From positions 64,001 to 128,000 of the forward strand of contig JANOTL010000109.1 in the NCBI GenBank assembly GCA_031416315.1: a stretch of DNA of 64,000 nt, in the 5' to 3' direction. The notes under the pieces are model-generated. The model was not told the DNA's origin. It saw only the letters and a list, made by a program, of their open reading frames with translations, and did no database searches. The stretch comes from Pseudomonadota bacterium. Its GTDB lineage: Bacteria; Bdellovibrionota_B; Oligoflexia; Oligoflexales; CAIYRB01. This document shows, in pieces, positions 1 to 64,000 of the stretch. Numbering within the stretch: position 1 is the first letter of the stretch; each line of letters starts with the position of its first letter. Made by a program: the position numbers and the translations under genes.

Positions 1-1
1 C

Positions 2-325
2 GTCCAAGGCCAAGCGGGTGACGCCGCCGCCGCGCTTCTCTGCGAGGCGCGCCCGCGCGTGGTCGACCAGGATCCGGCGCATGATTTGGGCCGCGATCCC
101 GTAAAAATGCGCCCGATTCTGCCATTCGACGGCCTTCTGGTCGACCAAGCGGAAGTAGGCCTCGTTGACGAGCGCCGTCGCTTGCAGCGTGTGGCCGGCG
201 CTCTCGCGGCGCATGTACCCGGCGGCGATCTTGCGCAGCTCGTCGTAGACCACGGGAAATAGCTCGGCCAAGGCCTTCTCGTCGCCTTGATGGTGGCGCA
301 GAAGCATCTGGGTGACGTCGGTCAT
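2..325 (-). CDS. ECF-type RNA polymerase sigma-70 factor (TIGR02999-like), 3' end beyond window edge
   Basis: Absent from the ORF track because it runs off the edge. Hand translation from ATG 325: [60 protein letters not shown]...[24 protein letters not shown], the typical signature of this ECF group. Confidence 0.9.
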
Positions 326-530
326 GGCGAACCTCGCGGCGGTGGTGGGCCATGGAAACACGGGAAACGCGGTTTTTCCAGGGTTTTGCGCCGGGGCCTT
401 GCAAGCGGTGAAGAGTGCGCGCCGCGCGGGTTTGCCGCCTCGCAGACGGAAACCCTATGGAACAAGGGTCGAGAGCGAAGGCGCGAAAGTCGTCGGCGGA
501 CGTCCGCTTCGGAAAAAAGCTGTTTGGCAC

Positions 531-559
531 TTGATTTTTAGCATCCGGCGCCTTAGTGT
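531..559 (+). promoter_or_regulatory. Putative sigma-70 promoter of HU gene
   Basis: TTGATT-N17-TAGTGT, followed by a GGAGG RBS before ATG 608. Confidence 0.45.
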
Positions 560-607
560 CGTTGAAAGAGTTGTCGACACCTGTTTTTATCGGAGGGCCT
601 TTAGGCC

Positions 608-1045
608 ATGGCGAAGAAGACCAAGAAGACCACGACGGCGAAGAAGAAGACCACCACCGCAACGGCGAAGTCCGCCCCCAAGGCAAAAGCCAGCGCGAAA
701 GAGGCGAAAACCCTCATGCCGCTCGCGAAAGTGAACCCGGCCTCCACGCCGCGCACGAAGAGCGAAATCATGGGCATCCTCGCGGACACGACCGGCGTCT
801 CCAAGAAGGAAGTCTCGGCGCTCTTCGCCTCGCTCTCCGACATCATCGGCAAGGACGTGGGCAAAAAAGGCTGCGGCCTGTTCACCGTCCCGGGCCTGAT
901 GAAGATCCGCCGCGTCACGCGCCCGGCGACCAAGGCCCGCAAAGGCATCAACCCGTTCACGGGCGAAGAGCAAATGTTCAAGGCGAAGCCGGCGCGCAAC
1001 GTCGTCAAAGTTCGCCCGCTCAAGGCCCTGAAGGACATGGTCTGA
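608..1045 (+). CDS. HU/IHF-family DNA-binding protein with Lys/Thr/Ala-rich N-terminal tail
   Basis: TKSEI..LADTTGVSKKEV, FTVPGLMKI, RKGINPFTGEE..FKAKPARNVVKVRPLKALKD motifs; GGAGG RBS; terminator follows. Confidence 0.93.
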   Translation: MAKKTKKTTTAKKKTTTATAKSAPKAKASAKEAKTLMPLAKVNPASTPRTKSEIMGILADTTGVSKKEVSALFASLSDIIGKDVGKKGCGLFTVPGLMKIRRVTRPATKARKGINPFTGEEQMFKAKPARNVVKVRPLKALKDMV

Positions 1046-1073
1046 ACTAGACCGTTCTCTCGGTGCGCAAGTG

Positions 1074-1107
1074 ACCGGGGCCCTTTCGGGGGCCCCGGTT
1101 TCTTTTT
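1074..1107 (+). terminator. Intrinsic terminator after HU gene
   Basis: ACCGGGGCCCT-TTCG-GGGGCCCCGGT stem-loop followed by TTCTTTTT. Confidence 0.9.
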
Positions 1108-1230
1108 CTGGCGCGCTCGCGGCCCGCGGCGATCCTGCGGCGGTCGCATCGGCACCGCCGGCAAGAACCCGAGTGGCAAGGAATCTGCTAGAATCCCTGG
1201 AAATCATCAGCGCCAATTCCTTGAGTTCCC

Positions 1231-2586
1231 ATGCTCGGACCTCGCCTCGCCTCTCTCCCTTTGGCCGTCGTCCTCGCGGCTTGCGTCCACGCGCCGACGG
1301 CGAGACCCGACGCGGCGACGGTCCTGGCAGCGGCGCGCGCCTTTCGGTTGCCGGAGCCGCCGCGCCCGGACGTCGCGACCCGGGCCCGCGCGGCACTGGG
1401 CCGGAAGCTGTTTCACGATGCGCGCCTCTCCCGCGATCAGGCCACTGCCTGCGCGACCTGCCATCAACCCGAGCGGCTTTTTACGGATGGCGCGACGACG
1501 CCTCCGGCGCATCCGGGCGTGCGGCGTCATACGCCGACGGTCGTCAACACGTACGCCTCCCGTTGGCTCTTCTGGGACGGGCGCGCCGACTCGCTCGTCG
1601 CCCAGGCCATTCAGCCCCTAGAAAGCCCGCACGAGCACGGGCTTACGCGTCGCGAGATCGTCGAGATCGTCGGCCGGATTTACGCCGAAGACTATGCCGC
1701 AGTCTTCGGGCCGATTCCCGCGCAAACGCGCGAGGGCACGCCGCCGAAGATCGACGCCGCCGTCGACCGAGAGCTGCTCGACGCCGCCATCGACACCCTG
1801 CCGGCGAGCGAGCGGCGCGGGCTCATGACCGCCGCCCGCCGGGCGAAAGAGCCGGAATACCGGATCTTCGAGGCCGAGCGGCTCGGCCGCTCCCCCGGGG
1901 CTTCGGCGAGCTGGGGCCGCGAGATCGATGCCGTCGCTGCCAACGTCGCGGCGGCGCTCGCCGCCTACGAGCGTGGCCTCGTCACGGCCCCCGCCGCGTT
2001 CGACCGCTTCGTCGATCGCCTCGCGGCCGAGCCGACGGCAGGCGTCGAGGCGGCGTTTTCGGCCGATTTCGGCGCCGAGGAGCTCGCGGGCTTCGCGACC
2101 TTCGTGGGCGACGGACGGTGCGCGTTGTGCCACGCGGGGCCGTTCTTCTCGAATGAGCAGTTTCACAACGTCGGGCTGCCGGAGCGCGAGGGCCAGCTCG
2201 AGCTCGGGCGCGCCCTCGGCATGCGGTTGGCGCGCGAAGACCTCTTCAACTGCGCGGGGCCGCATGCGCCGAAAGGGCAGGGGAAGGCGGAAAGCTGCCT
2301 CGAGCTACCCCACCTCGCGCTGCGCTCGACTGCGGCGATCGGCGCGTTCAAGACGCCGTCTCTGCGCAACGTCGCGCTGACGGCGCCATACGCGCACGAT
2401 GGTCGCTTCGCGACTCTGGCGGAGGTGCTCAAGCACTACGACCGCTTGGAGACGCGCTCGATCTTGGGACATCGCGACGAGACCTTGCGCCCGCTCGGTT
2501 TCTCGGACGCTCGGCTACGACAATTGGAGGCGTTCCTGACGGCCCTTTCGGCGCCGGTCTTGGACCTCTCCGCAGACAAAGGCTGA
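1231..2586 (+). CDS. Di-heme cytochrome c peroxidase/MauG-superfamily lipoprotein
   Basis: Lipobox VLAAC; LGRKLFHDARLS; two CxxCH motifs (CATCH, CALCH); FWDGRA; FHNVGL; FKTPSLRNVALTAPYAHDG. Confidence 0.92.
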   Translation: MLGPRLASLPLAVVLAACVHAPTARPDAATVLAAARAFRLPEPPRPDVATRARAALGRKLFHDARLSRDQATACATCHQPERLFTDGATTPPAHPGVRRHTPTVVNTYASRWLFWDGRADSLVAQAIQPLESPHEHGLTRREIVEIVGRIYAEDYAAVFGPIPAQTREGTPPKIDAAVDRELLDAAIDTLPASERRGLMTAARRAKEPEYRIFEAERLGRSPGASASWGREIDAVAANVAAALAAYERGLVTAPAAFDRFVDRLAAEPTAGVEAAFSADFGAEELAGFATFVGDGRCALCHAGPFFSNEQFHNVGLPEREGQLELGRALGMRLAREDLFNCAGPHAPKGQGKAESCLELPHLALRSTAAIGAFKTPSLRNVALTAPYAHDGRFATLAEVLKHYDRLETRSILGHRDETLRPLGFSDARLRQLEAFLTALSAPVLDLSADKG

Positions 2587-2591
2587 CGCTC

Positions 2592-4547
2592 ATGCTGCGC
2601 TTCAACGGAATCTTCGTGGCCCTCGCTTGTCTCGCCGTCCCGCTCGGGTGCAAGACGACGGAAAACGTCGCCGTCAAAGAAGGCGTCGGCGCGCAGAAGC
2701 GGCGCGAGCTGCGCGCAGGGGCCTGGCAGCAGAAGGAGCAGGATCTTGCACTGACGGCGCCCGAGGCCGAAGACGGCGCGCCCGGCGCGCTGATCGACGT
2801 GACGATGACGAGCCAGGTCGGCGTCCTGCTCGATGAGGTCCCGGTGTCGATGCGCGGACGCGCCGCGGCCGCGTACTTGCAGCAGCCCGATCAGTTTTGG
2901 ATCGAGCGCGCGAAGGCGCAGGTGCGCCTGGCGACGTATCGTCTCGTGTTCCGCAACTACTTCTACCGACCGGGAAAAATGCAGCTGCCCTTGCCGCCCG
3001 AGTCGCTGTGGGCGATCGAGCTCGTCGGGCCGCCGGCGCGCGAGACCGGGGCGAAGCACGATACGGTGGTGGTCGGCTATCGGCTCAAGACGACCTTGCT
3101 CACGACGCCCACCTCGCCGAAGCTCTCGGAGCCGCGCCTCGGCACGATCGGTGGCACTTGGGAGGAGGCCTTCACTTTTCCGATCGATCCCGAGCTGATC
3201 TTCCAGCGGACCGGCTACGCGTGCATGGATGAGGCCGAGTTCCCGCCGAACAGCGTCGACGCGGAGGAAGCCGACTCGTTCTACGACCACGAGTGCGTCG
3301 TCGAGAAGGAGCCGTCGCTCGCGGGTTGCCATCAACATCTGCCGCTTCCTGACAAGACCTGCCAGCAAGCGTTGCGCGACCACGTCGGAAAAGTGGACAC
3401 CAAGCTCGTCTTCACGCGGCGGGCGTGGAGCGAGGCGGTCGCGAACCAGGTGCGGGTCGGACCGACGACGACCACCGCGGGCGCCGACCTTCAGGTCGTC
3501 AAGGAAGAGTTTCACCTCAATCGGACCGTCTATAAGTATTTCGCGCCCGGCGCCTGCGAGCTCGAAGAGCAGTGCATCGCGGCGCCCGGTTGGCGGCGCC
3601 TCTTGCAATTCGCGACCTCGGACCGCAACACGGGGAACCAGACCTTGGACATCGGGCCGATCGATTATTACCTCACGGGCGCCGGCGGCCCGACGGTCAA
3701 TGATCAGAATCACGTCTTCGAATTTTCCGCCTGCCACAAGCATTACCACTTCACGCACTACGGCTCGTTCGCGTTGGGCGAAGACAAGGCGCTCACGACG
3801 AAGCGCGGCTTTTGCCTGCAGAGCACGAACCGCTTCAGCAACATCGAGAATAGCCCACTCCACCATCCTTACGGCGGCTGCGAGTACCAAGGCGTTTCAG
3901 TCGGCTGGGTCGATCAGTACAAGATCGGGTTGCCTTGCCAGTGGGTCGATGTCACCGATGTGACGACGACGAAGCCCTTGCCTTTGACCTTCACGTCCAA
4001 CCCGGACGGCTTTCTCTGCGAGGGCGTGCCCGTCCTCGACGCGGCCGGTCATCCCGTTTTCGAGCCGACGGCCTTCCGCACGGCGAATGGCGAGGTCGTG
4101 AGCCGCGCGAAATGCGACTTCGCGCCAGGTTGGTACGACAACAACGTCGACACATACGACGTCGCGCTGCAGGCGCCGGGCGAAGGCTACGTCACCAAAC
4201 CCTGCGACCGCGGTCAAGTCGGCCCGCTGCGCAACTGCGGCCTGAAGAACACGAAGGTGAAGATCGCATGCGCCGCGGGGGCGCCGACGACGCTGAAGTG
4301 CTCGGTGCCGGCGGGCGCCGCGCCGCAGGTCTTGCGCGTTTGCGACCATTCGAAGCGCCTCGGCACCGGGATCCCGTGCACGCACGACGCGGGCCTCGTT
4401 TCCTTGGCGCTGGAGGCAGGGAAGACGAACGTTTCTTTCACTTGCCCGGCGGCGCGGGATGCCGCGGAGCCCGGGGGCGCGGTCGCGCTTTATACGGCGC
4501 CCGTGCTCACCGGGGACGCGGCGGCGACGGTGACCTGCGCCTTCTAA
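2592..4547 (+). CDS. Cys-rich lipoprotein with lysyl oxidase-like domain
   Basis: Lipobox PLGC; RRLLQF; Cu-binding-type FSACHKHYHF; KRGFCL; QGVSVGWVDQY...CQWVDVTDV parallels the LOX catalytic domain. Confidence 0.82.
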   Translation: MLRFNGIFVALACLAVPLGCKTTENVAVKEGVGAQKRRELRAGAWQQKEQDLALTAPEAEDGAPGALIDVTMTSQVGVLLDEVPVSMRGRAAAAYLQQPDQFWIERAKAQVRLATYRLVFRNYFYRPGKMQLPLPPESLWAIELVGPPARETGAKHDTVVVGYRLKTTLLTTPTSPKLSEPRLGTIGGTWEEAFTFPIDPELIFQRTGYACMDEAEFPPNSVDAEEADSFYDHECVVEKEPSLAGCHQHLPLPDKTCQQALRDHVGKVDTKLVFTRRAWSEAVANQVRVGPTTTTAGADLQVVKEEFHLNRTVYKYFAPGACELEEQCIAAPGWRRLLQFATSDRNTGNQTLDIGPIDYYLTGAGGPTVNDQNHVFEFSACHKHYHFTHYGSFALGEDKALTTKRGFCLQSTNRFSNIENSPLHHPYGGCEYQGVSVGWVDQYKIGLPCQWVDVTDVTTTKPLPLTFTSNPDGFLCEGVPVLDAAGHPVFEPTAFRTANGEVVSRAKCDFAPGWYDNNVDTYDVALQAPGEGYVTKPCDRGQVGPLRNCGLKNTKVKIACAAGAPTTLKCSVPAGAAPQVLRVCDHSKRLGTGIPCTHDAGLVSLALEAGKTNVSFTCPAARDAAEPGGAVALYTAPVLTGDAAATVTCAF

Positions 4548-4636
4548 TTTACGTCGTTGGACCACGCCACGCGGCCACGCATGCCAATGGGTGAAATTGC
4601 GTAGGCCATGGCGGAGGCCTAGATCTGCTTGAAGCT

Positions 4637-4645
4637 TGGTACAAT
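4637..4645 (+). promoter_or_regulatory. Putative extended -10 promoter of PAS kinase
   Basis: TGgTACAAT in the intergenic gap. Confidence 0.4.
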
Positions 4646-4722
4646 GCCAGAGCCGGCCAAAACCCGGGCACGAAACAAGCGCGACCCGTGCCCCCGGCAC
4701 GCCGCGAAGACGGGACGACATC

Positions 4723-6993
4723 GTGATCAGCTCGGCGCTCGCGGACGCACTCGACGACAAGTTTCTTCACGCTCCAGACCTCCTTTGCGTCCTGAGCGAC
4801 GAAGGTAGGCTCGAGCACGTCAACGCGGTCATGCGCGACGGATTCGCGAAGGTCGCGGGTGATTTGCGGGGCCAGCTCTTAGGGAGCCTCTGCGAGCCCG
4901 CGGACAGCCGGCGCTTTCGAGAGGAGCTGAGCGCGCTCCCGCCCGACGGGTGCGCGCGGCAGGTCGACTTGCCCATGCGGATGAACGGCGGCCAGCGCTG
5001 GATCTCTTGGGTGCTACGCCGCGTGGAGACGCGCATCTTCGGCTCAGGGCGCGACGTGACCGCAAGCCGCCTCATCGAGTCGACAGCGCGTGAGATCCAG
5101 GTCCAAGCGCGGATCGGAGGGTGGATCCTCAACGTCGCGGACGGGACGACCACCTGGACCGACATCCTGTACGAGATCCATGGCGTACCGCTCGGAACGC
5201 CGACGAACCTCATCGACGGCCTCTCCTACTACCACCCGGACGATCGGCCGCGACTTTCCGCGCACCTTGAGGCGGCGGTCCGCGAACGCCGCCCCTTTGA
5301 CGACGAGTTCCGGTTTCGGACCCGGGACGGCCTCGAGCTCTGGATTCGCAGCACGGGCGTTCCCAAGCTCGCTGATTCGGGCGAGGTCATGGAGATTCGA
5401 GGGACTTTCCAGGACATCACCAGTCTGAAGCGCGCGGAGTTCGAGTCCAAAGACACGGTCTCGAAGTTGAGTCACCTCCTTCGCAATGCCCCGGGGATGG
5501 TCTACCAGTTCCGCATGGCCCCGGACGGGAAGATGTACTTTCCTTATGCGAGCGCCAAGACCTTCGAGATCTACGGCATCGAGCCCGAAGACTTTCGTGC
5601 CAATCCTTCGCTCATGCTGGATATGGTCCACACGGACGACAAGGATGGACTCAGGCTCGCGATCGAGGCCTCGGCCCGCACCATGACGCCGTTCCACTGG
5701 CAAGGCCGGATCGAGACGAAGGCCGGCGTCGTGAAGTGGATCCGGGCCAACAGCATCCCGGTCGCGCAAACGGACGGCTCGATCCTTTGGGACGGGATCG
5801 TCATCGACGTCTCCCGCGAGGTCACGCTGCAGCGGCAAGTCGACGAGCAACGGCAGCTGGCGGAGCAGGCGGCGAAGATGGCGGCGATCGGCGAGCTCGC
5901 GGCCGGCGTCGGCCATGAGATCAACAATCCGCTGGCGATTGCCTGCGCCGTGACGGCCAACATCGAGGCGCGTCTCGCGGCCGAGAGCCCCGTCAATCCC
6001 GAGCTGGCGCGCCTCTTCCGCAAGAACGAGGCCGCCCTCGAACGCATCCGCGGCATCGTGCGCGGGCTGGCCAATTTCATCGTGGATCGCGCGCATGGGG
6101 ATCGCGTCGCGGACCTCAACGAGGCGCTCGCGACGACCGTCGATCTGGTGCGCGAGGTCATCCGCAGCGACCAGATCGAGATCGCTCTCGACTTGCATCC
6201 CGCGCCGCTCCTCGTTTCTTGCAACATCAGCCAGCTCCAGCAAGTCATCATGAATCTGATCTCGAACGCGCGCGACGCCACCAAGGGCGTCCCGCGCGGC
6301 CGCATCGCGCTGTCTTCGCGCCTTGACGGAGATCGCGCAACGGCCGCGATCGAAGACAACGGCCATGGGATCGCGGACGAGAATCGGAGCAAGATATTCT
6401 CGACCTTTTTCACGACCAAGCCGCGCGGCGAGGGCACGGGACTGGGCTTGGCGCTGTCGAGGAATATCGTCTCCGCGAGTGGTGGTCGCGTCAGCTTCGA
6501 GTCCACGCTCGGCGTCGGCACGACGTTTCTCGTATCGCTTCCCTTGGCGCCCGAGGCTGAGCCTTCGCCCGCGCTTCAGCCCGAGCCGGCACCGAAGGCG
6601 ACGCGAGCCCAAGCTTCGCGGCCTTCGGTTTTGGTCGTCGACGACGAACCAGATCTCCGCGAGATTCTCTGCGACCAGCTCGGCGCCGCCGGCCTGGAAG
6701 CGGTCGCGGCCGAGAACGGGCGCCATGCGCTGGAAATCCTGGCGCATCGAACCTTTGATCTCCTGTTCACCGACCTCAAGATGCCCGAAATGGGCGGGGT
6801 CGAGCTCGTAAGACGCGTCCGTGAGGAGCTTCGGCATAGCCGCATGACTTTCGTGGCCGGCACCGGCGCGTCGATGCTCGATCCCGCCGCGAGCTTGGAA
6901 CTATTCGCTCACGTGTTGACGAAGCCTTATGGGCTCGAGGAATTGCAGCGTATCGTTGTCGGCTTGCTCAGTCGCAGCGAGCGAGCGCGCTGA
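4723..6993 (+). CDS. Multi-PAS hybrid sensor histidine kinase (HisKA, HATPase, REC)
   Basis: PAS motifs (YHPDDR, VHTDD); H-box GHEINNPL; N-box QVIMNLISNARDA; FFTTKPRGEGTGLGL; REC VLVVDDE...TDLKMP. Start uncertain (GTG 4723 chosen; ORF is open from 4636). Confidence 0.92.
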   Translation: MISSALADALDDKFLHAPDLLCVLSDEGRLEHVNAVMRDGFAKVAGDLRGQLLGSLCEPADSRRFREELSALPPDGCARQVDLPMRMNGGQRWISWVLRRVETRIFGSGRDVTASRLIESTAREIQVQARIGGWILNVADGTTTWTDILYEIHGVPLGTPTNLIDGLSYYHPDDRPRLSAHLEAAVRERRPFDDEFRFRTRDGLELWIRSTGVPKLADSGEVMEIRGTFQDITSLKRAEFESKDTVSKLSHLLRNAPGMVYQFRMAPDGKMYFPYASAKTFEIYGIEPEDFRANPSLMLDMVHTDDKDGLRLAIEASARTMTPFHWQGRIETKAGVVKWIRANSIPVAQTDGSILWDGIVIDVSREVTLQRQVDEQRQLAEQAAKMAAIGELAAGVGHEINNPLAIACAVTANIEARLAAESPVNPELARLFRKNEAALERIRGIVRGLANFIVDRAHGDRVADLNEALATTVDLVREVIRSDQIEIALDLHPAPLLVSCNISQLQQVIMNLISNARDATKGVPRGRIALSSRLDGDRATAAIEDNGHGIADENRSKIFSTFFTTKPRGEGTGLGLALSRNIVSASGGRVSFESTLGVGTTFLVSLPLAPEAEPSPALQPEPAPKATRAQASRPSVLVVDDEPDLREILCDQLGAAGLEAVAAENGRHALEILAHRTFDLLFTDLKMPEMGGVELVRRVREELRHSRMTFVAGTGASMLDPAASLELFAHVLTKPYGLEELQRIVVGLLSRSERAR

Positions 6994-7000
6994 CCTCGCG

Positions 7001-7882
7001 TTACTTGAGCGAGCGCGGATCTAGGAGATCACGCAGCGCGTCGCCGAGGAAGTTGAGCGCCATCACCAGCGTCATGATCGCGAGCCCCGGGACCATCGAC
7101 AGGAACGGGGCCTCGGTGAGCACCGTGCGGCCTTGTCCCAAGATAGCGCCCCAGCTCGGCGCGCCGTCGTTGGCGCCAAGTCCCAAGAAGGAGAGCGAAG
7201 CCTCGACGATGATGACGCCCGAGAGGGCGAAGGTCGCTTGCACCAGGAGCGGCGAGAACGTCGAGGGAAAGACGTGCTTCGTGATCGTGCGCCAGTCGCT
7301 GGCTCCGAGCGCATGGCTCGCCTGCACGAACTCGCGCTCGCGCACGCTCAGCGTTTGCCCGCGGATCAGGCGCGCAGAGCTGGTCCAGCCGGTGGCGGCG
7401 ATGGCGAAGATGACGTTGTGGCGCGAAGGTCCCATGAGCGCCGCAAGCGACATGGCGAGGAGGATCCCGGGAAAAGCCATCAGGAGGTCGACGGTGCGCA
7501 TGAGGATCGTGTCGATCCAGCCGCGTTTGTAGCCGGCGACGAGGCCGATCGAGGCGCCGAGCGTGACCGAGAGCGCGACGGTAAGGAAGCTGATGTAGAG
7601 AGAGGTGCGCGCGCCGTAGAGCATCGCGGTCAAGACGCTGCCGCCATTCAAGTCGCGGCCGAGCCAGTCGGCCATGCCTGGAAGCACGCCCGGCCTTTGG
7701 AGCCTGAGGGCGACGTCCATGTCTTCCGGCGCGGTCGGCGCGATCCAGGGCGCAAGGACGGCGAGGACGACGACGACCGAGATCGTGGTGACGCCGAACC
7801 AGACGCGCGGATTGCGGGAGAACCGCCGCAACTGCTCGCGCTGGTGGTGGTCGAGGAGACGGCGCTTGAAGAAAGGCGTCAC
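7001..7882 (-). CDS. dppC: Peptide ABC transporter permease (DppC/OppC family)
   Basis: LGRDLNG, ARLIRGQTLSVREREFVQASHALGAS (EAA-type loop), EASLSFLGLG, NFLGDALRDLLDPR. GTG 7882 start chosen. Confidence 0.9.
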   Translation of the reverse strand: MTPFFKRRLLDHHQREQLRRFSRNPRVWFGVTTISVVVVLAVLAPWIAPTAPEDMDVALRLQRPGVLPGMADWLGRDLNGGSVLTAMLYGARTSLYISFLTVALSVTLGASIGLVAGYKRGWIDTILMRTVDLLMAFPGILLAMSLAALMGPSRHNVIFAIAATGWTSSARLIRGQTLSVREREFVQASHALGASDWRTITKHVFPSTFSPLLVQATFALSGVIIVEASLSFLGLGANDGAPSWGAILGQGRTVLTEAPFLSMVPGLAIMTLVMALNFLGDALRDLLDPRSLK

Positions 7883-7883
7883 C

Positions 7884-8807
7884 TCAACGGGCAGTCTTGA
7901 TGCGTGGGTCGACGAGGGCATAGGCCATATCCGTGAGCAGGTTGACCACCAGGTACGTGGCGGAGAACGTCAGGACGCACCCCTGGACGAGCGGGTAGTC
8001 GCGGTTGTTGATGCCGTCGAGGATGAGGCTGCCGAGCCCCGGCCAGTCGAAGATGCGCTCGGTGATGATCGCGCCCGTGAGGAGCACGCCGAACTGCAGG
8101 CCGACGATCGTAACGAGCGGCAGGGCGGCGTTACGGAGCACGTGCTTCAGGACGACCTTCGCCTCGCCGACGCCTTTGGCGCGGGCGGTGCGGACGAAGT
8201 CCTCTTTCAGGTTGTCGAGCATCGAGTTGCGGGTCATGCGCGAGAGGATGGCCGCGAGCGGGATGCCGAGCGTCATCGCCGGGAGCACGTAGGAGTTCCA
8301 GTCGCCGCGCTCCGAGACCGGGAAAAAGCCCAACTTCAGGGAGAAGACGAGGACGAGCATCGGACCGAGCCAGAAGTTCGGCACGGCGACGCCGGTGAGG
8401 GCGAAGCCCATCGCCGTATAATCGGTGAATTTCCCTTGGCGCAGCGCGCTGATGATGCCGAGCGGCAGGCTGACGCACAGGGCGACGATCATGGCGAGGC
8501 AAGCGAGCTCGAGCGTCGCCTGCACGCGCGAGGCGATCATCGTCTCTACTGGCTTGCGGTAGATCAGGGAGTCGCCGAGGTGGCCTTGCGCGATTTGCGA
8601 GTAGTAGCGCCCTAGCTGAATGACGAAGGGTTGGTCGAGGCCCATGTCTTTCTTGAGCTGGACCTTCTCTTCCTGCGTCGCGTAGGGGCCGAGGATGGTG
8701 TCGGCCGGATCGCCGGGCACCGTGTGGATCAACATCGACACGACGGCGACGACCCCGAGGCCGACGGGGATGAGAGCCAAGAGGCGCCGCATGAAGAAGG
8801 TCAGCAC
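7884..8807 (-). CDS. dppB: Peptide ABC transporter permease (DppB/OppB family)
   Basis: PGDPA, GLDQP, DFVRTARAKG, ERIFDWPGLG, RDYPLVQG, DPRI. Confidence 0.92.
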   Translation of the reverse strand: MLTFFMRRLLALIPVGLGVVAVVSMLIHTVPGDPADTILGPYATQEEKVQLKKDMGLDQPFVIQLGRYYSQIAQGHLGDSLIYRKPVETMIASRVQATLELACLAMIVALCVSLPLGIISALRQGKFTDYTAMGFALTGVAVPNFWLGPMLVLVFSLKLGFFPVSERGDWNSYVLPAMTLGIPLAAILSRMTRNSMLDNLKEDFVRTARAKGVGEAKVVLKHVLRNAALPLVTIVGLQFGVLLTGAIITERIFDWPGLGSLILDGINNRDYPLVQGCVLTFSATYLVVNLLTDMAYALVDPRIKTAR

Positions 8808-8820
8808 GCTGCCCCCTGAG

Positions 8821-10383
8821 CTACTTCTTGTAGGCTTTGGTCAGCGAGCCGTACCGGCCGTCGGCATAGACCTCGAAGTCCTCGACGTCCTTGTTCACCA
8901 CCGCAAAGACTTCCTCGTGCCAAAGGAAGACGTAAGGCAGCTCCTGCGCCACGATCGTCTGGATCTTGTTGTAGGAGTCGCCGCGCTTCGTCGCGTCGAC
9001 GTCGGTGCGCGCGGTGGTCATCAGCTTGTCGAGCTCGGCGTTCGAATACCAGCCGCGGTTGCCGCCGTTCGGCGGGAAGCTCTCGGTGCCGAAGGCGAAG
9101 CGGTAGATGTCGGGATCCTTGAAGCCGACCCAGGCTAGGCTCCACATCTGGACCTTGCCGGCCTCGACGTCGGATTTGAAGCGGCCCCATTCCAAGGACT
9201 CGACCGTGACCTCGACGCCGATCTTGCGCAGGTCGGCGCCGACCGCTTTGGCGATGGCGACGCGTGTGAGGTCGGTCGTGGTCTTGTAATTCAGCTGAAA
9301 ACGCGGCTTCGGGCCGTCACCGTCCGGGTCTTTGAAGCCGGCCTCGTCGAGGAGCTTCTTCGCTTTGGCGACGTCGAGCGTGAGCGCTTGCACGTCCTTC
9401 GCGTAGAACGGGTCGGTCGGCGTGATCAGGGTCGTCGCCGGGACGGCCAAGCCGTTCAGCACGAACTTGATGATCTTCTCGCGGTCGACGGCGTGCGCGA
9501 TCGCTTGGCGCACCTTCACGTTGCTCACGAGCTTGTCGCGCATATTGAAGCCGAGATAGGTCGTGTTCTGGCCCGCGCGCTTGAACACCTTCAGGCGCGG
9601 GTTGGTCTTCGCGAGCTCGGTGACCTTGTCGCGGCTGATGCCGTTCTGCACTATGTCGACTTCGCCGTTGGCGAGCTTGGCGAAGCGCGTCGTCTCGTCC
9701 TTCACGAACTTGATCGAGATCGTCTTCGTCTTCGGCAGGGCGCCGAGGGTGAAGTGCTCGTTGACCTCGAGCTCGAGGCCGTTCGGATTCTGCGACTTGA
9801 ACTTGAAGGCGCCGCAGCCGACGATGCCGTCGGCCTCGCCGAGCATCTCCTTCGCCGCGAGCTTGGCGGGCAGGACGCCGACGACGAGGTTGGTGACGAA
9901 GGTGGAGTCGGGCTCCTCCAGCGTGAAGGTGACCTTGTCGCCTTTGGCTTCGGTCGTCTTGATCTTGGCGAAGGCGCCTTTGCGCGGCGAAGGGTTCTTC
10001 ACGTCCGCGCGCTTGAAGAAGTCGTAGGTCGCCTTGACGTCGTCCGAGGTGACGGGCGTGCCGTCCGCGAACTTGACGCCGGCGGTAAGCACGAGCTCGA
10101 GCGTCGTCGGATTGGTCCAGCGCCATTCGCGCGCCAAGTCAGGGATCGTGCGACCGTCTTGGTCGAAGTCGATCAGAGAGCAGTGCAGAAGATTTTCCAG
10201 GTACTGGCTGTTGGCGTCGATCGCATAGCGCGGGTCGAGGGAGCGCGGCTCGGCCTCCCAGGCGAGGGTGATCCCGGAGCTGCCGGCAACGGCGCTCGCG
10301 CCCTGCGCGAAGCCCGCGAGCGCGAGCATGAGCGGCACGACGGGCGTGGATCTGAGGGCCCGGGAGGGTCGGGTGAGGCGCAT
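8821..10383 (-). CDS. Peptide/nickel ABC transporter substrate-binding protein (family 5)
   Basis: Signal peptide; SLDP; PDLA.EW; VKFADGTPVTSDDVKATY; KVRQAIAHAVDR; AKKLLDEAG. Confidence 0.92.
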   Translation of the reverse strand: MRLTRPSRALRSTPVVPLMLALAGFAQGASAVAGSSGITLAWEAEPRSLDPRYAIDANSQYLENLLHCSLIDFDQDGRTIPDLAREWRWTNPTTLELVLTAGVKFADGTPVTSDDVKATYDFFKRADVKNPSPRKGAFAKIKTTEAKGDKVTFTLEEPDSTFVTNLVVGVLPAKLAAKEMLGEADGIVGCGAFKFKSQNPNGLELEVNEHFTLGALPKTKTISIKFVKDETTRFAKLANGEVDIVQNGISRDKVTELAKTNPRLKVFKRAGQNTTYLGFNMRDKLVSNVKVRQAIAHAVDREKIIKFVLNGLAVPATTLITPTDPFYAKDVQALTLDVAKAKKLLDEAGFKDPDGDGPKPRFQLNYKTTTDLTRVAIAKAVGADLRKIGVEVTVESLEWGRFKSDVEAGKVQMWSLAWVGFKDPDIYRFAFGTESFPPNGGNRGWYSNAELDKLMTTARTDVDATKRGDSYNKIQTIVAQELPYVFLWHEEVFAVVNKDVEDFEVYADGRYGSLTKAYKK

Positions 10384-10499
10384 GCGAAATTCCTTTGGAT
10401 GGCTTTGATCTTGCCTACGATATCAGCTAGGTATTGGGAAGTCGATAGCGTCCGAGAGGCCAAAATGCCGGAAAAACCGGCCCCGCGAGTGAGTTTCAC

Positions 10500-11834
10500 G
10501 TGAGCCAGAAGGTCCCAGTCCGTCCGATCGACTATGGCTTGCGCCGCGAGCGCGCGGCCGCGGCCGCCGCGTCCCACTACGGACCGTGCGCGATCTTGGC
10601 GGTCTCCCAGCCGGCCGCGTATCGCAACTCGACCGTCGAGCACGGCTATCGCCAGGAGAGTTTCCTGCATTGGCTCACCGGCTTCGAGGAGCCCGAGTCG
10701 GCGCTCCTCATTTTGCCGCACAAGCCGGCCGGCGAGCGCATTGTCTTCTTCCTGCGCGAGCGCGATCCCGAGCGCGAGACCTGGGACGGCCGCCGTTTGG
10801 GCGTCGAGCGCGCGCGCGAGCGGCTGGGCGTCGACCAGGCGTTTCCGATGGCGAGCCTCTGGGACAAGCTGCCGGAGCTCCTGTCCGGAGCGAAGGGCAT
10901 CTTCTTCCCGCTCGGCATGGACGAGGTCTACGACCGCCAGTTCATCAAGGCTTTGGCCGCGCACAAGGCGCGCTTCGGCAAGAAGAGCAGCGCCGCGCGG
11001 CTGCCCATCTTCGACCTCGCGCTCATCTCCGGAAAGATGCGGCTCCACAAGGCGCCGGAAGAGATCGACCGCATGCGCGCCGCCGCCGCGATCACACGGC
11101 AGGCGCATGGCAAGGTGATGCAAACCGTGCGTCCGGGCATGAACGAGCGGGACGTCCACGCGCAGCTCCTGGCGGAGTTTCTGGCCGGCGGCGCGGAGAT
11201 GGAGGCATACGGCGCCATCGTCGCGGGCGGCGTCAATGCGTGCATTCTGCACTACCGCGAGAACGACGCGCCGTTGAAGGACGGCGAGCTCCTTCTCATC
11301 GACGCGGGCTCGCAGTACCAATACTACGCGTCCGACGTGACCCGCACGTTTCCGGTCGGGCAGAAATTCACGCCCGAGCAGAAGGCGGTCTACGAGGTCG
11401 TGCTGAAGGCGCAGAAAGCGGCGATCGCGAAGGCGGTGCCGGGCTCCTCCCTCGACGCGGTGCACGAGGAAGCCGTGGCGCAACTGACGCAGGGCTTGAT
11501 CGACCTGGAGATTCTGAAGGGCGAGCGTGACGAGTTGATCCGGAACCGCGCGTTCTTCAAGTATTACCCGCACGGGACGAGCCACTGGATCGGGATGGAC
11601 GTGCACGACGCCGGGGTCTATTACGTCGACGGCAAGCCTTTGCCCTTGGCGGCGGGGATGTATTTCAGCGTCGAGCCCGGGCTCTACTTCGACCCCGCGG
11701 ACGAGACGATCCCCGCGGCGTTCCGCGGCATCGGCATACGCATCGAAGACGACGTCCTCGTCACCGAGACCGGCAACGAAGTGATCACCGCGGGCATCCC
11801 GAAGGAAGTGCACGAGCTCGAGGGGCGGGCGTAG
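10500..11834 (+). CDS. pepP: Xaa-Pro aminopeptidase P
   Basis: YRQESFLHWLTGFEEPES; ILHY; LLIDAG..YASDVTRTFP; HGTSHWIGMDVHD; VEPGLY; GIRIEDDVLVT. Confidence 0.95.
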   Translation: MSQKVPVRPIDYGLRRERAAAAAASHYGPCAILAVSQPAAYRNSTVEHGYRQESFLHWLTGFEEPESALLILPHKPAGERIVFFLRERDPERETWDGRRLGVERARERLGVDQAFPMASLWDKLPELLSGAKGIFFPLGMDEVYDRQFIKALAAHKARFGKKSSAARLPIFDLALISGKMRLHKAPEEIDRMRAAAAITRQAHGKVMQTVRPGMNERDVHAQLLAEFLAGGAEMEAYGAIVAGGVNACILHYRENDAPLKDGELLLIDAGSQYQYYASDVTRTFPVGQKFTPEQKAVYEVVLKAQKAAIAKAVPGSSLDAVHEEAVAQLTQGLIDLEILKGERDELIRNRAFFKYYPHGTSHWIGMDVHDAGVYYVDGKPLPLAAGMYFSVEPGLYFDPADETIPAAFRGIGIRIEDDVLVTETGNEVITAGIPKEVHELEGRA

Positions 11835-13165
11835 TGATGCGCGCCGCCGCGGTGCGCGACCTGCTGCGTGCCGCCTTGGCGCTCGTCGGCGCGCTCTCCT
11901 GCGCGCCTTTGGCTCTCGGCGCCTGCGACGGCGATCCGGTCTTCGTCTACGACTATCCGATCGTCCTGAAGAACCAGGTCGCCCTCGCGGGCCAGCGCGT
12001 CGAGAAGCTCGCGGCGTTCGCTCGCGACGGCGACGGCACGTGGAAGCAGGTGCCGTTGCAGGTCGACGAGGTGAATGCGCAAGGCGACTACGTCCTCGCC
12101 TTCGGTATCCCGTTCACCAAGGCGACCGACGACGGCTGGCTCGACGCCAACGACGAATTGGCGCTGCGCGGCGAGGATCTGGGCCGGGACTTCAAGCCTA
12201 CCGACGTGCCGCAATGGGTGAAGGACAAGGCGCGTGCCACGTGGAAGGCCAGCTTTTGCCGAGGCGGCAAGGTGGCGGGCCACCTCCTCGTCGCCGGCAC
12301 GCACAAAAAAGAAGCGACGACCGAGCCGCTCGACGTCAAGTTCGACGACAAGGCGCAGACGATCGAAACGGCGCTCTACAGCTACAAGTTCGACCGCGTG
12401 CGCCCGGCGCTCCTCGGCGAGGTGGCGATGAAGCAAGCTGGGACGGGGGGGGCGGTGCCGATCATCGCTTCTTCGAAGTTCCTGATGCCCTTGCGCACGC
12501 CCTTTTTCATGCCCGACATGACGTTCGTCGACCAGGATTTCAGCTCAGAGGTCGAGTGCTGGCAGACCGGACCTGTGCGCTCGATCGTCGCCGTCGGGGT
12601 GAAGTACTCCGCGTTTCTGTCCGTGCTGAAGCTCCACCTCTTCAGCGAGCTGGTGTTCTACCGGCGCAAGTTCGAGATCCCGACCAAGATCGAGTTCATC
12701 TTCGATCCGACGACCTTCCTCCGCCCCGGCAGCGGGCTCTTTTACGCCTTGGTGTTCCCGAAGGGAAAGGCCTGGGCGATCGACTCGAACCTCGTGCCCT
12801 TGCCGGCGAAGTCCGCGGCGGAGGTGGTCGACAAGGGGCCGAAGGCCAGCATGACGGAGGAGTTCTACGCGCGCGGCAGTCAGGAAGGCTTCGGGAGCTT
12901 CCTGGTCAAGGTGAGAGTCGACGCCAAGGCTCGCGCCGCGGTGCCGCCGCCGTTCATCATCCGGGCCAAAGACTTCGACGACGCCGCCCTGGCGCGGCAC
13001 TGGGACTGGCTGGCGCAGAGCCGGGGCGACCTCGGCGTCTACCTGGACATCAGCCAAGTCCCGCAGGGCCTGTACGACTTCGGCCTTGACTTGCTCCTGT
13101 CGCCTAAGGCACACGATACGTTCACGGAATACGGCCCTATAGCCGCAGAATGGCTGAGATTATGA
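11834..13165 (+). CDS. Secreted hypothetical protein
   Basis: 443 aa with signal-like N-terminus and coding-like codon usage; abuts pepP and the next gene; motif VPLQVDE...DGWLDANDEL. Confidence 0.8.
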   Translation: MMRAAAVRDLLRAALALVGALSCAPLALGACDGDPVFVYDYPIVLKNQVALAGQRVEKLAAFARDGDGTWKQVPLQVDEVNAQGDYVLAFGIPFTKATDDGWLDANDELALRGEDLGRDFKPTDVPQWVKDKARATWKASFCRGGKVAGHLLVAGTHKKEATTEPLDVKFDDKAQTIETALYSYKFDRVRPALLGEVAMKQAGTGGAVPIIASSKFLMPLRTPFFMPDMTFVDQDFSSEVECWQTGPVRSIVAVGVKYSAFLSVLKLHLFSELVFYRRKFEIPTKIEFIFDPTTFLRPGSGLFYALVFPKGKAWAIDSNLVPLPAKSAAEVVDKGPKASMTEEFYARGSQEGFGSFLVKVRVDAKARAAVPPPFIIRAKDFDDAALARHWDWLAQSRGDLGVYLDISQVPQGLYDFGLDLLLSPKAHDTFTEYGPIAAEWLRL

Positions 13166-13524
13166 CCCAAGACGCCAACCTGAGCGTTCGCATCTCCGAA
13201 GCGCTCTTTCAGAAGTTGAAAACCGAGGCCGAGGACGAAGGCATCGACCTCGGCTCGCTCGTCTCGGAGCTTTTGGCCGAGGGCGTAGCGCTCCGCGCCT
13301 GGGAGATCATCGAGCGCAAGGCGGCTATGCGCGGCGCGTTGCCAGGCGCCAGCGGCCATCGCGAGGCCCAGGCCACCGGCAACGGCAACTTCCGCGGCCC
13401 GCCGAAGCATGGCATGCCGCAGGCGCGGCCTTCCGCACCGCCGGGCAAGGGCAACACGGCCTGGATGGAAGACCGGGCGGCTTTCCTCGAGTACGTTCGC
13501 AATCAAGAAAAACGGCGGCGCTAG
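13162..13524 (+). CDS. Small ribbon-helix-helix-like (HicB-C/Arc-type) DNA-binding protein
   Basis: NLSVRISEALFQKLKTEAEDEGIDLGSLVSELLAEG fits an RHH pattern; ATGA overlap with the upstream stop. Confidence 0.7.
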   Translation: MTQDANLSVRISEALFQKLKTEAEDEGIDLGSLVSELLAEGVALRAWEIIERKAAMRGALPGASGHREAQATGNGNFRGPPKHGMPQARPSAPPGKGNTAWMEDRAAFLEYVRNQEKRRR

Positions 13525-13543
13525 CCGCAGGACGAAGGACGCC

Positions 13544-14389
13544 ATGGAACTCTGGTTCACCGAGCAAGAAAAAGATCAGGTGCGCTTCGGCGTGCGCGTC
13601 GACGGCGTGCTCTTCCGCGGCAAATCCGAGTTCCAGGAGATCGAGGTCCTCGAAACCGCGCCCTACGGCCGCATGCTCGTCCTCGACGGCTGCGTGATGA
13701 CGACGGACGTCGACGAGTTCGTGTACCACGAGTGCATCGCCCACGTGCCGGCCTGCCTGCACAAGAATCCGAAGAAGGCCTTGGTCGTCGGCGGCGGCGA
13801 CGGCGGCACGGTGCGTGAACTGCTGAAGCACAAGGGCATAGGCGAGATCGTCCTGTGCGAGATCGACGGCATGGTCGTCGAAGCTTGCCGCAAGTACTTT
13901 CCGGCCATCGCCTGCGGCCTCGACGACAAGCGCGTCAAGGTCGAGATCGGCGACGGCGTCGCCTACGTCAAAGAGCACGAGAAGGCCTTCGACATCATCA
14001 TCATCGACTCGACCGATCCGATCGGCCCGGGCGAAGGCCTCTTCAGCGGCGAATTCTACAAGAGCGTGGCGCGCGCCTTGAAGCCTGGCGGTCTCATGGT
14101 CGCGCAGTCGGAGGCGATCTGGTTCGGCGACGACGTGCTCGGCCGCATCCACCGGAACATCAGCGCCGGCTTCGCGCACAAGAAGACCTACCTCGGCGCG
14201 ATTCCGACCTACCCTCGCGGCGTGTGGTCTTGGACCATGGCGTCGGCCGAGCCGATCGATCCGAAGAACTTCGACCGCGAGCGCTTTGGACAGGTCGCGG
14301 CCGGGCTCAAGTATTTGACCCAAGACAGCATGGTCAGCGTCTTCGATTTGCCGCCGTTCTTTCGCGCGAAGTTCGCGAAGAACGACTGA
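13544..14389 (+). CDS. speE: Spermidine synthase (polyamine aminopropyltransferase)
   Basis: MELWFTE; KSEFQEI; YGRMLVLDG; DEFVYHE; LVVGGGDGG; CEIDG; FDIIIIDSTDPIGPG; PTYPRG.W. Confidence 0.96.
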   Translation: MELWFTEQEKDQVRFGVRVDGVLFRGKSEFQEIEVLETAPYGRMLVLDGCVMTTDVDEFVYHECIAHVPACLHKNPKKALVVGGGDGGTVRELLKHKGIGEIVLCEIDGMVVEACRKYFPAIACGLDDKRVKVEIGDGVAYVKEHEKAFDIIIIDSTDPIGPGEGLFSGEFYKSVARALKPGGLMVAQSEAIWFGDDVLGRIHRNISAGFAHKKTYLGAIPTYPRGVWSWTMASAEPIDPKNFDRERFGQVAAGLKYLTQDSMVSVFDLPPFFRAKFAKND

Positions 14390-14456
14390 GGTGAAGACGG
14401 CCGCGACCCGTTCGCGGCGCGCCGCGCGGCCTATCGGACTCCTCAGGTGCCGCGGC

Positions 14457-14927
14457 TCACGGGCACTGCCGTTTCACCCACGCCGACCAGACGTTATTGA
14501 ACTCGTTGGACTCCGTGACGGCGGCGCCGTCATCGAGACGGATCGCGATCTGCGTCCACGCGTTCGCCGCCAGCGGTCCGAATGAGCCCCAAGCGGAGCG
14601 GGTCGCGCCGATGCCGAGCGGCAGCTGCGCGAAGCCGTAGCTGCCGCCGCCGAAGGATTTGTTGACGTGGTTGCCCGCGCCGGCCGTGCCGAAGTTGCCA
14701 TATTTGTACTGCGCGCGGAAATACTGCGCAGCGCAAGGCAGGACGAGCTGCTGCTGATGATTTATTGGAACCGTCGCCCCGATGCTCAGATGAGCGACGA
14801 TCGTGTTGCCCGCGAAGCGAAGGTCGGGGAGCACCGCCTTGGTCGCGCTGAACTCTTCTTGGGAATTGCCGCAAGCGGCGACGGAGATGAAGGCTGCGGC
14901 GAGGGCGGCGCCAGTGAAGAGTTGCAT
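14457..14927 (-). CDS. Lipoprotein with CARDB-like Ig domain
   Basis: Lipobox VAAC; PDL start and DDGAAVTESNEFNN end typical of CARDB; AAGGA RBS. Confidence 0.72.
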   Translation of the reverse strand: MQLFTGAALAAAFISVAACGNSQEEFSATKAVLPDLRFAGNTIVAHLSIGATVPINHQQQLVLPCAAQYFRAQYKYGNFGTAGAGNHVNKSFGGGSYGFAQLPLGIGATRSAWGSFGPLAANAWTQIAIRLDDGAAVTESNEFNNVWSAWVKRQCP

Positions 14928-15159
14928 TTTTGAGTCCTTCTGAAGTGTCGGTGAAGGGGCACCGACGGTTTCAGCAAGACCGATGCCAGGGATGCCATGA
15001 CAACACATGCGCCGCCCGCCTCAAGGCTTCCAGGCGATCGATGCGGTTTTTCTCAGTTGCGATCTTAGTCCATCTTAGCGCGCGGCGCGCCAGCGTCCCC
15101 CTCCCAGTGGCTGGTCACTAAGAAGCAGGGCCTTCGCCCGAATTGTACGCTTGGGAGGG

Positions 15160-16104
15160 CTAGTGGTGGATTGAGAGGGCGCGCACTGCGTCCGCGAGCA
15201 TGGCGTGCAGGGCGCCGTCGCTTGGCCGCAGTTTTCCGAGGAACGCGGCTTGGGTTCCCTCGGGGACCTGCGCCAGGAGAAAGGCGAAGTGCTTGGGGCG
15301 CATTTGGATCTGCTGGCTCAGGAAGGCGAGCGCGCGATTGGCGACCATCGCGTCGGCGACGGTCGCGAAGGCGAAAAGGTCCTTGTAGCCGGGGTGCAGA
15401 AGCGACGGAGCGGTCGTCTCGAAGTGGCTAAGAGCCGTGAGGCAAACGACGCGCCGCTCGGCGGTGAGGCCCGGAAGCGCGCTGAGATAGCTGAGGAGGT
15501 CGTCGGCCGCGGCGACGGGATTCAGCTTGATCAGGGCGCGCGCGTACTCCGGATGATGCTCCTCCATCAACGCCGCGCGAATGAGCGGATACGCGTCCTT
15601 GAGGTCGTTGGCCTTCGCCGCGGCGGCGGCTTCTGGCGAGAAGCCGGTCGACGCGCTCTTGGCCGCGCGCCGGCCGATCTCGGCGCTGACGAGCGAAGCC
15701 ATCGCCGAAGACGGATGACGCGCCGCGACTTGCCAGGCGATGCGGCGCACGATCGGACGCTTGGCGACGGCGAGCACCTCGAAGACCCGCGGCGCTTGGG
15801 CGCCGTGCAAAAGCAGATAGAGCTCGACGCCAGCATGGAGCGCGGCAGGCGCAGCGGCGTCGCGGCGGGCGCGGAGGCGCGCGAGCAAGGCGCCTTCGGC
15901 TTCTGCGCTTTCTCGATGGCGCTCGATCTCAGCGGCGGCAGCATGGGCGGCGTCGGAGGTCGCGGCGGTGAAGACGCGGTCGAGATGCGCGTCGACGTCG
16001 CTCGTTCGGGGCTCGGCTTCGAGCGGGTGCGCCTCTTCCGTGGTCCGACAAGCTTGCATGGCGAGCGCGAGCAGGAGCGTGGTTGTGAGACGATGGCGCT
16101 TCAC
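15160..16104 (-). CDS. Hypothetical helical (HEAT-like) lipoprotein
   Basis: VKRHRLTTTLLLALAMQAC lipoprotein-like signal; Ala/Leu-rich helical sequence; downstream of the kinase on the same strand. Confidence 0.6.
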   Translation of the reverse strand: MKRHRLTTTLLLALAMQACRTTEEAHPLEAEPRTSDVDAHLDRVFTAATSDAAHAAAAEIERHRESAEAEGALLARLRARRDAAAPAALHAGVELYLLLHGAQAPRVFEVLAVAKRPIVRRIAWQVAARHPSSAMASLVSAEIGRRAAKSASTGFSPEAAAAAKANDLKDAYPLIRAALMEEHHPEYARALIKLNPVAAADDLLSYLSALPGLTAERRVVCLTALSHFETTAPSLLHPGYKDLFAFATVADAMVANRALAFLSQQIQMRPKHFAFLLAQVPEGTQAAFLGKLRPSDGALHAMLADAVRALSIHH

Positions 16105-16169
16105 GGGCAAGAGGGATCCTTCACCTCGACGCGGCAGGGTCGTGGTTTCGTCACCATCGTCTGACTGCG

Positions 16170-18962
16170 TCAGTGCCGCGTCAAGGACTGAAGCTCGGAG
16201 CCGACACGGCCGAGCTCGCGCGCGACGGCCGGGACGAGGCCACCGGCGGCGGCGAAGTCGGCTTCGCGCCCCGCGGCCTCCAGCTGACGCAAGAGCCCCA
16301 TGAGCTCCTTGGCGCCGAAATGGCTGCAACTACCATAAAGGGTGTGGGCGGTGCGCTCGAGAGTGAGGGCGTCGGCACGCTCCAGGGCACGCTCGAGGGA
16401 GCTCGTGGACGGGGCGACGGTGTCGAGGAAGGCGCGGGCCAGGTTGGCGAGAAAATCTTCGCCGGGCATCTCGGCGTCGAGGGAGTGCAGCTCGGCGAGG
16501 GCCTTGGCGTCGAGCGCACGGGCCGAGGCGGTCGGCGGGGCCAGAGGCGAGGGGGGAAGTGCCGCCGGCGTCGGGATGCCGACCCAGCGCGCGACGACGT
16601 CACGAAGCGCCGACACCTTGACAGGCTTGGCGATGTAGTCGTCCATTCCGGCGGCGAGGCAGTGCTCGCGATCACCTTTCAGCGCGTGCGCTGTCATCGC
16701 GATGATCGGCACACGGGCGCGCGACTCGTCCGCCAGCGCGCGAATGCGGCGGGTCGCCTCGAAGCCGTTCACGCCGGGCATCTGGCAATCCATCAAGACG
16801 GCGGCATAATCGCCCGAAGCGACCTTTGCCACAGCCTCATCGCCGCCGGCGACGGCGTCAGCGGCGAAGCCCATCTTCAGCAGCATGACACTGGCGACCT
16901 CCCGGTTCACCTTGGTGTCGTCGACGACCAGGATGCGCCCGCCGACGCCGACGCCGAGGCCGGCCGAGAGCGCCGAGGCCTCGGGCGCGGCACCCGCTGG
17001 CACGCCGTGGTCTTCGCCGTGCTCGGGCTCGAACCAAAAGACGCTGCCGCGGCCGGGCGTGCTGTCGACGGTGAGGACGCTGCCCATCTTCGCGACGAGC
17101 TTTTGGCAGATCGCCAGGCCGAGGCCGGTGCCGCCGTACTTGCGCGCCGTCGAGGAGTCGGCTTGCGTGAACGGGCGGAAAATGCGCGCCTGCTCCGCCG
17201 GCGTCATGCCGATGCCGGTGTCTTGGATCTCGAAGCGCAGGCGCCCAGGCCCTGCGACGCCGACGCGAACCCTCACCGAGCCGGAGGCGGTAAACTTGAG
17301 GGCGTTGCCAAGGAGGTTGAAGAGCACCTGGCTCAGGCGCGTGGGGTCGCCGACGATGCGCGCGGGAGCCGCTGGATCGACCGCGAGGCTCAGCTCGAGT
17401 TCGTTCTCGTCCGCGCGCGGGCGGAAGAGCTCGACGATCTCGCCGACGGTCGCGCGCAGGTCGAAGGGGACCGCCTCGAGCTCGATCATGTCCGCTTCGA
17501 TCTTCGAGAAGTCGAGGATGTCGTTGACGACGGTGAGGAGCGTCTCGCCGCAGGTCTGGATACGGCTGACGTAGGTCGCCTGCTCCGCGTCCAGCGCCGT
17601 GCCGCCGAGGAGCTCGGCCATGCCGATGACGCCGTTCATCGGCGTGCGGATCTCGTGGCTCATGTTCGCGAGGAACTCGCTCTTCGTGCGGTTCGCGGCC
17701 TCCGCCTCGGCTTTCGCGTGCGCGAGGTCGGTGGCGAAGCCCTCGAAACGGCGCGCCATGGTGTTGAAGGAGCCGCCGAGGTCGCTCAGCTCGTCGCCGC
17801 CGCGGTCGTCGCATCGGACGGTCAGGTCGCCGCGCGCCATCAGCCGCGCCATGCGATTCAGGTCGCGAAGGCGGTAGCGGATCGTGCGCAGGATCCAGTA
17901 GCCGAAGCCGCTGGAAAGGCCGACGCACAGCACGGTGATGAGCACCAGGAGACCGGCGGCCTGACGGACGAGGGATTTGCTGCGCTTCTTGCCTTCGGCG
18001 AGTGCCTCGGTGTTGCGCTTGACGATGCCGCGGATCAGCTCGTCGGTCGCCTGGAAGAGGGCGGTCGCCCGCGCTCGCACCAGCTTGAAGCCTTGCTCGC
18101 CGCGCGGCAGGCTCTTCGACGGAAGGTCGACGCGACTTTGGTGAACCAGCCACTGCCGCAATGCGGCCTCGAACTTCGCCAACGTGGCGCTCGCCTGCGC
18201 CGGGAGAAGCGGCCTGAGCTCCTTCAGACGCAGGTACAAGGCGTTGGTGCTCTCCGCCGCGGTACGAGCACCCGCGACCTCTGCGTTTGCTGGGCGCGCG
18301 TTGACCGACTTCAAGAGCGCCAAGGACTCGGCCGAGACGGAGGCGCAGCTCACGTCCTGCAGAGCCGCTCCCTTTCGGCTCGCGCGACGGTCGCAGCCTT
18401 CCTTGATGGCGCGCATCAGCCGGGTGAGCTCGGCGTAGGTCGGAACCTTCACCTTGCCGTCGCCGCCGTCGGCAGCCTTCAGCTTGCGGTCGAGGCTGAC
18501 GAGCTCAAGCACGTGGCGCTGCTGGCTCAGATACGCGCCGAAGTTTGTCTTGATCGCGTCGACCTCGGCCCGCGTCGGTGCGTCGTCGAGAAGGGCGCTG
18601 ATCGCCTCGATGCGCTCGTTGGCGGCCGCCTGACCCTCGCTCAGGACCGCCTTGAAGCGCCCGATCTCTTCCGGCGTCTGCGCCAGGATCAGGGATTTCT
18701 CCGCGCGGTCGACTTTCAAGATGAGCTGGCTCAGCTCGAGGCCGTATTGGATGCGCTTCGACGTGAAGTCGACCATCTCGGTGATGCGCTCGTCGAGCGC
18801 TTCGAGGTTGCGGACGGAGGTCACGGCGATCGCGATGGCCGTGGCCGCGGCGACGGCGAGCACGAAGACCAGGCGCCCGCGAATCGTCAGGCGGTCCATC
18901 GCCTTGTCGAGCTGACGCGCGACGAAGAGCCAATGCCCTTTTAGGTGGCGCCCATACTTCAT
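16170..18962 (-). CDS. Membrane hybrid histidine kinase (periplasmic helical sensor, HAMP, HisKA, HATPase, REC, HPt)
   Basis: Two TM segments; HAMP ([13 protein letters not shown]); [51 protein letters not shown]; HPt AHTLYGS. Real start may be ATG ~18899. Confidence 0.95.
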
Positions 18963-19107
18963 GGAACTCCGATACGGATGGGGTGGTCGCTCGTCGCATG
19001 ATACTACGACCCCCCGCTGCTCCCCGCATCATGCGGCGACCGATCGAAATTTAAGGACAAAACGGCGCCTCACGGGACCGCGAAGCACGCATCCGGCGGC
19101 TGGCGGC

Positions 19108-21825
19108 TCAGCGAGGAACCGAAGTCATTGTTTCGACCTCGTAAAGCGCGAACGCCTCGGCACGCCGGAGGAGGCGCAGCTGCGGCAGCATGAGTGGGCC
19201 GTAGCCGTCGGCGACCCCGTCCTCGAGGACGACGTGCGTGATGTGGTGCTCGGCAAGGCGCTCGAGCCAGGTGCTCGCAGTGAGCTCGTCGAGGCGCCAG
19301 GTCCAGACTGGATAGGTTTGCGTGCGGTGCCAGAATTCTCCGTTGGCGAGGAAGTACGGCGTGTTCGTGTCGGTGAGCGCTAGCATGCGGATGGGACGCG
19401 CGCTGGCGGCCCGGGCGAGGGAAGCGTTGAGGGAAAGGATGGGCTTTCTCGCGAGGAGCGCGGCGGTGAGGTTGTCCGCCGTGAGGAGCTGCGCGACGCG
19501 TCGCGACGAGACGTCGACATGGCTGCGTGCGAGTCCGAGCGCGAGGATGCCAGCGACGGCGAGGCGACGAGCCGTCCGGCTGCGCGCGGCGAAGGCGGCG
19601 ACGGCGGCGAGCGCTATGACCGCGACGGGGCCGAGCGCCGTCAGGAAATGGCGGTTCTCGACCTTGCCGCCGAACTCGCCCATGCCGACGAGGAGGAAAA
19701 AGAACGCCAAGAGTGCGTAGGCTGCGAGGAAGCGGAAGCGCGCGTCGGACCACAGGCGAGCGCGCACCGAACCGAAAGCCACCAGCGCGAGGACGAGGCC
19801 GGCGAGGTGCAAAGGCTCGACGACGAGCCTCCCGAAGGAGCGCGCGACGACGCCGAGGTCGAACGCGAACGGCTTGAACTCGGGCACGATGGTCTTCATC
19901 GACAGCGGCGCGTAAGGCGATTGAAAGATGCCGTTCATCAACGGGAAGAGCGGGTTGCCGGTGGCGCGGAGGTGCTCGGCGGCGAAGGGAAGCCAAACGA
20001 GGACCATCGCGACGGCGGCGAGAACGAAGAGGCGAAGCTGGGCGCGGCGGGCCACGAGCGCTGCGACGGCGATGGCGACGAAGGCAATCGCGGCGGTCGG
20101 CTTGATGACGAAGGCGCAGGCCGCGACAAGGACGAAGGTCGCGGCCTCGCCCGAGGCGAGCGCGGCGACGGCCATGAGGCTCGAGGCGGCGAGGTAGCCG
20201 TCGTTCTTCGGCAAGGTGAAGACGAAGAAGAAGCCCGGAGCGAGCAGGATCGGCGCGGCGGCGAGGCGGAGCGCGCCGAAGACGAACAGGCGCGCGAGCG
20301 CGTTCAACGCGATCAGGACGCCGCCGAAGCCGACGAGGACGTGCGTCAGCTGCGCTAGCGCATTCTGTTCGGCGTTGCCGGCGGCGAGGAGCTTGAGCAG
20401 CAGATAGTAGTGCTCGATCGCGAGCGCGTAGCCAGAATAAATGCTGTTGGCGACGAAGCCAGTGTGGCCGTCGCGGATCCAGGACTCGGCGAGCGACAGG
20501 TGGTAGAGATAGCCGTCGCCGTGCCCTTGAAAATCAAAGGCAGGGAGCGCGCGCAGCAGAAAGAGCGCGAGGACGAGCGCGACGAGCGACTGTAGGGCGG
20601 GGCGCGCGCCGCGGTAAGTGCGCAGCGCGTCGATGGCGTTATTCGCGAGCTGCGGCAGGGCAGCTGGGCGAAGCGCGTAGAGTCCGCAGCCGATCGCGGC
20701 GACGATGAGGGCTCCCGTGGCGCTCGGCGCCGCGAAGCGGCCGGCGACGAAGGTGGCGATCCCGCTCATGGTAACGCCGGCGAGAAGGACGGCGGCGGCC
20801 TCGAGGCGGCTCGGCGCGGTGCGCCCCATGCCGAGACTCGCTGTGGCGGCGCGGGCAAGGGCCGCGAGGCGTCCGCCGAGCCCGGCGAACACCGGAAGCA
20901 GCGCGGCGAACGTAAGCGTGACTTTCGCCAGGAAAAAAAGGCGCGCGCCGAGGCCGTGACCCGTTTCCTCCAACGGCAGGAAACGTACGGTCAAGAGCCA
21001 GAGGAACGCGAAGAACGCAAAAACGGGCTCGCCGAAACGCAAGCGGAGGAGGAAAAGCGTCTTCACCATGCGCAAGGGATCGCGCAGCATGTTCACCCGC
21101 GAGCCGGCGACGTCGCGCCAGCTCACGGCGACCTCGGCGATGCGCAAGCCGCGGCGGCGGGCGAGCTCGAGGATCTCGGTGTCGAAGCTGAAGTCGTCGA
21201 CGGTCGAGGCGGTGAAGACCGCTTCGGCGGCCGCGGCGGTGAAGAGCTTGAAGCCGCACTGCGTGTCAAGGATGTCGAGCTCGAAGAGGAAGCGGACGAG
21301 CGCCGAATAGATGCGGCCGGTGACGTGGCGGCTGCGATGGACGTGCCAGACGATCTCGCCTTCCCGTGCTGGCGGCGCATCGGGCGCGGCCTTGCCCTCG
21401 GCGTCGAGGTAAACGCGTCGTCCGGCGGCCGCCGCGCGCGAGGCGATGGCGACGTCGGCGCCGGCGTCGATCGCCAGCTGCAGGCGGGCGAGCTCCTCGA
21501 TCGGCGTCGCGCCGTCGGCGTCGGCGAAGACGCGCAGCTCGCCGCGCGCGACGCACATGCCGACGCGGACGGCTGCGCCTTTGCCGCGGTTGTCGGCGAA
21601 GCGGAAGAGCGAGGCTTCTCCGAGCTCGCGCACGACGACGCGGTCGGTGCCGTCGGTCGAGCCGTCGTCGACGACGATGATCTCGAAGTCCTCGTTGAGC
21701 TTGCCGTAGCGCTGCGTGAGCCAGGCCTTCGCCGTGGCGAGAAAGCGCGGCAGGCGCTCGGCCTCGTTGAAGGCCGGGATCACGAGCGAGATCTTCGGCA
21801 GGCGCTCAGTCACGGCCGGTCTCAA
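19108..21825 (-). CDS. Fusion: GT2 polyprenyl-phosphate glycosyltransferase (Alg5/DPG-synthase-like) + multi-TM GT-C-like domain
   Basis: N-term VIPAFNE, VDDGSTDGT, NRGKGAAVR.G, FADADGAT, DTQCGFKLF; C-term many TMs with DGYLYHL, PKNDG, IKPT, TGNPLFP. Start may be the GTG a few codons in. Confidence 0.82.
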   Translation of the reverse strand: MRPAVTERLPKISLVIPAFNEAERLPRFLATAKAWLTQRYGKLNEDFEIIVVDDGSTDGTDRVVVRELGEASLFRFADNRGKGAAVRVGMCVARGELRVFADADGATPIEELARLQLAIDAGADVAIASRAAAAGRRVYLDAEGKAAPDAPPAREGEIVWHVHRSRHVTGRIYSALVRFLFELDILDTQCGFKLFTAAAAEAVFTASTVDDFSFDTEILELARRRGLRIAEVAVSWRDVAGSRVNMLRDPLRMVKTLFLLRLRFGEPVFAFFAFLWLLTVRFLPLEETGHGLGARLFFLAKVTLTFAALLPVFAGLGGRLAALARAATASLGMGRTAPSRLEAAAVLLAGVTMSGIATFVAGRFAAPSATGALIVAAIGCGLYALRPAALPQLANNAIDALRTYRGARPALQSLVALVLALFLLRALPAFDFQGHGDGYLYHLSLAESWIRDGHTGFVANSIYSGYALAIEHYYLLLKLLAAGNAEQNALAQLTHVLVGFGGVLIALNALARLFVFGALRLAAAPILLAPGFFFVFTLPKNDGYLAASSLMAVAALASGEAATFVLVAACAFVIKPTAAIAFVAIAVAALVARRAQLRLFVLAAVAMVLVWLPFAAEHLRATGNPLFPLMNGIFQSPYAPLSMKTIVPEFKPFAFDLGVVARSFGRLVVEPLHLAGLVLALVAFGSVRARLWSDARFRFLAAYALLAFFFLLVGMGEFGGKVENRHFLTALGPVAVIALAAVAAFAARSRTARRLAVAGILALGLARSHVDVSSRRVAQLLTADNLTAALLARKPILSLNASLARAASARPIRMLALTDTNTPYFLANGEFWHRTQTYPVWTWRLDELTASTWLERLAEHHITHVVLEDGVADGYGPLMLPQLRLLRRAEAFALYEVETMTSVPR

Positions 21826-23653
21826 AGCGGGACCCTCCGGAGCGCGGCGCGAGGAGATCGCCGAGGACGAGGGAGGAAAGGACCTGCTCTTGCCGGCGCT
21901 CGATCGGGCGCAGAGTGCCGGAATATGCGTAAAGGCGATTCTGCCAGTTGATCAGGACCTCTTCGCGCGCCGCGAAGGCGTTGCGGCCCATGAATTGATT
22001 CGGCACGTCGTACCGGCCCAGGAGCGCGAGCACGGTGGGCGGCACATCGGCGACGCTGGCGAGATGACCTAAGCGCGTGCCGGCCAAAGCCTCGGGCATG
22101 CCGGAGGCGCGGATCCAGAAGGGAACGCGGGTGATGGTGCGGAACATCGCTCCGAACGCGGCCTCGCCCGCGAGCGCCTCGCCGCGGGGAATGCCGTGGT
22201 CCGCGACCAGGACGACGAGCGTGTGCGGCAGCTCGCGCTCGATCCTTTGGAGGAGCGCGGCGAGGCTCCAATCGACGTATTGCAGGATTTGATCGGCGCG
22301 CGACGCGCTCGAGTCGACGAGCCCCGCGGGCACGTCCGTCGGCAGGCGGTAGGGCCGGTGGTTGCTCAGGCTCAGGATCGTGCTGAAAAACGGCTGATTC
22401 GCCGTCTTGGTGCGCTCGACGGCATAGTCGAAGAGCGCGTGGTCGCTCACGCCCCAACCGGCGCGCGGCGTCTCCAGGGCGAACTGGCTCTCGCCGAAGA
22501 TGTGGCTCATGCCGTTCGCGGCGTGAAAAGTCGCCTGGTTGTCGAAGGCGTTGTCGGAGCCGTAAAAGAAGAGGGTCTCGTACGTTTGCGCGCGGAAGAT
22601 CTCGCCCAGGCAGGCGAGGTTATTGCGCGGCGTCGTGTACATGAGGTCCATGCTGCTCGGATTGAAGACGGAGCAGAGGCTTGCGAGCTGGCCGTGCGAA
22701 GTGTGCATGCCGGCGCTGTAGGCTTCGGTGAAGCGGATGCCGGTCGCGAGCACGCCGGGCAGGGCGCGGAAGAGCGGCGGGCCGTCGTCGAGCTCTTTGG
22801 CGCGCAGGGACTCGGCGAGGATCAGGACGACGTTCCAGGGGCCTTTCGCCTCGGCCTCCGCACGCAGGAACTCCTGCAGCGTCGCGAACGCGTCGGCGCC
22901 GGGGCCGGGAGGCAGGGCCCGCTCGATCCCGGTTTGCCACAGCGGGAAAGCGTTCGCGGGGCCTTCGTCCCAGGCGCGCGGGCCGAAGGCCAGGCCGCGC
23001 AAATCCCGCAGATCCTGGCTCGAGGGCTTGAAGGCCGCCTCGAAGCGGCGCATCTCTGCCCAGGTGAAGCCGAGGCCGGCGAGCGGATTGAAGCGAAGCT
23101 CGCGGTTCATGTAGGGCTTGCCTTTGAGGCCGTTGGCGACGGCGTGCCCGGAGACGGCAAGGGCGAGCGCAAAGGCCAGCGCGCGCGCGCCGCCAAAGGC
23201 GACCGGCGTCTTGACGTAGACGGCGAAGGCCGCCGCAATCGCGGCGGCGCCGAGAATGAGAAGGCTGCCGTTCGATTGCGCGACGTTGAAGGCGCCGGTG
23301 GCGAACAGGTCGACGCTCGTCATCTTGCCCAGATGGAACGGGCGCAAAGTGAAGCCGAAGTGCTCCATGTACCGATAATGGGCGGCGAAGCCTGCAGCGC
23401 ATGCGAGCGCGGCAAACGGGGCGACGAAATGGAGGACCCGCTTGGCGCGGGTGCGGGCGAGAAGGCCGCCGACGATGGCGAACATGCCTAACAGCGAGAC
23501 GTCCGAGGCGACGCCGCTCGCGACGTTTTCGAGCGCATGCGAGTCGAGAGCGAAGAACGGCAGGCGCAGGACGAGGATGCGGTGCGCGGCGACGGCGGCC
23601 GCGAGCACCAGCATGGCGAAGCGGGACGCGGAGAATGCTGCGACTTGGCCCAT
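21806..23653 (-). CDS. LTA synthase family / alkaline-phosphatase-superfamily membrane protein
   Basis: About 5 N-terminal TMs; NVVLILAESL; catalytic-Thr region GMHTSHG; WGVSD; SLSNHRPY; VADHG; DVPPTVL. Confidence 0.85.
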   Translation of the reverse strand: MGQVAAFSASRFAMLVLAAAVAAHRILVLRLPFFALDSHALENVASGVASDVSLLGMFAIVGGLLARTRAKRVLHFVAPFAALACAAGFAAHYRYMEHFGFTLRPFHLGKMTSVDLFATGAFNVAQSNGSLLILGAAAIAAAFAVYVKTPVAFGGARALAFALALAVSGHAVANGLKGKPYMNRELRFNPLAGLGFTWAEMRRFEAAFKPSSQDLRDLRGLAFGPRAWDEGPANAFPLWQTGIERALPPGPGADAFATLQEFLRAEAEAKGPWNVVLILAESLRAKELDDGPPLFRALPGVLATGIRFTEAYSAGMHTSHGQLASLCSVFNPSSMDLMYTTPRNNLACLGEIFRAQTYETLFFYGSDNAFDNQATFHAANGMSHIFGESQFALETPRAGWGVSDHALFDYAVERTKTANQPFFSTILSLSNHRPYRLPTDVPAGLVDSSASRADQILQYVDWSLAALLQRIERELPHTLVVLVADHGIPRGEALAGEAAFGAMFRTITRVPFWIRASGMPEALAGTRLGHLASVADVPPTVLALLGRYDVPNQFMGRNAFAAREEVLINWQNRLYAYSGTLRPIERRQEQVLSSLVLGDLLAPRSGGSRFETGRD

Positions 23654-23810
23654 GGGTCGGGGGATCATGCCACCCCACACTGCGGGGGCCAAGTTGGAAC
23701 TGGCCCGCATAGGTGTCGATCGCGATCCCAGTAAACCAATGAATATACTGGCTTATGCGCGGTCGAAAACGCGAGATCAAGCACTTCCAGCGTCTGCCGA
23801 TTGGGGAGGT

Positions 23811-25649
23811 ATGAGTCGTGACTTCAAGACCTTGCGGATCTTTGTCCTCGGCCTGATGGTCGGCGGCCTCGGCGCGTGCTCCAGCAGCGGCGCCTTCTCA
23901 GGGGAGAGCGCCGCGGCGAAGAAATCGACGAAGGTCGTAACGACCGAGTCCGACTCGACGGACGAGGAGACGAGCGAGGCCGCGAAGAAGAGCGTCGCGA
24001 CCGCGCCGGCCCCAGTCGCGACCGACGACTTCAAGCAAGCGGACGCATCCGTGCCGATCTCCGGCGTCAACCTGACGATCGCGTGCGAATGGCGGGCGGT
24101 GGTCGCCGAATCCGTGCGCGCGGCCTGCGGCTTGGTCGGCGAGGTACCGGCGGGGACCACGTTCGCATGGAGCATTCCGGACGCCGTGATCGAGAGCGGC
24201 GCGCTCGATGCGCGTGTCGAGTTCACTATCGCGCGCGCGAAGGTCCTCACCTTGCAATTGCGCGTCGACGTCGGGGTCGACGTGCCGGTCCGGGCCGCGA
24301 TCAAGACGGCCCTGCCGAAGCTCGCAGTTGGCAAGCTCGGCCGCTGCCTCGGCTCAAAGGAAGAACTAGGCGGATGCTTCTCGTCGAGCGGCTTTACGCT
24401 TGGCGCGGAGGGCCAGCTGTCGCTGCCGGTCGAGGCGCCGCCGCAAGAGCACACGCTGCTGTCGATCGCGGTGACTCCCGTCGACGCGGTGATCCCGAAC
24501 GGCGGCAAGCGGCGCATGCAGGCGATCGCGACGTATGCGGACGGCGAGTCCGAGGATCTCACTGAGAGCGCGACCTGGAGCTCGACGGCGCCCGCGGTCG
24601 CGACCGTGAACGGCGCCGACGTCACGGCGATCGCGATCGGGACGGCGACGATCGAGGCGACTCAGGACGGCGTGACGGGCTCGGCGAGCATCGCGGTGTC
24701 CGCGGGCACCTTGACCGGCATCGAGCTGTTGCCGCCGACGGCCGAGGTCGGCAAAGGTGGGCTAGCGCGCTTCCGCTTGATCGGGAAGTACTCGAACGGC
24801 GCGGAGCAGGATCTCACCGACCAAGCGACGTGGACGTCGCTGAACACGGCGACTGCGACGGCTGTCCCCGACGTGAACGGCGACTTCGCGGCGGTCGAGG
24901 TTGGCGCGAGCGACCTCAAGGCCGAGTTCGGCGGCTTTGTGGCGAACGGCAACCTGACGGTGACGGCCGAGGCGCCCGGCCTCGTGTTCCATTTCGACGC
25001 GTCGAGCCGCGCGTCGTTCAACGACGGCGGCATCGACAATGGCAATCTGGTCACGGCATATGTCGAACAGTCGGTTACGGCGCGAAGCGCGAAGGTCGTG
25101 CAAGGCGCGAACGTCGTCTTCGTCGAAGACGGGGTGAACGGGCGGCCGGCGATGCAGCTGAACGCGGGGGGCGGACTGCAGTTCGCGCACGACGCGGGCC
25201 TCGGCTTCGACGAGTTCACCTTCGTTTTAGTCGGGAAGCATTCGGCCAAGCAGTGCTGGCAGGTGATGTTCCTGAAGGACGATCCGGGAAGCTGGACTTC
25301 CGGGTTTGGCTTCACCGACCGCGTTTGCAGCGGTGTCGAGGGCTGGCAGTTCTGGATCAACAACTACTCGCGCCCGGCGAACTACATCGACTTCGGCGAG
25401 ATCGGCCCGCGGGCGTTCGTCATGATCGGGACGTACCGAAACGGCGAGATCACGCTTCTGGACGACAAGGCCGGGACGGCGATGAAGATGGCGGTGCCGG
25501 CGTTCGCGCCGAATACGAAGCCGCTTTACATCGGTGGATATGCGGCGAAGGACCTGCTGGTCTCGGAGCTCAAGATTTACGAGCGCGAGTTGACCGAGGC
25601 GGAGCGGGGTGGGGTGATGGAGAGGGCTAAGGGGAAATGGGGATTCTGA
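23811..25649 (+). CDS. Surface lipoprotein with two Big_2 Ig-like domains and a C-terminal LamG/ConA-like domain
   Basis: GGGGAGGT RBS; lipobox LGAC; repeats SIAVTP...ATYADG..EDLT..ATWSS and GIELLP...YSNG..QDLT..ATWTS; LVFHFDAS...ELKIYERELT. Confidence 0.85.
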   Translation: MSRDFKTLRIFVLGLMVGGLGACSSSGAFSGESAAAKKSTKVVTTESDSTDEETSEAAKKSVATAPAPVATDDFKQADASVPISGVNLTIACEWRAVVAESVRAACGLVGEVPAGTTFAWSIPDAVIESGALDARVEFTIARAKVLTLQLRVDVGVDVPVRAAIKTALPKLAVGKLGRCLGSKEELGGCFSSSGFTLGAEGQLSLPVEAPPQEHTLLSIAVTPVDAVIPNGGKRRMQAIATYADGESEDLTESATWSSTAPAVATVNGADVTAIAIGTATIEATQDGVTGSASIAVSAGTLTGIELLPPTAEVGKGGLARFRLIGKYSNGAEQDLTDQATWTSLNTATATAVPDVNGDFAAVEVGASDLKAEFGGFVANGNLTVTAEAPGLVFHFDASSRASFNDGGIDNGNLVTAYVEQSVTARSAKVVQGANVVFVEDGVNGRPAMQLNAGGGLQFAHDAGLGFDEFTFVLVGKHSAKQCWQVMFLKDDPGSWTSGFGFTDRVCSGVEGWQFWINNYSRPANYIDFGEIGPRAFVMIGTYRNGEITLLDDKAGTAMKMAVPAFAPNTKPLYIGGYAAKDLLVSELKIYERELTEAERGGVMERAKGKWGF

Positions 25650-25657
25650 GCGGTCGT

Positions 25658-26617
25658 TCAGTTCCCCGCCATCGAGTCCCCCGACCCACCGTCCTCGCCA
25701 CGCTCCTTGATTTTCAGCGCCGCCTCGAACGCCCGGTAGATGAACGTCTCGTACCGCGCAAAGTTGTCGACGCTCTTGACCGTCGGCTCGGCGGCGATGT
25801 CGTTGAAATCCCTTCGGTACGGGCGAACATAGCGCTCGAACGACTCTAGCTCCAGGCAATACGCCAGGGAGCCCTGGCTCCAGAAAGCCCAGTCCTCAAA
25901 AGCACCGCCGTCGCCGAGCGCGCCGGCCGTCTTCAGGTGGTAGCCGCGCAGGAGCTTCATCTCTTCTTTAAGGGCGCCGTACCACAGCGCGTGCTCGGCG
26001 GCGCGCTCCGCGTCGACCTTGATCCCGCGTGCCTGAAGCTCCTTCGGCTCGGTCGGGGCGACGACCCAGTTCACGTAGCCGTGGACGTCGACCGCCGCCG
26101 CATACTTGCGCTTGGCGAAGAGGGCGCGGATAGCGCGCGTCTCCGGCTCGCTGAAGCTCGCGGTGCCCGGGTTCTCGCGGGTGACGCCCCAGAGGACGTC
26201 GAAGTTCCGGTTCAAGTTGACGCCGCGGGAGTTGGAGCGCGAGCGCGCGTTGGAGCCGTCGGGGTTGGCGAAAGGCAAGAAGTCGACCGCGACCTTGTCG
26301 CGCGGCAGCTTGTTCAGCAGGCTGTCGCCGTGCGCGTAGCGCCGCGCGAGCCAGGCGACGAAGGCCGAGGCCGTCTCTTCGTTGCCGTGGATGCCGCCTT
26401 GCACGAGGAAGCGGAACTTCGGGTCGATCTTGCGGCCGGCGTCGTCTTTCGCCTCGAACGACACGACGCGGATCTCCTCGCCGCCGTTCGTCTTCAGCTC
26501 GGGGACGCCGACGAGGTCGGCTAGGCGCCGCATCTGCGGGAGGTCGACGGCGGGCGCGCTGGCGACCGCAGCCGAAGCCGACAAGAGCGCTAGAGTCAGT
26601 TTCAACAGGTGCCGCAT
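25658..26617 (-). CDS. M14 family zinc carboxypeptidase
   Basis: Signal peptide; GIHGNE; PFANPDG; RSNSRGVNLNRNF; SEPETRA; VDVHG; LELE. Confidence 0.9.
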   Translation of the reverse strand: MRHLLKLTLALLSASAAVASAPAVDLPQMRRLADLVGVPELKTNGGEEIRVVSFEAKDDAGRKIDPKFRFLVQGGIHGNEETASAFVAWLARRYAHGDSLLNKLPRDKVAVDFLPFANPDGSNARSRSNSRGVNLNRNFDVLWGVTRENPGTASFSEPETRAIRALFAKRKYAAAVDVHGYVNWVVAPTEPKELQARGIKVDAERAAEHALWYGALKEEMKLLRGYHLKTAGALGDGGAFEDWAFWSQGSLAYCLELESFERYVRPYRRDFNDIAAEPTVKSVDNFARYETFIYRAFEAALKIKERGEDGGSGDSMAGN

Positions 26618-26746
26618 CAACAAAGAACCTCCGCTTCGACAGGGAGGGAATTGCAAGGACGGCGCCAGTCTTAACCAGCGATTTACATTGGGGGATCGCG
26701 AAGGGCTTTTGTCAAAGGCCTAGGCAATGTCCCGTATTTTGGGCCC

Positions 26747-26768
26747 AGAAAAGGGAAACCGGCTTCCC
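26747..26768 (-). terminator. Putative terminator of small minus-strand transcript
   Basis: Minus strand GGGAAG-CCGG-TTTCCC followed by TTTTCT. Confidence 0.5.
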
Positions 26769-26825
26769 CGAACAGTTTTTTTGAAAGGAGGGGTCGCCGG
26801 TCCGCTTGAAGGCGCATCGCTTCAG

Positions 26826-26876
26826 TTAAGAAGCGACCACCTCCATGCTACTGGGGCAATTAGAAGTCATACCCAA
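26826..26876 (-). other. Candidate small ORF (14-16 aa, [MG]MTSNCPSSMEVVAS) inside a structured ~185-nt transcript
   Basis: Very strong SD GAAAGGAGGTG at 26883-26893; in-frame TTG and ATG; second GGAGGTGG inside the ORF; extended -10 TGATATGCT at 26941-26949; terminator downstream. Confidence 0.5.
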
Positions 26877-27002
26877 GAGCACCACCTCCTTTCCTGAGCC
26901 TCTAGCTCATAGCCCATCTTTCGCGACTGGGCTTGGCCTCAGCATATCAGAATGCAACGTCGCCTGCGCAACGTTTTGCGGCTTCGACCAAAACTGGGCG
27001 GG

Positions 27003-27032
27003 TTGCCGCGCCATGCCGACAGCCGCTACTCT
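27003..27032 (+). promoter_or_regulatory. Putative sigma-70 promoter of ACP/KS operon
   Basis: TTGCCG-N18-TACTCT, upstream of a GGAGG RBS and GTG 27084. Confidence 0.4.
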
Positions 27033-27083
27033 AAAAGTATCCCCATCCCGTCTCATTCCCATGATCGTCGCCGGAGGAAGTCC

Positions 27084-27530
27084 GTGAGCCAAAACGCCGC
27101 GCAGGACGTCGAGCTGCGTTGCCGCAAAGTGATTGCGGAATCGCTTTGCGTCGAGCTCGAGGACGTCAGCCTCCAAAGCAACCTGATCAAGGATCTGGGC
27201 GCGGAATCCATCGATTTCTTGGACATCATGTTTCGGCTGGAAAAAGAGTTCGAGATCAAGATCCCGCAGCGGGAGATCGAACGCCAAGCTCGCGGCAACA
27301 TGCAACCCGAGGAGTTTGAAGAAGGTGGAATCCTCAAGCCCAAAGGCGTCGAAAGACTCCGGGAGCTCATCCCGGAAATTGATCCTGCTGCCTGGCGCGA
27401 CGGAATGGCGCTACGCGAGCTCCCGTCGCTTTTTACCGTGGCGGTATTTTGCGGCATCGTTCAGAGGAAGCTTGCTGGTTCCCTGTTTTCAGGTTCAGCC
27501 GAGACACCTACGGGTGAAAAGGCTTCCTAA
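27084..27530 (+). CDS. Extended acyl carrier protein
   Basis: DLGAESIDFLDIMFRLEKEFEIKIP (phosphopantetheine Ser); long insertion before the final FTV helix; 148 aa; GGAGG RBS. Confidence 0.92.
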   Translation: MSQNAAQDVELRCRKVIAESLCVELEDVSLQSNLIKDLGAESIDFLDIMFRLEKEFEIKIPQREIERQARGNMQPEEFEEGGILKPKGVERLRELIPEIDPAAWRDGMALRELPSLFTVAVFCGIVQRKLAGSLFSGSAETPTGEKAS

Positions 27531-27541
27531 AAGGCTCGCGC

Positions 27542-28492
27542 ATGGCGTTCCACTTCGTCGACCGGATCTATGACTACGAGCCCATGCGGAGGATCCGCGG
27601 GCTCAAGAACGTCACGCGCAACGAGAGCCTCTTCTACTGGCTCCCGGACGGCCGCCGCGTCCTGAGCCCCGCCGTGATCACCGAGGCGCTGTGCCAGCTC
27701 GGCGGCTGGCTGAAGATCGTGAGCACCGATTTCACCCGCCGCCCCGTGCTGCTGGCGGACGAGAAAACTGACTACCTCGGCATGGTCGAGGCCGGCTCGC
27801 AGATCGACCTCGAGGTCGAGGTGATGGACTTCGGCGACGACGTCGTCGTCACCAAGGGCACAGCGAGCGTGATGGGAAAACCCGTCTTGGTCGGGCACTG
27901 CTGCCGCGGCTACATGCTGCCGCTCGCCGACTTCGACGACCCGGAGCGCGTGCGCATCCAGTTCAACAACCTCTACCGCCCGCAGTTCAAAGATGTGGGT
28001 CGCGTGCAGCAGCCGGGCAACATGAAAGCCTTGGCCGGGGCGCAGACCTTCGACGCCCTGCGCTTCATCGACGGGCTCATCGAGCACGTTCCGGGCAAGA
28101 AAGTCCTGGGGTTCAAGAACTTCGCCGCCTGCGAGCCGTATTTCCAGACGCACTTTCCGCGCAAGCCGTGCGTACCGGGCGTGATGCTCCTCACGTTCAT
28201 GGGCGAGGTTTGCCAATACCTCGTCAAAGAGAGCAAGGACGCGCCGCTGCGCGACAAAGCTCTGGTGCCGACCTTTATCCAGAACGTCCGCTTCCGCAAG
28301 TTCGTGGAGCCGGGCGATCAGTGCGTGCTCGAGGCGAAAGTCATCTCTGGCGACTGCACGCAGGATGGTCAAGACGTCCTTGTGCGGGCCGTCATCACCG
28401 CGAACGATACCCGCGTCATGCAGGCCGAGATGGGCTTCCGTACCATGTTCGCCTCGGCTCAGCGCCGTCCTTCGGTCCCGAAGGCCAGCTAA
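27542..28492 (+). CDS. Double-hotdog FabZ-like 3-hydroxyacyl-ACP dehydratase
   Basis: Two FabZ-like halves: FHFVDRI..GLKNVTRNE..PAVITEALCQ and LRFIDGL..GFKNFAACEPYFQTHFP.KPCVPGV..VRFRKFVEPGD. Confidence 0.88.
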   Translation: MAFHFVDRIYDYEPMRRIRGLKNVTRNESLFYWLPDGRRVLSPAVITEALCQLGGWLKIVSTDFTRRPVLLADEKTDYLGMVEAGSQIDLEVEVMDFGDDVVVTKGTASVMGKPVLVGHCCRGYMLPLADFDDPERVRIQFNNLYRPQFKDVGRVQQPGNMKALAGAQTFDALRFIDGLIEHVPGKKVLGFKNFAACEPYFQTHFPRKPCVPGVMLLTFMGEVCQYLVKESKDAPLRDKALVPTFIQNVRFRKFVEPGDQCVLEAKVISGDCTQDGQDVLVRAVITANDTRVMQAEMGFRTMFASAQRRPSVPKAS

Positions 28493-28543
28493 TTTTCCGC
28501 CCTCCACTCTCGACTCACCACTCACCACTCGGTCCCCCACCGC

Positions 28544-29818
28544 ATGCGTCGCGTCGTCATCACCGGCATCGGCATCGTATCCCCGCTCGGCAACACCCGG
28601 GACGAGACCTGGCGTCGCGTCCTGAACGGCGAGAGCGGCGCCCGGCACATCACGCAGTTCAAGGCCGAGACCTGGCCGACGACCTTTGCTTGCGAGGTCG
28701 ACAATTTCGTCCTCGACACGGACGCGGTCCTGCCAGGGCACGGGAAGTACCTGAACCGCCCTTCCGAGTTCGGCATGCAAGCCGCGTTCGAGGCGATGCA
28801 GGAAAGCGGCGTGATGGGCACCGTCACTCCGGAGCGCTTCGGCATCGCCATCGGCGCCGGCATCGGCGCGATCTCGCCGCACTCGCTCGCCAACATGCTT
28901 TCCGGCATGGAGGTCACCGACGGCCTCCCGGATCTAAGCTCCACCGTCGAGAACGCCAAGACCGAGAATCACATCGTCCTGAAGAATCACCCCGGCACGC
29001 TCGCGGCGATCCTTTCGGCGCGCTGGCGGGCTTTCGGTCCTTTGACCACGATTCATACGGCCTGCGCCTCGAGCGGACAGTCGCTCGGCCAGGCGTTTCT
29101 GCAGATCCGGCGCGGCGAGGCCGACGTGATGCTCGCGGGCGGCGCCGACTCGCTCGCGGGTGAGCTCCTCCTCGCCGGCTTTTGCTTGCTCGGCGCGCTG
29201 TCGACCAGAAACGACGACCCGAAGGCGGGCTCGCGGCCCTTCGACAAAGATCGCGACGGCTTCGTCGCCAGCGAAGGCGCGGCGATGCTGATCCTCGAGG
29301 AAAGAGACCGCGCCGTCGCGCGCGGCGCCAAGATTTACGCCGAGTTCGCGGGCTACGCCGAAACTGAGAGCGCCTACCGCATCACCGACCTGCCCGAGGA
29401 CGGTCGCGGCATCGTCGAGGCGATGGAGCTCGCGGTGAAGGACTCGGGCCTGAGCCACGGCGACATTCGCTACGTCAACGCGCACGGCACCTCGACCCAG
29501 CTGAACGACCGCGTCGAGGCCTTGGCCGTGCGCCGCGTCTTCGGCGCGAAGGGCTTCAAGCCGATGATCAGCTCGACGAAGTCCGAGGTCGGCCACCTGA
29601 TCTCGGCGGCCGGCGCGATGGAAGCGGCCTTCGCGACCTTGGCGGTGGCGCACGGCAAAGTGCCGCCGACGCGCAACCTCCACCACACCGACTGCGGCGA
29701 CGACCTCGACTTCGTCGCCCATGAGATGCGCGTGGCCGACGTTCCGGCCGCGATCTCCAACTCGATCGGCTTCGGTGGCTCCAATTCCGTCGTCGTCGTC
29801 AAGCGGCACGTCACATGA
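28544..29818 (+). CDS. Beta-ketoacyl-ACP synthase (FabF-like KS), intact Cys-His-His
   Basis: RRVVITGIG; TACASS; RPFDKDRDGFV; NAHGTST; KSEVGHLISAAG; SNSIGFGGSN. Confidence 0.95.
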   Translation: MRRVVITGIGIVSPLGNTRDETWRRVLNGESGARHITQFKAETWPTTFACEVDNFVLDTDAVLPGHGKYLNRPSEFGMQAAFEAMQESGVMGTVTPERFGIAIGAGIGAISPHSLANMLSGMEVTDGLPDLSSTVENAKTENHIVLKNHPGTLAAILSARWRAFGPLTTIHTACASSGQSLGQAFLQIRRGEADVMLAGGADSLAGELLLAGFCLLGALSTRNDDPKAGSRPFDKDRDGFVASEGAAMLILEERDRAVARGAKIYAEFAGYAETESAYRITDLPEDGRGIVEAMELAVKDSGLSHGDIRYVNAHGTSTQLNDRVEALAVRRVFGAKGFKPMISSTKSEVGHLISAAGAMEAAFATLAVAHGKVPPTRNLHHTDCGDDLDFVAHEMRVADVPAAISNSIGFGGSNSVVVVKRHVT

Positions 29819-31125
29819 GCAAAAAGCCGCGCAAAGTCGTGATCACCGGCGTAGGCCTCGGGACGCCGGCGGGCTACGGGCTCGCCGAGAATCTCGAAGC
29901 TTGCCGCGTGGGCAAGCACCAGTTCACCGAGATCACGGCGTTCAACACCAAGGGTTCCTCGGTCAAATACGCCGGCCAGTGCCCGGATCCGGACGTGAAG
30001 CGCCTGCCCGACCGCAAAGTGCAGAAGATTCTGCGGAGGAAGGACGTGATCAGCCTCCTGGCGACGCTCGACGCGGCGAAGGACGCGGGGATCGAGAAGG
30101 GCAAGATCGATCCCGAGCGCTTCGGCATGTACTGCGGCGCGCCGGCGACGCAGATCGGGGATCTGACGCCCTACTTCACGCTCGTGGCGCAATGCGCCGA
30201 CCTAGAGACCGGGACTTTCGACACCAAGCTCTTCGGCCAGAAGCTGATGGATCTGGTGAACCCGCTCGTCGTGCTGCAGACCCTGATGAACAACGGCCTC
30301 TGCTTCGGCGCGATGACGCTCGACATCCGCGGCGTCAACTCGAACTTCATGGATTTCCAGGTCGCCGGCCTGCGCGCAGTCGGCGAAGGCTTCCGCAGTA
30401 TCGCGCACGATCGCGCCGACATCGTCATCGCGGGCGGCATCTCGGGGCCGATCGAGCCGTTCCAGCTGGCGCAAGGCGTTCAGAACGGCTACCTCGCGAC
30501 GACGAAGAACGTCGAGGCTAGCGACGAGGGGCTCGGGAAGCTCGTGCGGCCCTGGGACAAGTCCCGTCTGGGCTCGATCCTCTCCGAAGGCTCGGCCTAC
30601 GTCGTGCTGGAGGAAGAAGGGCACGCGCTCAGGCGCGGCGCCAAGATCATGGGGCGCGTCGAGGGCTTTTTCCTGGCCAGCGACGGCATCTTCGACTTCA
30701 TGGCAGAGACCGACTCGCCCGGCCTGTCGCGGGCGATCCAAGGCGCGCTCGACGAGTGCGGCCTGAAAAAAGAAGACCTCGGCATGCTGATGGGCCATGG
30801 CAATGGCTCGCGCCACGCGGACATGGCCGAGGCGAAGGCGTACGCGGACTACCTCGGTGCTTTCGGCGCGAAGCTGCCTCTGAGCTCGTCGAAGGCGGTG
30901 GTCGGCGATCTATGCGAGGCGGGGGCGGTGTACGGGATGATCCTGGCGCTCGATGCGATCCAGCGCGGCGAGGTCCCGCCGACCTTCAATTTCACGGCGG
31001 GCGAAGGCCCGGCGGCGCGGCTTTCGATCAAGGCGGAGCCGCAGAAGATCCTGGCGCCGCGCGCCGCGATCACGGCCCGCAACTTCCTGGGGCTTTGCGC
31101 CTCGGTCATCGTCACTGCGGCATAA
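29815..31125 (+). CDS. Catalytically altered ketosynthase (chain-length-factor/KSQ-like)
   Basis: KS fold motifs (VVITGVG, RPWD, EGS, HGNGS); catalytic Cys position reads MDFQVAG (Gln) and the second His reads VGDL (Asp). Confidence 0.85.
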   Translation: MSKKPRKVVITGVGLGTPAGYGLAENLEACRVGKHQFTEITAFNTKGSSVKYAGQCPDPDVKRLPDRKVQKILRRKDVISLLATLDAAKDAGIEKGKIDPERFGMYCGAPATQIGDLTPYFTLVAQCADLETGTFDTKLFGQKLMDLVNPLVVLQTLMNNGLCFGAMTLDIRGVNSNFMDFQVAGLRAVGEGFRSIAHDRADIVIAGGISGPIEPFQLAQGVQNGYLATTKNVEASDEGLGKLVRPWDKSRLGSILSEGSAYVVLEEEGHALRRGAKIMGRVEGFFLASDGIFDFMAETDSPGLSRAIQGALDECGLKKEDLGMLMGHGNGSRHADMAEAKAYADYLGAFGAKLPLSSSKAVVGDLCEAGAVYGMILALDAIQRGEVPPTFNFTAGEGPAARLSIKAEPQKILAPRAAITARNFLGLCASVIVTAA

Positions 31126-31134
31126 GAGGCTTGG

Positions 31135-32241
31135 ATGCGCGTTCTGCTCACCGGTGCGACAGGCTTCGTGGGCGCAGAGCTCGCCCGCGAGCTCCTATTC
31201 GCCCGGGGGCTGACGCGCCTCACGCTGGTCATCCGCCCGCTGGCGGGTGAGACCGGGCGGCAGCGCTTCGAGCGGCTCGTGGCGCAGTGGCGAAAGTTCG
31301 TGGAGACGCCGGATGCCACGGCCCTGGCGAAGGTCGACGTCGTCGAGGCCGATCTGGCCTTGCCGGGCGTGCTGCCGGTGGTCGACGGTCCTTACGACTA
31401 CATGATCCATTCGGCCGCGACGACCGAGCTCGGGGTGCCCTTGGCCGAAGGCCGGCGCACCAACGTCGTGGCGACGCAAAGGGCGCTGCAGATGGCGCGG
31501 CGCGCGCGCGTCGGACGCTTCGTGCATTATTCGACGGCCTATGTTTGCGGCCGACGACGGGCTTTGATCGGCGTGCAGGACGCGGCGCCAGGCGCTTACC
31601 ATAACCATTACGAACGCACGAAACGCGAATCCGAGGATGCGGTGCGGAGCGGCGGCGTGCCGTATACCATCCTGAGGCCAAGCATCATCGTCGGGCGCGG
31701 CGACGACGGCTATGTGTCCCGGACCAAGGTCTTGTACTCGGTGTGGCGGATGTGGCTCTCGGGCTTCATCCCGCGCGCGCCGATCGATCCCAAGGCGTGG
31801 GTGGATCTCGTGCCGGTGGATTTTGTCGTCGACGCGACGCTCGGGCTCATGCAGCTTCCCGAGACTTTGGGCGGCACGTATCACCTTTGCGCGGGCGAGC
31901 ACCGCCAGAGTCCGAAGACGATCATGCTGACCGCGACGAGGGCGTTCGCGGTGCCGGTGCCTCCCCTCTCGCCGCCGTGGATCGCGTACGTCTTGCGGCG
32001 CTGGCCGGCGCGCCTTTTCCTGACGCACGCATTGCGCGAGATTCTCGACGCAATGTACTGGCATCTGCCTTATCTCGGGATCCGCGGGCGCCTGTTCGAC
32101 ATGAGCCAGACGCTGCCATTGTTGGCGAAGGTCGGCGTCCCGCCCTCGAACTTCGCCGAGTACGGCGAGCGCCTCTTCCAATTTTGTCGCGACACGGCCT
32201 GGGGCAAAAGGCCGCGCAAGGAGCTCCGGTGCTCAGCCTGA
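31135..32241 (+). CDS. Extended SDR, thioester reductase / fatty acyl reductase-like
   Basis: LLTGATGFVG; IHSAA; STAYV; YERTK (YxxxK); RPSIIVG; LVPVDFV. Confidence 0.85.
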   Translation: MRVLLTGATGFVGAELARELLFARGLTRLTLVIRPLAGETGRQRFERLVAQWRKFVETPDATALAKVDVVEADLALPGVLPVVDGPYDYMIHSAATTELGVPLAEGRRTNVVATQRALQMARRARVGRFVHYSTAYVCGRRRALIGVQDAAPGAYHNHYERTKRESEDAVRSGGVPYTILRPSIIVGRGDDGYVSRTKVLYSVWRMWLSGFIPRAPIDPKAWVDLVPVDFVVDATLGLMQLPETLGGTYHLCAGEHRQSPKTIMLTATRAFAVPVPPLSPPWIAYVLRRWPARLFLTHALREILDAMYWHLPYLGIRGRLFDMSQTLPLLAKVGVPPSNFAEYGERLFQFCRDTAWGKRPRKELRCSA

Positions 32242-32984
32242 AACTGGACGGAAAAATCGTGTGGGTGACGGGCGGCTCGCGCGGCATCGGCCGAGCGACG
32301 GCCGTCGCGTTCGCTGACGTGGGGTGCGACGTCGCGGTAGGTTACCGCGAGAGCGCGAAAGGCGCCGAAGCCGTCGTCGCCGAGATCCAGGGGAAGGGCC
32401 GCAAGGCGATCGCCGTGAAGATGGACGTCAGCAACGCGGCCTCGTGCGAGGCGGCGTATGCCGAGGTCTCGGAGAAGCTCGGGAAGTGCGACGTTCTGGT
32501 GAACAACGCCGGCGTCACCGCCGACAACTTGTTTCTGATGCTCGAGGAGCCCGACTGGGCGAAGGTCATGGGTACGAACGTCATGGGCGTCGTGCACTGC
32601 ACCAAGCTCGTCCTGCGCGACATGATGATGAAGCGCGGCGGGCGCATCATCAACCTGTCCTCGGCGGCGGGCACGAAGGGCGGCCGCGGTCAGTCGAACT
32701 ACGCGGCGTCGAAAGGCGCGGTCGAGGCGATGAGCCGCTCGCTCGCCGTCGAGCTGTCGAAGCGGAACATCACGGTCAACTGCGTCGCGCCCGGCGTGAT
32801 CGAGACCGACATGAGCGCCGAGGTTAGGAAGCTCGCCGAGCAGGAGATCTTGGACAGGCAACTCGTGAAGCGCTTCGGCAAACCCGAAGAAGTCGCTGGC
32901 TGGGTCGTCTTCCTCGCGTCGTGCTACGGCGATTTCGTCACGGGTCAGACAATCCACGTGGATGGCGGCTTGAAAATGCCATGA
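32229..32984 (+). CDS. fabG: 3-oxoacyl-ACP reductase (FabG-like ketoreductase)
   Basis: TGGSRGIG; NNAG; GQSNYAASK; VNCVAPG.IETDM; TGQTIHVDGG. Confidence 0.9.
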   Translation: MLSLKLDGKIVWVTGGSRGIGRATAVAFADVGCDVAVGYRESAKGAEAVVAEIQGKGRKAIAVKMDVSNAASCEAAYAEVSEKLGKCDVLVNNAGVTADNLFLMLEEPDWAKVMGTNVMGVVHCTKLVLRDMMMKRGGRIINLSSAAGTKGGRGQSNYAASKGAVEAMSRSLAVELSKRNITVNCVAPGVIETDMSAEVRKLAEQEILDRQLVKRFGKPEEVAGWVVFLASCYGDFVTGQTIHVDGGLKMP

Positions 32985-34642
32985 TTCTTAGCCCCGACCA
33001 AAATCTGAAGTGCTTGCTGATCCAGCCGGAATTTTCGGCGTTCAGCTTTTGGAACTACAAGGAGTCGTGCAAGACGATCGGCGCGCGCACGCCATCGCCG
33101 CCGCTCGGGCTGATCACGGTCGCCGCGATCCTGCCGCAAAACTGGACCTACAAGCTCGTCGACATGAACGCGCGCGAGCTGACGCAGGAGCTGTGGGACT
33201 GGGCCGAAGTGATCCTGGTCGGCGGCATGCTGCCGCAGCAGCGCGGCATCTTGGAGATCATCGACCGGGCGAAGAAGGCCGGGAAGTACTGCGCCGTCGG
33301 CGGCTCCGATCCGTCGAGCCAGCCGGAGGTGTACGCGCACGCCGACGTCCTCGTGGTCGGCGAGGGCGAGTCGGCGATTCCGGTGTGGATGAATTCTTGG
33401 CGCGCCGGGCAACCGTTCGGCATGTTCAAAGAGACGGAGAAGCCCGACGTGTCGCTGTCGCCGACGCCGCGCTTCGACCTTCTGATTCTCGAGGACTACG
33501 TCCAGATCGGCGTTCAGTATTCGCGCGGTTGCCCCTTCAACTGCGAGTTTTGCGACATCATCGAGCTCTTCGGGCGCAAGCCGCGGACGAAGACGCCGGC
33601 ACAAATCCTAAAAGAATTCGACACCTTGAAGGCCTTGGGTTATTCCGGCTCGGTCGACCTGGTCGACGACAACTTCATCGGCAACAAGCGGAGCGTGAAG
33701 CGGGAGCTCCTGCCCGCGATCATCCAGTGGAGCCGGAAGAACAAGCACCCGTTCTACTTCTGCACCGAAGCCTCGATGAACCTGGCGGACGACCACGCGC
33801 TGCTCGAGCTCATGCGCGCCGCGGACTTTCGGATCATCTTCATGGGGATCGAGACGCCGGATCCCGAGCTTCTGATGATGACGCAGAAAAGCCAGAACAC
33901 GGTGAAGCCGATCGTCGATCGCGTGCGCACGCTCTATGACTACGGAATGGTCGCGACCGCCGGCTTCATCATGGGCTTCGACGGCGAGAAGCCCGGCATG
34001 GACAAGGCGATGGCGAAGCTGATCGAGGACTGCGAGATCAATATGGCCATGGTCGGCCTCCTGGTCGCGCTGCCGAACACGCAGCTGACGCGGCGCCTCC
34101 TGAAGGAGCGCCGCCTCCTGTCGTTCCGCGGCAAGCTCGTGACGAGCGAGGCGGAGCTAAAGGCGAGCGCGAAGGCTGACGGCTCGATGCTCGAGGTCGT
34201 GGACCAGACGCTCGCGGGACTCAACTTCATCACGACGCGGGACCGAATCGAGATCTTCGAGGAGTACCGCTCGGTCGTGGCCAAGGTCTACGAGGTGCGA
34301 AGCTACTTCGACCGCGCCCGCCGCCTTGGCAAGCTCTTGAAGTGCCGGTCCCGGCACCGGCCGAATTGGTTCGAGCTGAAGCGCCACCTGCGCGGCTTCT
34401 TCCGCGTCAGCTGGGCGATGACGAAGGATCCCCAGACGCGCTTTCTGTATTGGCGGAACGTCCTGTCGCTCATTCCGCGCGGGCACGTCACGTTCGAGCA
34501 GGTGATGCGCCTCATGGGGATCTATCTGCACTTCAAGCAGCAGTCGCGGCACTTGCTCCAGGTCCTGGACAAGCAAATGGCCAGCCAGCTGAAGCTGCCG
34601 CCGGAGTTCCGGAAGGTCAAGCGCGAGGAGAAAGCGGGATGA
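32981..34642 (+). CDS. B12-binding radical SAM protein (DUF4070-type)
   Basis: N-terminal cobalamin-binding-type PPLGLITVAA...GEGE; SRGCPFNCEFC; DDNFIG; GIET; FIMGFD; ALPNTQL. Confidence 0.92.
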   Translation: MILSPDQNLKCLLIQPEFSAFSFWNYKESCKTIGARTPSPPLGLITVAAILPQNWTYKLVDMNARELTQELWDWAEVILVGGMLPQQRGILEIIDRAKKAGKYCAVGGSDPSSQPEVYAHADVLVVGEGESAIPVWMNSWRAGQPFGMFKETEKPDVSLSPTPRFDLLILEDYVQIGVQYSRGCPFNCEFCDIIELFGRKPRTKTPAQILKEFDTLKALGYSGSVDLVDDNFIGNKRSVKRELLPAIIQWSRKNKHPFYFCTEASMNLADDHALLELMRAADFRIIFMGIETPDPELLMMTQKSQNTVKPIVDRVRTLYDYGMVATAGFIMGFDGEKPGMDKAMAKLIEDCEINMAMVGLLVALPNTQLTRRLLKERRLLSFRGKLVTSEAELKASAKADGSMLEVVDQTLAGLNFITTRDRIEIFEEYRSVVAKVYEVRSYFDRARRLGKLLKCRSRHRPNWFELKRHLRGFFRVSWAMTKDPQTRFLYWRNVLSLIPRGHVTFEQVMRLMGIYLHFKQQSRHLLQVLDKQMASQLKLPPEFRKVKREEKAG

Positions 34643-35318
34643 TGGCCGCCGCGAGCACCATCTCGCCGAGCTTGGTCGCGACGAAGCGGAAGACGCCTTC
34701 CGTGACGTGGCCCGTCGGTGTTTGCGGCGACGTGTCGACGAGGACGCGTGCGGCGACGGCGCCGGTGGCGAGATCCAGGTGCGTGAGCTCGGCATCGGGG
34801 AAGAAGAACATCTTTCGGCCGAGCGGGAAGTGGGCTTTGAAGAGCGCTTCCTTGAAGGCGAAGGCGACGGCCAGGCGGCGGAGGAAGTCCGGTCCGGCAA
34901 GCCTCTCGGGCTCGGTGCCGGTCAGAACTCGCGCCGAGAACTCCGGCTTCAGCTTGGAGATCAGCTCCGCGTCGATCCCGAAGCTCGTGAAGGCGAAGGC
35001 GGGCGCAAGTGCCAGGCCGACGTGCCCGCTTTTGTGCGTGAGCGAGCCTAGGAAGCCGGGAGGCCAGCTCGGGTCGCCGGCGGGACGGCGGGGGAGGGGA
35101 TCCTTCCAGCCGGTGAGGAAACGGATCAGATAGCGGCTGCGACGGTACTCGTCGCGGCGCGCGAGGGAGCCGAAGGTCTTGGCCTCGGCTTGCTCGTCAG
35201 GGTGGAGAGTGGCGGAGAGGACGGAGTCATCGAGCGGGTAGTCGGGTTCGAGCCAGCTCACCGAGAGCGGGCCCAGCGGTAGAGGAGGTGGTGCGGTGAA
35301 GTGGCTGTCGATCGTCAT
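34617..35318 (-). CDS. 4'-phosphopantetheinyl transferase (EntD/Sfp-like)
   Basis: RRDEY..SR; GDPSWPPGFLGSLTHK; GIDAE; FAFKEALFKA. Start uncertain (ATG 35318 or GTG 35261). Confidence 0.88.
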   Translation of the reverse strand: MTIDSHFTAPPPLPLGPLSVSWLEPDYPLDDSVLSATLHPDEQAEAKTFGSLARRDEYRRSRYLIRFLTGWKDPLPRRPAGDPSWPPGFLGSLTHKSGHVGLALAPAFAFTSFGIDAELISKLKPEFSARVLTGTEPERLAGPDFLRRLAVAFAFKEALFKAHFPLGRKMFFFPDAELTHLDLATGAVAARVLVDTSPQTPTGHVTEGVFRFVATKLGEMVLAAAIIPLSPRA

Positions 35319-36603
35319 CTGCGGAATTATGCTTGCGAGCTCGGCTTCTGCGCAAGACAAGCCGGCCCCAGCCCCGGAGGCCGAGGCCCCGAAGAAGAAG
35401 GCCAAGAAAAAGAAGAAGAAAGCCGAGGCGAAAGAGCCCGAGCGGCCGAAGGACGCCCCGCCCCCGACCGAGGCGACGGTGATCGAGCCGAACGTGCTCT
35501 ACCGTTTGGGCAAGCTCCTGCCGCGCAATCACTCGGCCTACCATCGGCCGGAGCACAGCGACTATTTCGATCAGCTTTACCTGACCCTCAAGTTTCAAAA
35601 GACGTACGACTACGTGCACCAAGTGGTCATCGAGCCGTCGATCCGCACCCAGCGGGAGAATCCGGACGACCTCGAGTACTTCATCGAGCAGGCCTACGTC
35701 GAGTCCGCGGCCGGCAAGCGGTTCTCCTTCACGGCCGGCAAGAAGACCGAGTTCGAGGGCGCCGGCTTCATCGTCAACCCGTCCGACCTCCTGAATGAGG
35801 ATAAGGACATCCTCGACCAGGTCTATCAAAAGGAAGGCGTCGTCTTCACCCGCGCGCGCGTGCGCGTCGCCGACTTCAACCTCGGCCTCGGCATCATCCC
35901 GATCTCGGCCCTCCCGACGACCGCAGGGCGCGCCTGGCTCACCGTCAACGGCGAGATCAAAGAGGTCGAGCTGCGCCTGCAGGTGACGCACAACGAGACC
36001 GAGAAGACGGCGACCGGCCTCTCGATCGCGCGGTTCATCGGCGAGCACTTCGAGCTGCATTTCGACGGCAACTACCGGAGCCGGCAGCGCAGCCAGCGCT
36101 CCCGTAAGGAGCTCAGCTACCTCACGTACTCGAGCTATACGATCAAGAATGAGGACAACCAAGTCATTGATAGCGAGGGCAGCGGCTACTATCTCGCCGG
36201 CTCGCGCATCATCCTGACGCCGCGGCGAACGATCGTGATCGAGGCGATCACGCAGCAGTCGGGCCTCTTGCCGGACCAGTTCAAGCTCTACTTCGACTAC
36301 TATCGGAACGAGCGCGACAACGGTCGCTTCGGCATGACGCCGCCGACGCGGCTCATTGGGCGCCACTACGCATTTTTTAGCCTACAAGACGACGACTCGC
36401 TGCCGTCGACGCACTTGTCCGCGAATTTCCTGATGAACACGGACGATCAAAGCAAGTTCATCGTCTTCTCGGCCCGGAACGCGCTCTCCGAGGTCACCAG
36501 CGTCGAGCTGAGCCCGACCTTCTTTCTGGGGGAAGTCGACAGCGAATACGGTGAGATGCCGTTCCAGCAGGCGGTTTATCTCATCTTTCGCGGGCGCTTC
36601 TAG
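35296..36603 (+). CDS. Putative outer-membrane beta-barrel protein
   Basis: AGGAGG RBS; signal peptide ending ASA; IEQAYVE..FTAGKK..NPSD pattern; alternating beta-strands; C-terminal Phe. Confidence 0.7.
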   Translation: MKWLSIVICGIMLASSASAQDKPAPAPEAEAPKKKAKKKKKKAEAKEPERPKDAPPPTEATVIEPNVLYRLGKLLPRNHSAYHRPEHSDYFDQLYLTLKFQKTYDYVHQVVIEPSIRTQRENPDDLEYFIEQAYVESAAGKRFSFTAGKKTEFEGAGFIVNPSDLLNEDKDILDQVYQKEGVVFTRARVRVADFNLGLGIIPISALPTTAGRAWLTVNGEIKEVELRLQVTHNETEKTATGLSIARFIGEHFELHFDGNYRSRQRSQRSRKELSYLTYSSYTIKNEDNQVIDSEGSGYYLAGSRIILTPRRTIVIEAITQQSGLLPDQFKLYFDYYRNERDNGRFGMTPPTRLIGRHYAFFSLQDDDSLPSTHLSANFLMNTDDQSKFIVFSARNALSEVTSVELSPTFFLGEVDSEYGEMPFQQAVYLIFRGRF

Positions 36604-36707
36604 GCCCCTGATTTCTTAAGGCAATACTCCGATCTCGGCGGCAAAGTCTCAAGTCTTTCGAGCCGTTTCCGATAGCTAAGACTGATGCCTTAGCGAGGAG
36701 ACCGTTC

Positions 36708-37625
36708 ATGCGCCGCCCGACCCTGCGAAGCCATTTCATTCCCGCGCTGACGATCGCGACCCTTTTGGTCGCAGCCTGCGGCGAGAAGGCTTCCACCGCG
36801 CCCGCCGGCACCGGCACCAAGGGCACCGCGTCGGAGAAAGACGACGACGACGACGACAGCGGTACCGACACAGGCACCGGTACGAACAAGAAGAAGAAGC
36901 CCAGCGGCGGCACGACCGGCAGCACCGCCGGCACCGGAACCGGCACGGAAGATCCGGGCTCGCTCGGCAGTGACGACCCGAGCACGAAGACCACCTTCGA
37001 CCTCTGCAAGGCCCTGAAGGCGGAATCGGCGCTGCAACCTGCGGCCGAGCTCGTCACCAAGCTTTGTGACGGCCTCGATGGCTATCGCACCGGAGCCTAC
37101 AAAGGCGGCGCTTCAACGACCGTGAAACTGAAATGGACCGGCTTCAAGGTCGACATCGACGGCGCCTCCGCGATCACGAGCGACGCGAAGAAGTACTTCG
37201 ACATCATGCGGCAACAAGTCTCCGCGCCGAAGGCCTTCCAGGACAAGGGCTACAAGCGTGACGAGAAGGTGACGATCGAGAAAGAGGTCACGACGGGTGA
37301 CGTCGTCACGTTCGAATACACCCGCGATCCGCCGGACGGGGGAGATATCGCCGCGACCGTGAATTACAAGGGCAAATCGACCTTCGTCACCATGGGTGAC
37401 GGCGCTGCCTTCGCACAGATCACGGAGTCTTCGTGTCCCTGCGACGTCATCGAGTCGCTGAAGGGTCTGGTCGTCGTCGAGAAGACCGAGACGGGCGCCT
37501 TCACCTACTCGCTCTCGATCCAGACCTACACTGAGGACACGAGCAACGAGGCCACGATCAAGTCGCAGACCGAGGCAACGATGAAGAAAGAGCAATCGAA
37601 CATGTTCGAGAACTCGAAGCTGTAA
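36708..37625 (+). CDS. Hypothetical lipoprotein with low-complexity linker
   Basis: GAGGAG RBS; lipobox VAAC; D/T/G/K-rich linker. Confidence 0.8.
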   Translation: MRRPTLRSHFIPALTIATLLVAACGEKASTAPAGTGTKGTASEKDDDDDDSGTDTGTGTNKKKKPSGGTTGSTAGTGTGTEDPGSLGSDDPSTKTTFDLCKALKAESALQPAAELVTKLCDGLDGYRTGAYKGGASTTVKLKWTGFKVDIDGASAITSDAKKYFDIMRQQVSAPKAFQDKGYKRDEKVTIEKEVTTGDVVTFEYTRDPPDGGDIAATVNYKGKSTFVTMGDGAAFAQITESSCPCDVIESLKGLVVVEKTETGAFTYSLSIQTYTEDTSNEATIKSQTEATMKKEQSNMFENSKL

Positions 37626-37651
37626 GCCGAGCCCCAGACGGCCGGAAAGCC

Positions 37652-37693
37652 GCCCCGCCTCGCGACGCAAGTCCGCGGCGGGGCTCGTTTTTT
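37652..37693 (+). terminator. Intrinsic terminator
   Basis: GCCCCGCC..CGCGAC-GCAA-GTCCGCG-GCGGGGC stem followed by T6. Confidence 0.7.
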
Positions 37694-37763
37694 CGGACTC
37701 CGAGCGCGGCTTTTAAGATTTGGGATCCGGCGGCCGATAGGTCTCTCAGAGGACCAACGCCCC

Positions 37764-38864
37764 ATGGCATCGAAAAGCCGCATGCTTTTGAACGCAGCGC
37801 TCTGCGCCGGACTCGTGTCCTTGGCCGCGTGGGCGCCGAGCTGTTCCGATAGCCCTGAGATCACGGCGGGCGGCGGCGGCGGCATCGGGGGTTTGGCGAA
37901 GAAGAAGTCGGACGACGATGACGACGACGACAGCAGCAGCAAGAGTGGCAACAAGAACAAAAAGACCACCAAGTCGACTGGCGAGGACCCCGGCGACCTG
38001 GCCGACGACGAGACGCTTTCCGCCGAGGCCCTCGGCGCCTTGAGCGAGGACGACCTCGAGTCCAAGGACATCGCGCAGCCCGACGCGGGCGCACCCGCCG
38101 CGGAGCCGGCCGCGCCGCCGCCGCCGCCGATCAAGTATCCGACTTTCGACTTCAACGGCAAGGGCGCTTGCACGTGCAAGGGCAAGGTGCACACGACCTT
38201 CGCCAAGATTGCCTCAGCGATCAACGCCGACTCGCTCAGCATCGACATGTACTTCGCCGACATGCAGCTCTCCGGCAAGGCCAAGGGCCAGGACAAGGCC
38301 AGCGCCAAGATCAAGGAGAGCACCGGCGTCACGACCTACACGCGCCTGCCAGTGGCGCAGCTCAAACCGCTGAAAGAAGCCGGCTTCGAGTACGTCGGCT
38401 ACGCGGTCTTCGCGACCCAGGTGGTGAAGTCCCGCCAAGGCCAGACCTTCATTTTCGACAAGCCCCTGCCGGTCTTTCCGTGGCCGTCTCTCCCGTCGAA
38501 GTACGCTGCCCTTCAAGCTGCCGGAAACTCCAAGTCCTGGACGGCGAACGTCAACCAGGTCGGCGTGCGTCAGTTTCCGGTGACCGTCACCTTTACCTTG
38601 CTCGAGGCGGCCGACACGCGCGTCGTCGTCAAGCTGACGGTCGACATCCCGGATACGACCTACGCCATCTACGAGGACTTCCCGATGGCTCGCGAGTCGA
38701 TCTATACGATCAACCCGAAGGCGCAGATGATCACCCGCATCGACAACACGAGCCTCTTCTTGGGCAACGAGTGCGACAACCGCCAGGAATCGGTGAAAAT
38801 GGCCTACCTGGTCTGCAAGCGGAACACCGAAGGCGCGATCGACGACTTCCCCTGCGCGCAGTGA
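37764..38864 (+). CDS. Hypothetical secreted protein/lipoprotein with low-complexity linker
   Basis: Signal-like N-terminus ending APSC; poly-G, poly-D and Pro-rich linker; Cys-containing C-terminal domain. Confidence 0.8.
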   Translation: MASKSRMLLNAALCAGLVSLAAWAPSCSDSPEITAGGGGGIGGLAKKKSDDDDDDDSSSKSGNKNKKTTKSTGEDPGDLADDETLSAEALGALSEDDLESKDIAQPDAGAPAAEPAAPPPPPIKYPTFDFNGKGACTCKGKVHTTFAKIASAINADSLSIDMYFADMQLSGKAKGQDKASAKIKESTGVTTYTRLPVAQLKPLKEAGFEYVGYAVFATQVVKSRQGQTFIFDKPLPVFPWPSLPSKYAALQAAGNSKSWTANVNQVGVRQFPVTVTFTLLEAADTRVVVKLTVDIPDTTYAIYEDFPMARESIYTINPKAQMITRIDNTSLFLGNECDNRQESVKMAYLVCKRNTEGAIDDFPCAQ

Positions 38865-38902
38865 GCCGCCGCGCTTCGTGAGCGCTGAGGACGCATCCCG
38901 GC

Positions 38903-38908
38903 TATAAT
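38903..38908 (+). promoter_or_regulatory. Consensus -10 box; probable leaderless MBOAT transcript
   Basis: TATAAT lies 6 nt before GTG 38915 and there is no SD. Confidence 0.5.
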
Positions 38909-38914
38909 CGCCGG

Positions 38915-40300
38915 GTGCAGTTCCACACGTTCACCTTCGTCTACTTCTTCCTGATCACGTTCGCGCTCTACCTGAAGTTGGCGCACCGGGCTCAGAATCT
39001 CGTGCTTTTAGCCGCGAGCTGGGTGTTCTATGGCGCTTGGGACGGCCGCTTTCTAGCGCTTCTCATCGCGTCCTCGACCCTGGACTGGGGCTGCGCCTTG
39101 GGCATCGACCGGCCAGGCGCGAGCCCGCGGCGAAAGAAGCTCCTGCTAACGTTGAGCCTCGGGCTCAACCTCTCCGTCCTGGCCGTCTTCAAGTACCTGG
39201 CCACGCGCGAGAACCTGGGCTGGGTCCTGCCGGTCGGCGTCTCCTTCTACACCTTTCAGATCATGGGCTACGTGATCGACGTCTACCGAGGCCGCATCAA
39301 GGCGGAGCGCGACTGGCTCGACTACCAGCTCTTCGTCGCCTTCTTCCCGCAGCTCGTCGCCGGGCCCATCGAGCGGGCGAAGAATCTGCTGACCCAGGTG
39401 AAGCTGCCGCGGCAAGTCACCTGGCAGGGGCTCAGCGAAGGCAGCTGGCTCCTCCTCCTCGGCTTCTTCAAGAAGGTCGTGGTCGCCGACAACCTCGCGC
39501 CTTACGTCTTTAAGCTGAAGCCGGCGCTCCCGATTCTCTCCGGGGGCGAGGCGGCGCTCTACTATTACACGATCGTCTGGTACGTTTACGCCGACTTTTC
39601 CGGCTATAGCGACATCGCGCGCGGCGCCGGCAAGCTGATGGGCTTCGAGCTGATGGCGAACTTCCGCATGCCCTTCTTCGCGAAGAATCCGGCGGATTTT
39701 TGGCGGCGCTGGAACATCAGCCTTTCCGACTGGTTTCGCGACTACGTGTTCACGCCGATGTCGCGGATGCTGGGCAAGCCGCTGGCGCGAAACCGCTACT
39801 ACCTCGCCTTTTGCGCCTTCGCGACGCTGACTCTGTGCGGGCTCTGGCACGGCGCGGCCTGGAACTTCGTCCTCTTCGGGGCGATGCACGGCCTCATCCT
39901 CGTCGGCTACTACATGGTGCGCCCCTTTCTCCGCCGCATGGGCTGGAACCGCGTGACGGCGACGCGACTCGGCGCGCTCGTGTCCGGATTCATCGCCTTC
40001 CACTTCTACGCGACGCCTACGCTCCTTTTCTTCGTCTCGACGCCGCGCGACGCCTTGGCGATCGTCGAGATGGCGATCCGCAACGCCTGGACGAGCGACG
40101 CGCTCATGCTCTTTGCGATGATGGGTCTCGTCGGTCTGCCCATGCTCGCGATCGACTGGTGGCAAAACGAGAAAGACGACCTGATGATCATCAAAACGCT
40201 GCCGGTCTGGGGCCGCACGACGATCTACGTGCTCTTGTTCGCAATGATCGTGCTTTGTGGTGAAACGGGGACGCATGCCTTCGTCTACTTTCAATTCTAG
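38915..40300 (+). CDS. MBOAT family O-acyltransferase (AlgI/DltB-like)
   Basis: LPVGVSFYTFQ; FFPQLVAGPIER; KKVVVADN; DFSGYSDIA; FWRRWNISLS.WFRDY; GLWHGA; FVYFQF end. Confidence 0.95.
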   Translation: MQFHTFTFVYFFLITFALYLKLAHRAQNLVLLAASWVFYGAWDGRFLALLIASSTLDWGCALGIDRPGASPRRKKLLLTLSLGLNLSVLAVFKYLATRENLGWVLPVGVSFYTFQIMGYVIDVYRGRIKAERDWLDYQLFVAFFPQLVAGPIERAKNLLTQVKLPRQVTWQGLSEGSWLLLLGFFKKVVVADNLAPYVFKLKPALPILSGGEAALYYYTIVWYVYADFSGYSDIARGAGKLMGFELMANFRMPFFAKNPADFWRRWNISLSDWFRDYVFTPMSRMLGKPLARNRYYLAFCAFATLTLCGLWHGAAWNFVLFGAMHGLILVGYYMVRPFLRRMGWNRVTATRLGALVSGFIAFHFYATPTLLFFVSTPRDALAIVEMAIRNAWTSDALMLFAMMGLVGLPMLAIDWWQNEKDDLMIIKTLPVWGRTTIYVLLFAMIVLCGETGTHAFVYFQF

Positions 40301-41234
40301 GCGCGCCCTCGGCGTCCTCGGCCTGATGCTGGCGACGCTCGTCCTGGGCAACGTCGTCCTCTTCCGCGTTTTTCACGAGGACAACTTCCTCACGATGGCG
40401 GCGCGCAACATCGGACCCGACCGAAGCCTGGTCTTTTTCGGCTCCTCGCGCCTGCTCTACGGCATCGATCCCGCACAGTACCCGTGGCCCAACGTATCGA
40501 TCGCTGCGAACTATATGGACCTGATGAGCGCGCACGAGCTCTATGAGGTGCATGCCGACCGGCTCGGCGGCATGAAGCTCGCCGTGATCGAGCTCGACGT
40601 CGCGACGCTGACGTACGACACGGCAGCGATGAACCCGTACGGCCTCCTAGACCTAGGGCAGCGCAAGGTCGCGCCGCTCGGGGCATGGGTCCGGCACTTC
40701 GACGCCTCGCTGCACCGCGTCCTCGCGCCGATCTTCAACTGGCGGCTGACACCGAGCTTCGTCGAGAGCCACCGGGGGCGGACCATCGCCGAGAAGGAGC
40801 CGCTCGACGCCGCCCCGGGCTTCATCCCCTCCACCGTGACCATGGCTTACCCGGAGTTTCACGCCGAGTCCGACGTCCAGACGACCAAGGAGGAGATGGC
40901 GGCGGCGGGGGAGGCGGTGCAGCGGCGGAATCTCGACGCGGCCGTCGCCTTGGTCACGGGGCTCAGGGCGCGCGGGGTGCGGGTCATATTACTGCGCTTC
41001 CCCTTGGAGCCGGCGCTGCGCAAGCTCTACCCGCCCGAATGGCACGAGCTGGTGCGGGGCAGGCTCTTGGAGCTCGGCCGCCGCGTCGGCGGCGCTGAGC
41101 CCGACTTCTGGGACTACTCGGGCGACGAGGCCTTCCTCCCCGAGGAATTCCGGGACTCCGACCACTTGAACAAGCGCGGCGCCGCCCGCCTCGCCGCGGT
41201 ACTCACACCGCGGCTCCAAGCCCTGTTAAAATGA
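40275..41234 (+). CDS. MBOAT-associated SGNH/DltD-like periplasmic protein
   Basis: N-terminal TM; FGSSR; C-terminal FRDSDHLNKRGA (DxxH). Confidence 0.75.
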   Translation: MPSSTFNSRRALGVLGLMLATLVLGNVVLFRVFHEDNFLTMAARNIGPDRSLVFFGSSRLLYGIDPAQYPWPNVSIAANYMDLMSAHELYEVHADRLGGMKLAVIELDVATLTYDTAAMNPYGLLDLGQRKVAPLGAWVRHFDASLHRVLAPIFNWRLTPSFVESHRGRTIAEKEPLDAAPGFIPSTVTMAYPEFHAESDVQTTKEEMAAAGEAVQRRNLDAAVALVTGLRARGVRVILLRFPLEPALRKLYPPEWHELVRGRLLELGRRVGGAEPDFWDYSGDEAFLPEEFRDSDHLNKRGAARLAAVLTPRLQALLK

Positions 41235-41274
41235 ACGGACTCCCGTCGTCAACGCCCCGGTCCGAGGTCAGTGG

Positions 41275-42534
41275 ATGAGCGCCCCCTCCGCCCTATCGCA
41301 AGGCTTTCTCGCTTTCGCCATGCGTTACGCGGGGCGCAGCCTCTGGCGCAACAAGCGCCGCACCGTGCTCACGATCGGCACGGTGACGCTCTCCAGCTTC
41401 GTTTCGCTGGTGGCGACGCGTTATTCGACCGCAGTCTTGAAGATTTGGCAGGACGGCGCCATCGACCACGGCGCCGGTCACGCCCAGTTTCACCAGAAAG
41501 ACTACTTCGACAGCCCCGACATCATCTCGGAGAAGATCACGTTCGCCGAGAACGACCCCGTCCACGCCGCGCTCGCTTTGGACCCGGCCGTCGAGGCCGT
41601 GAGCCGGCGTCTCGTGTTCGAGGGCATCATCTCTTCCGAGCGCAAGACGGTGTACTTCATCGGCCGCGCCATCGAGGCCGAAAGCGAGCTCAAGGTCTCG
41701 CCCGGGATCTTCCATCCGAAGGAGGACGAGGGCAGCTTCGTCACCTCCAGCATCGCGAACGGCGTCGTGCTCGGGCGCGGTCTGGCCGAGACCTTGGAGC
41801 TCAAGGTCGGCGACGACGCGGTGCTGAAGACCAGCACGCTCTCGGGCGCGGTCAACGGCGTCGACGTGAAGGTGATCGGCATCGTCAACCCGCCGTTACC
41901 AGCCTTGTCGAAGCGCCTCGTCTACATGCCGCTCGAGCAGGGGCAGAAGTCGATCAAGATCCCGGGCCGGATCACCGAGCTCGTCGTGCGTCTTAAGCCC
42001 GGATCCGACGCGGAAAAGTGGGTCGCGAGCTGGGAAGGGAAGGCGCCCCTCCTGGACCTCCGCGGCTGGTGGAAGATCGACCCGATGATCCGCGAGGTCG
42101 AGCGCATCTGGGATTCGGTCGTCGGCGTGATCTCGGTCCTCCTCTTCGTCGCGGCCGGCATCTCGGTCCTCAACATCGTCTTCATGCTGGTGATGGAGCG
42201 CACGGTCGAGATCGGCACGCTCATGGCGATCGGCGCTCGTCCTCGCGACATCCGCACGCTCTTTACGCTGGAAGCGGCGCTCATCGGCGCGATCGGGGGC
42301 GTCCTCGGCGCCGTGCTGGGGAACATCGCGCTGGTGGCGATGGACATCAGCGGCGTACCCTTCGACTCTCCGTTCAGCAGCGGGCGCATCTTCGTCCACC
42401 CGAAGGTGAGCCTTCTGGTCAGCGTCCTGGTCTTCTTCGCCGCCGTTTTGATCTGCTACGTGTCGGCCTTGGCGCCCTCGCGCAAGGCCTCGCACGTGGA
42501 GCCGGTCGTCGCTTTCAAGGGGCAAGTCACATGA
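41275..42534 (+). CDS. FtsX/LolC-E/MacB-like ABC transporter permease
   Basis: RSLWRNKRRTVLT; LKVGD; ERTVEIGTLMAIGA; EAALIG; PSRKAS.VEPV. Confidence 0.9.
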   Translation: MSAPSALSQGFLAFAMRYAGRSLWRNKRRTVLTIGTVTLSSFVSLVATRYSTAVLKIWQDGAIDHGAGHAQFHQKDYFDSPDIISEKITFAENDPVHAALALDPAVEAVSRRLVFEGIISSERKTVYFIGRAIEAESELKVSPGIFHPKEDEGSFVTSSIANGVVLGRGLAETLELKVGDDAVLKTSTLSGAVNGVDVKVIGIVNPPLPALSKRLVYMPLEQGQKSIKIPGRITELVVRLKPGSDAEKWVASWEGKAPLLDLRGWWKIDPMIREVERIWDSVVGVISVLLFVAAGISVLNIVFMLVMERTVEIGTLMAIGARPRDIRTLFTLEAALIGAIGGVLGAVLGNIALVAMDISGVPFDSPFSSGRIFVHPKVSLLVSVLVFFAAVLICYVSALAPSRKASHVEPVVAFKGQVT

Positions 42535-43289
42535 TGCGGTCCGTCGTTCTCGGTTTGGCACTGACCTTCGCGCCCGCGGCCCTGGCCGCAGGCGGCAAAT
42601 GGACGAAAGAAGAGGCGAAAAAAGTCCTGAAGACGGCGGAGGAGATCCGCTCGCTCGACAAAGCCGAGATCGCGGTCGACCTGCAGACGGTGCAGGATAA
42701 ACGGGAAACCGTTTATGACCTGAAGATCGTCCGCTCGTCCGAGCGGCGCGCCTACATCGACTTCCTCGGGCCTAAGGAGGAAAGGGGCCGGAAGATGCTC
42801 GCGAAGGGCATGAGCTACTGGTCCACCTTCCCCGACTCGAAGCGCGTCGTCGCGATCTCGCGGCGCGAGATGATCGGCAACAGCGCCTTCGCGCTCGCCG
42901 ACATCTTCCAGATGGACGCCGACGAGGACTACGACCCGACGATCACGGGCGAGGAAGAGGTCGACGACGGGGCCGGGAAGAAGGTGAAGACCCTGAAGCT
43001 CGACATGAAGGGGAAGCACGACGACGCGCCCTATGCGCGGATCGAGTACTGGGTGGAGAGCACGGGGTTTTTCCCGGTGCGCGCCCGGTTTTACGGCTCG
43101 TCCGGGAAGCATCTGAAGACGATGACGGTCGAGACGCGCAAGGACATCGCGGGGCGGGACCGGCCGGAGATCACCAAGATGGTGGACGAGGTGACGAAGG
43201 GTCACGTCTCGTGGTGGAAGACGAAGTCGATGGTGGCGGCGGAGCCGCCGGATGCGATGTTCTCGAAGGATTATTTGAAGGGGCGGTAG
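42531..43289 (+). CDS. Outer-membrane lipoprotein-sorting (LolA-like) protein
   Basis: Signal peptide; F..PKEERGRKML; APYARIEYWV; FY..SGK.LKT; MFSKDYL. Confidence 0.82.
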   Translation: MMRSVVLGLALTFAPAALAAGGKWTKEEAKKVLKTAEEIRSLDKAEIAVDLQTVQDKRETVYDLKIVRSSERRAYIDFLGPKEERGRKMLAKGMSYWSTFPDSKRVVAISRREMIGNSAFALADIFQMDADEDYDPTITGEEEVDDGAGKKVKTLKLDMKGKHDDAPYARIEYWVESTGFFPVRARFYGSSGKHLKTMTVETRKDIAGRDRPEITKMVDEVTKGHVSWWKTKSMVAAEPPDAMFSKDYLKGR

Positions 43290-43355
43290 CGGGAGCCGGG
43301 ATTTGCGGGGCGATTGCGACGCGTCTTTTGGCTAAAGGAGCCAGGCCAACCAACC

Positions 43356-44219
43356 TCAACGCGACTTCTTGCCCGCACCAGCCGACCCCGACCCCGACCC
43401 ACTTCCTGCTCCTGCCGCACTCGCCACCGGCTTCATCTTCAGCCGCACCACGATCCTCCGATTCATCGCCTGATTGCTCAAGATCGCAAACCCACGATCG
43501 TCCCGGTCCGGCACCAAGGGCTGAAAGTGCGCCAACCCCGCCGCCCGCATCCGGTGCGGGTCGATCCCCATCTTCGCCAAGACGCGCACGACGCTCGTCG
43601 CACGCTCCGACGACAGCTCCCAGTTGTCGAAGAACTTGGAGTTCTTGATCGGGTCGGAGTCGGTGTGGCCCTCGACCTCGAGCAGCGCGTCGCCCGGCAT
43701 CGTCTGCAGCTGCCGTGCGACCGCCTCGATCGCCGCCATGCCGTCGGCGGTAAGCTTAGCCAGACCGGGGACGAACATGTTGCTCGTGAGCATGACGATC
43801 TCGATCGTGTTCGGCTCGGTCTGGCCGAGGGCGAAGACGGCATCCAGATTCAGGGACGAGGTCGGGTCCTGCGGCGTCGGGGCGCGGTTCTCGTCGGCAT
43901 CGAGCGCGGCTTTGTCGGCCGTCGTGTTCGAGCCGACTAGCATCTTCAGCCGCGCCAGCACCTTCTGCGGCTCGTCGTACTTGCCGGTCGACTTCTCGAC
44001 CTGAAAGAAGAGGATGAAAAAGCACATGAGCAAGGTGACCATGTCGGCATAGCTGAGGAGCCAGGGCTCGCCGCCCTCTTCTTCCTCGTGATGTCCGCCG
44101 GCATGATGGTGACCGCCGCCGTGACCCTTCGCATGCGCGGCGTCATGACCGTCTTCGGCCTCGCCATCGAAGCTCATGCCCTTGGCGCTCAGCTTCTGGG
44201 CGTGGCCGTCACGCTGCAT
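43356..44219 (-). CDS. motB: MotB-family stator subunit with OmpA-like peptidoglycan-binding domain
   Basis: WLLSYADMVTLLMCFFILFF TM with the conserved Asp; VEGHTD; NWELSSERA; NRRI; His-rich N-terminus. Confidence 0.93.
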   Translation of the reverse strand: MQRDGHAQKLSAKGMSFDGEAEDGHDAAHAKGHGGGHHHAGGHHEEEEGGEPWLLSYADMVTLLMCFFILFFQVEKSTGKYDEPQKVLARLKMLVGSNTTADKAALDADENRAPTPQDPTSSLNLDAVFALGQTEPNTIEIVMLTSNMFVPGLAKLTADGMAAIEAVARQLQTMPGDALLEVEGHTDSDPIKNSKFFDNWELSSERATSVVRVLAKMGIDPHRMRAAGLAHFQPLVPDRDDRGFAILSNQAMNRRIVVRLKMKPVASAAGAGSGSGSGSAGAGKKSR

Positions 44220-45033
44220 TGCCCTTCACCTCGCCGCCGCCGCCGCCGGCTCCGCCGGCTCCGCCGGTGACCTTGCCGCGCGCGCTCGGCGGAATGTGAC
44301 TCAAGAGCATCTCGCGCACCAGGATTCCTGGCGTCTTGCGCTTGATCAGGAGGATGCCCTCGACGATCATGAGGCGCTTTGCGGCCGTCTTCTGCGTGCG
44401 GAACATCAGGTTGTCGGCTACGGGCAGGATGAGGACGTTGGCGGTGATGACGCCGTAGAGCGTCGCCGCGAGGGCGACCGACATCGCGGGGCCGATCTTC
44501 TCGCCGGCGCCTTCCTGGCCGAGCGTCGACAAGAGCGCGATCATGCCCATGACCGTGCCCATGAGGCCGGCGGCGGGCGGGTACTTGCCCAGGTTCTTGA
44601 ACATTTTCATCTGATTGCCTTCGCGCTCTTTCTGCACTTCGATGCGGCGGCGAAGGATCGTCTCGATGGCGTCGGCCTCGAAGCCGCCGACGAGGAGGTC
44701 TATGGCGTCCTTTAGAAAGAGGTCGGTGACCTTGCTCTTGAAGGCGGTGAGGCCTTGCATGTCGATCCGGGCCTGCTCGGCCATCTGCACGAGCTGCTCG
44801 ACGATCTCTACGGAGTCGTCCTTCATCTTTTTCGTGATGACCCGGACCATCGGGAAGAAGGACTTCAGCTCGGTCGAGGGCACGGAGATGATGGCGATCG
44901 CGGCGGTGCCGATGAAGACGCAGAAGCCCCCGTGCGCGTCGAGAAAGCGCATCGGCTTGTCGGGGTCCGTCCAGACCGCCATGCCGACCATGAAAATAAG
45001 GGCTATGATGAACCCTATGCCGTTTGAGCTCAT
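44209..45033 (-). CDS. motA: MotA-family stator subunit
   Basis: FIGT; AEQAR; FLKDAIDLLVGG; YPPAAGLMGTVMGMI; IGPAMSVALAATLYG; P.A; EGILLI. Confidence 0.93.
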   Translation of the reverse strand: MSSNGIGFIIALIFMVGMAVWTDPDKPMRFLDAHGGFCVFIGTAAIAIISVPSTELKSFFPMVRVITKKMKDDSVEIVEQLVQMAEQARIDMQGLTAFKSKVTDLFLKDAIDLLVGGFEADAIETILRRRIEVQKEREGNQMKMFKNLGKYPPAAGLMGTVMGMIALLSTLGQEGAGEKIGPAMSVALAATLYGVITANVLILPVADNLMFRTQKTAAKRLMIVEGILLIKRKTPGILVREMLLSHIPPSARGKVTGGAGGAGGGGGEVKGNAA

Positions 45034-45254
45034 TTACGTTCGTCTTCGTCTTTGGGTTTCGGGAGCGCGCGCGCGGCGGCTTTGAGGGCGCCGCCGAGGC
45101 CGCCTAGGCCGAAGGCCTCCTTGCCGTCGCTCAGGAGATCGAGGCGGAGCTTGCAGGTCTCGACGAAGCGCAGGAACTCGCGCCGAACCTCCTGCTCGAG
45201 GCTCGCTTTGAGCTCCTCGGCCTGCTTCACGAAATTGGGGGGGCTCTGGTTCAT
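45030..45254 (-). CDS. Small hypothetical protein coupled to motA
   Basis: 74 aa; stop overlaps the motA start; fills the gap between the rotor-like gene and motA. Confidence 0.6.
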   Translation of the reverse strand: MNQSPPNFVKQAEELKASLEQEVRREFLRFVETCKLRLDLLSDGKEAFGLGGLGGALKAAARALPKPKDEDERK

Positions 45255-45266
45255 GCGGTGCTCGGG

Positions 45267-47474
45267 TTAGGCGACGGCGCGCGGAGTTTTCGGCGTGTCG
45301 TCGAGGAGACCCTCGTCTTTGAGACGAAGAAGGTAGGTCGAGATTTGGCGTTGGAGCGCGAGCGACTGCTTCTCGTTCCGCTTCTTGTAGAAGGTCTTGG
45401 CGTCGAGGAGCTTGAGCTCGTCCACGACGGTCGCGGCTTTGACCTCGGGCAGGGCCTTGATCACCGCTTGGCGCACGGGCTCTGCGGCGGCGAAGATCAG
45501 CATGGCGATCTGCTCGTTGGCGCGCTCGCCGAAGATCTCCATGAGCATCTCCTTCGGCAGGTTCTGGACCGCGTCGAAGGCGACGTAGTGCTTGGCGAAG
45601 TCTTTGCGCACGTCGTCTTTGCGCCCGATCTCGTCGAGGAGAAGCTTCTGGTCCTCGTCGCCGAGGGACTCGGCGAGACGGCCGAGATAGCGCGCGCCGT
45701 CGACGAGGCCGCCAGTCTCCTTGGTCGCCTCCGCCTTGGCCTTGAGCTTCGGCAGCTCCGCGAAGAGCTTCTCGAGATCCGCAGGCGTCGCGGCGCCGAG
45801 CTCGACCACCGCGGTCATGAGCGCCTTCTTCATGGTCTCGTCGCCCGAGGCCTCGACCATCTTCTTCACGCGCACGGGCGAGAAGCAGGCGAGAAACGCA
45901 GGACGCAAGGGCTTAGCGAGCTCGCTGGTGATGCGGGCCAGCTCGGCGTTGCCGAGGCGCGCGAGCCAGGCGACGTCGGTGAGCTTTAGGATCGGCGAGC
46001 CGCCGAACTCCTCGACCGCGATGCGGCCGTAGAACTCCTGGAGCGCCGCGTTGCGCGAAGCCTTCGCTTCTTGAATGGCGCCCGGACGCGCCAGGTGGCG
46101 CTTCAGCCGCTCCATGTGCGCAGCGGTCAGACCTTTTACGAGCTCGGCCGTGGCTTCTCGGGAAAGCGCCAATAGCAGCGCCGAAGCTAGAGGCAAGGAC
46201 TGATCGGAGTCGACCAGGTCCTGCATTTCCCGATACAGAGCAAAGCTCCGCTCTTTCGCCAGAATCTCGATCTTGTCCTGCACGGCGACGAGAAATTCCT
46301 CGAGGCGCGCGCGCTCGCCTTCATCCGTTGGCATCGAGTTGCCCGCGGCTCCGCCGGCTCCGTGCCCTTGCCCTTGCCCGGCCTCGCCCTTGGACTCCTC
46401 GTCCCGGTGCCCTTCCGCCGCCGCCTTCAGCCTGTCCGCCCTCGCCGCTTTTTCCATTTCACGCTGCGCCTCGACGTGCGCGGTCGCAGCCTCTTTCATG
46501 CCGCTACCGATGCTGGCGAAGCCGCCGGCCAAGGCCGTCATGCCCTTTTTGAACGCGCCCGAGCCCATGACCAAGCCGAGGATCACGGCGACCGCGAGAA
46601 TGATGCCGAAGAGGAGGACTTGGATCTTGGCGAGGCCGCCCAGGGCGCCCCCGTCGTCCTTCGCCGCCCCGGCGCCGGCTTCGGTCGCGGCCGACGCGGA
46701 GCCCGAGCCTGAGCCGCTCTCGGCCCTCTTCCTTTCTTCCGCTACGGCGGCCTCGACGGCCAGAAGTTTCGTCTCGAGCTCGCGCACCTTGGCTTCGCGC
46801 GTCGATAGCTCACGGGTCTGCTCGAGGCGGTTGCGCTGGATCTCGAGGTCCCTTTTGGCGACCTCGAGCTTCATCCGCTCTGACTCGAGGTCGAACTTCG
46901 CCTTGTCGCTGCTTGCGCCGTTCAAGGCCGCGGCCTGCGCGCGCTGCGCCTCGCTGCGAAGCTGGTCGGGGATCGACTCGGTGACCAAAGTCTCCGTGCG
47001 GACCGTCAGGGTGCGCGAGGCGCCGTCGACGGCGAGCTTCTTGCCGACGGCCTGCTCGAGGATCTTGCGCTTCGCCTCAGGGATCCTCCGGTCGAAGGTG
47101 ATCTCGGCGCGGATGGCCTTGATCTTGCGGCGGACGACGCCCGCGGAGCCCTCGGCCATGCTCGAAAGCTTTGCCGGGTCGACCTTCAGCGTCAGGTAGG
47201 GAAGGCTCGCGGAGCCGCCGCCCGCGCTCTCGCCGGCTGCGACGGTGCCTTCGTCGAGCTCGACGTCGGCGACGACGAAAAACTCCTCGGGCGCCAACTG
47301 GCCGCGCAGGAGCGTCGTGATCTCGCTCTCGATCTGCCTTTGTCCGGCGAGCCGCTCGGCCGGATCCACGTCCGCACGCGCCGCGCTCGTCGCGAGGAGC
47401 GCGACGATGACGGCGATCGCTGCGAGGCGCAGCGCAACCAACGGCGACGTTGGCGTGGAGTATGGGAAGCGCAA
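45267..47474 (-). CDS. FliF(RBM3)-like / coiled-coil / TM / FliG-like fusion protein
   Basis: Signal peptide (..TSAARA-D); QIESEITTLLRGQLAPEEFFVVADVELD and IKAIRAEITFD..ILEQAVGKKLAVD..TLTV resemble the two halves of FliF RBM3; one TM; C-terminus GARYLGRL..YVAFDAVQNL..IAMLIF..VVDEL..QRQI..LLRLKDEG aligns by eye with FliG-C. TTG 47474 start chosen (GGAG RBS); ORF is open to 47543. Confidence 0.8.
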   Translation of the reverse strand: MRFPYSTPTSPLVALRLAAIAVIVALLATSAARADVDPAERLAGQRQIESEITTLLRGQLAPEEFFVVADVELDEGTVAAGESAGGGSASLPYLTLKVDPAKLSSMAEGSAGVVRRKIKAIRAEITFDRRIPEAKRKILEQAVGKKLAVDGASRTLTVRTETLVTESIPDQLRSEAQRAQAAALNGASSDKAKFDLESERMKLEVAKRDLEIQRNRLEQTRELSTREAKVRELETKLLAVEAAVAEERKRAESGSGSGSASAATEAGAGAAKDDGGALGGLAKIQVLLFGIILAVAVILGLVMGSGAFKKGMTALAGGFASIGSGMKEAATAHVEAQREMEKAARADRLKAAAEGHRDEESKGEAGQGQGHGAGGAAGNSMPTDEGERARLEEFLVAVQDKIEILAKERSFALYREMQDLVDSDQSLPLASALLLALSREATAELVKGLTAAHMERLKRHLARPGAIQEAKASRNAALQEFYGRIAVEEFGGSPILKLTDVAWLARLGNAELARITSELAKPLRPAFLACFSPVRVKKMVEASGDETMKKALMTAVVELGAATPADLEKLFAELPKLKAKAEATKETGGLVDGARYLGRLAESLGDEDQKLLLDEIGRKDDVRKDFAKHYVAFDAVQNLPKEMLMEIFGERANEQIAMLIFAAAEPVRQAVIKALPEVKAATVVDELKLLDAKTFYKKRNEKQSLALQRQISTYLLRLKDEGLLDDTPKTPRAVA

Positions 47475-47523
47475 GGGGAGGGACTCCGGGCGGCGGACGC
47501 CGCACGTATGGGGGCTTAGTCTT

Positions 47524-47553
47524 ACGATAATAAACCCAGCCACATGTCGTCAA
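47524..47553 (-). promoter_or_regulatory. Putative internal sigma-70 promoter for rotor-fusion/motAB
   Basis: TTGACG-N18-TATCGT (or N15-TATTAT) in an AT-rich gap. Confidence 0.45.
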
Positions 47554-47563
47554 CTAACTGTAA

Positions 47564-48379
47564 CTAATGGGTATTTTTTGCCGGGTCGGCGACGGCGGCC
47601 GTGGCTTTGGCGGGAACGAGGAGAACGTAGAAGCTGCCGACCTTTTCCGGGCCCTTGCCGTCGCCTCGATCGATGGCGACGCTGTAGGCGCCCTCGGCAT
47701 AGACGGGCGCGACGAAGTGCGTGCCGGTCGCCAAGCCGACCAAAGGCAGGCGCTCGCCGGTGCTTTCGACGCCTAGATGGATCTTGTACTTCTCCTTGGC
47801 TTTCGTCGGCGGGAACCAAAGGATGGGGAGCGCGACCGGGAACTTGTCGGTGATGACGATGGCACCCTTCTTCGGGTGCAGGATCGTCGTCGCGATCGGC
47901 GCCATCGAAGGCAGGTCTTTGCCGCTCCCGCCTTCGGGCTTGGGCTCTTTCGGCGGCTTTTTGTCGGCTTTGGCGGTGAGGTAGATGGCGTTGATGCGCT
48001 CCCATGCGCTTTTGAACGCGACGCCGACCGTCGGCGACGCCTTTGCGCCCTGCGCCAGGCCGTCGGCGTAAACGCTGGTGAGATCGACCTCGCGTAGGAC
48101 GTCGACGGTGAGGCGGCAAATCAGGCTGGAATCGGCGTTTAGACTCATCTCGCGAACGTTGCGGCCGGGTTCTTTGCGGGCCAGGAGGAGGCTGCCGCTG
48201 GTGAGCGTCTGCACCAGGCTGTCCTCCGGGAGGTCGACGCCGGGCTTCAATTTCAGCCATTCCGCGGCGCGGTCGCTCCAGACGGCGAAGTTGCCGTCGA
48301 TGGCCAACACCTCGAAGGTGACGGCCGCGCGCGCCGGGCTCGCGGCGAAGAGGCAGAGGAGAAAGAGGACGCGGATCAT
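47564..48379 (-). CDS. Secreted protein with FecR-like N-terminal domain
   Basis: Signal peptide ending ARA; VLAIDGNFAV..WLKLKPGVDLPEDSLVQT..GSLLL is a FecR-type pattern; beta-rich C-terminus. Confidence 0.6.
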   Translation of the reverse strand: MIRVLFLLCLFAASPARAAVTFEVLAIDGNFAVWSDRAAEWLKLKPGVDLPEDSLVQTLTSGSLLLARKEPGRNVREMSLNADSSLICRLTVDVLREVDLTSVYADGLAQGAKASPTVGVAFKSAWERINAIYLTAKADKKPPKEPKPEGGSGKDLPSMAPIATTILHPKKGAIVITDKFPVALPILWFPPTKAKEKYKIHLGVESTGERLPLVGLATGTHFVAPVYAEGAYSVAIDRGDGKGPEKVGSFYVLLVPAKATAAVADPAKNTH

Positions 48380-50262
48380 GCGGCCGCCGCCGGCGTCTCG
48401 TCTTCGCCGTCCGGCTTCGCCTCGGGGCTTGCCGACGCGACGCGACGCTCGAGGAGCAGGATGCAGAGGTCGTCTCCTGCCGGCGCGCCGCTCAGGTAGC
48501 TCGTCCAGCTGGAAACGATCGCATCGAGGACCTGCTCGCCGTCACGGCTCGCGCCTTCAGTGAACATCCGCCGCAAGCGGCGGCTGCCGTAGATGCTGCC
48601 GCCGCCGGTCGGGCGGCCTTCGATCAGGCCGTCGGTGTAGAGGAGGAGACGAAACGATGCCGGCACCTTGATGGTCGCGACGCCGAACTTGGGCTCCGCC
48701 TCGACGCCGAGCGGCATCGAGCGCAGCTTCACGAGCTCCACCGAAGCTTCGACGCCGTGGCCCGATTCCAGCAAGGGGAAAGGATGGCCGGCGTTGGTGA
48801 CGACGAGGACGTTCTCCGCCTTGCGCCAAGTGATGATCTGCATCGTGACGTGAATCTTGTCGAGCGCGAGGTTGCGCAGGCGATCGTTGACGGAGCTCAT
48901 GAGCTCGATGGGCGCGATACCAACGGTCTCGACGCGCTCGTCGAAGAGGGCCGCGATGATGGCGGTGAACATCGAGGAGCCGACACCGTGGCCTGAGACG
49001 TCGGCGATCGCGACCGTGACGTCGCCCGAGGCCTCGTCGAAGTGGCAAGCGTACCAGTCGCCGGCGCATTCGTCGGCGGCTTGGTACCGCATCATGATCT
49101 TCAGCTCGGGATGGTCCGCGGGCAGGTTGGGGACGCGCAGGAAGGTGTCCTGCAGGCTCTTTGCGATGGCGAGCTCGTTCGCCATGCGGAGCTTTGCCAT
49201 GCGGTCCTCCATCAACTTGCCGATCGCCTGGTCGCGGGAGGTCAGGCGTTGCGCCATCGTGCGGAAGGATTCGACGAGCGGGCCGAGCTCGCCGAAGCCT
49301 TTGTTGCGCGGCAAGCGTGAAAAGTCGCCGCGGCCGATGTGGACGGCCAGCTGCGACAGCTCGCGGATCGGGTGGAGGAGCATCGTGGCTGGCAGGGCGA
49401 CGAGGGTCACGGCGCTGACGAGGAGGCCGAAGAGGATGAGAGAGAAACGCTTGCCGAGCTCCCAGACGACACCCAGGGCCTTGGCCTTGGAGGTTTCGGC
49501 GAAGAGCACCAAATTCGTCCCCGAAATTTCCAGGTAGAAGCCGTAGACCGGCCCAGCCTGGCCGCCCGGGATCTCGATCTGCGAGTTGGTGAGGTTCCGC
49601 TTCACGAAAGCCGCGACCAGCGGGCGCTGGGCGAACGTGGATTGGTTGATCTCGGGGGTGTTAGAATGAATGAGCAGCCCTGCGTGCGTCACCAGATAGA
49701 ACTTCGAATGAGCGGCGCTGATCGCGCTGCCGCCCACCGCTCCCTTCTTGGTCATCCATCCGCCCACGTCCTCCTGCCAGAGGTAGAGCTTCTTGCCACT
49801 CAGAAAGGCTACGAAGGATTGATCGCCGTATCGAACGATCGTCCAGGTGTCGGGCCGCGGCGAAAGCTTCAGGCCGAGCTCGAACCACCTGAGTTTTTTC
49901 GGCAGGCTCCCGGCCTCGCGCTCGATCGGCGAAGTCGGTGTGGCGCCGAGCTTGTAGGTCGCGGTCGCGCCGCCGGTCGGGCCTTGATCGAGGCGCGGCA
50001 CGCAGCTCTCGGCGAGGCGTGTGCGCGCGGCGTTCGCCTGGCGCTCGAGGTCGAGGTAGAGAATCGCCCAGGTGTCGCGCAGCTTGTTCGCGTAGAGGAT
50101 CTCGAAAGCGGCGACGCCGGCGAGCGTGCCGGCGACGACAACGGCGACGGCGACCACCGCCACGATCAAGCGCGTGAGCGTCCAGAAAGCCACGAAACGC
50201 GTCTTCAAACGCGCGACGAGCTTTTTCTTGGGCGTTCCGGGTTTGAGCGCGGGAGTGCTCAC
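48376..50262 (-). CDS. Membrane SpoIIE/PP2C Ser/Thr phosphatase with periplasmic sensor and HAMP
   Basis: Two TMs; HAMP (ELGPLVESFRTM); AGDWY; IADVSGHG; NAGHP; YTDGLIE; DDLC. Confidence 0.93.
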   Translation of the reverse strand: MSTPALKPGTPKKKLVARLKTRFVAFWTLTRLIVAVVAVAVVVAGTLAGVAAFEILYANKLRDTWAILYLDLERQANAARTRLAESCVPRLDQGPTGGATATYKLGATPTSPIEREAGSLPKKLRWFELGLKLSPRPDTWTIVRYGDQSFVAFLSGKKLYLWQEDVGGWMTKKGAVGGSAISAAHSKFYLVTHAGLLIHSNTPEINQSTFAQRPLVAAFVKRNLTNSQIEIPGGQAGPVYGFYLEISGTNLVLFAETSKAKALGVVWELGKRFSLILFGLLVSAVTLVALPATMLLHPIRELSQLAVHIGRGDFSRLPRNKGFGELGPLVESFRTMAQRLTSRDQAIGKLMEDRMAKLRMANELAIAKSLQDTFLRVPNLPADHPELKIMMRYQAADECAGDWYACHFDEASGDVTVAIADVSGHGVGSSMFTAIIAALFDERVETVGIAPIELMSSVNDRLRNLALDKIHVTMQIITWRKAENVLVVTNAGHPFPLLESGHGVEASVELVKLRSMPLGVEAEPKFGVATIKVPASFRLLLYTDGLIEGRPTGGGSIYGSRRLRRMFTEGASRDGEQVLDAIVSSWTSYLSGAPAGDDLCILLLERRVASASPEAKPDGEDETPAAAA

Positions 50263-50267
50263 TCGAT

Positions 50268-50522
50268 TCAGTCTTCAGCGTCCGTGGCGAACGTTTGGTC
50301 CAGATCTTTGTGCAGCTCGCGCAGAAGCCTTTGCTTCGCGACGATGCGCGCGAGCTGGCGGTGCGTCGTCAGGCGCGCGGCTACGTTCGGCGGCATCGGC
50401 GCTTTCTCGGCACGGAGCTCGTCCAAAAGACGGGCGGCGACGAGGCATTCCTCGCGCAGCGACTCGACACGGGCGCGCAGCGCGCGCTGGGGGGAGACCT
50501 TGCGGCTGATCAATTTGAGCAT
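50268..50522 (-). CDS. Small basic helical hypothetical protein
   Basis: 84 aa from ATG 50522 with AGGA upstream; ends 5 nt before the phosphatase start. Confidence 0.55.
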   Translation of the reverse strand: MLKLISRKVSPQRALRARVESLREECLVAARLLDELRAEKAPMPPNVAARLTTHRQLARIVAKQRLLRELHKDLDQTFATDAED

Positions 50523-50667
50523 GGCGTTTCGTCCTATGAAACTTCGGCCTGGCAGTCCTTGCCCGGCAGCTTCGTTTCGGCACGATCTGCACGGCGGTTG
50601 ATTCGACTCGGAAAATTGTGGCTTGGCGCGTGCGGCAAAGGTCGCGGAAAAGGCGAAGGAGAACGCG

Positions 50668-51069
50668 GTGAAAGACGACAAGGACGCGGTCACGCGGATG
50701 TTCGGCAGCGAGCGCGTGAAGGGCCTGGGGTTCAGGCGCATCAAGCCCGATCTGAGCTTTGGCGTGTCGAAGCTGACCGACGTTTCGAGCTGGTTCGGAA
50801 GTGCCGCGATGCCGGCGCCGCCGGAGCCTTCGGGCGCGACGAGCGACGCGTCTGCGGACGCTCAGGGCGACGCCGGCAGCGGCGTGAGCTTCGGCCTCAC
50901 CGCCTGGCGCGACGCGCTCTCTTCCGCGGATCGTGACCTCGCCGACGCGATCGGACTGGCGCTCGGCGCGCTCGACGACGCGGAGCGCGAGCTGCTCTTC
51001 TCCGGCTGCGAGCCGGACGAGCGCCGGACCCTCGAGGCTTGCTTCAGCTTGGCCGAGGCGAAGCCGTGA
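50668..51069 (+). CDS. Hypothetical protein with weak FliG-ARM-like C-terminus
   Basis: AAGGAG RBS; GTGA overlap with the next gene; IGLALGALDDAERELLFSGCEPDERRTLE. Confidence 0.6.
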   Translation: MKDDKDAVTRMFGSERVKGLGFRRIKPDLSFGVSKLTDVSSWFGSAAMPAPPEPSGATSDASADAQGDAGSGVSFGLTAWRDALSSADRDLADAIGLALGALDDAERELLFSGCEPDERRTLEACFSLAEAKP

Positions 51070-51602
51070 GCCTCCGCGCCGCCTTCGCTTTGAGCTTGGT
51101 CGTCTTGGGCTGTCGGACATCCGGGACGCTGGACGCACCGGTGCCGACGACGGCCGTGAGCCTGGGCCAGGACCTGAAGCCGGCGGCGCGCCTGGGACGC
51201 CTCCCGATCCCGGTCGACACCGACGACGTGATGCAACGTTATGCGTTGCAGCCCATCGGCGCCGCCACCGAATATCTGATCGTCGTCACGCCGGACAAGG
51301 TCGACGGCAAGATCACCGTACCGCTCGGCAACGGAAGTAGCAGCGCGGACGCCGCCGTCGTCTACAACGAGTATCTGAACCAGCTGCTGCGCGCGCATCG
51401 TCATCTTCTGCGCGGCGAGGTGCGCGACGCCATGGTCGTGCTCGACCGGCTCGACGAGCGCTTCGATCAGAGTTACGGCGGCCTCGTCCTGCGCGGAAAC
51501 CTGCATTACCTCCTCGGGAACGCCGGCGAGGCCGCGCGGCAGTTCGAGCTGGCGCGACGGATCTTCCCGGGCGCGAAGGCGCTCGAGGGGGTGAAGAGAT
51601 GA
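51066..51602 (+). CDS. TPR-containing lipoprotein
   Basis: Lipobox VLGC; TPR-like LRGNLHYLLGNAGEAARQFELARRIFP. Confidence 0.8.
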   Translation: MSLRAAFALSLVVLGCRTSGTLDAPVPTTAVSLGQDLKPAARLGRLPIPVDTDDVMQRYALQPIGAATEYLIVVTPDKVDGKITVPLGNGSSSADAAVVYNEYLNQLLRAHRHLLRGEVRDAMVVLDRLDERFDQSYGGLVLRGNLHYLLGNAGEAARQFELARRIFPGAKALEGVKR

Positions 51603-52207
51603 GGGCTTTTTTCGCGGGACTATTGCTGCTCGCAGGCTGCTCCACCAGCTACGACATCCGCACCAAGCCGGACGGGGTGAAGCTCTACGTCGGCGACAAG
51701 CAGATGGGGACGACGCCCTTTGCCCTGAGCTCCGGCGACGCGCCGAAGTCCGAGGCCGGCGGCGTCCTGGCGCGCCTCGAGATCGAGGGCTACCAGCGCG
51801 TCTTCGTGTGGCTGCCCGACGACGGCAAGCGCTACGACCTCACGTTCAACATGACGCCGTTCTTCCGCCGGGCGCGCGACGAGTCGGTGGTCGGCGATCT
51901 CGAGATCGATCGCATCGACCTCTACCGACTGAGCGAGCGGCTCCTCGACCTGCAGACGGATCTTCTCGCTGGGACGCAAACGGCGAAAAACCCGGCGGCT
52001 GAGGAGTTGAAGCGCCTCATCGACGCGAACCCGACGATGGGGTCGATGCATTTTCTGGAGGCGCTCAGGCTCTTGCGCGAAGGCAAGAAGGACGAGGGCA
52101 AGCTGGTCCTGAAGACGGCCCTGCGCTTCGCGCCGAGCGAGTTCGACTTCCTATCCTTGATGAACGAGCTCGGAGGCGACGCGAATGCGGCTAAGCCTAC
52201 GCCTTAG
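51599..52207 (+). CDS. PEGA-domain lipoprotein with C-terminal TPR-like helices
   Basis: Lipobox LAGC; YDIRTKPDGVKLYVGDKQMGTTP...EGY is a PEGA pattern. Confidence 0.82.
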   Translation: MRAFFAGLLLLAGCSTSYDIRTKPDGVKLYVGDKQMGTTPFALSSGDAPKSEAGGVLARLEIEGYQRVFVWLPDDGKRYDLTFNMTPFFRRARDESVVGDLEIDRIDLYRLSERLLDLQTDLLAGTQTAKNPAAEELKRLIDANPTMGSMHFLEALRLLREGKKDEGKLVLKTALRFAPSEFDFLSLMNELGGDANAAKPTP

Positions 52208-52829
52208 CGCGGTCCTCGCGGCCGGCGCGGCGGCTTTGGTCGCGGGCGCCCCGGCCCTGTCCTTGCCGAACCAAGAGATCACCGTCGGGGTTCCGTCCGG
52301 GAACTACACGAAGACGACGATCTCGGAGGTGTATAAGGGCACGGCGCCTTACGGCTTCGCGACGGAGTACGGGATCTTCCTCGACCCTAAGCTCGCGATC
52401 GCCGGGCAATTCGAGCTCAACCTGGAGCCGACGAAGCAGAGCGCCGTCCTCCTCGGCGGCGCTGCCGGTTTGAAGTACTACGTGGTCGGCGGCGACAACC
52501 GCATCCTCTCCGACACGTACGTGAAGGGCGTCGGGCGGCCGAAGCTGAATGCGTTCCTGGTGGTCGGCTTCGGCGGCAAGCAGTACGACTTCAGCGTCCC
52601 GGAGAAGGTGGAGGACGACAAGAAGGCCGGATCCATCTTCGAGAAAGACGGCAAGGATCTGGCGAAGGGCTCGGTCGTCGGCCTGTCGGTCGGGCTCGGG
52701 GCGCAGTATCCGATCTTCTTCGATCTGCAGCCTGGATTTCGGGTGCAGATGTTCAAGTCGTTTTCCGCGGAGAATCAGCCGGATATTACGGTGATGGCGG
52801 TGTGGTTGTCGTGTGGGTTTGGGCTTTAG
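52185..52829 (+). CDS. Small outer-membrane beta-barrel protein
   Basis: Signal peptide; amphipathic strands (GLKYY, FLVVGFG, LSVGLGAQY, LSCGFGL end). Confidence 0.7.
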   Translation: MRLSLRLSAVLAAGAAALVAGAPALSLPNQEITVGVPSGNYTKTTISEVYKGTAPYGFATEYGIFLDPKLAIAGQFELNLEPTKQSAVLLGGAAGLKYYVVGGDNRILSDTYVKGVGRPKLNAFLVVGFGGKQYDFSVPEKVEDDKKAGSIFEKDGKDLAKGSVVGLSVGLGAQYPIFFDLQPGFRVQMFKSFSAENQPDITVMAVWLSCGFGL

Positions 52830-52890
52830 AGGGAGTCTAAAAAGGCGCGGGACCGTAAACCTACGTCCCGCGCCTTTTTAGACACCCTCT
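52828..52890. terminator. Bidirectional intrinsic terminator between convergent operons
   Basis: 26-nt inverted arms AGAGGGaGTCTAAAAAGGCGCGGGAC / GTCCCGCGCCTTTTTAGACaCCCTCT (one mismatch) with A5/T5 tracts and an 11-nt loop. Confidence 0.9.
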
Positions 52891-54074
52891 TAGAGCGCCG
52901 GCGCCGCTTCCGCCAGCCCTGCCAGCGCCGTCCGAATCTCGTCGTCCCGTCCCATCGGCGTCAACAAGCGCCGCCCGTTCACATACGCCCCCGGCGGCCG
53001 ATCGATGCCGAGCGTCGCCGTCATGGCGCGCGCTTGCGCGGCGAAGGCCTTGGCATCATCGGAATCAACGCAGGGCGTGAACTCCGCCGAGATCAGCTGC
53101 GCTTCCTGCGCGCCTTGCGTCGTGATCCACTCCGTCAGACCGGCGACGTTCCCCGCCAGATGCAGAGGCGCGCGGTGCGCGACGTCGAGCCAAGCGGTCA
53201 GGCGGTCGCCGCCGCCTTTGGCGGCGCAGAACTGCGCGCGCGCGAACAGCTCGTCGACCGGGACGTCGCCCTTGCCCACGAAAGGAATCGGCCGCACGCC
53301 GAGCTTGCCGCCCGCGCCCTTGCGGAGAAGCTCGAGCTGCGGCCACGAAACGCGGCAGTTCTGGCAGAATGGCTGGGTGACGACGAGCGCCTCGACCGGC
53401 GCCTCGCCTTTGCCGCCGAGCGCCGCGAAATCCGTCGTCTTCATCTCGACCCGCGGCGGGCAGGGGAGCGGCGCCAGACTGACGAAGCTGCCCTCGGTCT
53501 TCATGGCGGCGCGGCGCTCCTCGACCCAGCGCTGGACCTTCTGCGCCTTGAGATGCCCCTCGATCGTCGGGCGCAGCTTCTCGAGGTTCGACTCTTTCGG
53601 AAAGCCGGACTTGTTGGCCTCGTAGAACGCCTTCACCTCGTCGTTCTCGACCGTGGCCGCATCGCCGGCGATCGCCTCGAGCTCCGGCAGCTCGCCACCG
53701 GTTTCCTTCGCGGCGCTCATGCGCAGCGCGACGCTTTCGATGATCTGGTTCTGGCGGACCCAGCCTTCCTCTAACGAGCGGACGAAGCGCGTCCGATCCG
53801 CAGGCGGCAGCTCCTGGAAGCTCACCTGCTTGTCCTTCAGCGCGAAGAGCGGCGCGGGCTTCGCTTCGCTGTCGCCGAGGTAACACTGCGCGAGGCCGCT
53901 CAGGACCGACGCCGCCGGCTTCGCCGGCTCACCGGGCGTCGCGGGCGAAGCCGGCGAGCTCGGCGCTTGGTAGCCGATCTTGCCGCCATCCGCGCTGCGC
54001 TTGCCGATCATGACGCCGGCCGCTACGCCGACCACCAACCCCGCCACCAATGCGCCGCCGAGCTTCGCTTGCAT
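52890..54074 (-). CDS. Membrane-anchored DsbA-like thioredoxin-fold protein with helical N-terminal domain
   Basis: N-terminal TM; EVKAFYEANK helical region; QPFCQNC (CxxC); GIDRPPGAYVNGR. Confidence 0.8.
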   Translation of the reverse strand: MQAKLGGALVAGLVVGVAAGVMIGKRSADGGKIGYQAPSSPASPATPGEPAKPAASVLSGLAQCYLGDSEAKPAPLFALKDKQVSFQELPPADRTRFVRSLEEGWVRQNQIIESVALRMSAAKETGGELPELEAIAGDAATVENDEVKAFYEANKSGFPKESNLEKLRPTIEGHLKAQKVQRWVEERRAAMKTEGSFVSLAPLPCPPRVEMKTTDFAALGGKGEAPVEALVVTQPFCQNCRVSWPQLELLRKGAGGKLGVRPIPFVGKGDVPVDELFARAQFCAAKGGGDRLTAWLDVAHRAPLHLAGNVAGLTEWITTQGAQEAQLISAEFTPCVDSDDAKAFAAQARAMTATLGIDRPPGAYVNGRRLLTPMGRDDEIRTALAGLAEAAPAL

Positions 54075-54125
54075 GCGAGAATTCCCAGGAAAGGGGAGAG
54101 ACGGAAGAGTAAATGTTTCCTGGGG

Positions 54126-57100
54126 TTAGGGTACCGTGAAGTCGTACTTTTTGCTACAGGTGCGCAGCGAGGGCTCGAGCGGCGAGCCGATCGGGCCGGC
54201 TGGGTTGGCCGCGTGCAGGGCCGTGAGTCCGACCGCGTCCACGCCGATCTGCTTCGTGGCGTTGGAGCCGAAGCAGCGGACGCCTTCCGGGACGACGACG
54301 CAGGCGTGGTTCTTGCCGGCCGCAACCGCGTACACATTGCTCAGTTGCGCCGGACCCGTGTCGAGGGCCATGACCGGGACCGAGGAGGCGGCGGTGTCGT
54401 CGTTCCCCAGCTGTGAGCTCGCGTTCGCGCCCCAGCAGGCGAGCTTCTTGGTGGCGAGGAGCGCGCAGGCGTGCCCGCCGCCGACCGAGATCGAGACGAC
54501 GGAGCCGAGGCTCCCCGTGCCGCCTACGTTCTGGACCGTGGTCGGGTTCTTGATCTGAGTGTAGGTCAGCGGAGCGTTGACCGCCGCGACGCCGTCCGCA
54601 TTCGAGCCCCAGCACATCGCCGTGCCGTCGGCGAAGACCGCGCAGCTCGTCTTGCCGCCGGCCGCGAGGCCGACTGCGTTGGCGATGGCGGCGTTGCTGA
54701 CGTCACGTACGAGAACTGGGAAGAGGCGGACCAAGTTGGCTGCGCCGGGCGCAACGCGGGTCAGGAGCGTGGCGTCGTTGTGGTAATAGTTGTTGTCGCC
54801 GACTTGGTCCATGTCGTTGGCGCCCCAGCAGAGGAGCGACTGGCCGGTGACGTTGGCGCCGGAGATCGAAACGCGAAGGGCGCAGGTGTGGGCAGAGCCC
54901 GCGGCGATAGAGAAGGCGTCGGTGAGATCAGCGGTGGTATCGACGTTGTCGGAGGCGTCCTTAGCGGTGACGACCTTCACCGGCCTAGGGAGAGCGGTGT
55001 GGACGGTGAGGCCGTCGCCGAGCTGGCCGTTGTCATTCCTGCCCCAGCAGAAGACTTTGCGCGTGGTGTCGACGGCGCAGGTGTGGTCGTCGCCGGTCGC
55101 GATCGCGACGATATTCGAAAGATTGGCAGCTTGTTCCGGGATCGGCTTCCGCACGAAGGCCGGGTATCTCAGCGACGCGCCGGCGCCCATCTCGCGGTTG
55201 GCGCCGAGCTGGCCGAACTCGTTCGAGCCCCAGCAGACGACCTTCTTGGCGGAAGTGAGGGCGCAAGCGTGATTCTTGCCCGCCGCCACCGCGACGAGAC
55301 CGAAGAGCTCGGAATCAAAGTCCGAAGGATCGCGAATTGCCTGCGGATCGGACGCGCTGGCCGTGGTCGAGTGCAGCACGTTGCGACCGAGCTTACCGAA
55401 GTCGTTGGCGCCCCAGCAGGAGACGCGGCCGTCGAGCTGCAAGGCGCAGGAGAAGCCGTCGCCCGCGGAGACGCTGGCCATCTTCGCCGAGGAGCAGGAG
55501 GTGCCAAGGCAGCCGTCGAAGGCCATCTGGGCGCCGGCCATCGAGGCCTCCGGCGTCGGGACGAGGGCGGGGATCGGACGGCGGAGGTTGGTCGGCGCGC
55601 CGAGGTCCTTCAGCTCGAGGAAGCGGCCGATCTTCGCGGTCTCGGTGGCGCTTCCCACTTCCCAGCTCGTAAGGTGCGTGCCGAGGTTAGTGAAGATGTT
55701 CAACTGGCCGTCGACGGAGTCGTAGTCGGCAGTGACGGCGAGCGAGGTGACGCCGGTCCCGAGGACACCAGTCGCAGTGGTGCATGCGCCCGCGCCGCAG
55801 TTGCTGCTACCGGTCCGGATGGTGATCGAGCCGGGGAGCACCACTTTGCACTGGCTAGAGAGCGTTGGTGCGAGCCATGCAAGGCCGAAGCTGCGCGACG
55901 TGTCGTCCGGAATCGAGAAGCTGATCGTACCTTGGTTCGAAACCTTGGGGGTCGTCGCGTTGGTAGTGACGGTGTAGACGACGCGGCCTTGGCCGGAGTA
56001 GCCAACGGTCGGCGTGAACGTGAAGGAGCAGATTCCCGTCGTGGCGCTGCAGGTCGGGCCGGTGGTGATCGTGCCGCCGGAAGGCGTGCCGACGACCGTC
56101 AAGGCCGTGGCCTTGTCGTTCTCGCGGTCGGTGTAGTCGGTTCCAAGCGCAAGCGCGACCACGATCGGCGTGCGGTCCGGCATGACGACCGGGAAGCTCG
56201 TGGCGACCGGGGCCTCGTCGCTCGCCGCGATGTTGATCGTGATGATTGCCGCGTTGGAGTCAACGTTCGGCGTGCCTGAGATGCGCGTCTTGTAGTGGAC
56301 CTTGGCGTTGCCCGTGAATCCGTTGTTCGGCGTAACCGTGAAGTCGCACGCGCCGGAGGAGCAAGCAATTTCCGTCGGGTTGCCGGCGATCGTGCCATTC
56401 TCGAGCGACTGGATCAGAAGCTTATCGACATTCGGGCCCGGATTGTACGTGTAACCGGCGCCGCGGGCGACGGTCAGGGGCTTCGGCTGGTTCAGGCTGC
56501 CGTTGACGGTGAAGCTCTGCGAGCGCAGCTTCGGCTTGAAGTCGACGGTGACGGTCGCCGGCGTCGTGGCCGTTTGGCCCGCCGTCTTTACGTTGAAGTT
56601 GAAAGTCGCGTTGCCGTAGTGTTGGGCGTTCGGCAGGAAGCTGACGAGGCAGATGCCGGCTGTGTCGCATTCGATCGGGCTATCCGGCGACAGGGTGCCG
56701 TTGACCGCGCCCGAGACTTGGAGCTCCGTGGCGAGATCGGTCGCGTTGACGTCGGTGTAGCCGGTGGTCGCCCCTTTCGAGATAGCGATGAGCTTGGCGG
56801 TCTCGTCGGAGCCAATGAAGCTGAGGTTGTAGACGACCGGAGGCGTCGGCACGGGGACGACGTCGATGGTCAGGTTCGCGTAGTTCGACCATGTCGGGGC
56901 GCCGGCGGGGCCGGCCTTTAGGCGGTACTTGAGCGCGACCGTGCCGACGTAGACGGGAGTCGGCGGAGTGTAGGTGAACGTGCAGGTGCCGGTCGTGCAG
57001 GAGCCGATCGCGACCGTGCCCTTGGCGGCTGGGACTGGGGTCAAATCGTCGTTGACGATTTGGAGCTGCGTCGCTTCGTCGTAGATATGCGTCCCGTGCT

Positions 57101-60100
57101 TCGCGTAGTCGGTGACCTTCACGATCGAGCCGTTGAGCGGTGTGTTTTCCGACGTGGTCCGCGTGGCGTTGGCGGCAAGGAGGTGCTTCGAGACCGCGAT
57201 CGTACCCGTTCCGGTCCCCGACCAGACTTCCCAAACGCTGACCTTGTAGTCGAAGGTGAGCGAGCCCTCAAAGTTGAGCGCCGGCATGATCTTCAGCGTC
57301 AGGATCTTGGTCACCTGATCGAAGGACGATTCCTGGATCGAGCCGTTCTGCACGTTGAACGCGTCGATCTGAATGTTTTTGCCAGTGAAGTTCGCGTCGT
57401 CGGCGTAGGTGTAGCCCCAGACCGTGGAGCCGTTCTCGCGGCCTAGGTAAACGGTGATGGGCTCGTTAACCGAGGTCGTGAACTGAGCGGGGCTGGTGAC
57501 GACCGGGGTCGCTTTGACCCAGAAGCGATAGAGGCCGTCGGCGACGATGTAGGTGTTTCGGTTGCCGCTGTCATAGTGGAATGGATACGGGACACCGCGC
57601 GTGTGGTAGGTGCGCGAGTATGTGTCCCCGACGTACGCCTTCCACTTGAACTCGACTAATCCCCAGTCGAAGGTCGACGTCGTTTTGAAGTCGAAGGAAC
57701 AGGTGCCGTTAGCATCGCAGTTGGTCGTTTCGCAGGCAAAGTCCACTGACGTCGTGCCGGAGCAGGTGACGCCCGAGCCCGTGATCGCCGCGGAAACAAA
57801 GGGCGATCGCAGGCGAGCCAAGGCTTCCGGGGCGAATCCGAAGACCTTGATCTTCGTCGCGTTGGCCGTAAAGCCGGTGGCTGTGTCTAACGGCGTGAAG
57901 TATTCGTGATCTTTGTAGTCGGTGACGGGGGCCGTGCCCCGCTTACGGAAGCTGATCACCTTGGTCGAGTTCTGGGCCACGTTCTCGATCATTTTTTCAT
58001 TACGAATACATATGTAGTCAGGGTCGGTGTACAACGGCTCGTGCGGGCAGATGTTGCGCGTGGCGACCTTGGGAATGATGCGCGTAAAGAAGGTCTGGGT
58101 GTTGGTCGCACAGCCGAGGTCGTCGTAGCCGCGGAGGAGAACGGACGCATAGCTCAGCTGGTCGTCGTTGAAATCCGTCGGCGTGGCGAAGCCGGGGAGC
58201 GACCAGTCGAAGGTGCAGACACCGTTGACGCAGACGGGCGTCGAGATCGTGCTGCCATAGGCATCGACGACCGTGATACTCGAAAGCGGACGACGCTCGG
58301 CTCCGGAGGCGGGGTAGTTGTAGTGATTGCCATTGGCGCCGACCGCGCCGATCGTGGTGCTGAACGTGGAGCCTTGGTCCGCGTTGCTGTTCAGGAAGAC
58401 GTGAGGCTCGAGCTCGCCGGAGAGGAGGCAGCCCTGCCCGCCGCCGTTCAACGAGACCTTGAAGGTGATCTTCTTCCAGTCGCTTTTCGTGACCAGCTCG
58501 TTGTTGAAGAAGTGCGTGCCTTGTGGGGTCGAGTACGTGAGGTTCTCAGCCGACACGACGCGGTACCAGAAACCTGCCGAAGCCGGGTAGCTCGGGTACG
58601 TGGTCGCGGACTTGAATCCGCCCTGGCAGAAGCCGCTGCTGCAGACCATCGGGCCGTCCAACGTGCCGCCGGTCGGGGCCGGAGCGCCGTTCGTGCCGTC
58701 GCCGATCTCGATCGAGGTCGCCAAGTCGGAGCCCGGGTAGGGCCAACCCGAAGGAGCCCAGTGGTTGACCGCGAACGCGTCGTCCGGATCGATCGGAGCG
58801 ATGCCCGGCTTCAGGATGAAGTTCTTGGTGGCGTTGCGCCCGAGGGTGAAGTCGGTTTCGTAATTGGCAACCGTGACGTCTGGGTCTTGGGTGCCGTGCA
58901 CCGGCAAGTGCTCGTTGACGAAGGGGGTCGAGTCGCCGGAGGAGATGTAGATCGAGAGAGTCGACCACAATGGCTGCTCTTTCAGCACGCCGCCGTTATC
59001 CGTCGTCACCTTGTATTTGACGGTCGCGACGTCGTTGACCTTCGTGCCGTTCGGCGTGAAATTTAGGGTGCAAGCACCGCTCGGGTCGCACTCGAAGGCG
59101 TCGTTGGCGTCCTTGCCAGAGGCATAGTTGAGCGTGCCGCCAACCAAGGTCGCAGGATCGATACGGACCTTTACGGCCTTGTCGTCGTCGACGTCATAGT
59201 AGCCGAAGCGCCAGTGCTCCCACCATCCCGGGTTACTGTCGAGGTTGCCGCGACGCGGGTTGTTGGCGGCTGCGGCGTTTATGTAAGGCTTGAGGACGAT
59301 GTTCATGGGCGTGCCGACGCCGTTCGCATAGAACGTGCCGGTCGAGAGCAAGGCGTCGGGGTGCGCGACGAAGAGATACTGGCGGTTCAGCATCAGCGTT
59401 TGCGCGTTGTCGCCGAACACCTGCGGTGCGTCATCGACCGCCGTGTAGGTCAGGGTCATGGTCTTGTTCGCGGACCAGAGGCCGTTGGCCTTCACTCGGT
59501 ACGTGATGATCCCCTGGCCGGCCTTGTCGAAGGTCGGGGTAACGTTGACATTGCAGACGCCCGCCGGGTCGCAGCCGGTCTGCGCGGCGACTTGGAACAT
59601 GGCGGCGTCAAAGCTGATGACCTCCACGTCGGTCGCGCGCATCGGATAGCCGTCCGGATCGCTCACGTAGGAGGCATTGATCTGTGTCGCTGTCCTATAG
59701 CCGTCGCTCGGCTGCAGGACGATCGTTGCGGTCGTATCCTCGAGCATCGTCTGGGTGATTGCGTCCGCGACGGGCGCCAAAGCTTCCTTGATATCGAACG
59801 TGATGACGCCCGTGTCAGTGCTCAAAGTGTTGGTATTGATCACATTGCTATGCGTCTTAAGCTTCCAGCTGATGAGGCGGGTGTCGTTGACGACGTCGAC
59901 TGGAGGGGTCCAAGTCCACTTGCAAGCGGCCGTGCCGCAGGTACAGACGACATCGGGCGCGCTGACGGCACAGATCGTATTGTCACCACCGTTGGCGACG
60001 GAGACGCCGGAGAATGTGCCCGAGACGAGCGCGTTGCTGGCGTTCAGGAAGCGCAGCTCGACGACGTCGTCGTCGTTGGTGTCCTTGTACCATTTACCGT

Positions 60101-63100
60101 TGCCGCACGAGATGTTGTCGCGCGCCATGGACGTCGGCTTCGGCTGGTTCTTGAAGACGATAAGGGTCTTGTCGCAAGGATCCGGAGGGTTGTCGTTGGG
60201 CTCGACGTGGATGCGCATCCACGTCGACGTGTTGGTCAAAAGGTCCGACTTGACGTCGTCCACCGCGCCGCAGCCGCCGTTGAGGGTGCGACAAACTTGA
60301 TACTGAAGGTCTACGTCGCCGTACCAGTAGGAGGTCGTGCGGAACGTGCCGGTCCATACGCCTGCCGAGATCGACTGGTCGACGATGGAGCCTTTGCTGG
60401 AGAAGTTGCCGGCGGGAGTGACGATCAGCAAGTCCTGCAGCGTCGCAACTTGGGGGTTGTCGGCCTGGGTGTACCCGTTTCCGAGCTCGATGCGCAGCGG
60501 AACGTCCGTGACCGGAATCAGGACGCCGTTAACTAGGACCTGCTGCTTGTCGAAGGCCCGGCCGGTGAGGGCGTGCTCGAAGACCTGCGAGACCGTGCCT
60601 GTCGCTTCGTCTGAAACCGAAGTGAAGTGCGTCGAGTCCGAGGAATGCGTGACGCGAACGCGATATTTGAAGGTCGAGTCACCGGTGTAGACCAACTTCG
60701 CCGGCGCGAAGCTCGCGGAGCAGATGCCCGTCGCGCAGCCCGTGACCGTTATCGTTCCCCAAGGCACGCCGGCCTTGTTCGGTTGCTGCGTGATCTCGAT
60801 GTCGGTCGTGAGCTCCGGCAACAGTCCCCAAGGCGCGTCATACGCGTCGAACTCGACCTGAGCGGGAACCGCGGTGTTGGCGAACTTCAAGGGAACCGTA
60901 CGGCCTTGGACCGTATTGAGCGTGAACGGCTTGGCAACGGTGCGCGGCATGATGATGATCGAGTACGTCGTCTCTTCGCTCGGGAAGGGTAGGTACTTGA
61001 CCGCGTCGCCGACGACGGTCTTCAGCTTGAACGTGGCAGCTGCCGTCGTGTTATCACCCGAGACGTTATTCGAGTCCGGAACGAAGTCGGCATAACAATT
61101 GTCGCCGGCGCAGGAGAAGTTGCTGGAGAAGGAGCCGCCGGTCTGGCTGACGACGAGGATCTTGGCCGGGTTCGCGTGCGTCCCGGCACGGCTGTGGGTG
61201 TAGTCGATGCCTTTTTTCACGACGATGCGCATCTGCTCGCCGGCCGGCTTCGTCACGTCGCCGATGCCTTCGACCCAGCGGAGCTCGCGGGTTGCGGCTG
61301 TACGAATCGGGCGGGGGAAGACATCGAGGTTGTAGACGCCGACTGGCGTAGTCGACCACACGGTTCCGTGGGCGGCAGTGGTAGCGACCACGTAGTCAAA
61401 CTGCGTGTAGCTGGTCGGATCGGTTGTGAAGAAGCCGTCGTTCGGAGTGAAATTGGCGGAGCATACCCCAGAACCAGTGCAGCTCCAGCCGCTGAGGGTG
61501 CCGTCGGGGGTCAAAGTCAACGAGCCAGGCCGCGCCCAAAAGGAGCCTGGATCGGATAGGAGATGTGTATAGCCAGAGTTCAAGCTCACCGAGACCGCCG
61601 TCGTGACGGGCGAGCCCGCTGGGCCTGCCTCGACGACCGCCGTTTTCGTCGTCGCCTTGGCGCGCGGGTAGAAGTAGACGGCTGAAGTGCCAAGTATGTG
61701 CGACTCGAAGTTGTTCACGTCGCGCACGTGGTAGGTGAAACTGGCGTTCGTCGCGAACGACCCGCCGGAGAGCGGTGTGACGTTGACGTCGCAGACGTTC
61801 GCAACGCAACTTTGCCACGTGCCGCTGCCGGCGATCGTCGCGTTGTTGACCGAGGCGACTTTGTACTGCGAGATCGTGTGGCCGAGAGTATGCTCAAAGC
61901 CGCCGACGCTGGTACCGCCGGTTCCGGACGCGATCGAGACGACCTTGACGACGTCCTCTTCGCCTTCGTTGGCGCCCGCCGGGTAGTTGCGCGAGTTGGC
62001 GAGAACGCGCGGCGTCATCGTGATGGTGACGGTGCTCGCGTTCATGGCGGCCAACGGTGTGATGCCGTCGGCTTCGACGTAGCTCAGATCGCGCGTCCGG
62101 AAGGTAAAGCCGCCGGAGAGATTGCCTTCGCCGTCAGCCCAAGCGCGTGGCGTGAAGCGGATGATGCAATCGCCGCTGCTGCAAGGACAATGGAGCTCTG
62201 TGCCGGCTACCGTACAGCTCAGGTCCGAGCCGCCAATGCTCGTGCGGTACTTGACCGTATCGCTAAGCGCATTGGAGATGTTCGTGATCACGACGCTGCC
62301 CGCGTCGTGGTCGTCTTGGTGCGTGTAGCCGAGGCCCGCGCCGCGACTGATCACGATGTTGATCGCCGTGCCTTCGGTCGTGGACGCGGTCAAGTTTTGC
62401 GTGCGATGTCGCGGCACGAAGGTGACGCTACCAGATGAAGCAGTGTCCTGAGTGACGCCGTTGACCGTTACTTTTGTCGTGAACGTGACGACCTGCGCGG
62501 TAGTGCTCAAAAGTTTGACCGTGCACACGCCGGTCCCGCTGTTACAAGTCGGCGGTTCGGCAAGGGAAGCGCCGCCGCTGATGTTTTCGACCGCGATGGT
62601 GTCTGCGTAGTGCTGGGTACCGTGGACGTTTGCCTCGTTGTTCGGGAACACATAGCCGCATTGCGTGACGGCGCCGGCCGGGCAGAGTCCGGAAACTCTG
62701 TTTCTAACTTGAAAGGTATAGGTTTCGTTCTCGATCGCGTTCCCAAAGCTTATGTTGTCGGGCTTTGGCAGCGGGCGGAAGTAAACGTAGCCGATGCCAT
62801 AGAGCTGGCTCGTGGGCGGTTTTACAGTCTTCGTCTCGATAAAATGCTCGATTTGGTACTTGAAGCGTGCCCAGCCCCAGCGCTGATTCGTGCCAGGGCT
62901 GCCGCCCGGGCCATAGTCGCTCGCAAGAAATGAACCCGTTGATATCGGGGACAGATCAATCCGGCAATTCCCGGTGCTCGAGTCGCATAAGGTTGCGTCG
63001 TTCTCGATCGTCGGGCCGTCGAGGTTGGCGTTGTTCACGTAACCGCTGACGTTGTTCTTCTTGAAATAGATCGTTGTCGCTTTCGTATTTTCGGCGTGCG

Positions 63101-63998
63101 TGTAGCCATTGCCCAAAGACGCAATGAATGGGTAGAGGGTCCCTTCGACGCCGTCGTAGCGGATGACGCGGGCTTCCGAGGCTGAAGGATTGAGCGGCTG
63201 CGGAATCAAATCGAACGTGACGGTCGACCAGTTGGACCAGACGATCTTCCCTCCCGTAAAGCTCGTGTCATTAACGCCGATCGCATACTGGATTGAAGCT
63301 TCCTCGGCATCAGTTTGACGGTTGTAGTTGGCTTCAGGTTTGATACGGACCGTACAGATTTTGCTCGGACACTGGACGCCATCCACAGGCGTCGGATTGC
63401 AGTCGGTGGTCACGCCCCCGGCATAGCACGACACGTGTTCTGGGTTTTGGTACCTGACGTAGACATCTGCCGCGGCGTTGCCAAACCAGGTGTCGTCTTG
63501 GTAGGTGAAGCCGTTGTTGCGCTGGACAGTGAAGGTGAAATACTCAGCGTTATTGGCATTTTCGACCTGCGTGACCGTCTGCGTCGCTGGCACGACCGGC
63601 TTAGCGCGGAGGTTGTAGCGAACGCGAGCGGTGCCACCCGACGATACTGATGACGGGCTTAGCGCGGCGTAGTTTGTGCGTACCGAGTATTCGAGGAAGA
63701 CCTGATTCGCTGCGCTTCGCGTGGAGTAAGCCCCGTATTCCGCGCTCGACGCGCCAATCTTGGGCGTGAACATGGCATTGCAGCCAGATGCATCGCAGGT
63801 CCAAGAGCCCACGGAGCTGCTGGTCGACGGCGTTGCGTCGACGCCTTCGAGAGGGTCGGACCACGCGTGGGTGTAGCCGAGGTTCGCGCCAATCGCTAGG
63901 TTGACGGCCGTCGGCTCGCCTTCGACGACGACCTTCTCCGTCGTGCCATAGCTCGCCACCGGCTTCGGATAGACAACCACGTTGGCGCGACCGACGTT
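54126..63998 (-). CDS. Giant Cys-rich surface protein: ~21 Ig/cadherin-like repeats plus C-terminal RCC1/BLIP-II repeats (5' end beyond window)
   Basis: Frame is open to the window edge (>3,284 aa). Repeat pattern GY[T]H/D..A...C-x3-5-C.F/YTP..G.F.Y.V; C-terminal AGxxHxCAL..CWG.N..GQLG repeats. Confidence 0.9.
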   Translation of the reverse strand, partial: NVGRANVVVYPKPVASYGTTEKVVVEGEPTAVNLAIGANLGYTHAWSDPLEGVDATPSTSSSVGSWTCDASGCNAMFTPKIGASSAEYGAYSTRSAANQVFLEYSVRTNYAALSPSSVSSGGTARVRYNLRAKPVVPATQTVTQVENANNAEYFTFTVQRNNGFTYQDDTWFGNAAADVYVRYQNPEHVSCYAGGVTTDCNPTPVDGVQCPSKICTVRIKPEANYNRQTDAEEASIQYAIGVNDTSFTGGKIVWSNWSTVTFDLIPQPLNPSASEARVIRYDGVEGTLYPFIASLGNGYTHAENTKATTIYFKKNNVSGYVNNANLDGPTIENDATLCDSSTGNCRIDLSPISTGSFLASDYGPGGSPGTNQRWGWARFKYQIEHFIETKTVKPPTSQLYGIGYVYFRPLPKPDNISFGNAIENETYTFQVRNRVSGLCPAGAVTQCGYVFPNNEANVHGTQHYADTIAVENISGGASLAEPPTCNSGTGVCTVKLLSTTAQVVTFTTKVTVNGVTQDTASSGSVTFVPRHRTQNLTASTTEGTAINIVISRGAGLGYTHQDDHDAGSVVITNISNALSDTVKYRTSIGGSDLSCTVAGTELHCPCSSGDCIIRFTPRAWADGEGNLSGGFTFRTRDLSYVEADGITPLAAMNASTVTITMTPRVLANSRNYPAGANEGEEDVVKVVSIASGTGGTSVGGFEHTLGHTISQYKVASVNNATIAGSGTWQSCVANVCDVNVTPLSGGSFATNASFTYHVRDVNNFESHILGTSAVYFYPRAKATTKTAVVEAGPAGSPVTTAVSVSLNSGYTHLLSDPGSFWARPGSLTLTPDGTLSGWSCTGSGVCSANFTPNDGFFTTDPTSYTQFDYVVATTAAHGTVWSTTPVGVYNLDVFPRPIRTAATRELRWVEGIGDVTKPAGEQMRIVVKKGIDYTHSRAGTHANPAKILVVSQTGGSFSSNFSCAGDNCYADFVPDSNNVSGDNTTAAATFKLKTVVGDAVKYLPFPSEETTYSIIIMPRTVAKPFTLNTVQGRTVPLKFANTAVPAQVEFDAYDAPWGLLPELTTDIEITQQPNKAGVPWGTITVTGCATGICSASFAPAKLVYTGDSTFKYRVRVTHSSDSTHFTSVSDEATGTVSQVFEHALTGRAFDKQQVLVNGVLIPVTDVPLRIELGNGYTQADNPQVATLQDLLIVTPAGNFSSKGSIVDQSISAGVWTGTFRTTSYWYGDVDLQYQVCRTLNGGCGAVDDVKSDLLTNTSTWMRIHVEPNDNPPDPCDKTLIVFKNQPKPTSMARDNISCGNGKWYKDTNDDDVVELRFLNASNALVSGTFSGVSVANGGDNTICAVSAPDVVCTCGTAACKWTWTPPVDVVNDTRLISWKLKTHSNVINTNTLSTDTGVITFDIKEALAPVADAITQTMLEDTTATIVLQPSDGYRTATQINASYVSDPDGYPMRATDVEVISFDAAMFQVAAQTGCDPAGVCNVNVTPTFDKAGQGIITYRVKANGLWSANKTMTLTYTAVDDAPQVFGDNAQTLMLNRQYLFVAHPDALLSTGTFYANGVGTPMNIVLKPYINAAAANNPRRGNLDSNPGWWEHWRFGYYDVDDDKAVKVRIDPATLVGGTLNYASGKDANDAFECDPSGACTLNFTPNGTKVNDVATVKYKVTTDNGGVLKEQPLWSTLSIYISSGDSTPFVNEHLPVHGTQDPDVTVANYETDFTLGRNATKNFILKPGIAPIDPDDAFAVNHWAPSGWPYPGSDLATSIEIGDGTNGAPAPTGGTLDGPMVCSSGFCQGGFKSATTYPSYPASAGFWYRVVSAENLTYSTPQGTHFFNNELVTKSDWKKITFKVSLNGGGQGCLLSGELEPHVFLNSNADQGSTFSTTIGAVGANGNHYNYPASGAERRPLSSITVVDAYGSTISTPVCVNGVCTFDWSLPGFATPTDFNDDQLSYASVLLRGYDDLGCATNTQTFFTRIIPKVATRNICPHEPLYTDPDYICIRNEKMIENVAQNSTKVISFRKRGTAPVTDYKDHEYFTPLDTATGFTANATKIKVFGFAPEALARLRSPFVSAAITGSGVTCSGTTSVDFACETTNCDANGTCSFDFKTTSTFDWGLVEFKWKAYVGDTYSRTYHTRGVPYPFHYDSGNRNTYIVADGLYRFWVKATPVVTSPAQFTTSVNEPITVYLGRENGSTVWGYTYADDANFTGKNIQIDAFNVQNGSIQESSFDQVTKILTLKIMPALNFEGSLTFDYKVSVWEVWSGTGTGTIAVSKHLLAANATRTTSENTPLNGSIVKVTDYAKHGTHIYDEATQLQIVNDDLTPVPAAKGTVAIGSCTTGTCTFTYTPPTPVYVGTVALKYRLKAGPAGAPTWSNYANLTIDVVPVPTPPVVYNLSFIGSDETAKLIAISKGATTGYTDVNATDLATELQVSGAVNGTLSPDSPIECDTAGICLVSFLPNAQHYGNATFNFNVKTAGQTATTPATVTVDFKPKLRSQSFTVNGSLNQPKPLTVARGAGYTYNPGPNVDKLLIQSLENGTIAGNPTEIACSSGACDFTVTPNNGFTGNAKVHYKTRISGTPNVDSNAAIITINIAASDEAPVATSFPVVMPDRTPIVVALALGTDYTDRENDKATALTVVGTPSGGTITTGPTCSATTGICSFTFTPTVGYSGQGRVVYTVTTNATTPKVSNQGTISFSIPDDTSRSFGLAWLAPTLSSQCKVVLPGSITIRTGSSNCGAGACTTATGVLGTGVTSLAVTADYDSVDGQLNIFTNLGTHLTSWEVGSATETAKIGRFLELKDLGAPTNLRRPIPALVPTPEASMAGAQMAFDGCLGTSCSSAKMASVSAGDGFSCALQLDGRVSCWGANDFGKLGRNVLHSTTASASDPQAIRDPSDFDSELFGLVAVAAGKNHACALTSAKKVVCWGSNEFGQLGANREMGAGASLRYPAFVRKPIPEQAANLSNIVAIATGDDHTCAVDTTRKVFCWGRNDNGQLGDGLTVHTALPRPVKVVTAKDASDNVDTTADLTDAFSIAAGSAHTCALRVSISGANVTGQSLLCWGANDMDQVGDNNYYHNDATLLTRVAPGAANLVRLFPVLVRDVSNAAIANAVGLAAGGKTSCAVFADGTAMCWGSNADGVAAVNAPLTYTQIKNPTTVQNVGGTGSLGSVVSISVGGGHACALLATKKLACWGANASSQLGNDDTAASSVPVMALDTGPAQLSNVYAVAAGKNHACVVVPEGVRCFGSNATKQIGVDAVGLTALHAANPAGPIGSPLEPSLRTCSKKYDFTVP

Positions 63999-64000
63999 CT

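Follow-up and report, generated by a model that had tools for sequence, protein, structure and literature searches.

The window analysed here, a stretch of 64,000 nucleotides from a Pseudomonadota bacterium (GCA_031416315.1, contig JANOTL010000109.1), encodes a protein of 735 aa in which a FliF RBM3-type domain, one transmembrane helix (TM) and FliG are joined in a single chain. Given that this fusion travels with its own MotA/MotB and with outer-membrane partners, even where no flagellum can be detected, it likely belongs to a rotary machine that is distinct from the flagellum and has not been described. We assign a probability of roughly 70% to the fusion being a stator-driven, flagellum-independent rotor. 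The protein has neither RBM1/RBM2 nor a FliM-binding motif, a flagellar-type stator is co-inherited with it, and the module occurs in a genome without a flagellum; we infer that the fused rotor forms a ring and binds MotA. The features of the gene and its surroundings are listed in Table 1.

Table 1. Features of the fused rotor gene and neighbouring genes, in window positions
Feature	Position	Strand	Basis or distribution
Fused rotor gene, 735 aa (signal peptide, RBM3, stalk, TM, FliG N/M/C)	45267..47474	-	
Signal peptide, residues 1-34	47373..47474	-	Hydropathy (12-30); cleavage site by eye
FliF RBM3-type ring-building domain, residues 37-164	46983..47366	-	AF2, VIA-align, Pfam, hhalign
Predicted periplasmic helical stalk, ~85 aa	46725..46979	-	Sequence pattern, weak coiled-coil protein matches
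Single transmembrane helix, residues 286-304	46563..46619	-	Hydropathy
Two helices directly before FliG_N, at the position of the FliF C-terminal FliG-binding hairpin	46203..46322	-	Model
FliG N-terminal domain	46008..46202	-	Pfam FliG_N at residues 430-489, E 5.7e-6
FliG middle domain, EHPQ FliM-binding motif lost (LAKP)	45750..45986	-	
FliG C-terminal domain, YVAF hinge and torque helix	45303..45713	-	Pfam, structural superposition
74-aa ORF between rotor and motA	45030..45254	-	Conserved in closest subfamily
MotA, flagellar (PomA/MotA) type	44209..45033	-	Pfam MotA_ExbB, E 4.7e-23
MotB with ion-binding Asp motif, plug and OmpA peptidoglycan-binding domain	43356..44219	-	Pfam
Secreted protein, no Pfam family (FecR-like by eye only)	47564..48379	-	Family in 22/46 loci
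Membrane HAMP-SpoIIE (PP2C) sensor phosphatase	48376..50262	-	Family in 24/46 loci
TPR lipoprotein of closest subfamily	51039..51602	+	In 6/46 loci
PEGA-TPR lipoprotein, most constant neighbour	51599..52207	+	In 36/46 loci
Small outer-membrane beta-barrel	52185..52829	+	ESM Atlas 0.97 to OMP_b-brl clusters

Domain architecture of the fused protein

The rotor reading frame is uninterrupted and begins with a TTG codon, with GGAG 9 nt before it; an upstream sigma-70-like site (47553-47524) can be put down to chance (one such site against 0.5 expected). Hydropathy yields two segments only, one at residues 12-30 and one at 286-304, in agreement with the signal peptide and the single TM proposed by an earlier sequence-only reading of this DNA, and the TM peak has one equivalent in each of the 16 family members scanned. 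The signal peptide is likely cleaved between A-R-A and D, as read by eye. The stalk is likely a coiled coil, judging from its sequence pattern and from weak matches to a coiled-coil protein. Across 62 rotor family members the spacing between RBM3 and the TM is 28-132 aa, and the canonical FliF of the same genome has only ~15 residues between RBM3 and TM2, so that the stalk of the fused rotor is much longer. No NCBIfam model matches the rotor protein, and a single-sequence PDB search with it returned coiled-coil noise only.

The sequence-only reading had recognized the two halves of RBM3 at the N-terminus, the beta-collar being replaced by a short insert, and no RBM1/RBM2, and all of this holds. 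The AF2 model of the N-terminal domain (pLDDT 81) has an alpha-beta-[insert]-beta-alpha-beta order, and its best three matches among 48,161 chains (VIA-align) are all FliF RBM3 domains, with Z scores of 12.6 (8Z5V), 12.3 (6SCN) and 11.1 and superpositions of 89-94 residues at rmsd 2.0-2.4. SpoIIIAG and OsmC proteins follow at Z ~8, and EscJ/PrgK at 7.2-7.4; an OsmC/Ohr fold was rejected with its Z well below that of FliF RBM3. The SpoIIIAG ring (5WC3, Z 8.1), which is the next structural match, likewise has a single RBM3-type domain outside flagella, but it is a sporulation channel, without FliG or a stator. Foldseek agrees with the FliF RBM3 assignment, although an E of 0.001 was never reached.

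At the sequence level, profile-profile alignment of the 62 members with 30 FliF of the phylum recovered the two RBM3 halves at E 5.7e-6 and 3.8e-4, with scores of 29.2 and 23.6, whereas 40 block shuffles reached at most 20.7 and 18.2. Pfam YscJ_FliF_C is matched by 10 of 42 N-terminal domains (best E 9.9e-5), no other Pfam family being matched twice in this set, and when 131 genomes were scanned with the same model, the five weakest matches with E <0.01 all lay in frames of the rotor family. Against the PDB, the profile of the N-terminal domain has a FliF chain as its best match, but a weak one (E 0.021) that is closely followed by an unrelated protein. Neither RBM1 nor RBM2 was matched by the 62-member profile (hhalign versus FliF, E 0.16-0.19). 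Moreover, since RBM3 begins at residue 37 in the rotor and only 12-104 residues precede its helix 1 among the 62 members, there is no room for these domains. The RBM3 insert spans 29-68 residues in the family and is modelled, at low confidence (pLDDT 50-59), as a loop with two short helices and no beta-collar strands.

For the cytoplasmic part, the same reading had described FliG-like middle and C-terminal helices. Both domains are present, but the description has to be extended: Pfam FliG_N is matched as well, in 17 of 34 family members and in the window's own rotor, and therefore the whole of FliG is fused. The helix pair directly before FliG_N is modelled at pLDDT 88-96; it lies outside the region covered by the structural alignments, and its comparison with FliF C-termini was not significant (hhalign, E 0.15). 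A profile built from 73 sequences matched FliG structures with E 6e-30, against E 0.013-0.046 for MgtE. With a model of residues 383-726 (pLDDT 94), FliG chains fill the top 12 Foldseek rows. The C-terminal domain (Pfam FliG_C, residues 622-722, E 1.1e-4) superposes on stator-bound FliG (8UCS_H) with Z 11.7 and rmsd 2.6 over 88/88 residues, versus Z 6.6 over 52 residues for MgtE, and Pfam finds neither a CBS nor an MgtE membrane domain in the rotor. The C-terminus is thus FliG, and the generic MgtE-N/ARM fold that had been considered for it is ruled out by these E values and Z scores. The cytoplasmic model fits clockwise-state FliG better (rmsd ~7 versus 13-14 for counter-clockwise), but this fit was set aside because a monomer model gives no reliable angles between domains.

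The individual motifs fall where they had been read by eye. YVAF (residues 630-633, 45576-45587) aligns with MFxF, and LPEVKAATVVDEL (residues 675-687, 45414-45452) aligns with the FliG torque helix. In the rotor, the equivalents of D288/D289 are D/E and that of R281 is V; among the 62 members, D/E is found at D289 in 51 and at D288 in 43, and K/R at the R281 position in 27. The EHPQR motif that binds FliM keeps its E in one member and its H in none, compared with 4/4 canonical FliG.

The stator, the envelope partners and the flagellum

The neighbourhood was compared over 46 loci, which were taken around the best of the long-form matches and come from the phylum only (Oligoflexales and kin); some of them stem from the same genome, seven belong to closely related members of a single genus, and many end at contig breaks. 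MotA is found within 9 kb of the rotor in 32 loci and MotB in 29, in many gene orders, and several of the 14 loci with no MotA within that distance end at contig breaks. Two metagenome loci show the same module pattern. In the window, the rotor gene lies upstream of motA/motB on the same strand, with the TPR lipoproteins and the barrel on the opposite one; the earlier reading of the locus was incomplete in that it had missed these cognate motAB and envelope genes. The barrel, taken as three families combined, occurs in 24/46 loci, with one of the three assigned by size and position only, and an unannotated family of large proteins lies near the rotor in 9/46. The ORF of 74 aa has phmmer matches at L055:5650-5922 (E 3e-4) and L214:3568-3798 (E 5.5e-5).

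The module MotA scores far better with NCBIfam PomA (6.6e-40) than with TolQ (7.8e-6), and MotB matches the Pfam families MotB_plug (3.3e-13) and OmpA (4.8e-13). With the MotB Asp, plug and OmpA domain and a MotA of the PomA/MotA type, the stator carries the marks by which the accessible text of PMC12505986 recognizes flagellar-type stators, namely the plug and OmpA domain of MotB; the naming of the R90/D288-D289 pair follows the same text. In the module MotA the equivalent of R90 is retained and that of E98 is T. An apparent covariation of charges between rotor and stator, with Fisher p values of 4e-5 and 0.03 when all 36 raw pairs were counted, was rejected, as it lost significance once correction for kinship had left only 3-5 independent pairs, and the correlation of rotor and stator tree distances (0.65) is expected from co-inheritance alone.

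These partners could also be accommodated by a static or ratcheting envelope scaffold, in which the stator pushes FliG and opens or remodels a barrel complex in the manner of TonB/Tol, with no continuous rotation. The constant partners are envelope proteins (lipoprotein in 36/46 loci, barrel in 24/46), the module holds no axial or filament gene, and one of the two rotor-stator charge pairs is lost in the window's rotor. However, the stator is of the PomA/MotA and not of the TolQ/ExbB type, and the rotor retains the complete set of FliG domains together with the torque helix, parts whose role in flagella is to rotate the ring, so we regard such a scaffold as unlikely, if the strongest of the alternatives.

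Some loci show further particularities. At L055:6741-7560 (+), the module motB is split over two frames, by a frameshift or an assembly error. Near the fusion gene at L076:3994-6647 (+) are a weakly MotA/ExbB-like protein and a long coiled-coil protein with a MotB-like start, by sequence a putative atypical stator pair. In the window, a thioredoxin-fold (DsbA-like) membrane protein (52890-54074, -; Pfam E 6.6e-4) stands between the barrel gene and that of a giant secreted protein of 7684 aa, with Ig-like and C-terminal RCC1 repeats, which adjoins the module and extends from 54126-63980 (-) of the window to G000:C109:141180.

The genome of the window has a normal flagellum, with canonical fliF, fliG, fliM, flhA and flagellins elsewhere. 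When twelve of its flagellar proteins (FliF, H, I, J, M, N, P, R, FlhA, FlhB, FlgC and flagellin) were searched within 9 kb of the 46 loci, no match was found. A different MotA, on contig C55, is matched by a single orthologue in 113 of the 131 genomes and is absent from nearly the same genomes as FliF; on the basis of this co-presence, we take it to be the component of the flagellar stator. In a quick tree, MotAs of the C55 type (14 of 30 rows kept) form their own branch with support 100, while all 32 module MotAs fall in another branch (SH-aLRT 88), which also takes in 11 other rows. Outside the flagellar clusters of this genome there are also an orphan second canonical FliG (G000:C16:235-1242) and a weak second FliM-like match (G000:C31:29799-30296).

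FliF, FlhA, flagellin, FliM and the C55-type MotA were all searched for in G044 (96% complete) without a match, and this genome has the rotor, motA, motB, sensor, lipoprotein and barrel all together; the flagellum-free module is known from this one incomplete genome. The uncoupling from type III export that the sequence-only reading had proposed is therefore supported, since RBM1/RBM2 are missing, no flagellar genes lie nearby and the module is kept in G044 without a flagellum. The same observations bear on whether the protein could be part of an alternative or accessory flagellar motor, for instance an additional rotor ring, or a depot for stators, used under some loads. Most carriers of the module, the window's genome included, are flagellated, and the extra motAB pairs of Bdellovibrio reportedly serve a single flagellum (Morehouse 2011, as related in the accessible text of PMC12827227). 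Yet the protein has no RBM1/RBM2 to house the export gate and no EHPQ for FliM, flagellar genes are absent around the 46 loci, and the module is intact in G044, which makes this role improbable.

Slightly less probable still is a mechanosensor, in which the HAMP-SpoIIE phosphatase would read stator engagement or ring load and no mechanical work would be delivered. The sensor phosphatase is present in 24/46 loci, one family member carries a C-terminal MshEN domain (L069, see below), and stator mutations in Bdellovibrio shift its lifestyle, according to the accessible part of PMC11323537. Against this, the sensor is absent from 22/46 loci, the lipoprotein is the more constant partner, and no physical tie between phosphatase and ring is apparent.

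Range of the family and further fused rotors

A search of 1.84 billion representatives recovered 62 relatives of the rotor, most of them 640-740 aa long with an identical layout. The named relatives are Oligoflexales genomes, one of them listed in the same order as the window's genome. In four genomes (family f12; L031-L034, G046-G049), a stand-alone protein of 330 aa corresponds to the cytoplasmic part of the fusion; these four have no FliF, and no MotA at E 1e-15, which speaks against the rotor reading. At L069:6738-9326 (+), a rotor carries a C-terminal domain of the MshEN family, which binds c-di-GMP (E 2.7e-16).

The window's genome itself encodes two further fused rotors, and four MotAB pairs in all. 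The second rotor family (G000:C130:71356-73899; L014:11357-13900, +) combines two RBM3-like repeats, which are weak matches (E 6e-4 and 5e-3), with a TM and FliG_M/C, keeps an EKPQ motif and occurs in 78 of 131 genomes. In 4/4 loci fetched from family f19 it comes immediately after a motAB of the C202 type, and contig C202 of the window's genome carries the motAB type that adjoins the C130-type rotors there. The third (G000:C136:31388-38814; L228:5389-12815) is a signal peptide-TM-FliG-like protein of 576 aa, which has a divergent motA/motB of its own nearby, along with a TPR protein; no significant match to RBM3 was found for its N-terminus. The three fused rotors would thus appear to pair one-to-one with three non-flagellar stator pairs.

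Proposed mechanism and comparison with known systems

As a stator-driven rotor, the fusion would be exported through Sec and, after cleavage of its signal peptide, would carry RBM3 on a periplasmic helical stalk, ~12 nm long if all 85 residues are helical. Stacking of RBM3 and of the FliG M-C domains would close a membrane ring, with FliG as the gear below. The cognate MotA may dock on the torque helix through the retained pair of the R90/D288-D289 type, and the ion-driven MotA/MotB, anchored to peptidoglycan, would then turn the fused ring; with no FliM/FliN, such a rotor would have no chemotactic switching. The PEGA-TPR lipoprotein and the small barrel could couple the ring to the outer membrane, and the HAMP-SpoIIE sensor phosphatase may regulate it. 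Some points count against the rotor. Ring closure by RBM3 is likened here to isolated Salmonella RBM3, whose ring-forming construct (residues 231-438, in the accessible text of PMC8786727) includes the beta-collar that the fused rotor does not have. In addition, R281 is replaced by V in the rotor and E98 by T in its MotA, and the peptidoglycan would have to leave a gap for a stalked ring to turn. As for the load, a surface protein that is moved or exported, in surface motility or prey contact, is a conjecture we hold doubtful, the giant RCC1/Ig-domain protein beside the module being a possible candidate.

The fused rotor shares with the flagellar motor core (FliF, FliG, MotA/MotB or PomA/PomB) the RBM3 fold, a single TM that precedes the cytoplasmic part, the FliG N/M/C domains with hinge and torque helix, and a stator with plug and OmpA. 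It differs in being one chain, with a cleavable signal peptide in place of TM1 and a long stalk between RBM3 and the TM, in having no RBM1/RBM2, beta-collar or EHPQ and no export, rod or FliM/FliN genes nearby, and in being kept without a flagellum. Covalent FliF-FliG chains as such are known to work: as described in the accessible texts of PMC7355467 and PMC10941966, which deal with Salmonella and Vibrio constructs, engineered fusions form rings and, in Salmonella, rotate and are motile (motility, PMC7355467). Those are, however, laboratory constructs of full-length FliF, with RBM1-3, inside the flagellum.

The nearest published natural case, and the one natural fusion that we found in print, is the FliF-FliG fusion of Chlamydiaceae (Bergeron 2016, PMC4768692), which likewise joins FliF and FliG outside a working flagellum. 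In the accessible text of that paper it is a protein of ~330 aa with two TMs, RBM2, no RBM3 and a FliG_M-like domain only, linked to the injectisome, and the flagellar genes listed for Chlamydiaceae are FliF, FliL and FlhA only. The window's rotor has RBM3 only, the whole of FliG and a dedicated stator, so that, as far as that text goes, the two fusions keep complementary parts. No description of the module was found in the full texts covered, which are largely openly accessible papers; the supplements of PMC12505986 may list such neighbourhoods. Nor did literature searches find the FliG-like gene that is presumably located near Bdellovibrio motAB2, or the FliF-FliG fusions that we take to be annotated in Chlorobi.

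Ion-driven units resembling the stator also power the non-flagellar loads of the 5:2 motors AglRQS-Glt (gliding), GldLM, TolQR, ExbBD and ZorAB. We know of no FliG ring in any of these, and the TPR and outer-membrane barrel partners of Glt presumably resemble those of the module. The B subunits of such motors are mostly devoid of plug and OmpA domains, as the accessible text of PMC12505986 has it, whereas the module MotB carries both.

The module is real in the sense of being conserved, as judged from sequence, and is made of flagellar parts but lies outside flagellar motor membership; its function is predicted. FliG rings and stators with plug and OmpA are, to our knowledge, regarded as specific to the flagellum. 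The broadest interpretation is tentative, although we rate it a little above the proposed surface load: the module may represent a second bacterial FliG-ring motor, self-contained and assembled through Sec, with periplasmic stalks, dedicated MotAB and lipoprotein/barrel coupling to surface proteins, with up to three rotor-stator sets per cell, derived from a core independent of type III export that would be the missing intermediate in flagellar evolution. If the rotor reading is true, this natural rotor-stator set, minimal in that it lacks a rod, a switch and an export gate, would add a new machine to the envelope of predatory-type bacteria, and its three proteins would offer a simple system for reconstituting torque generation. 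The module would then allow a test of whether rotation is possible without type III secretion, and in the genomes that bear it, annotations of extra motAB or fliG genes are not necessarily flagellar.
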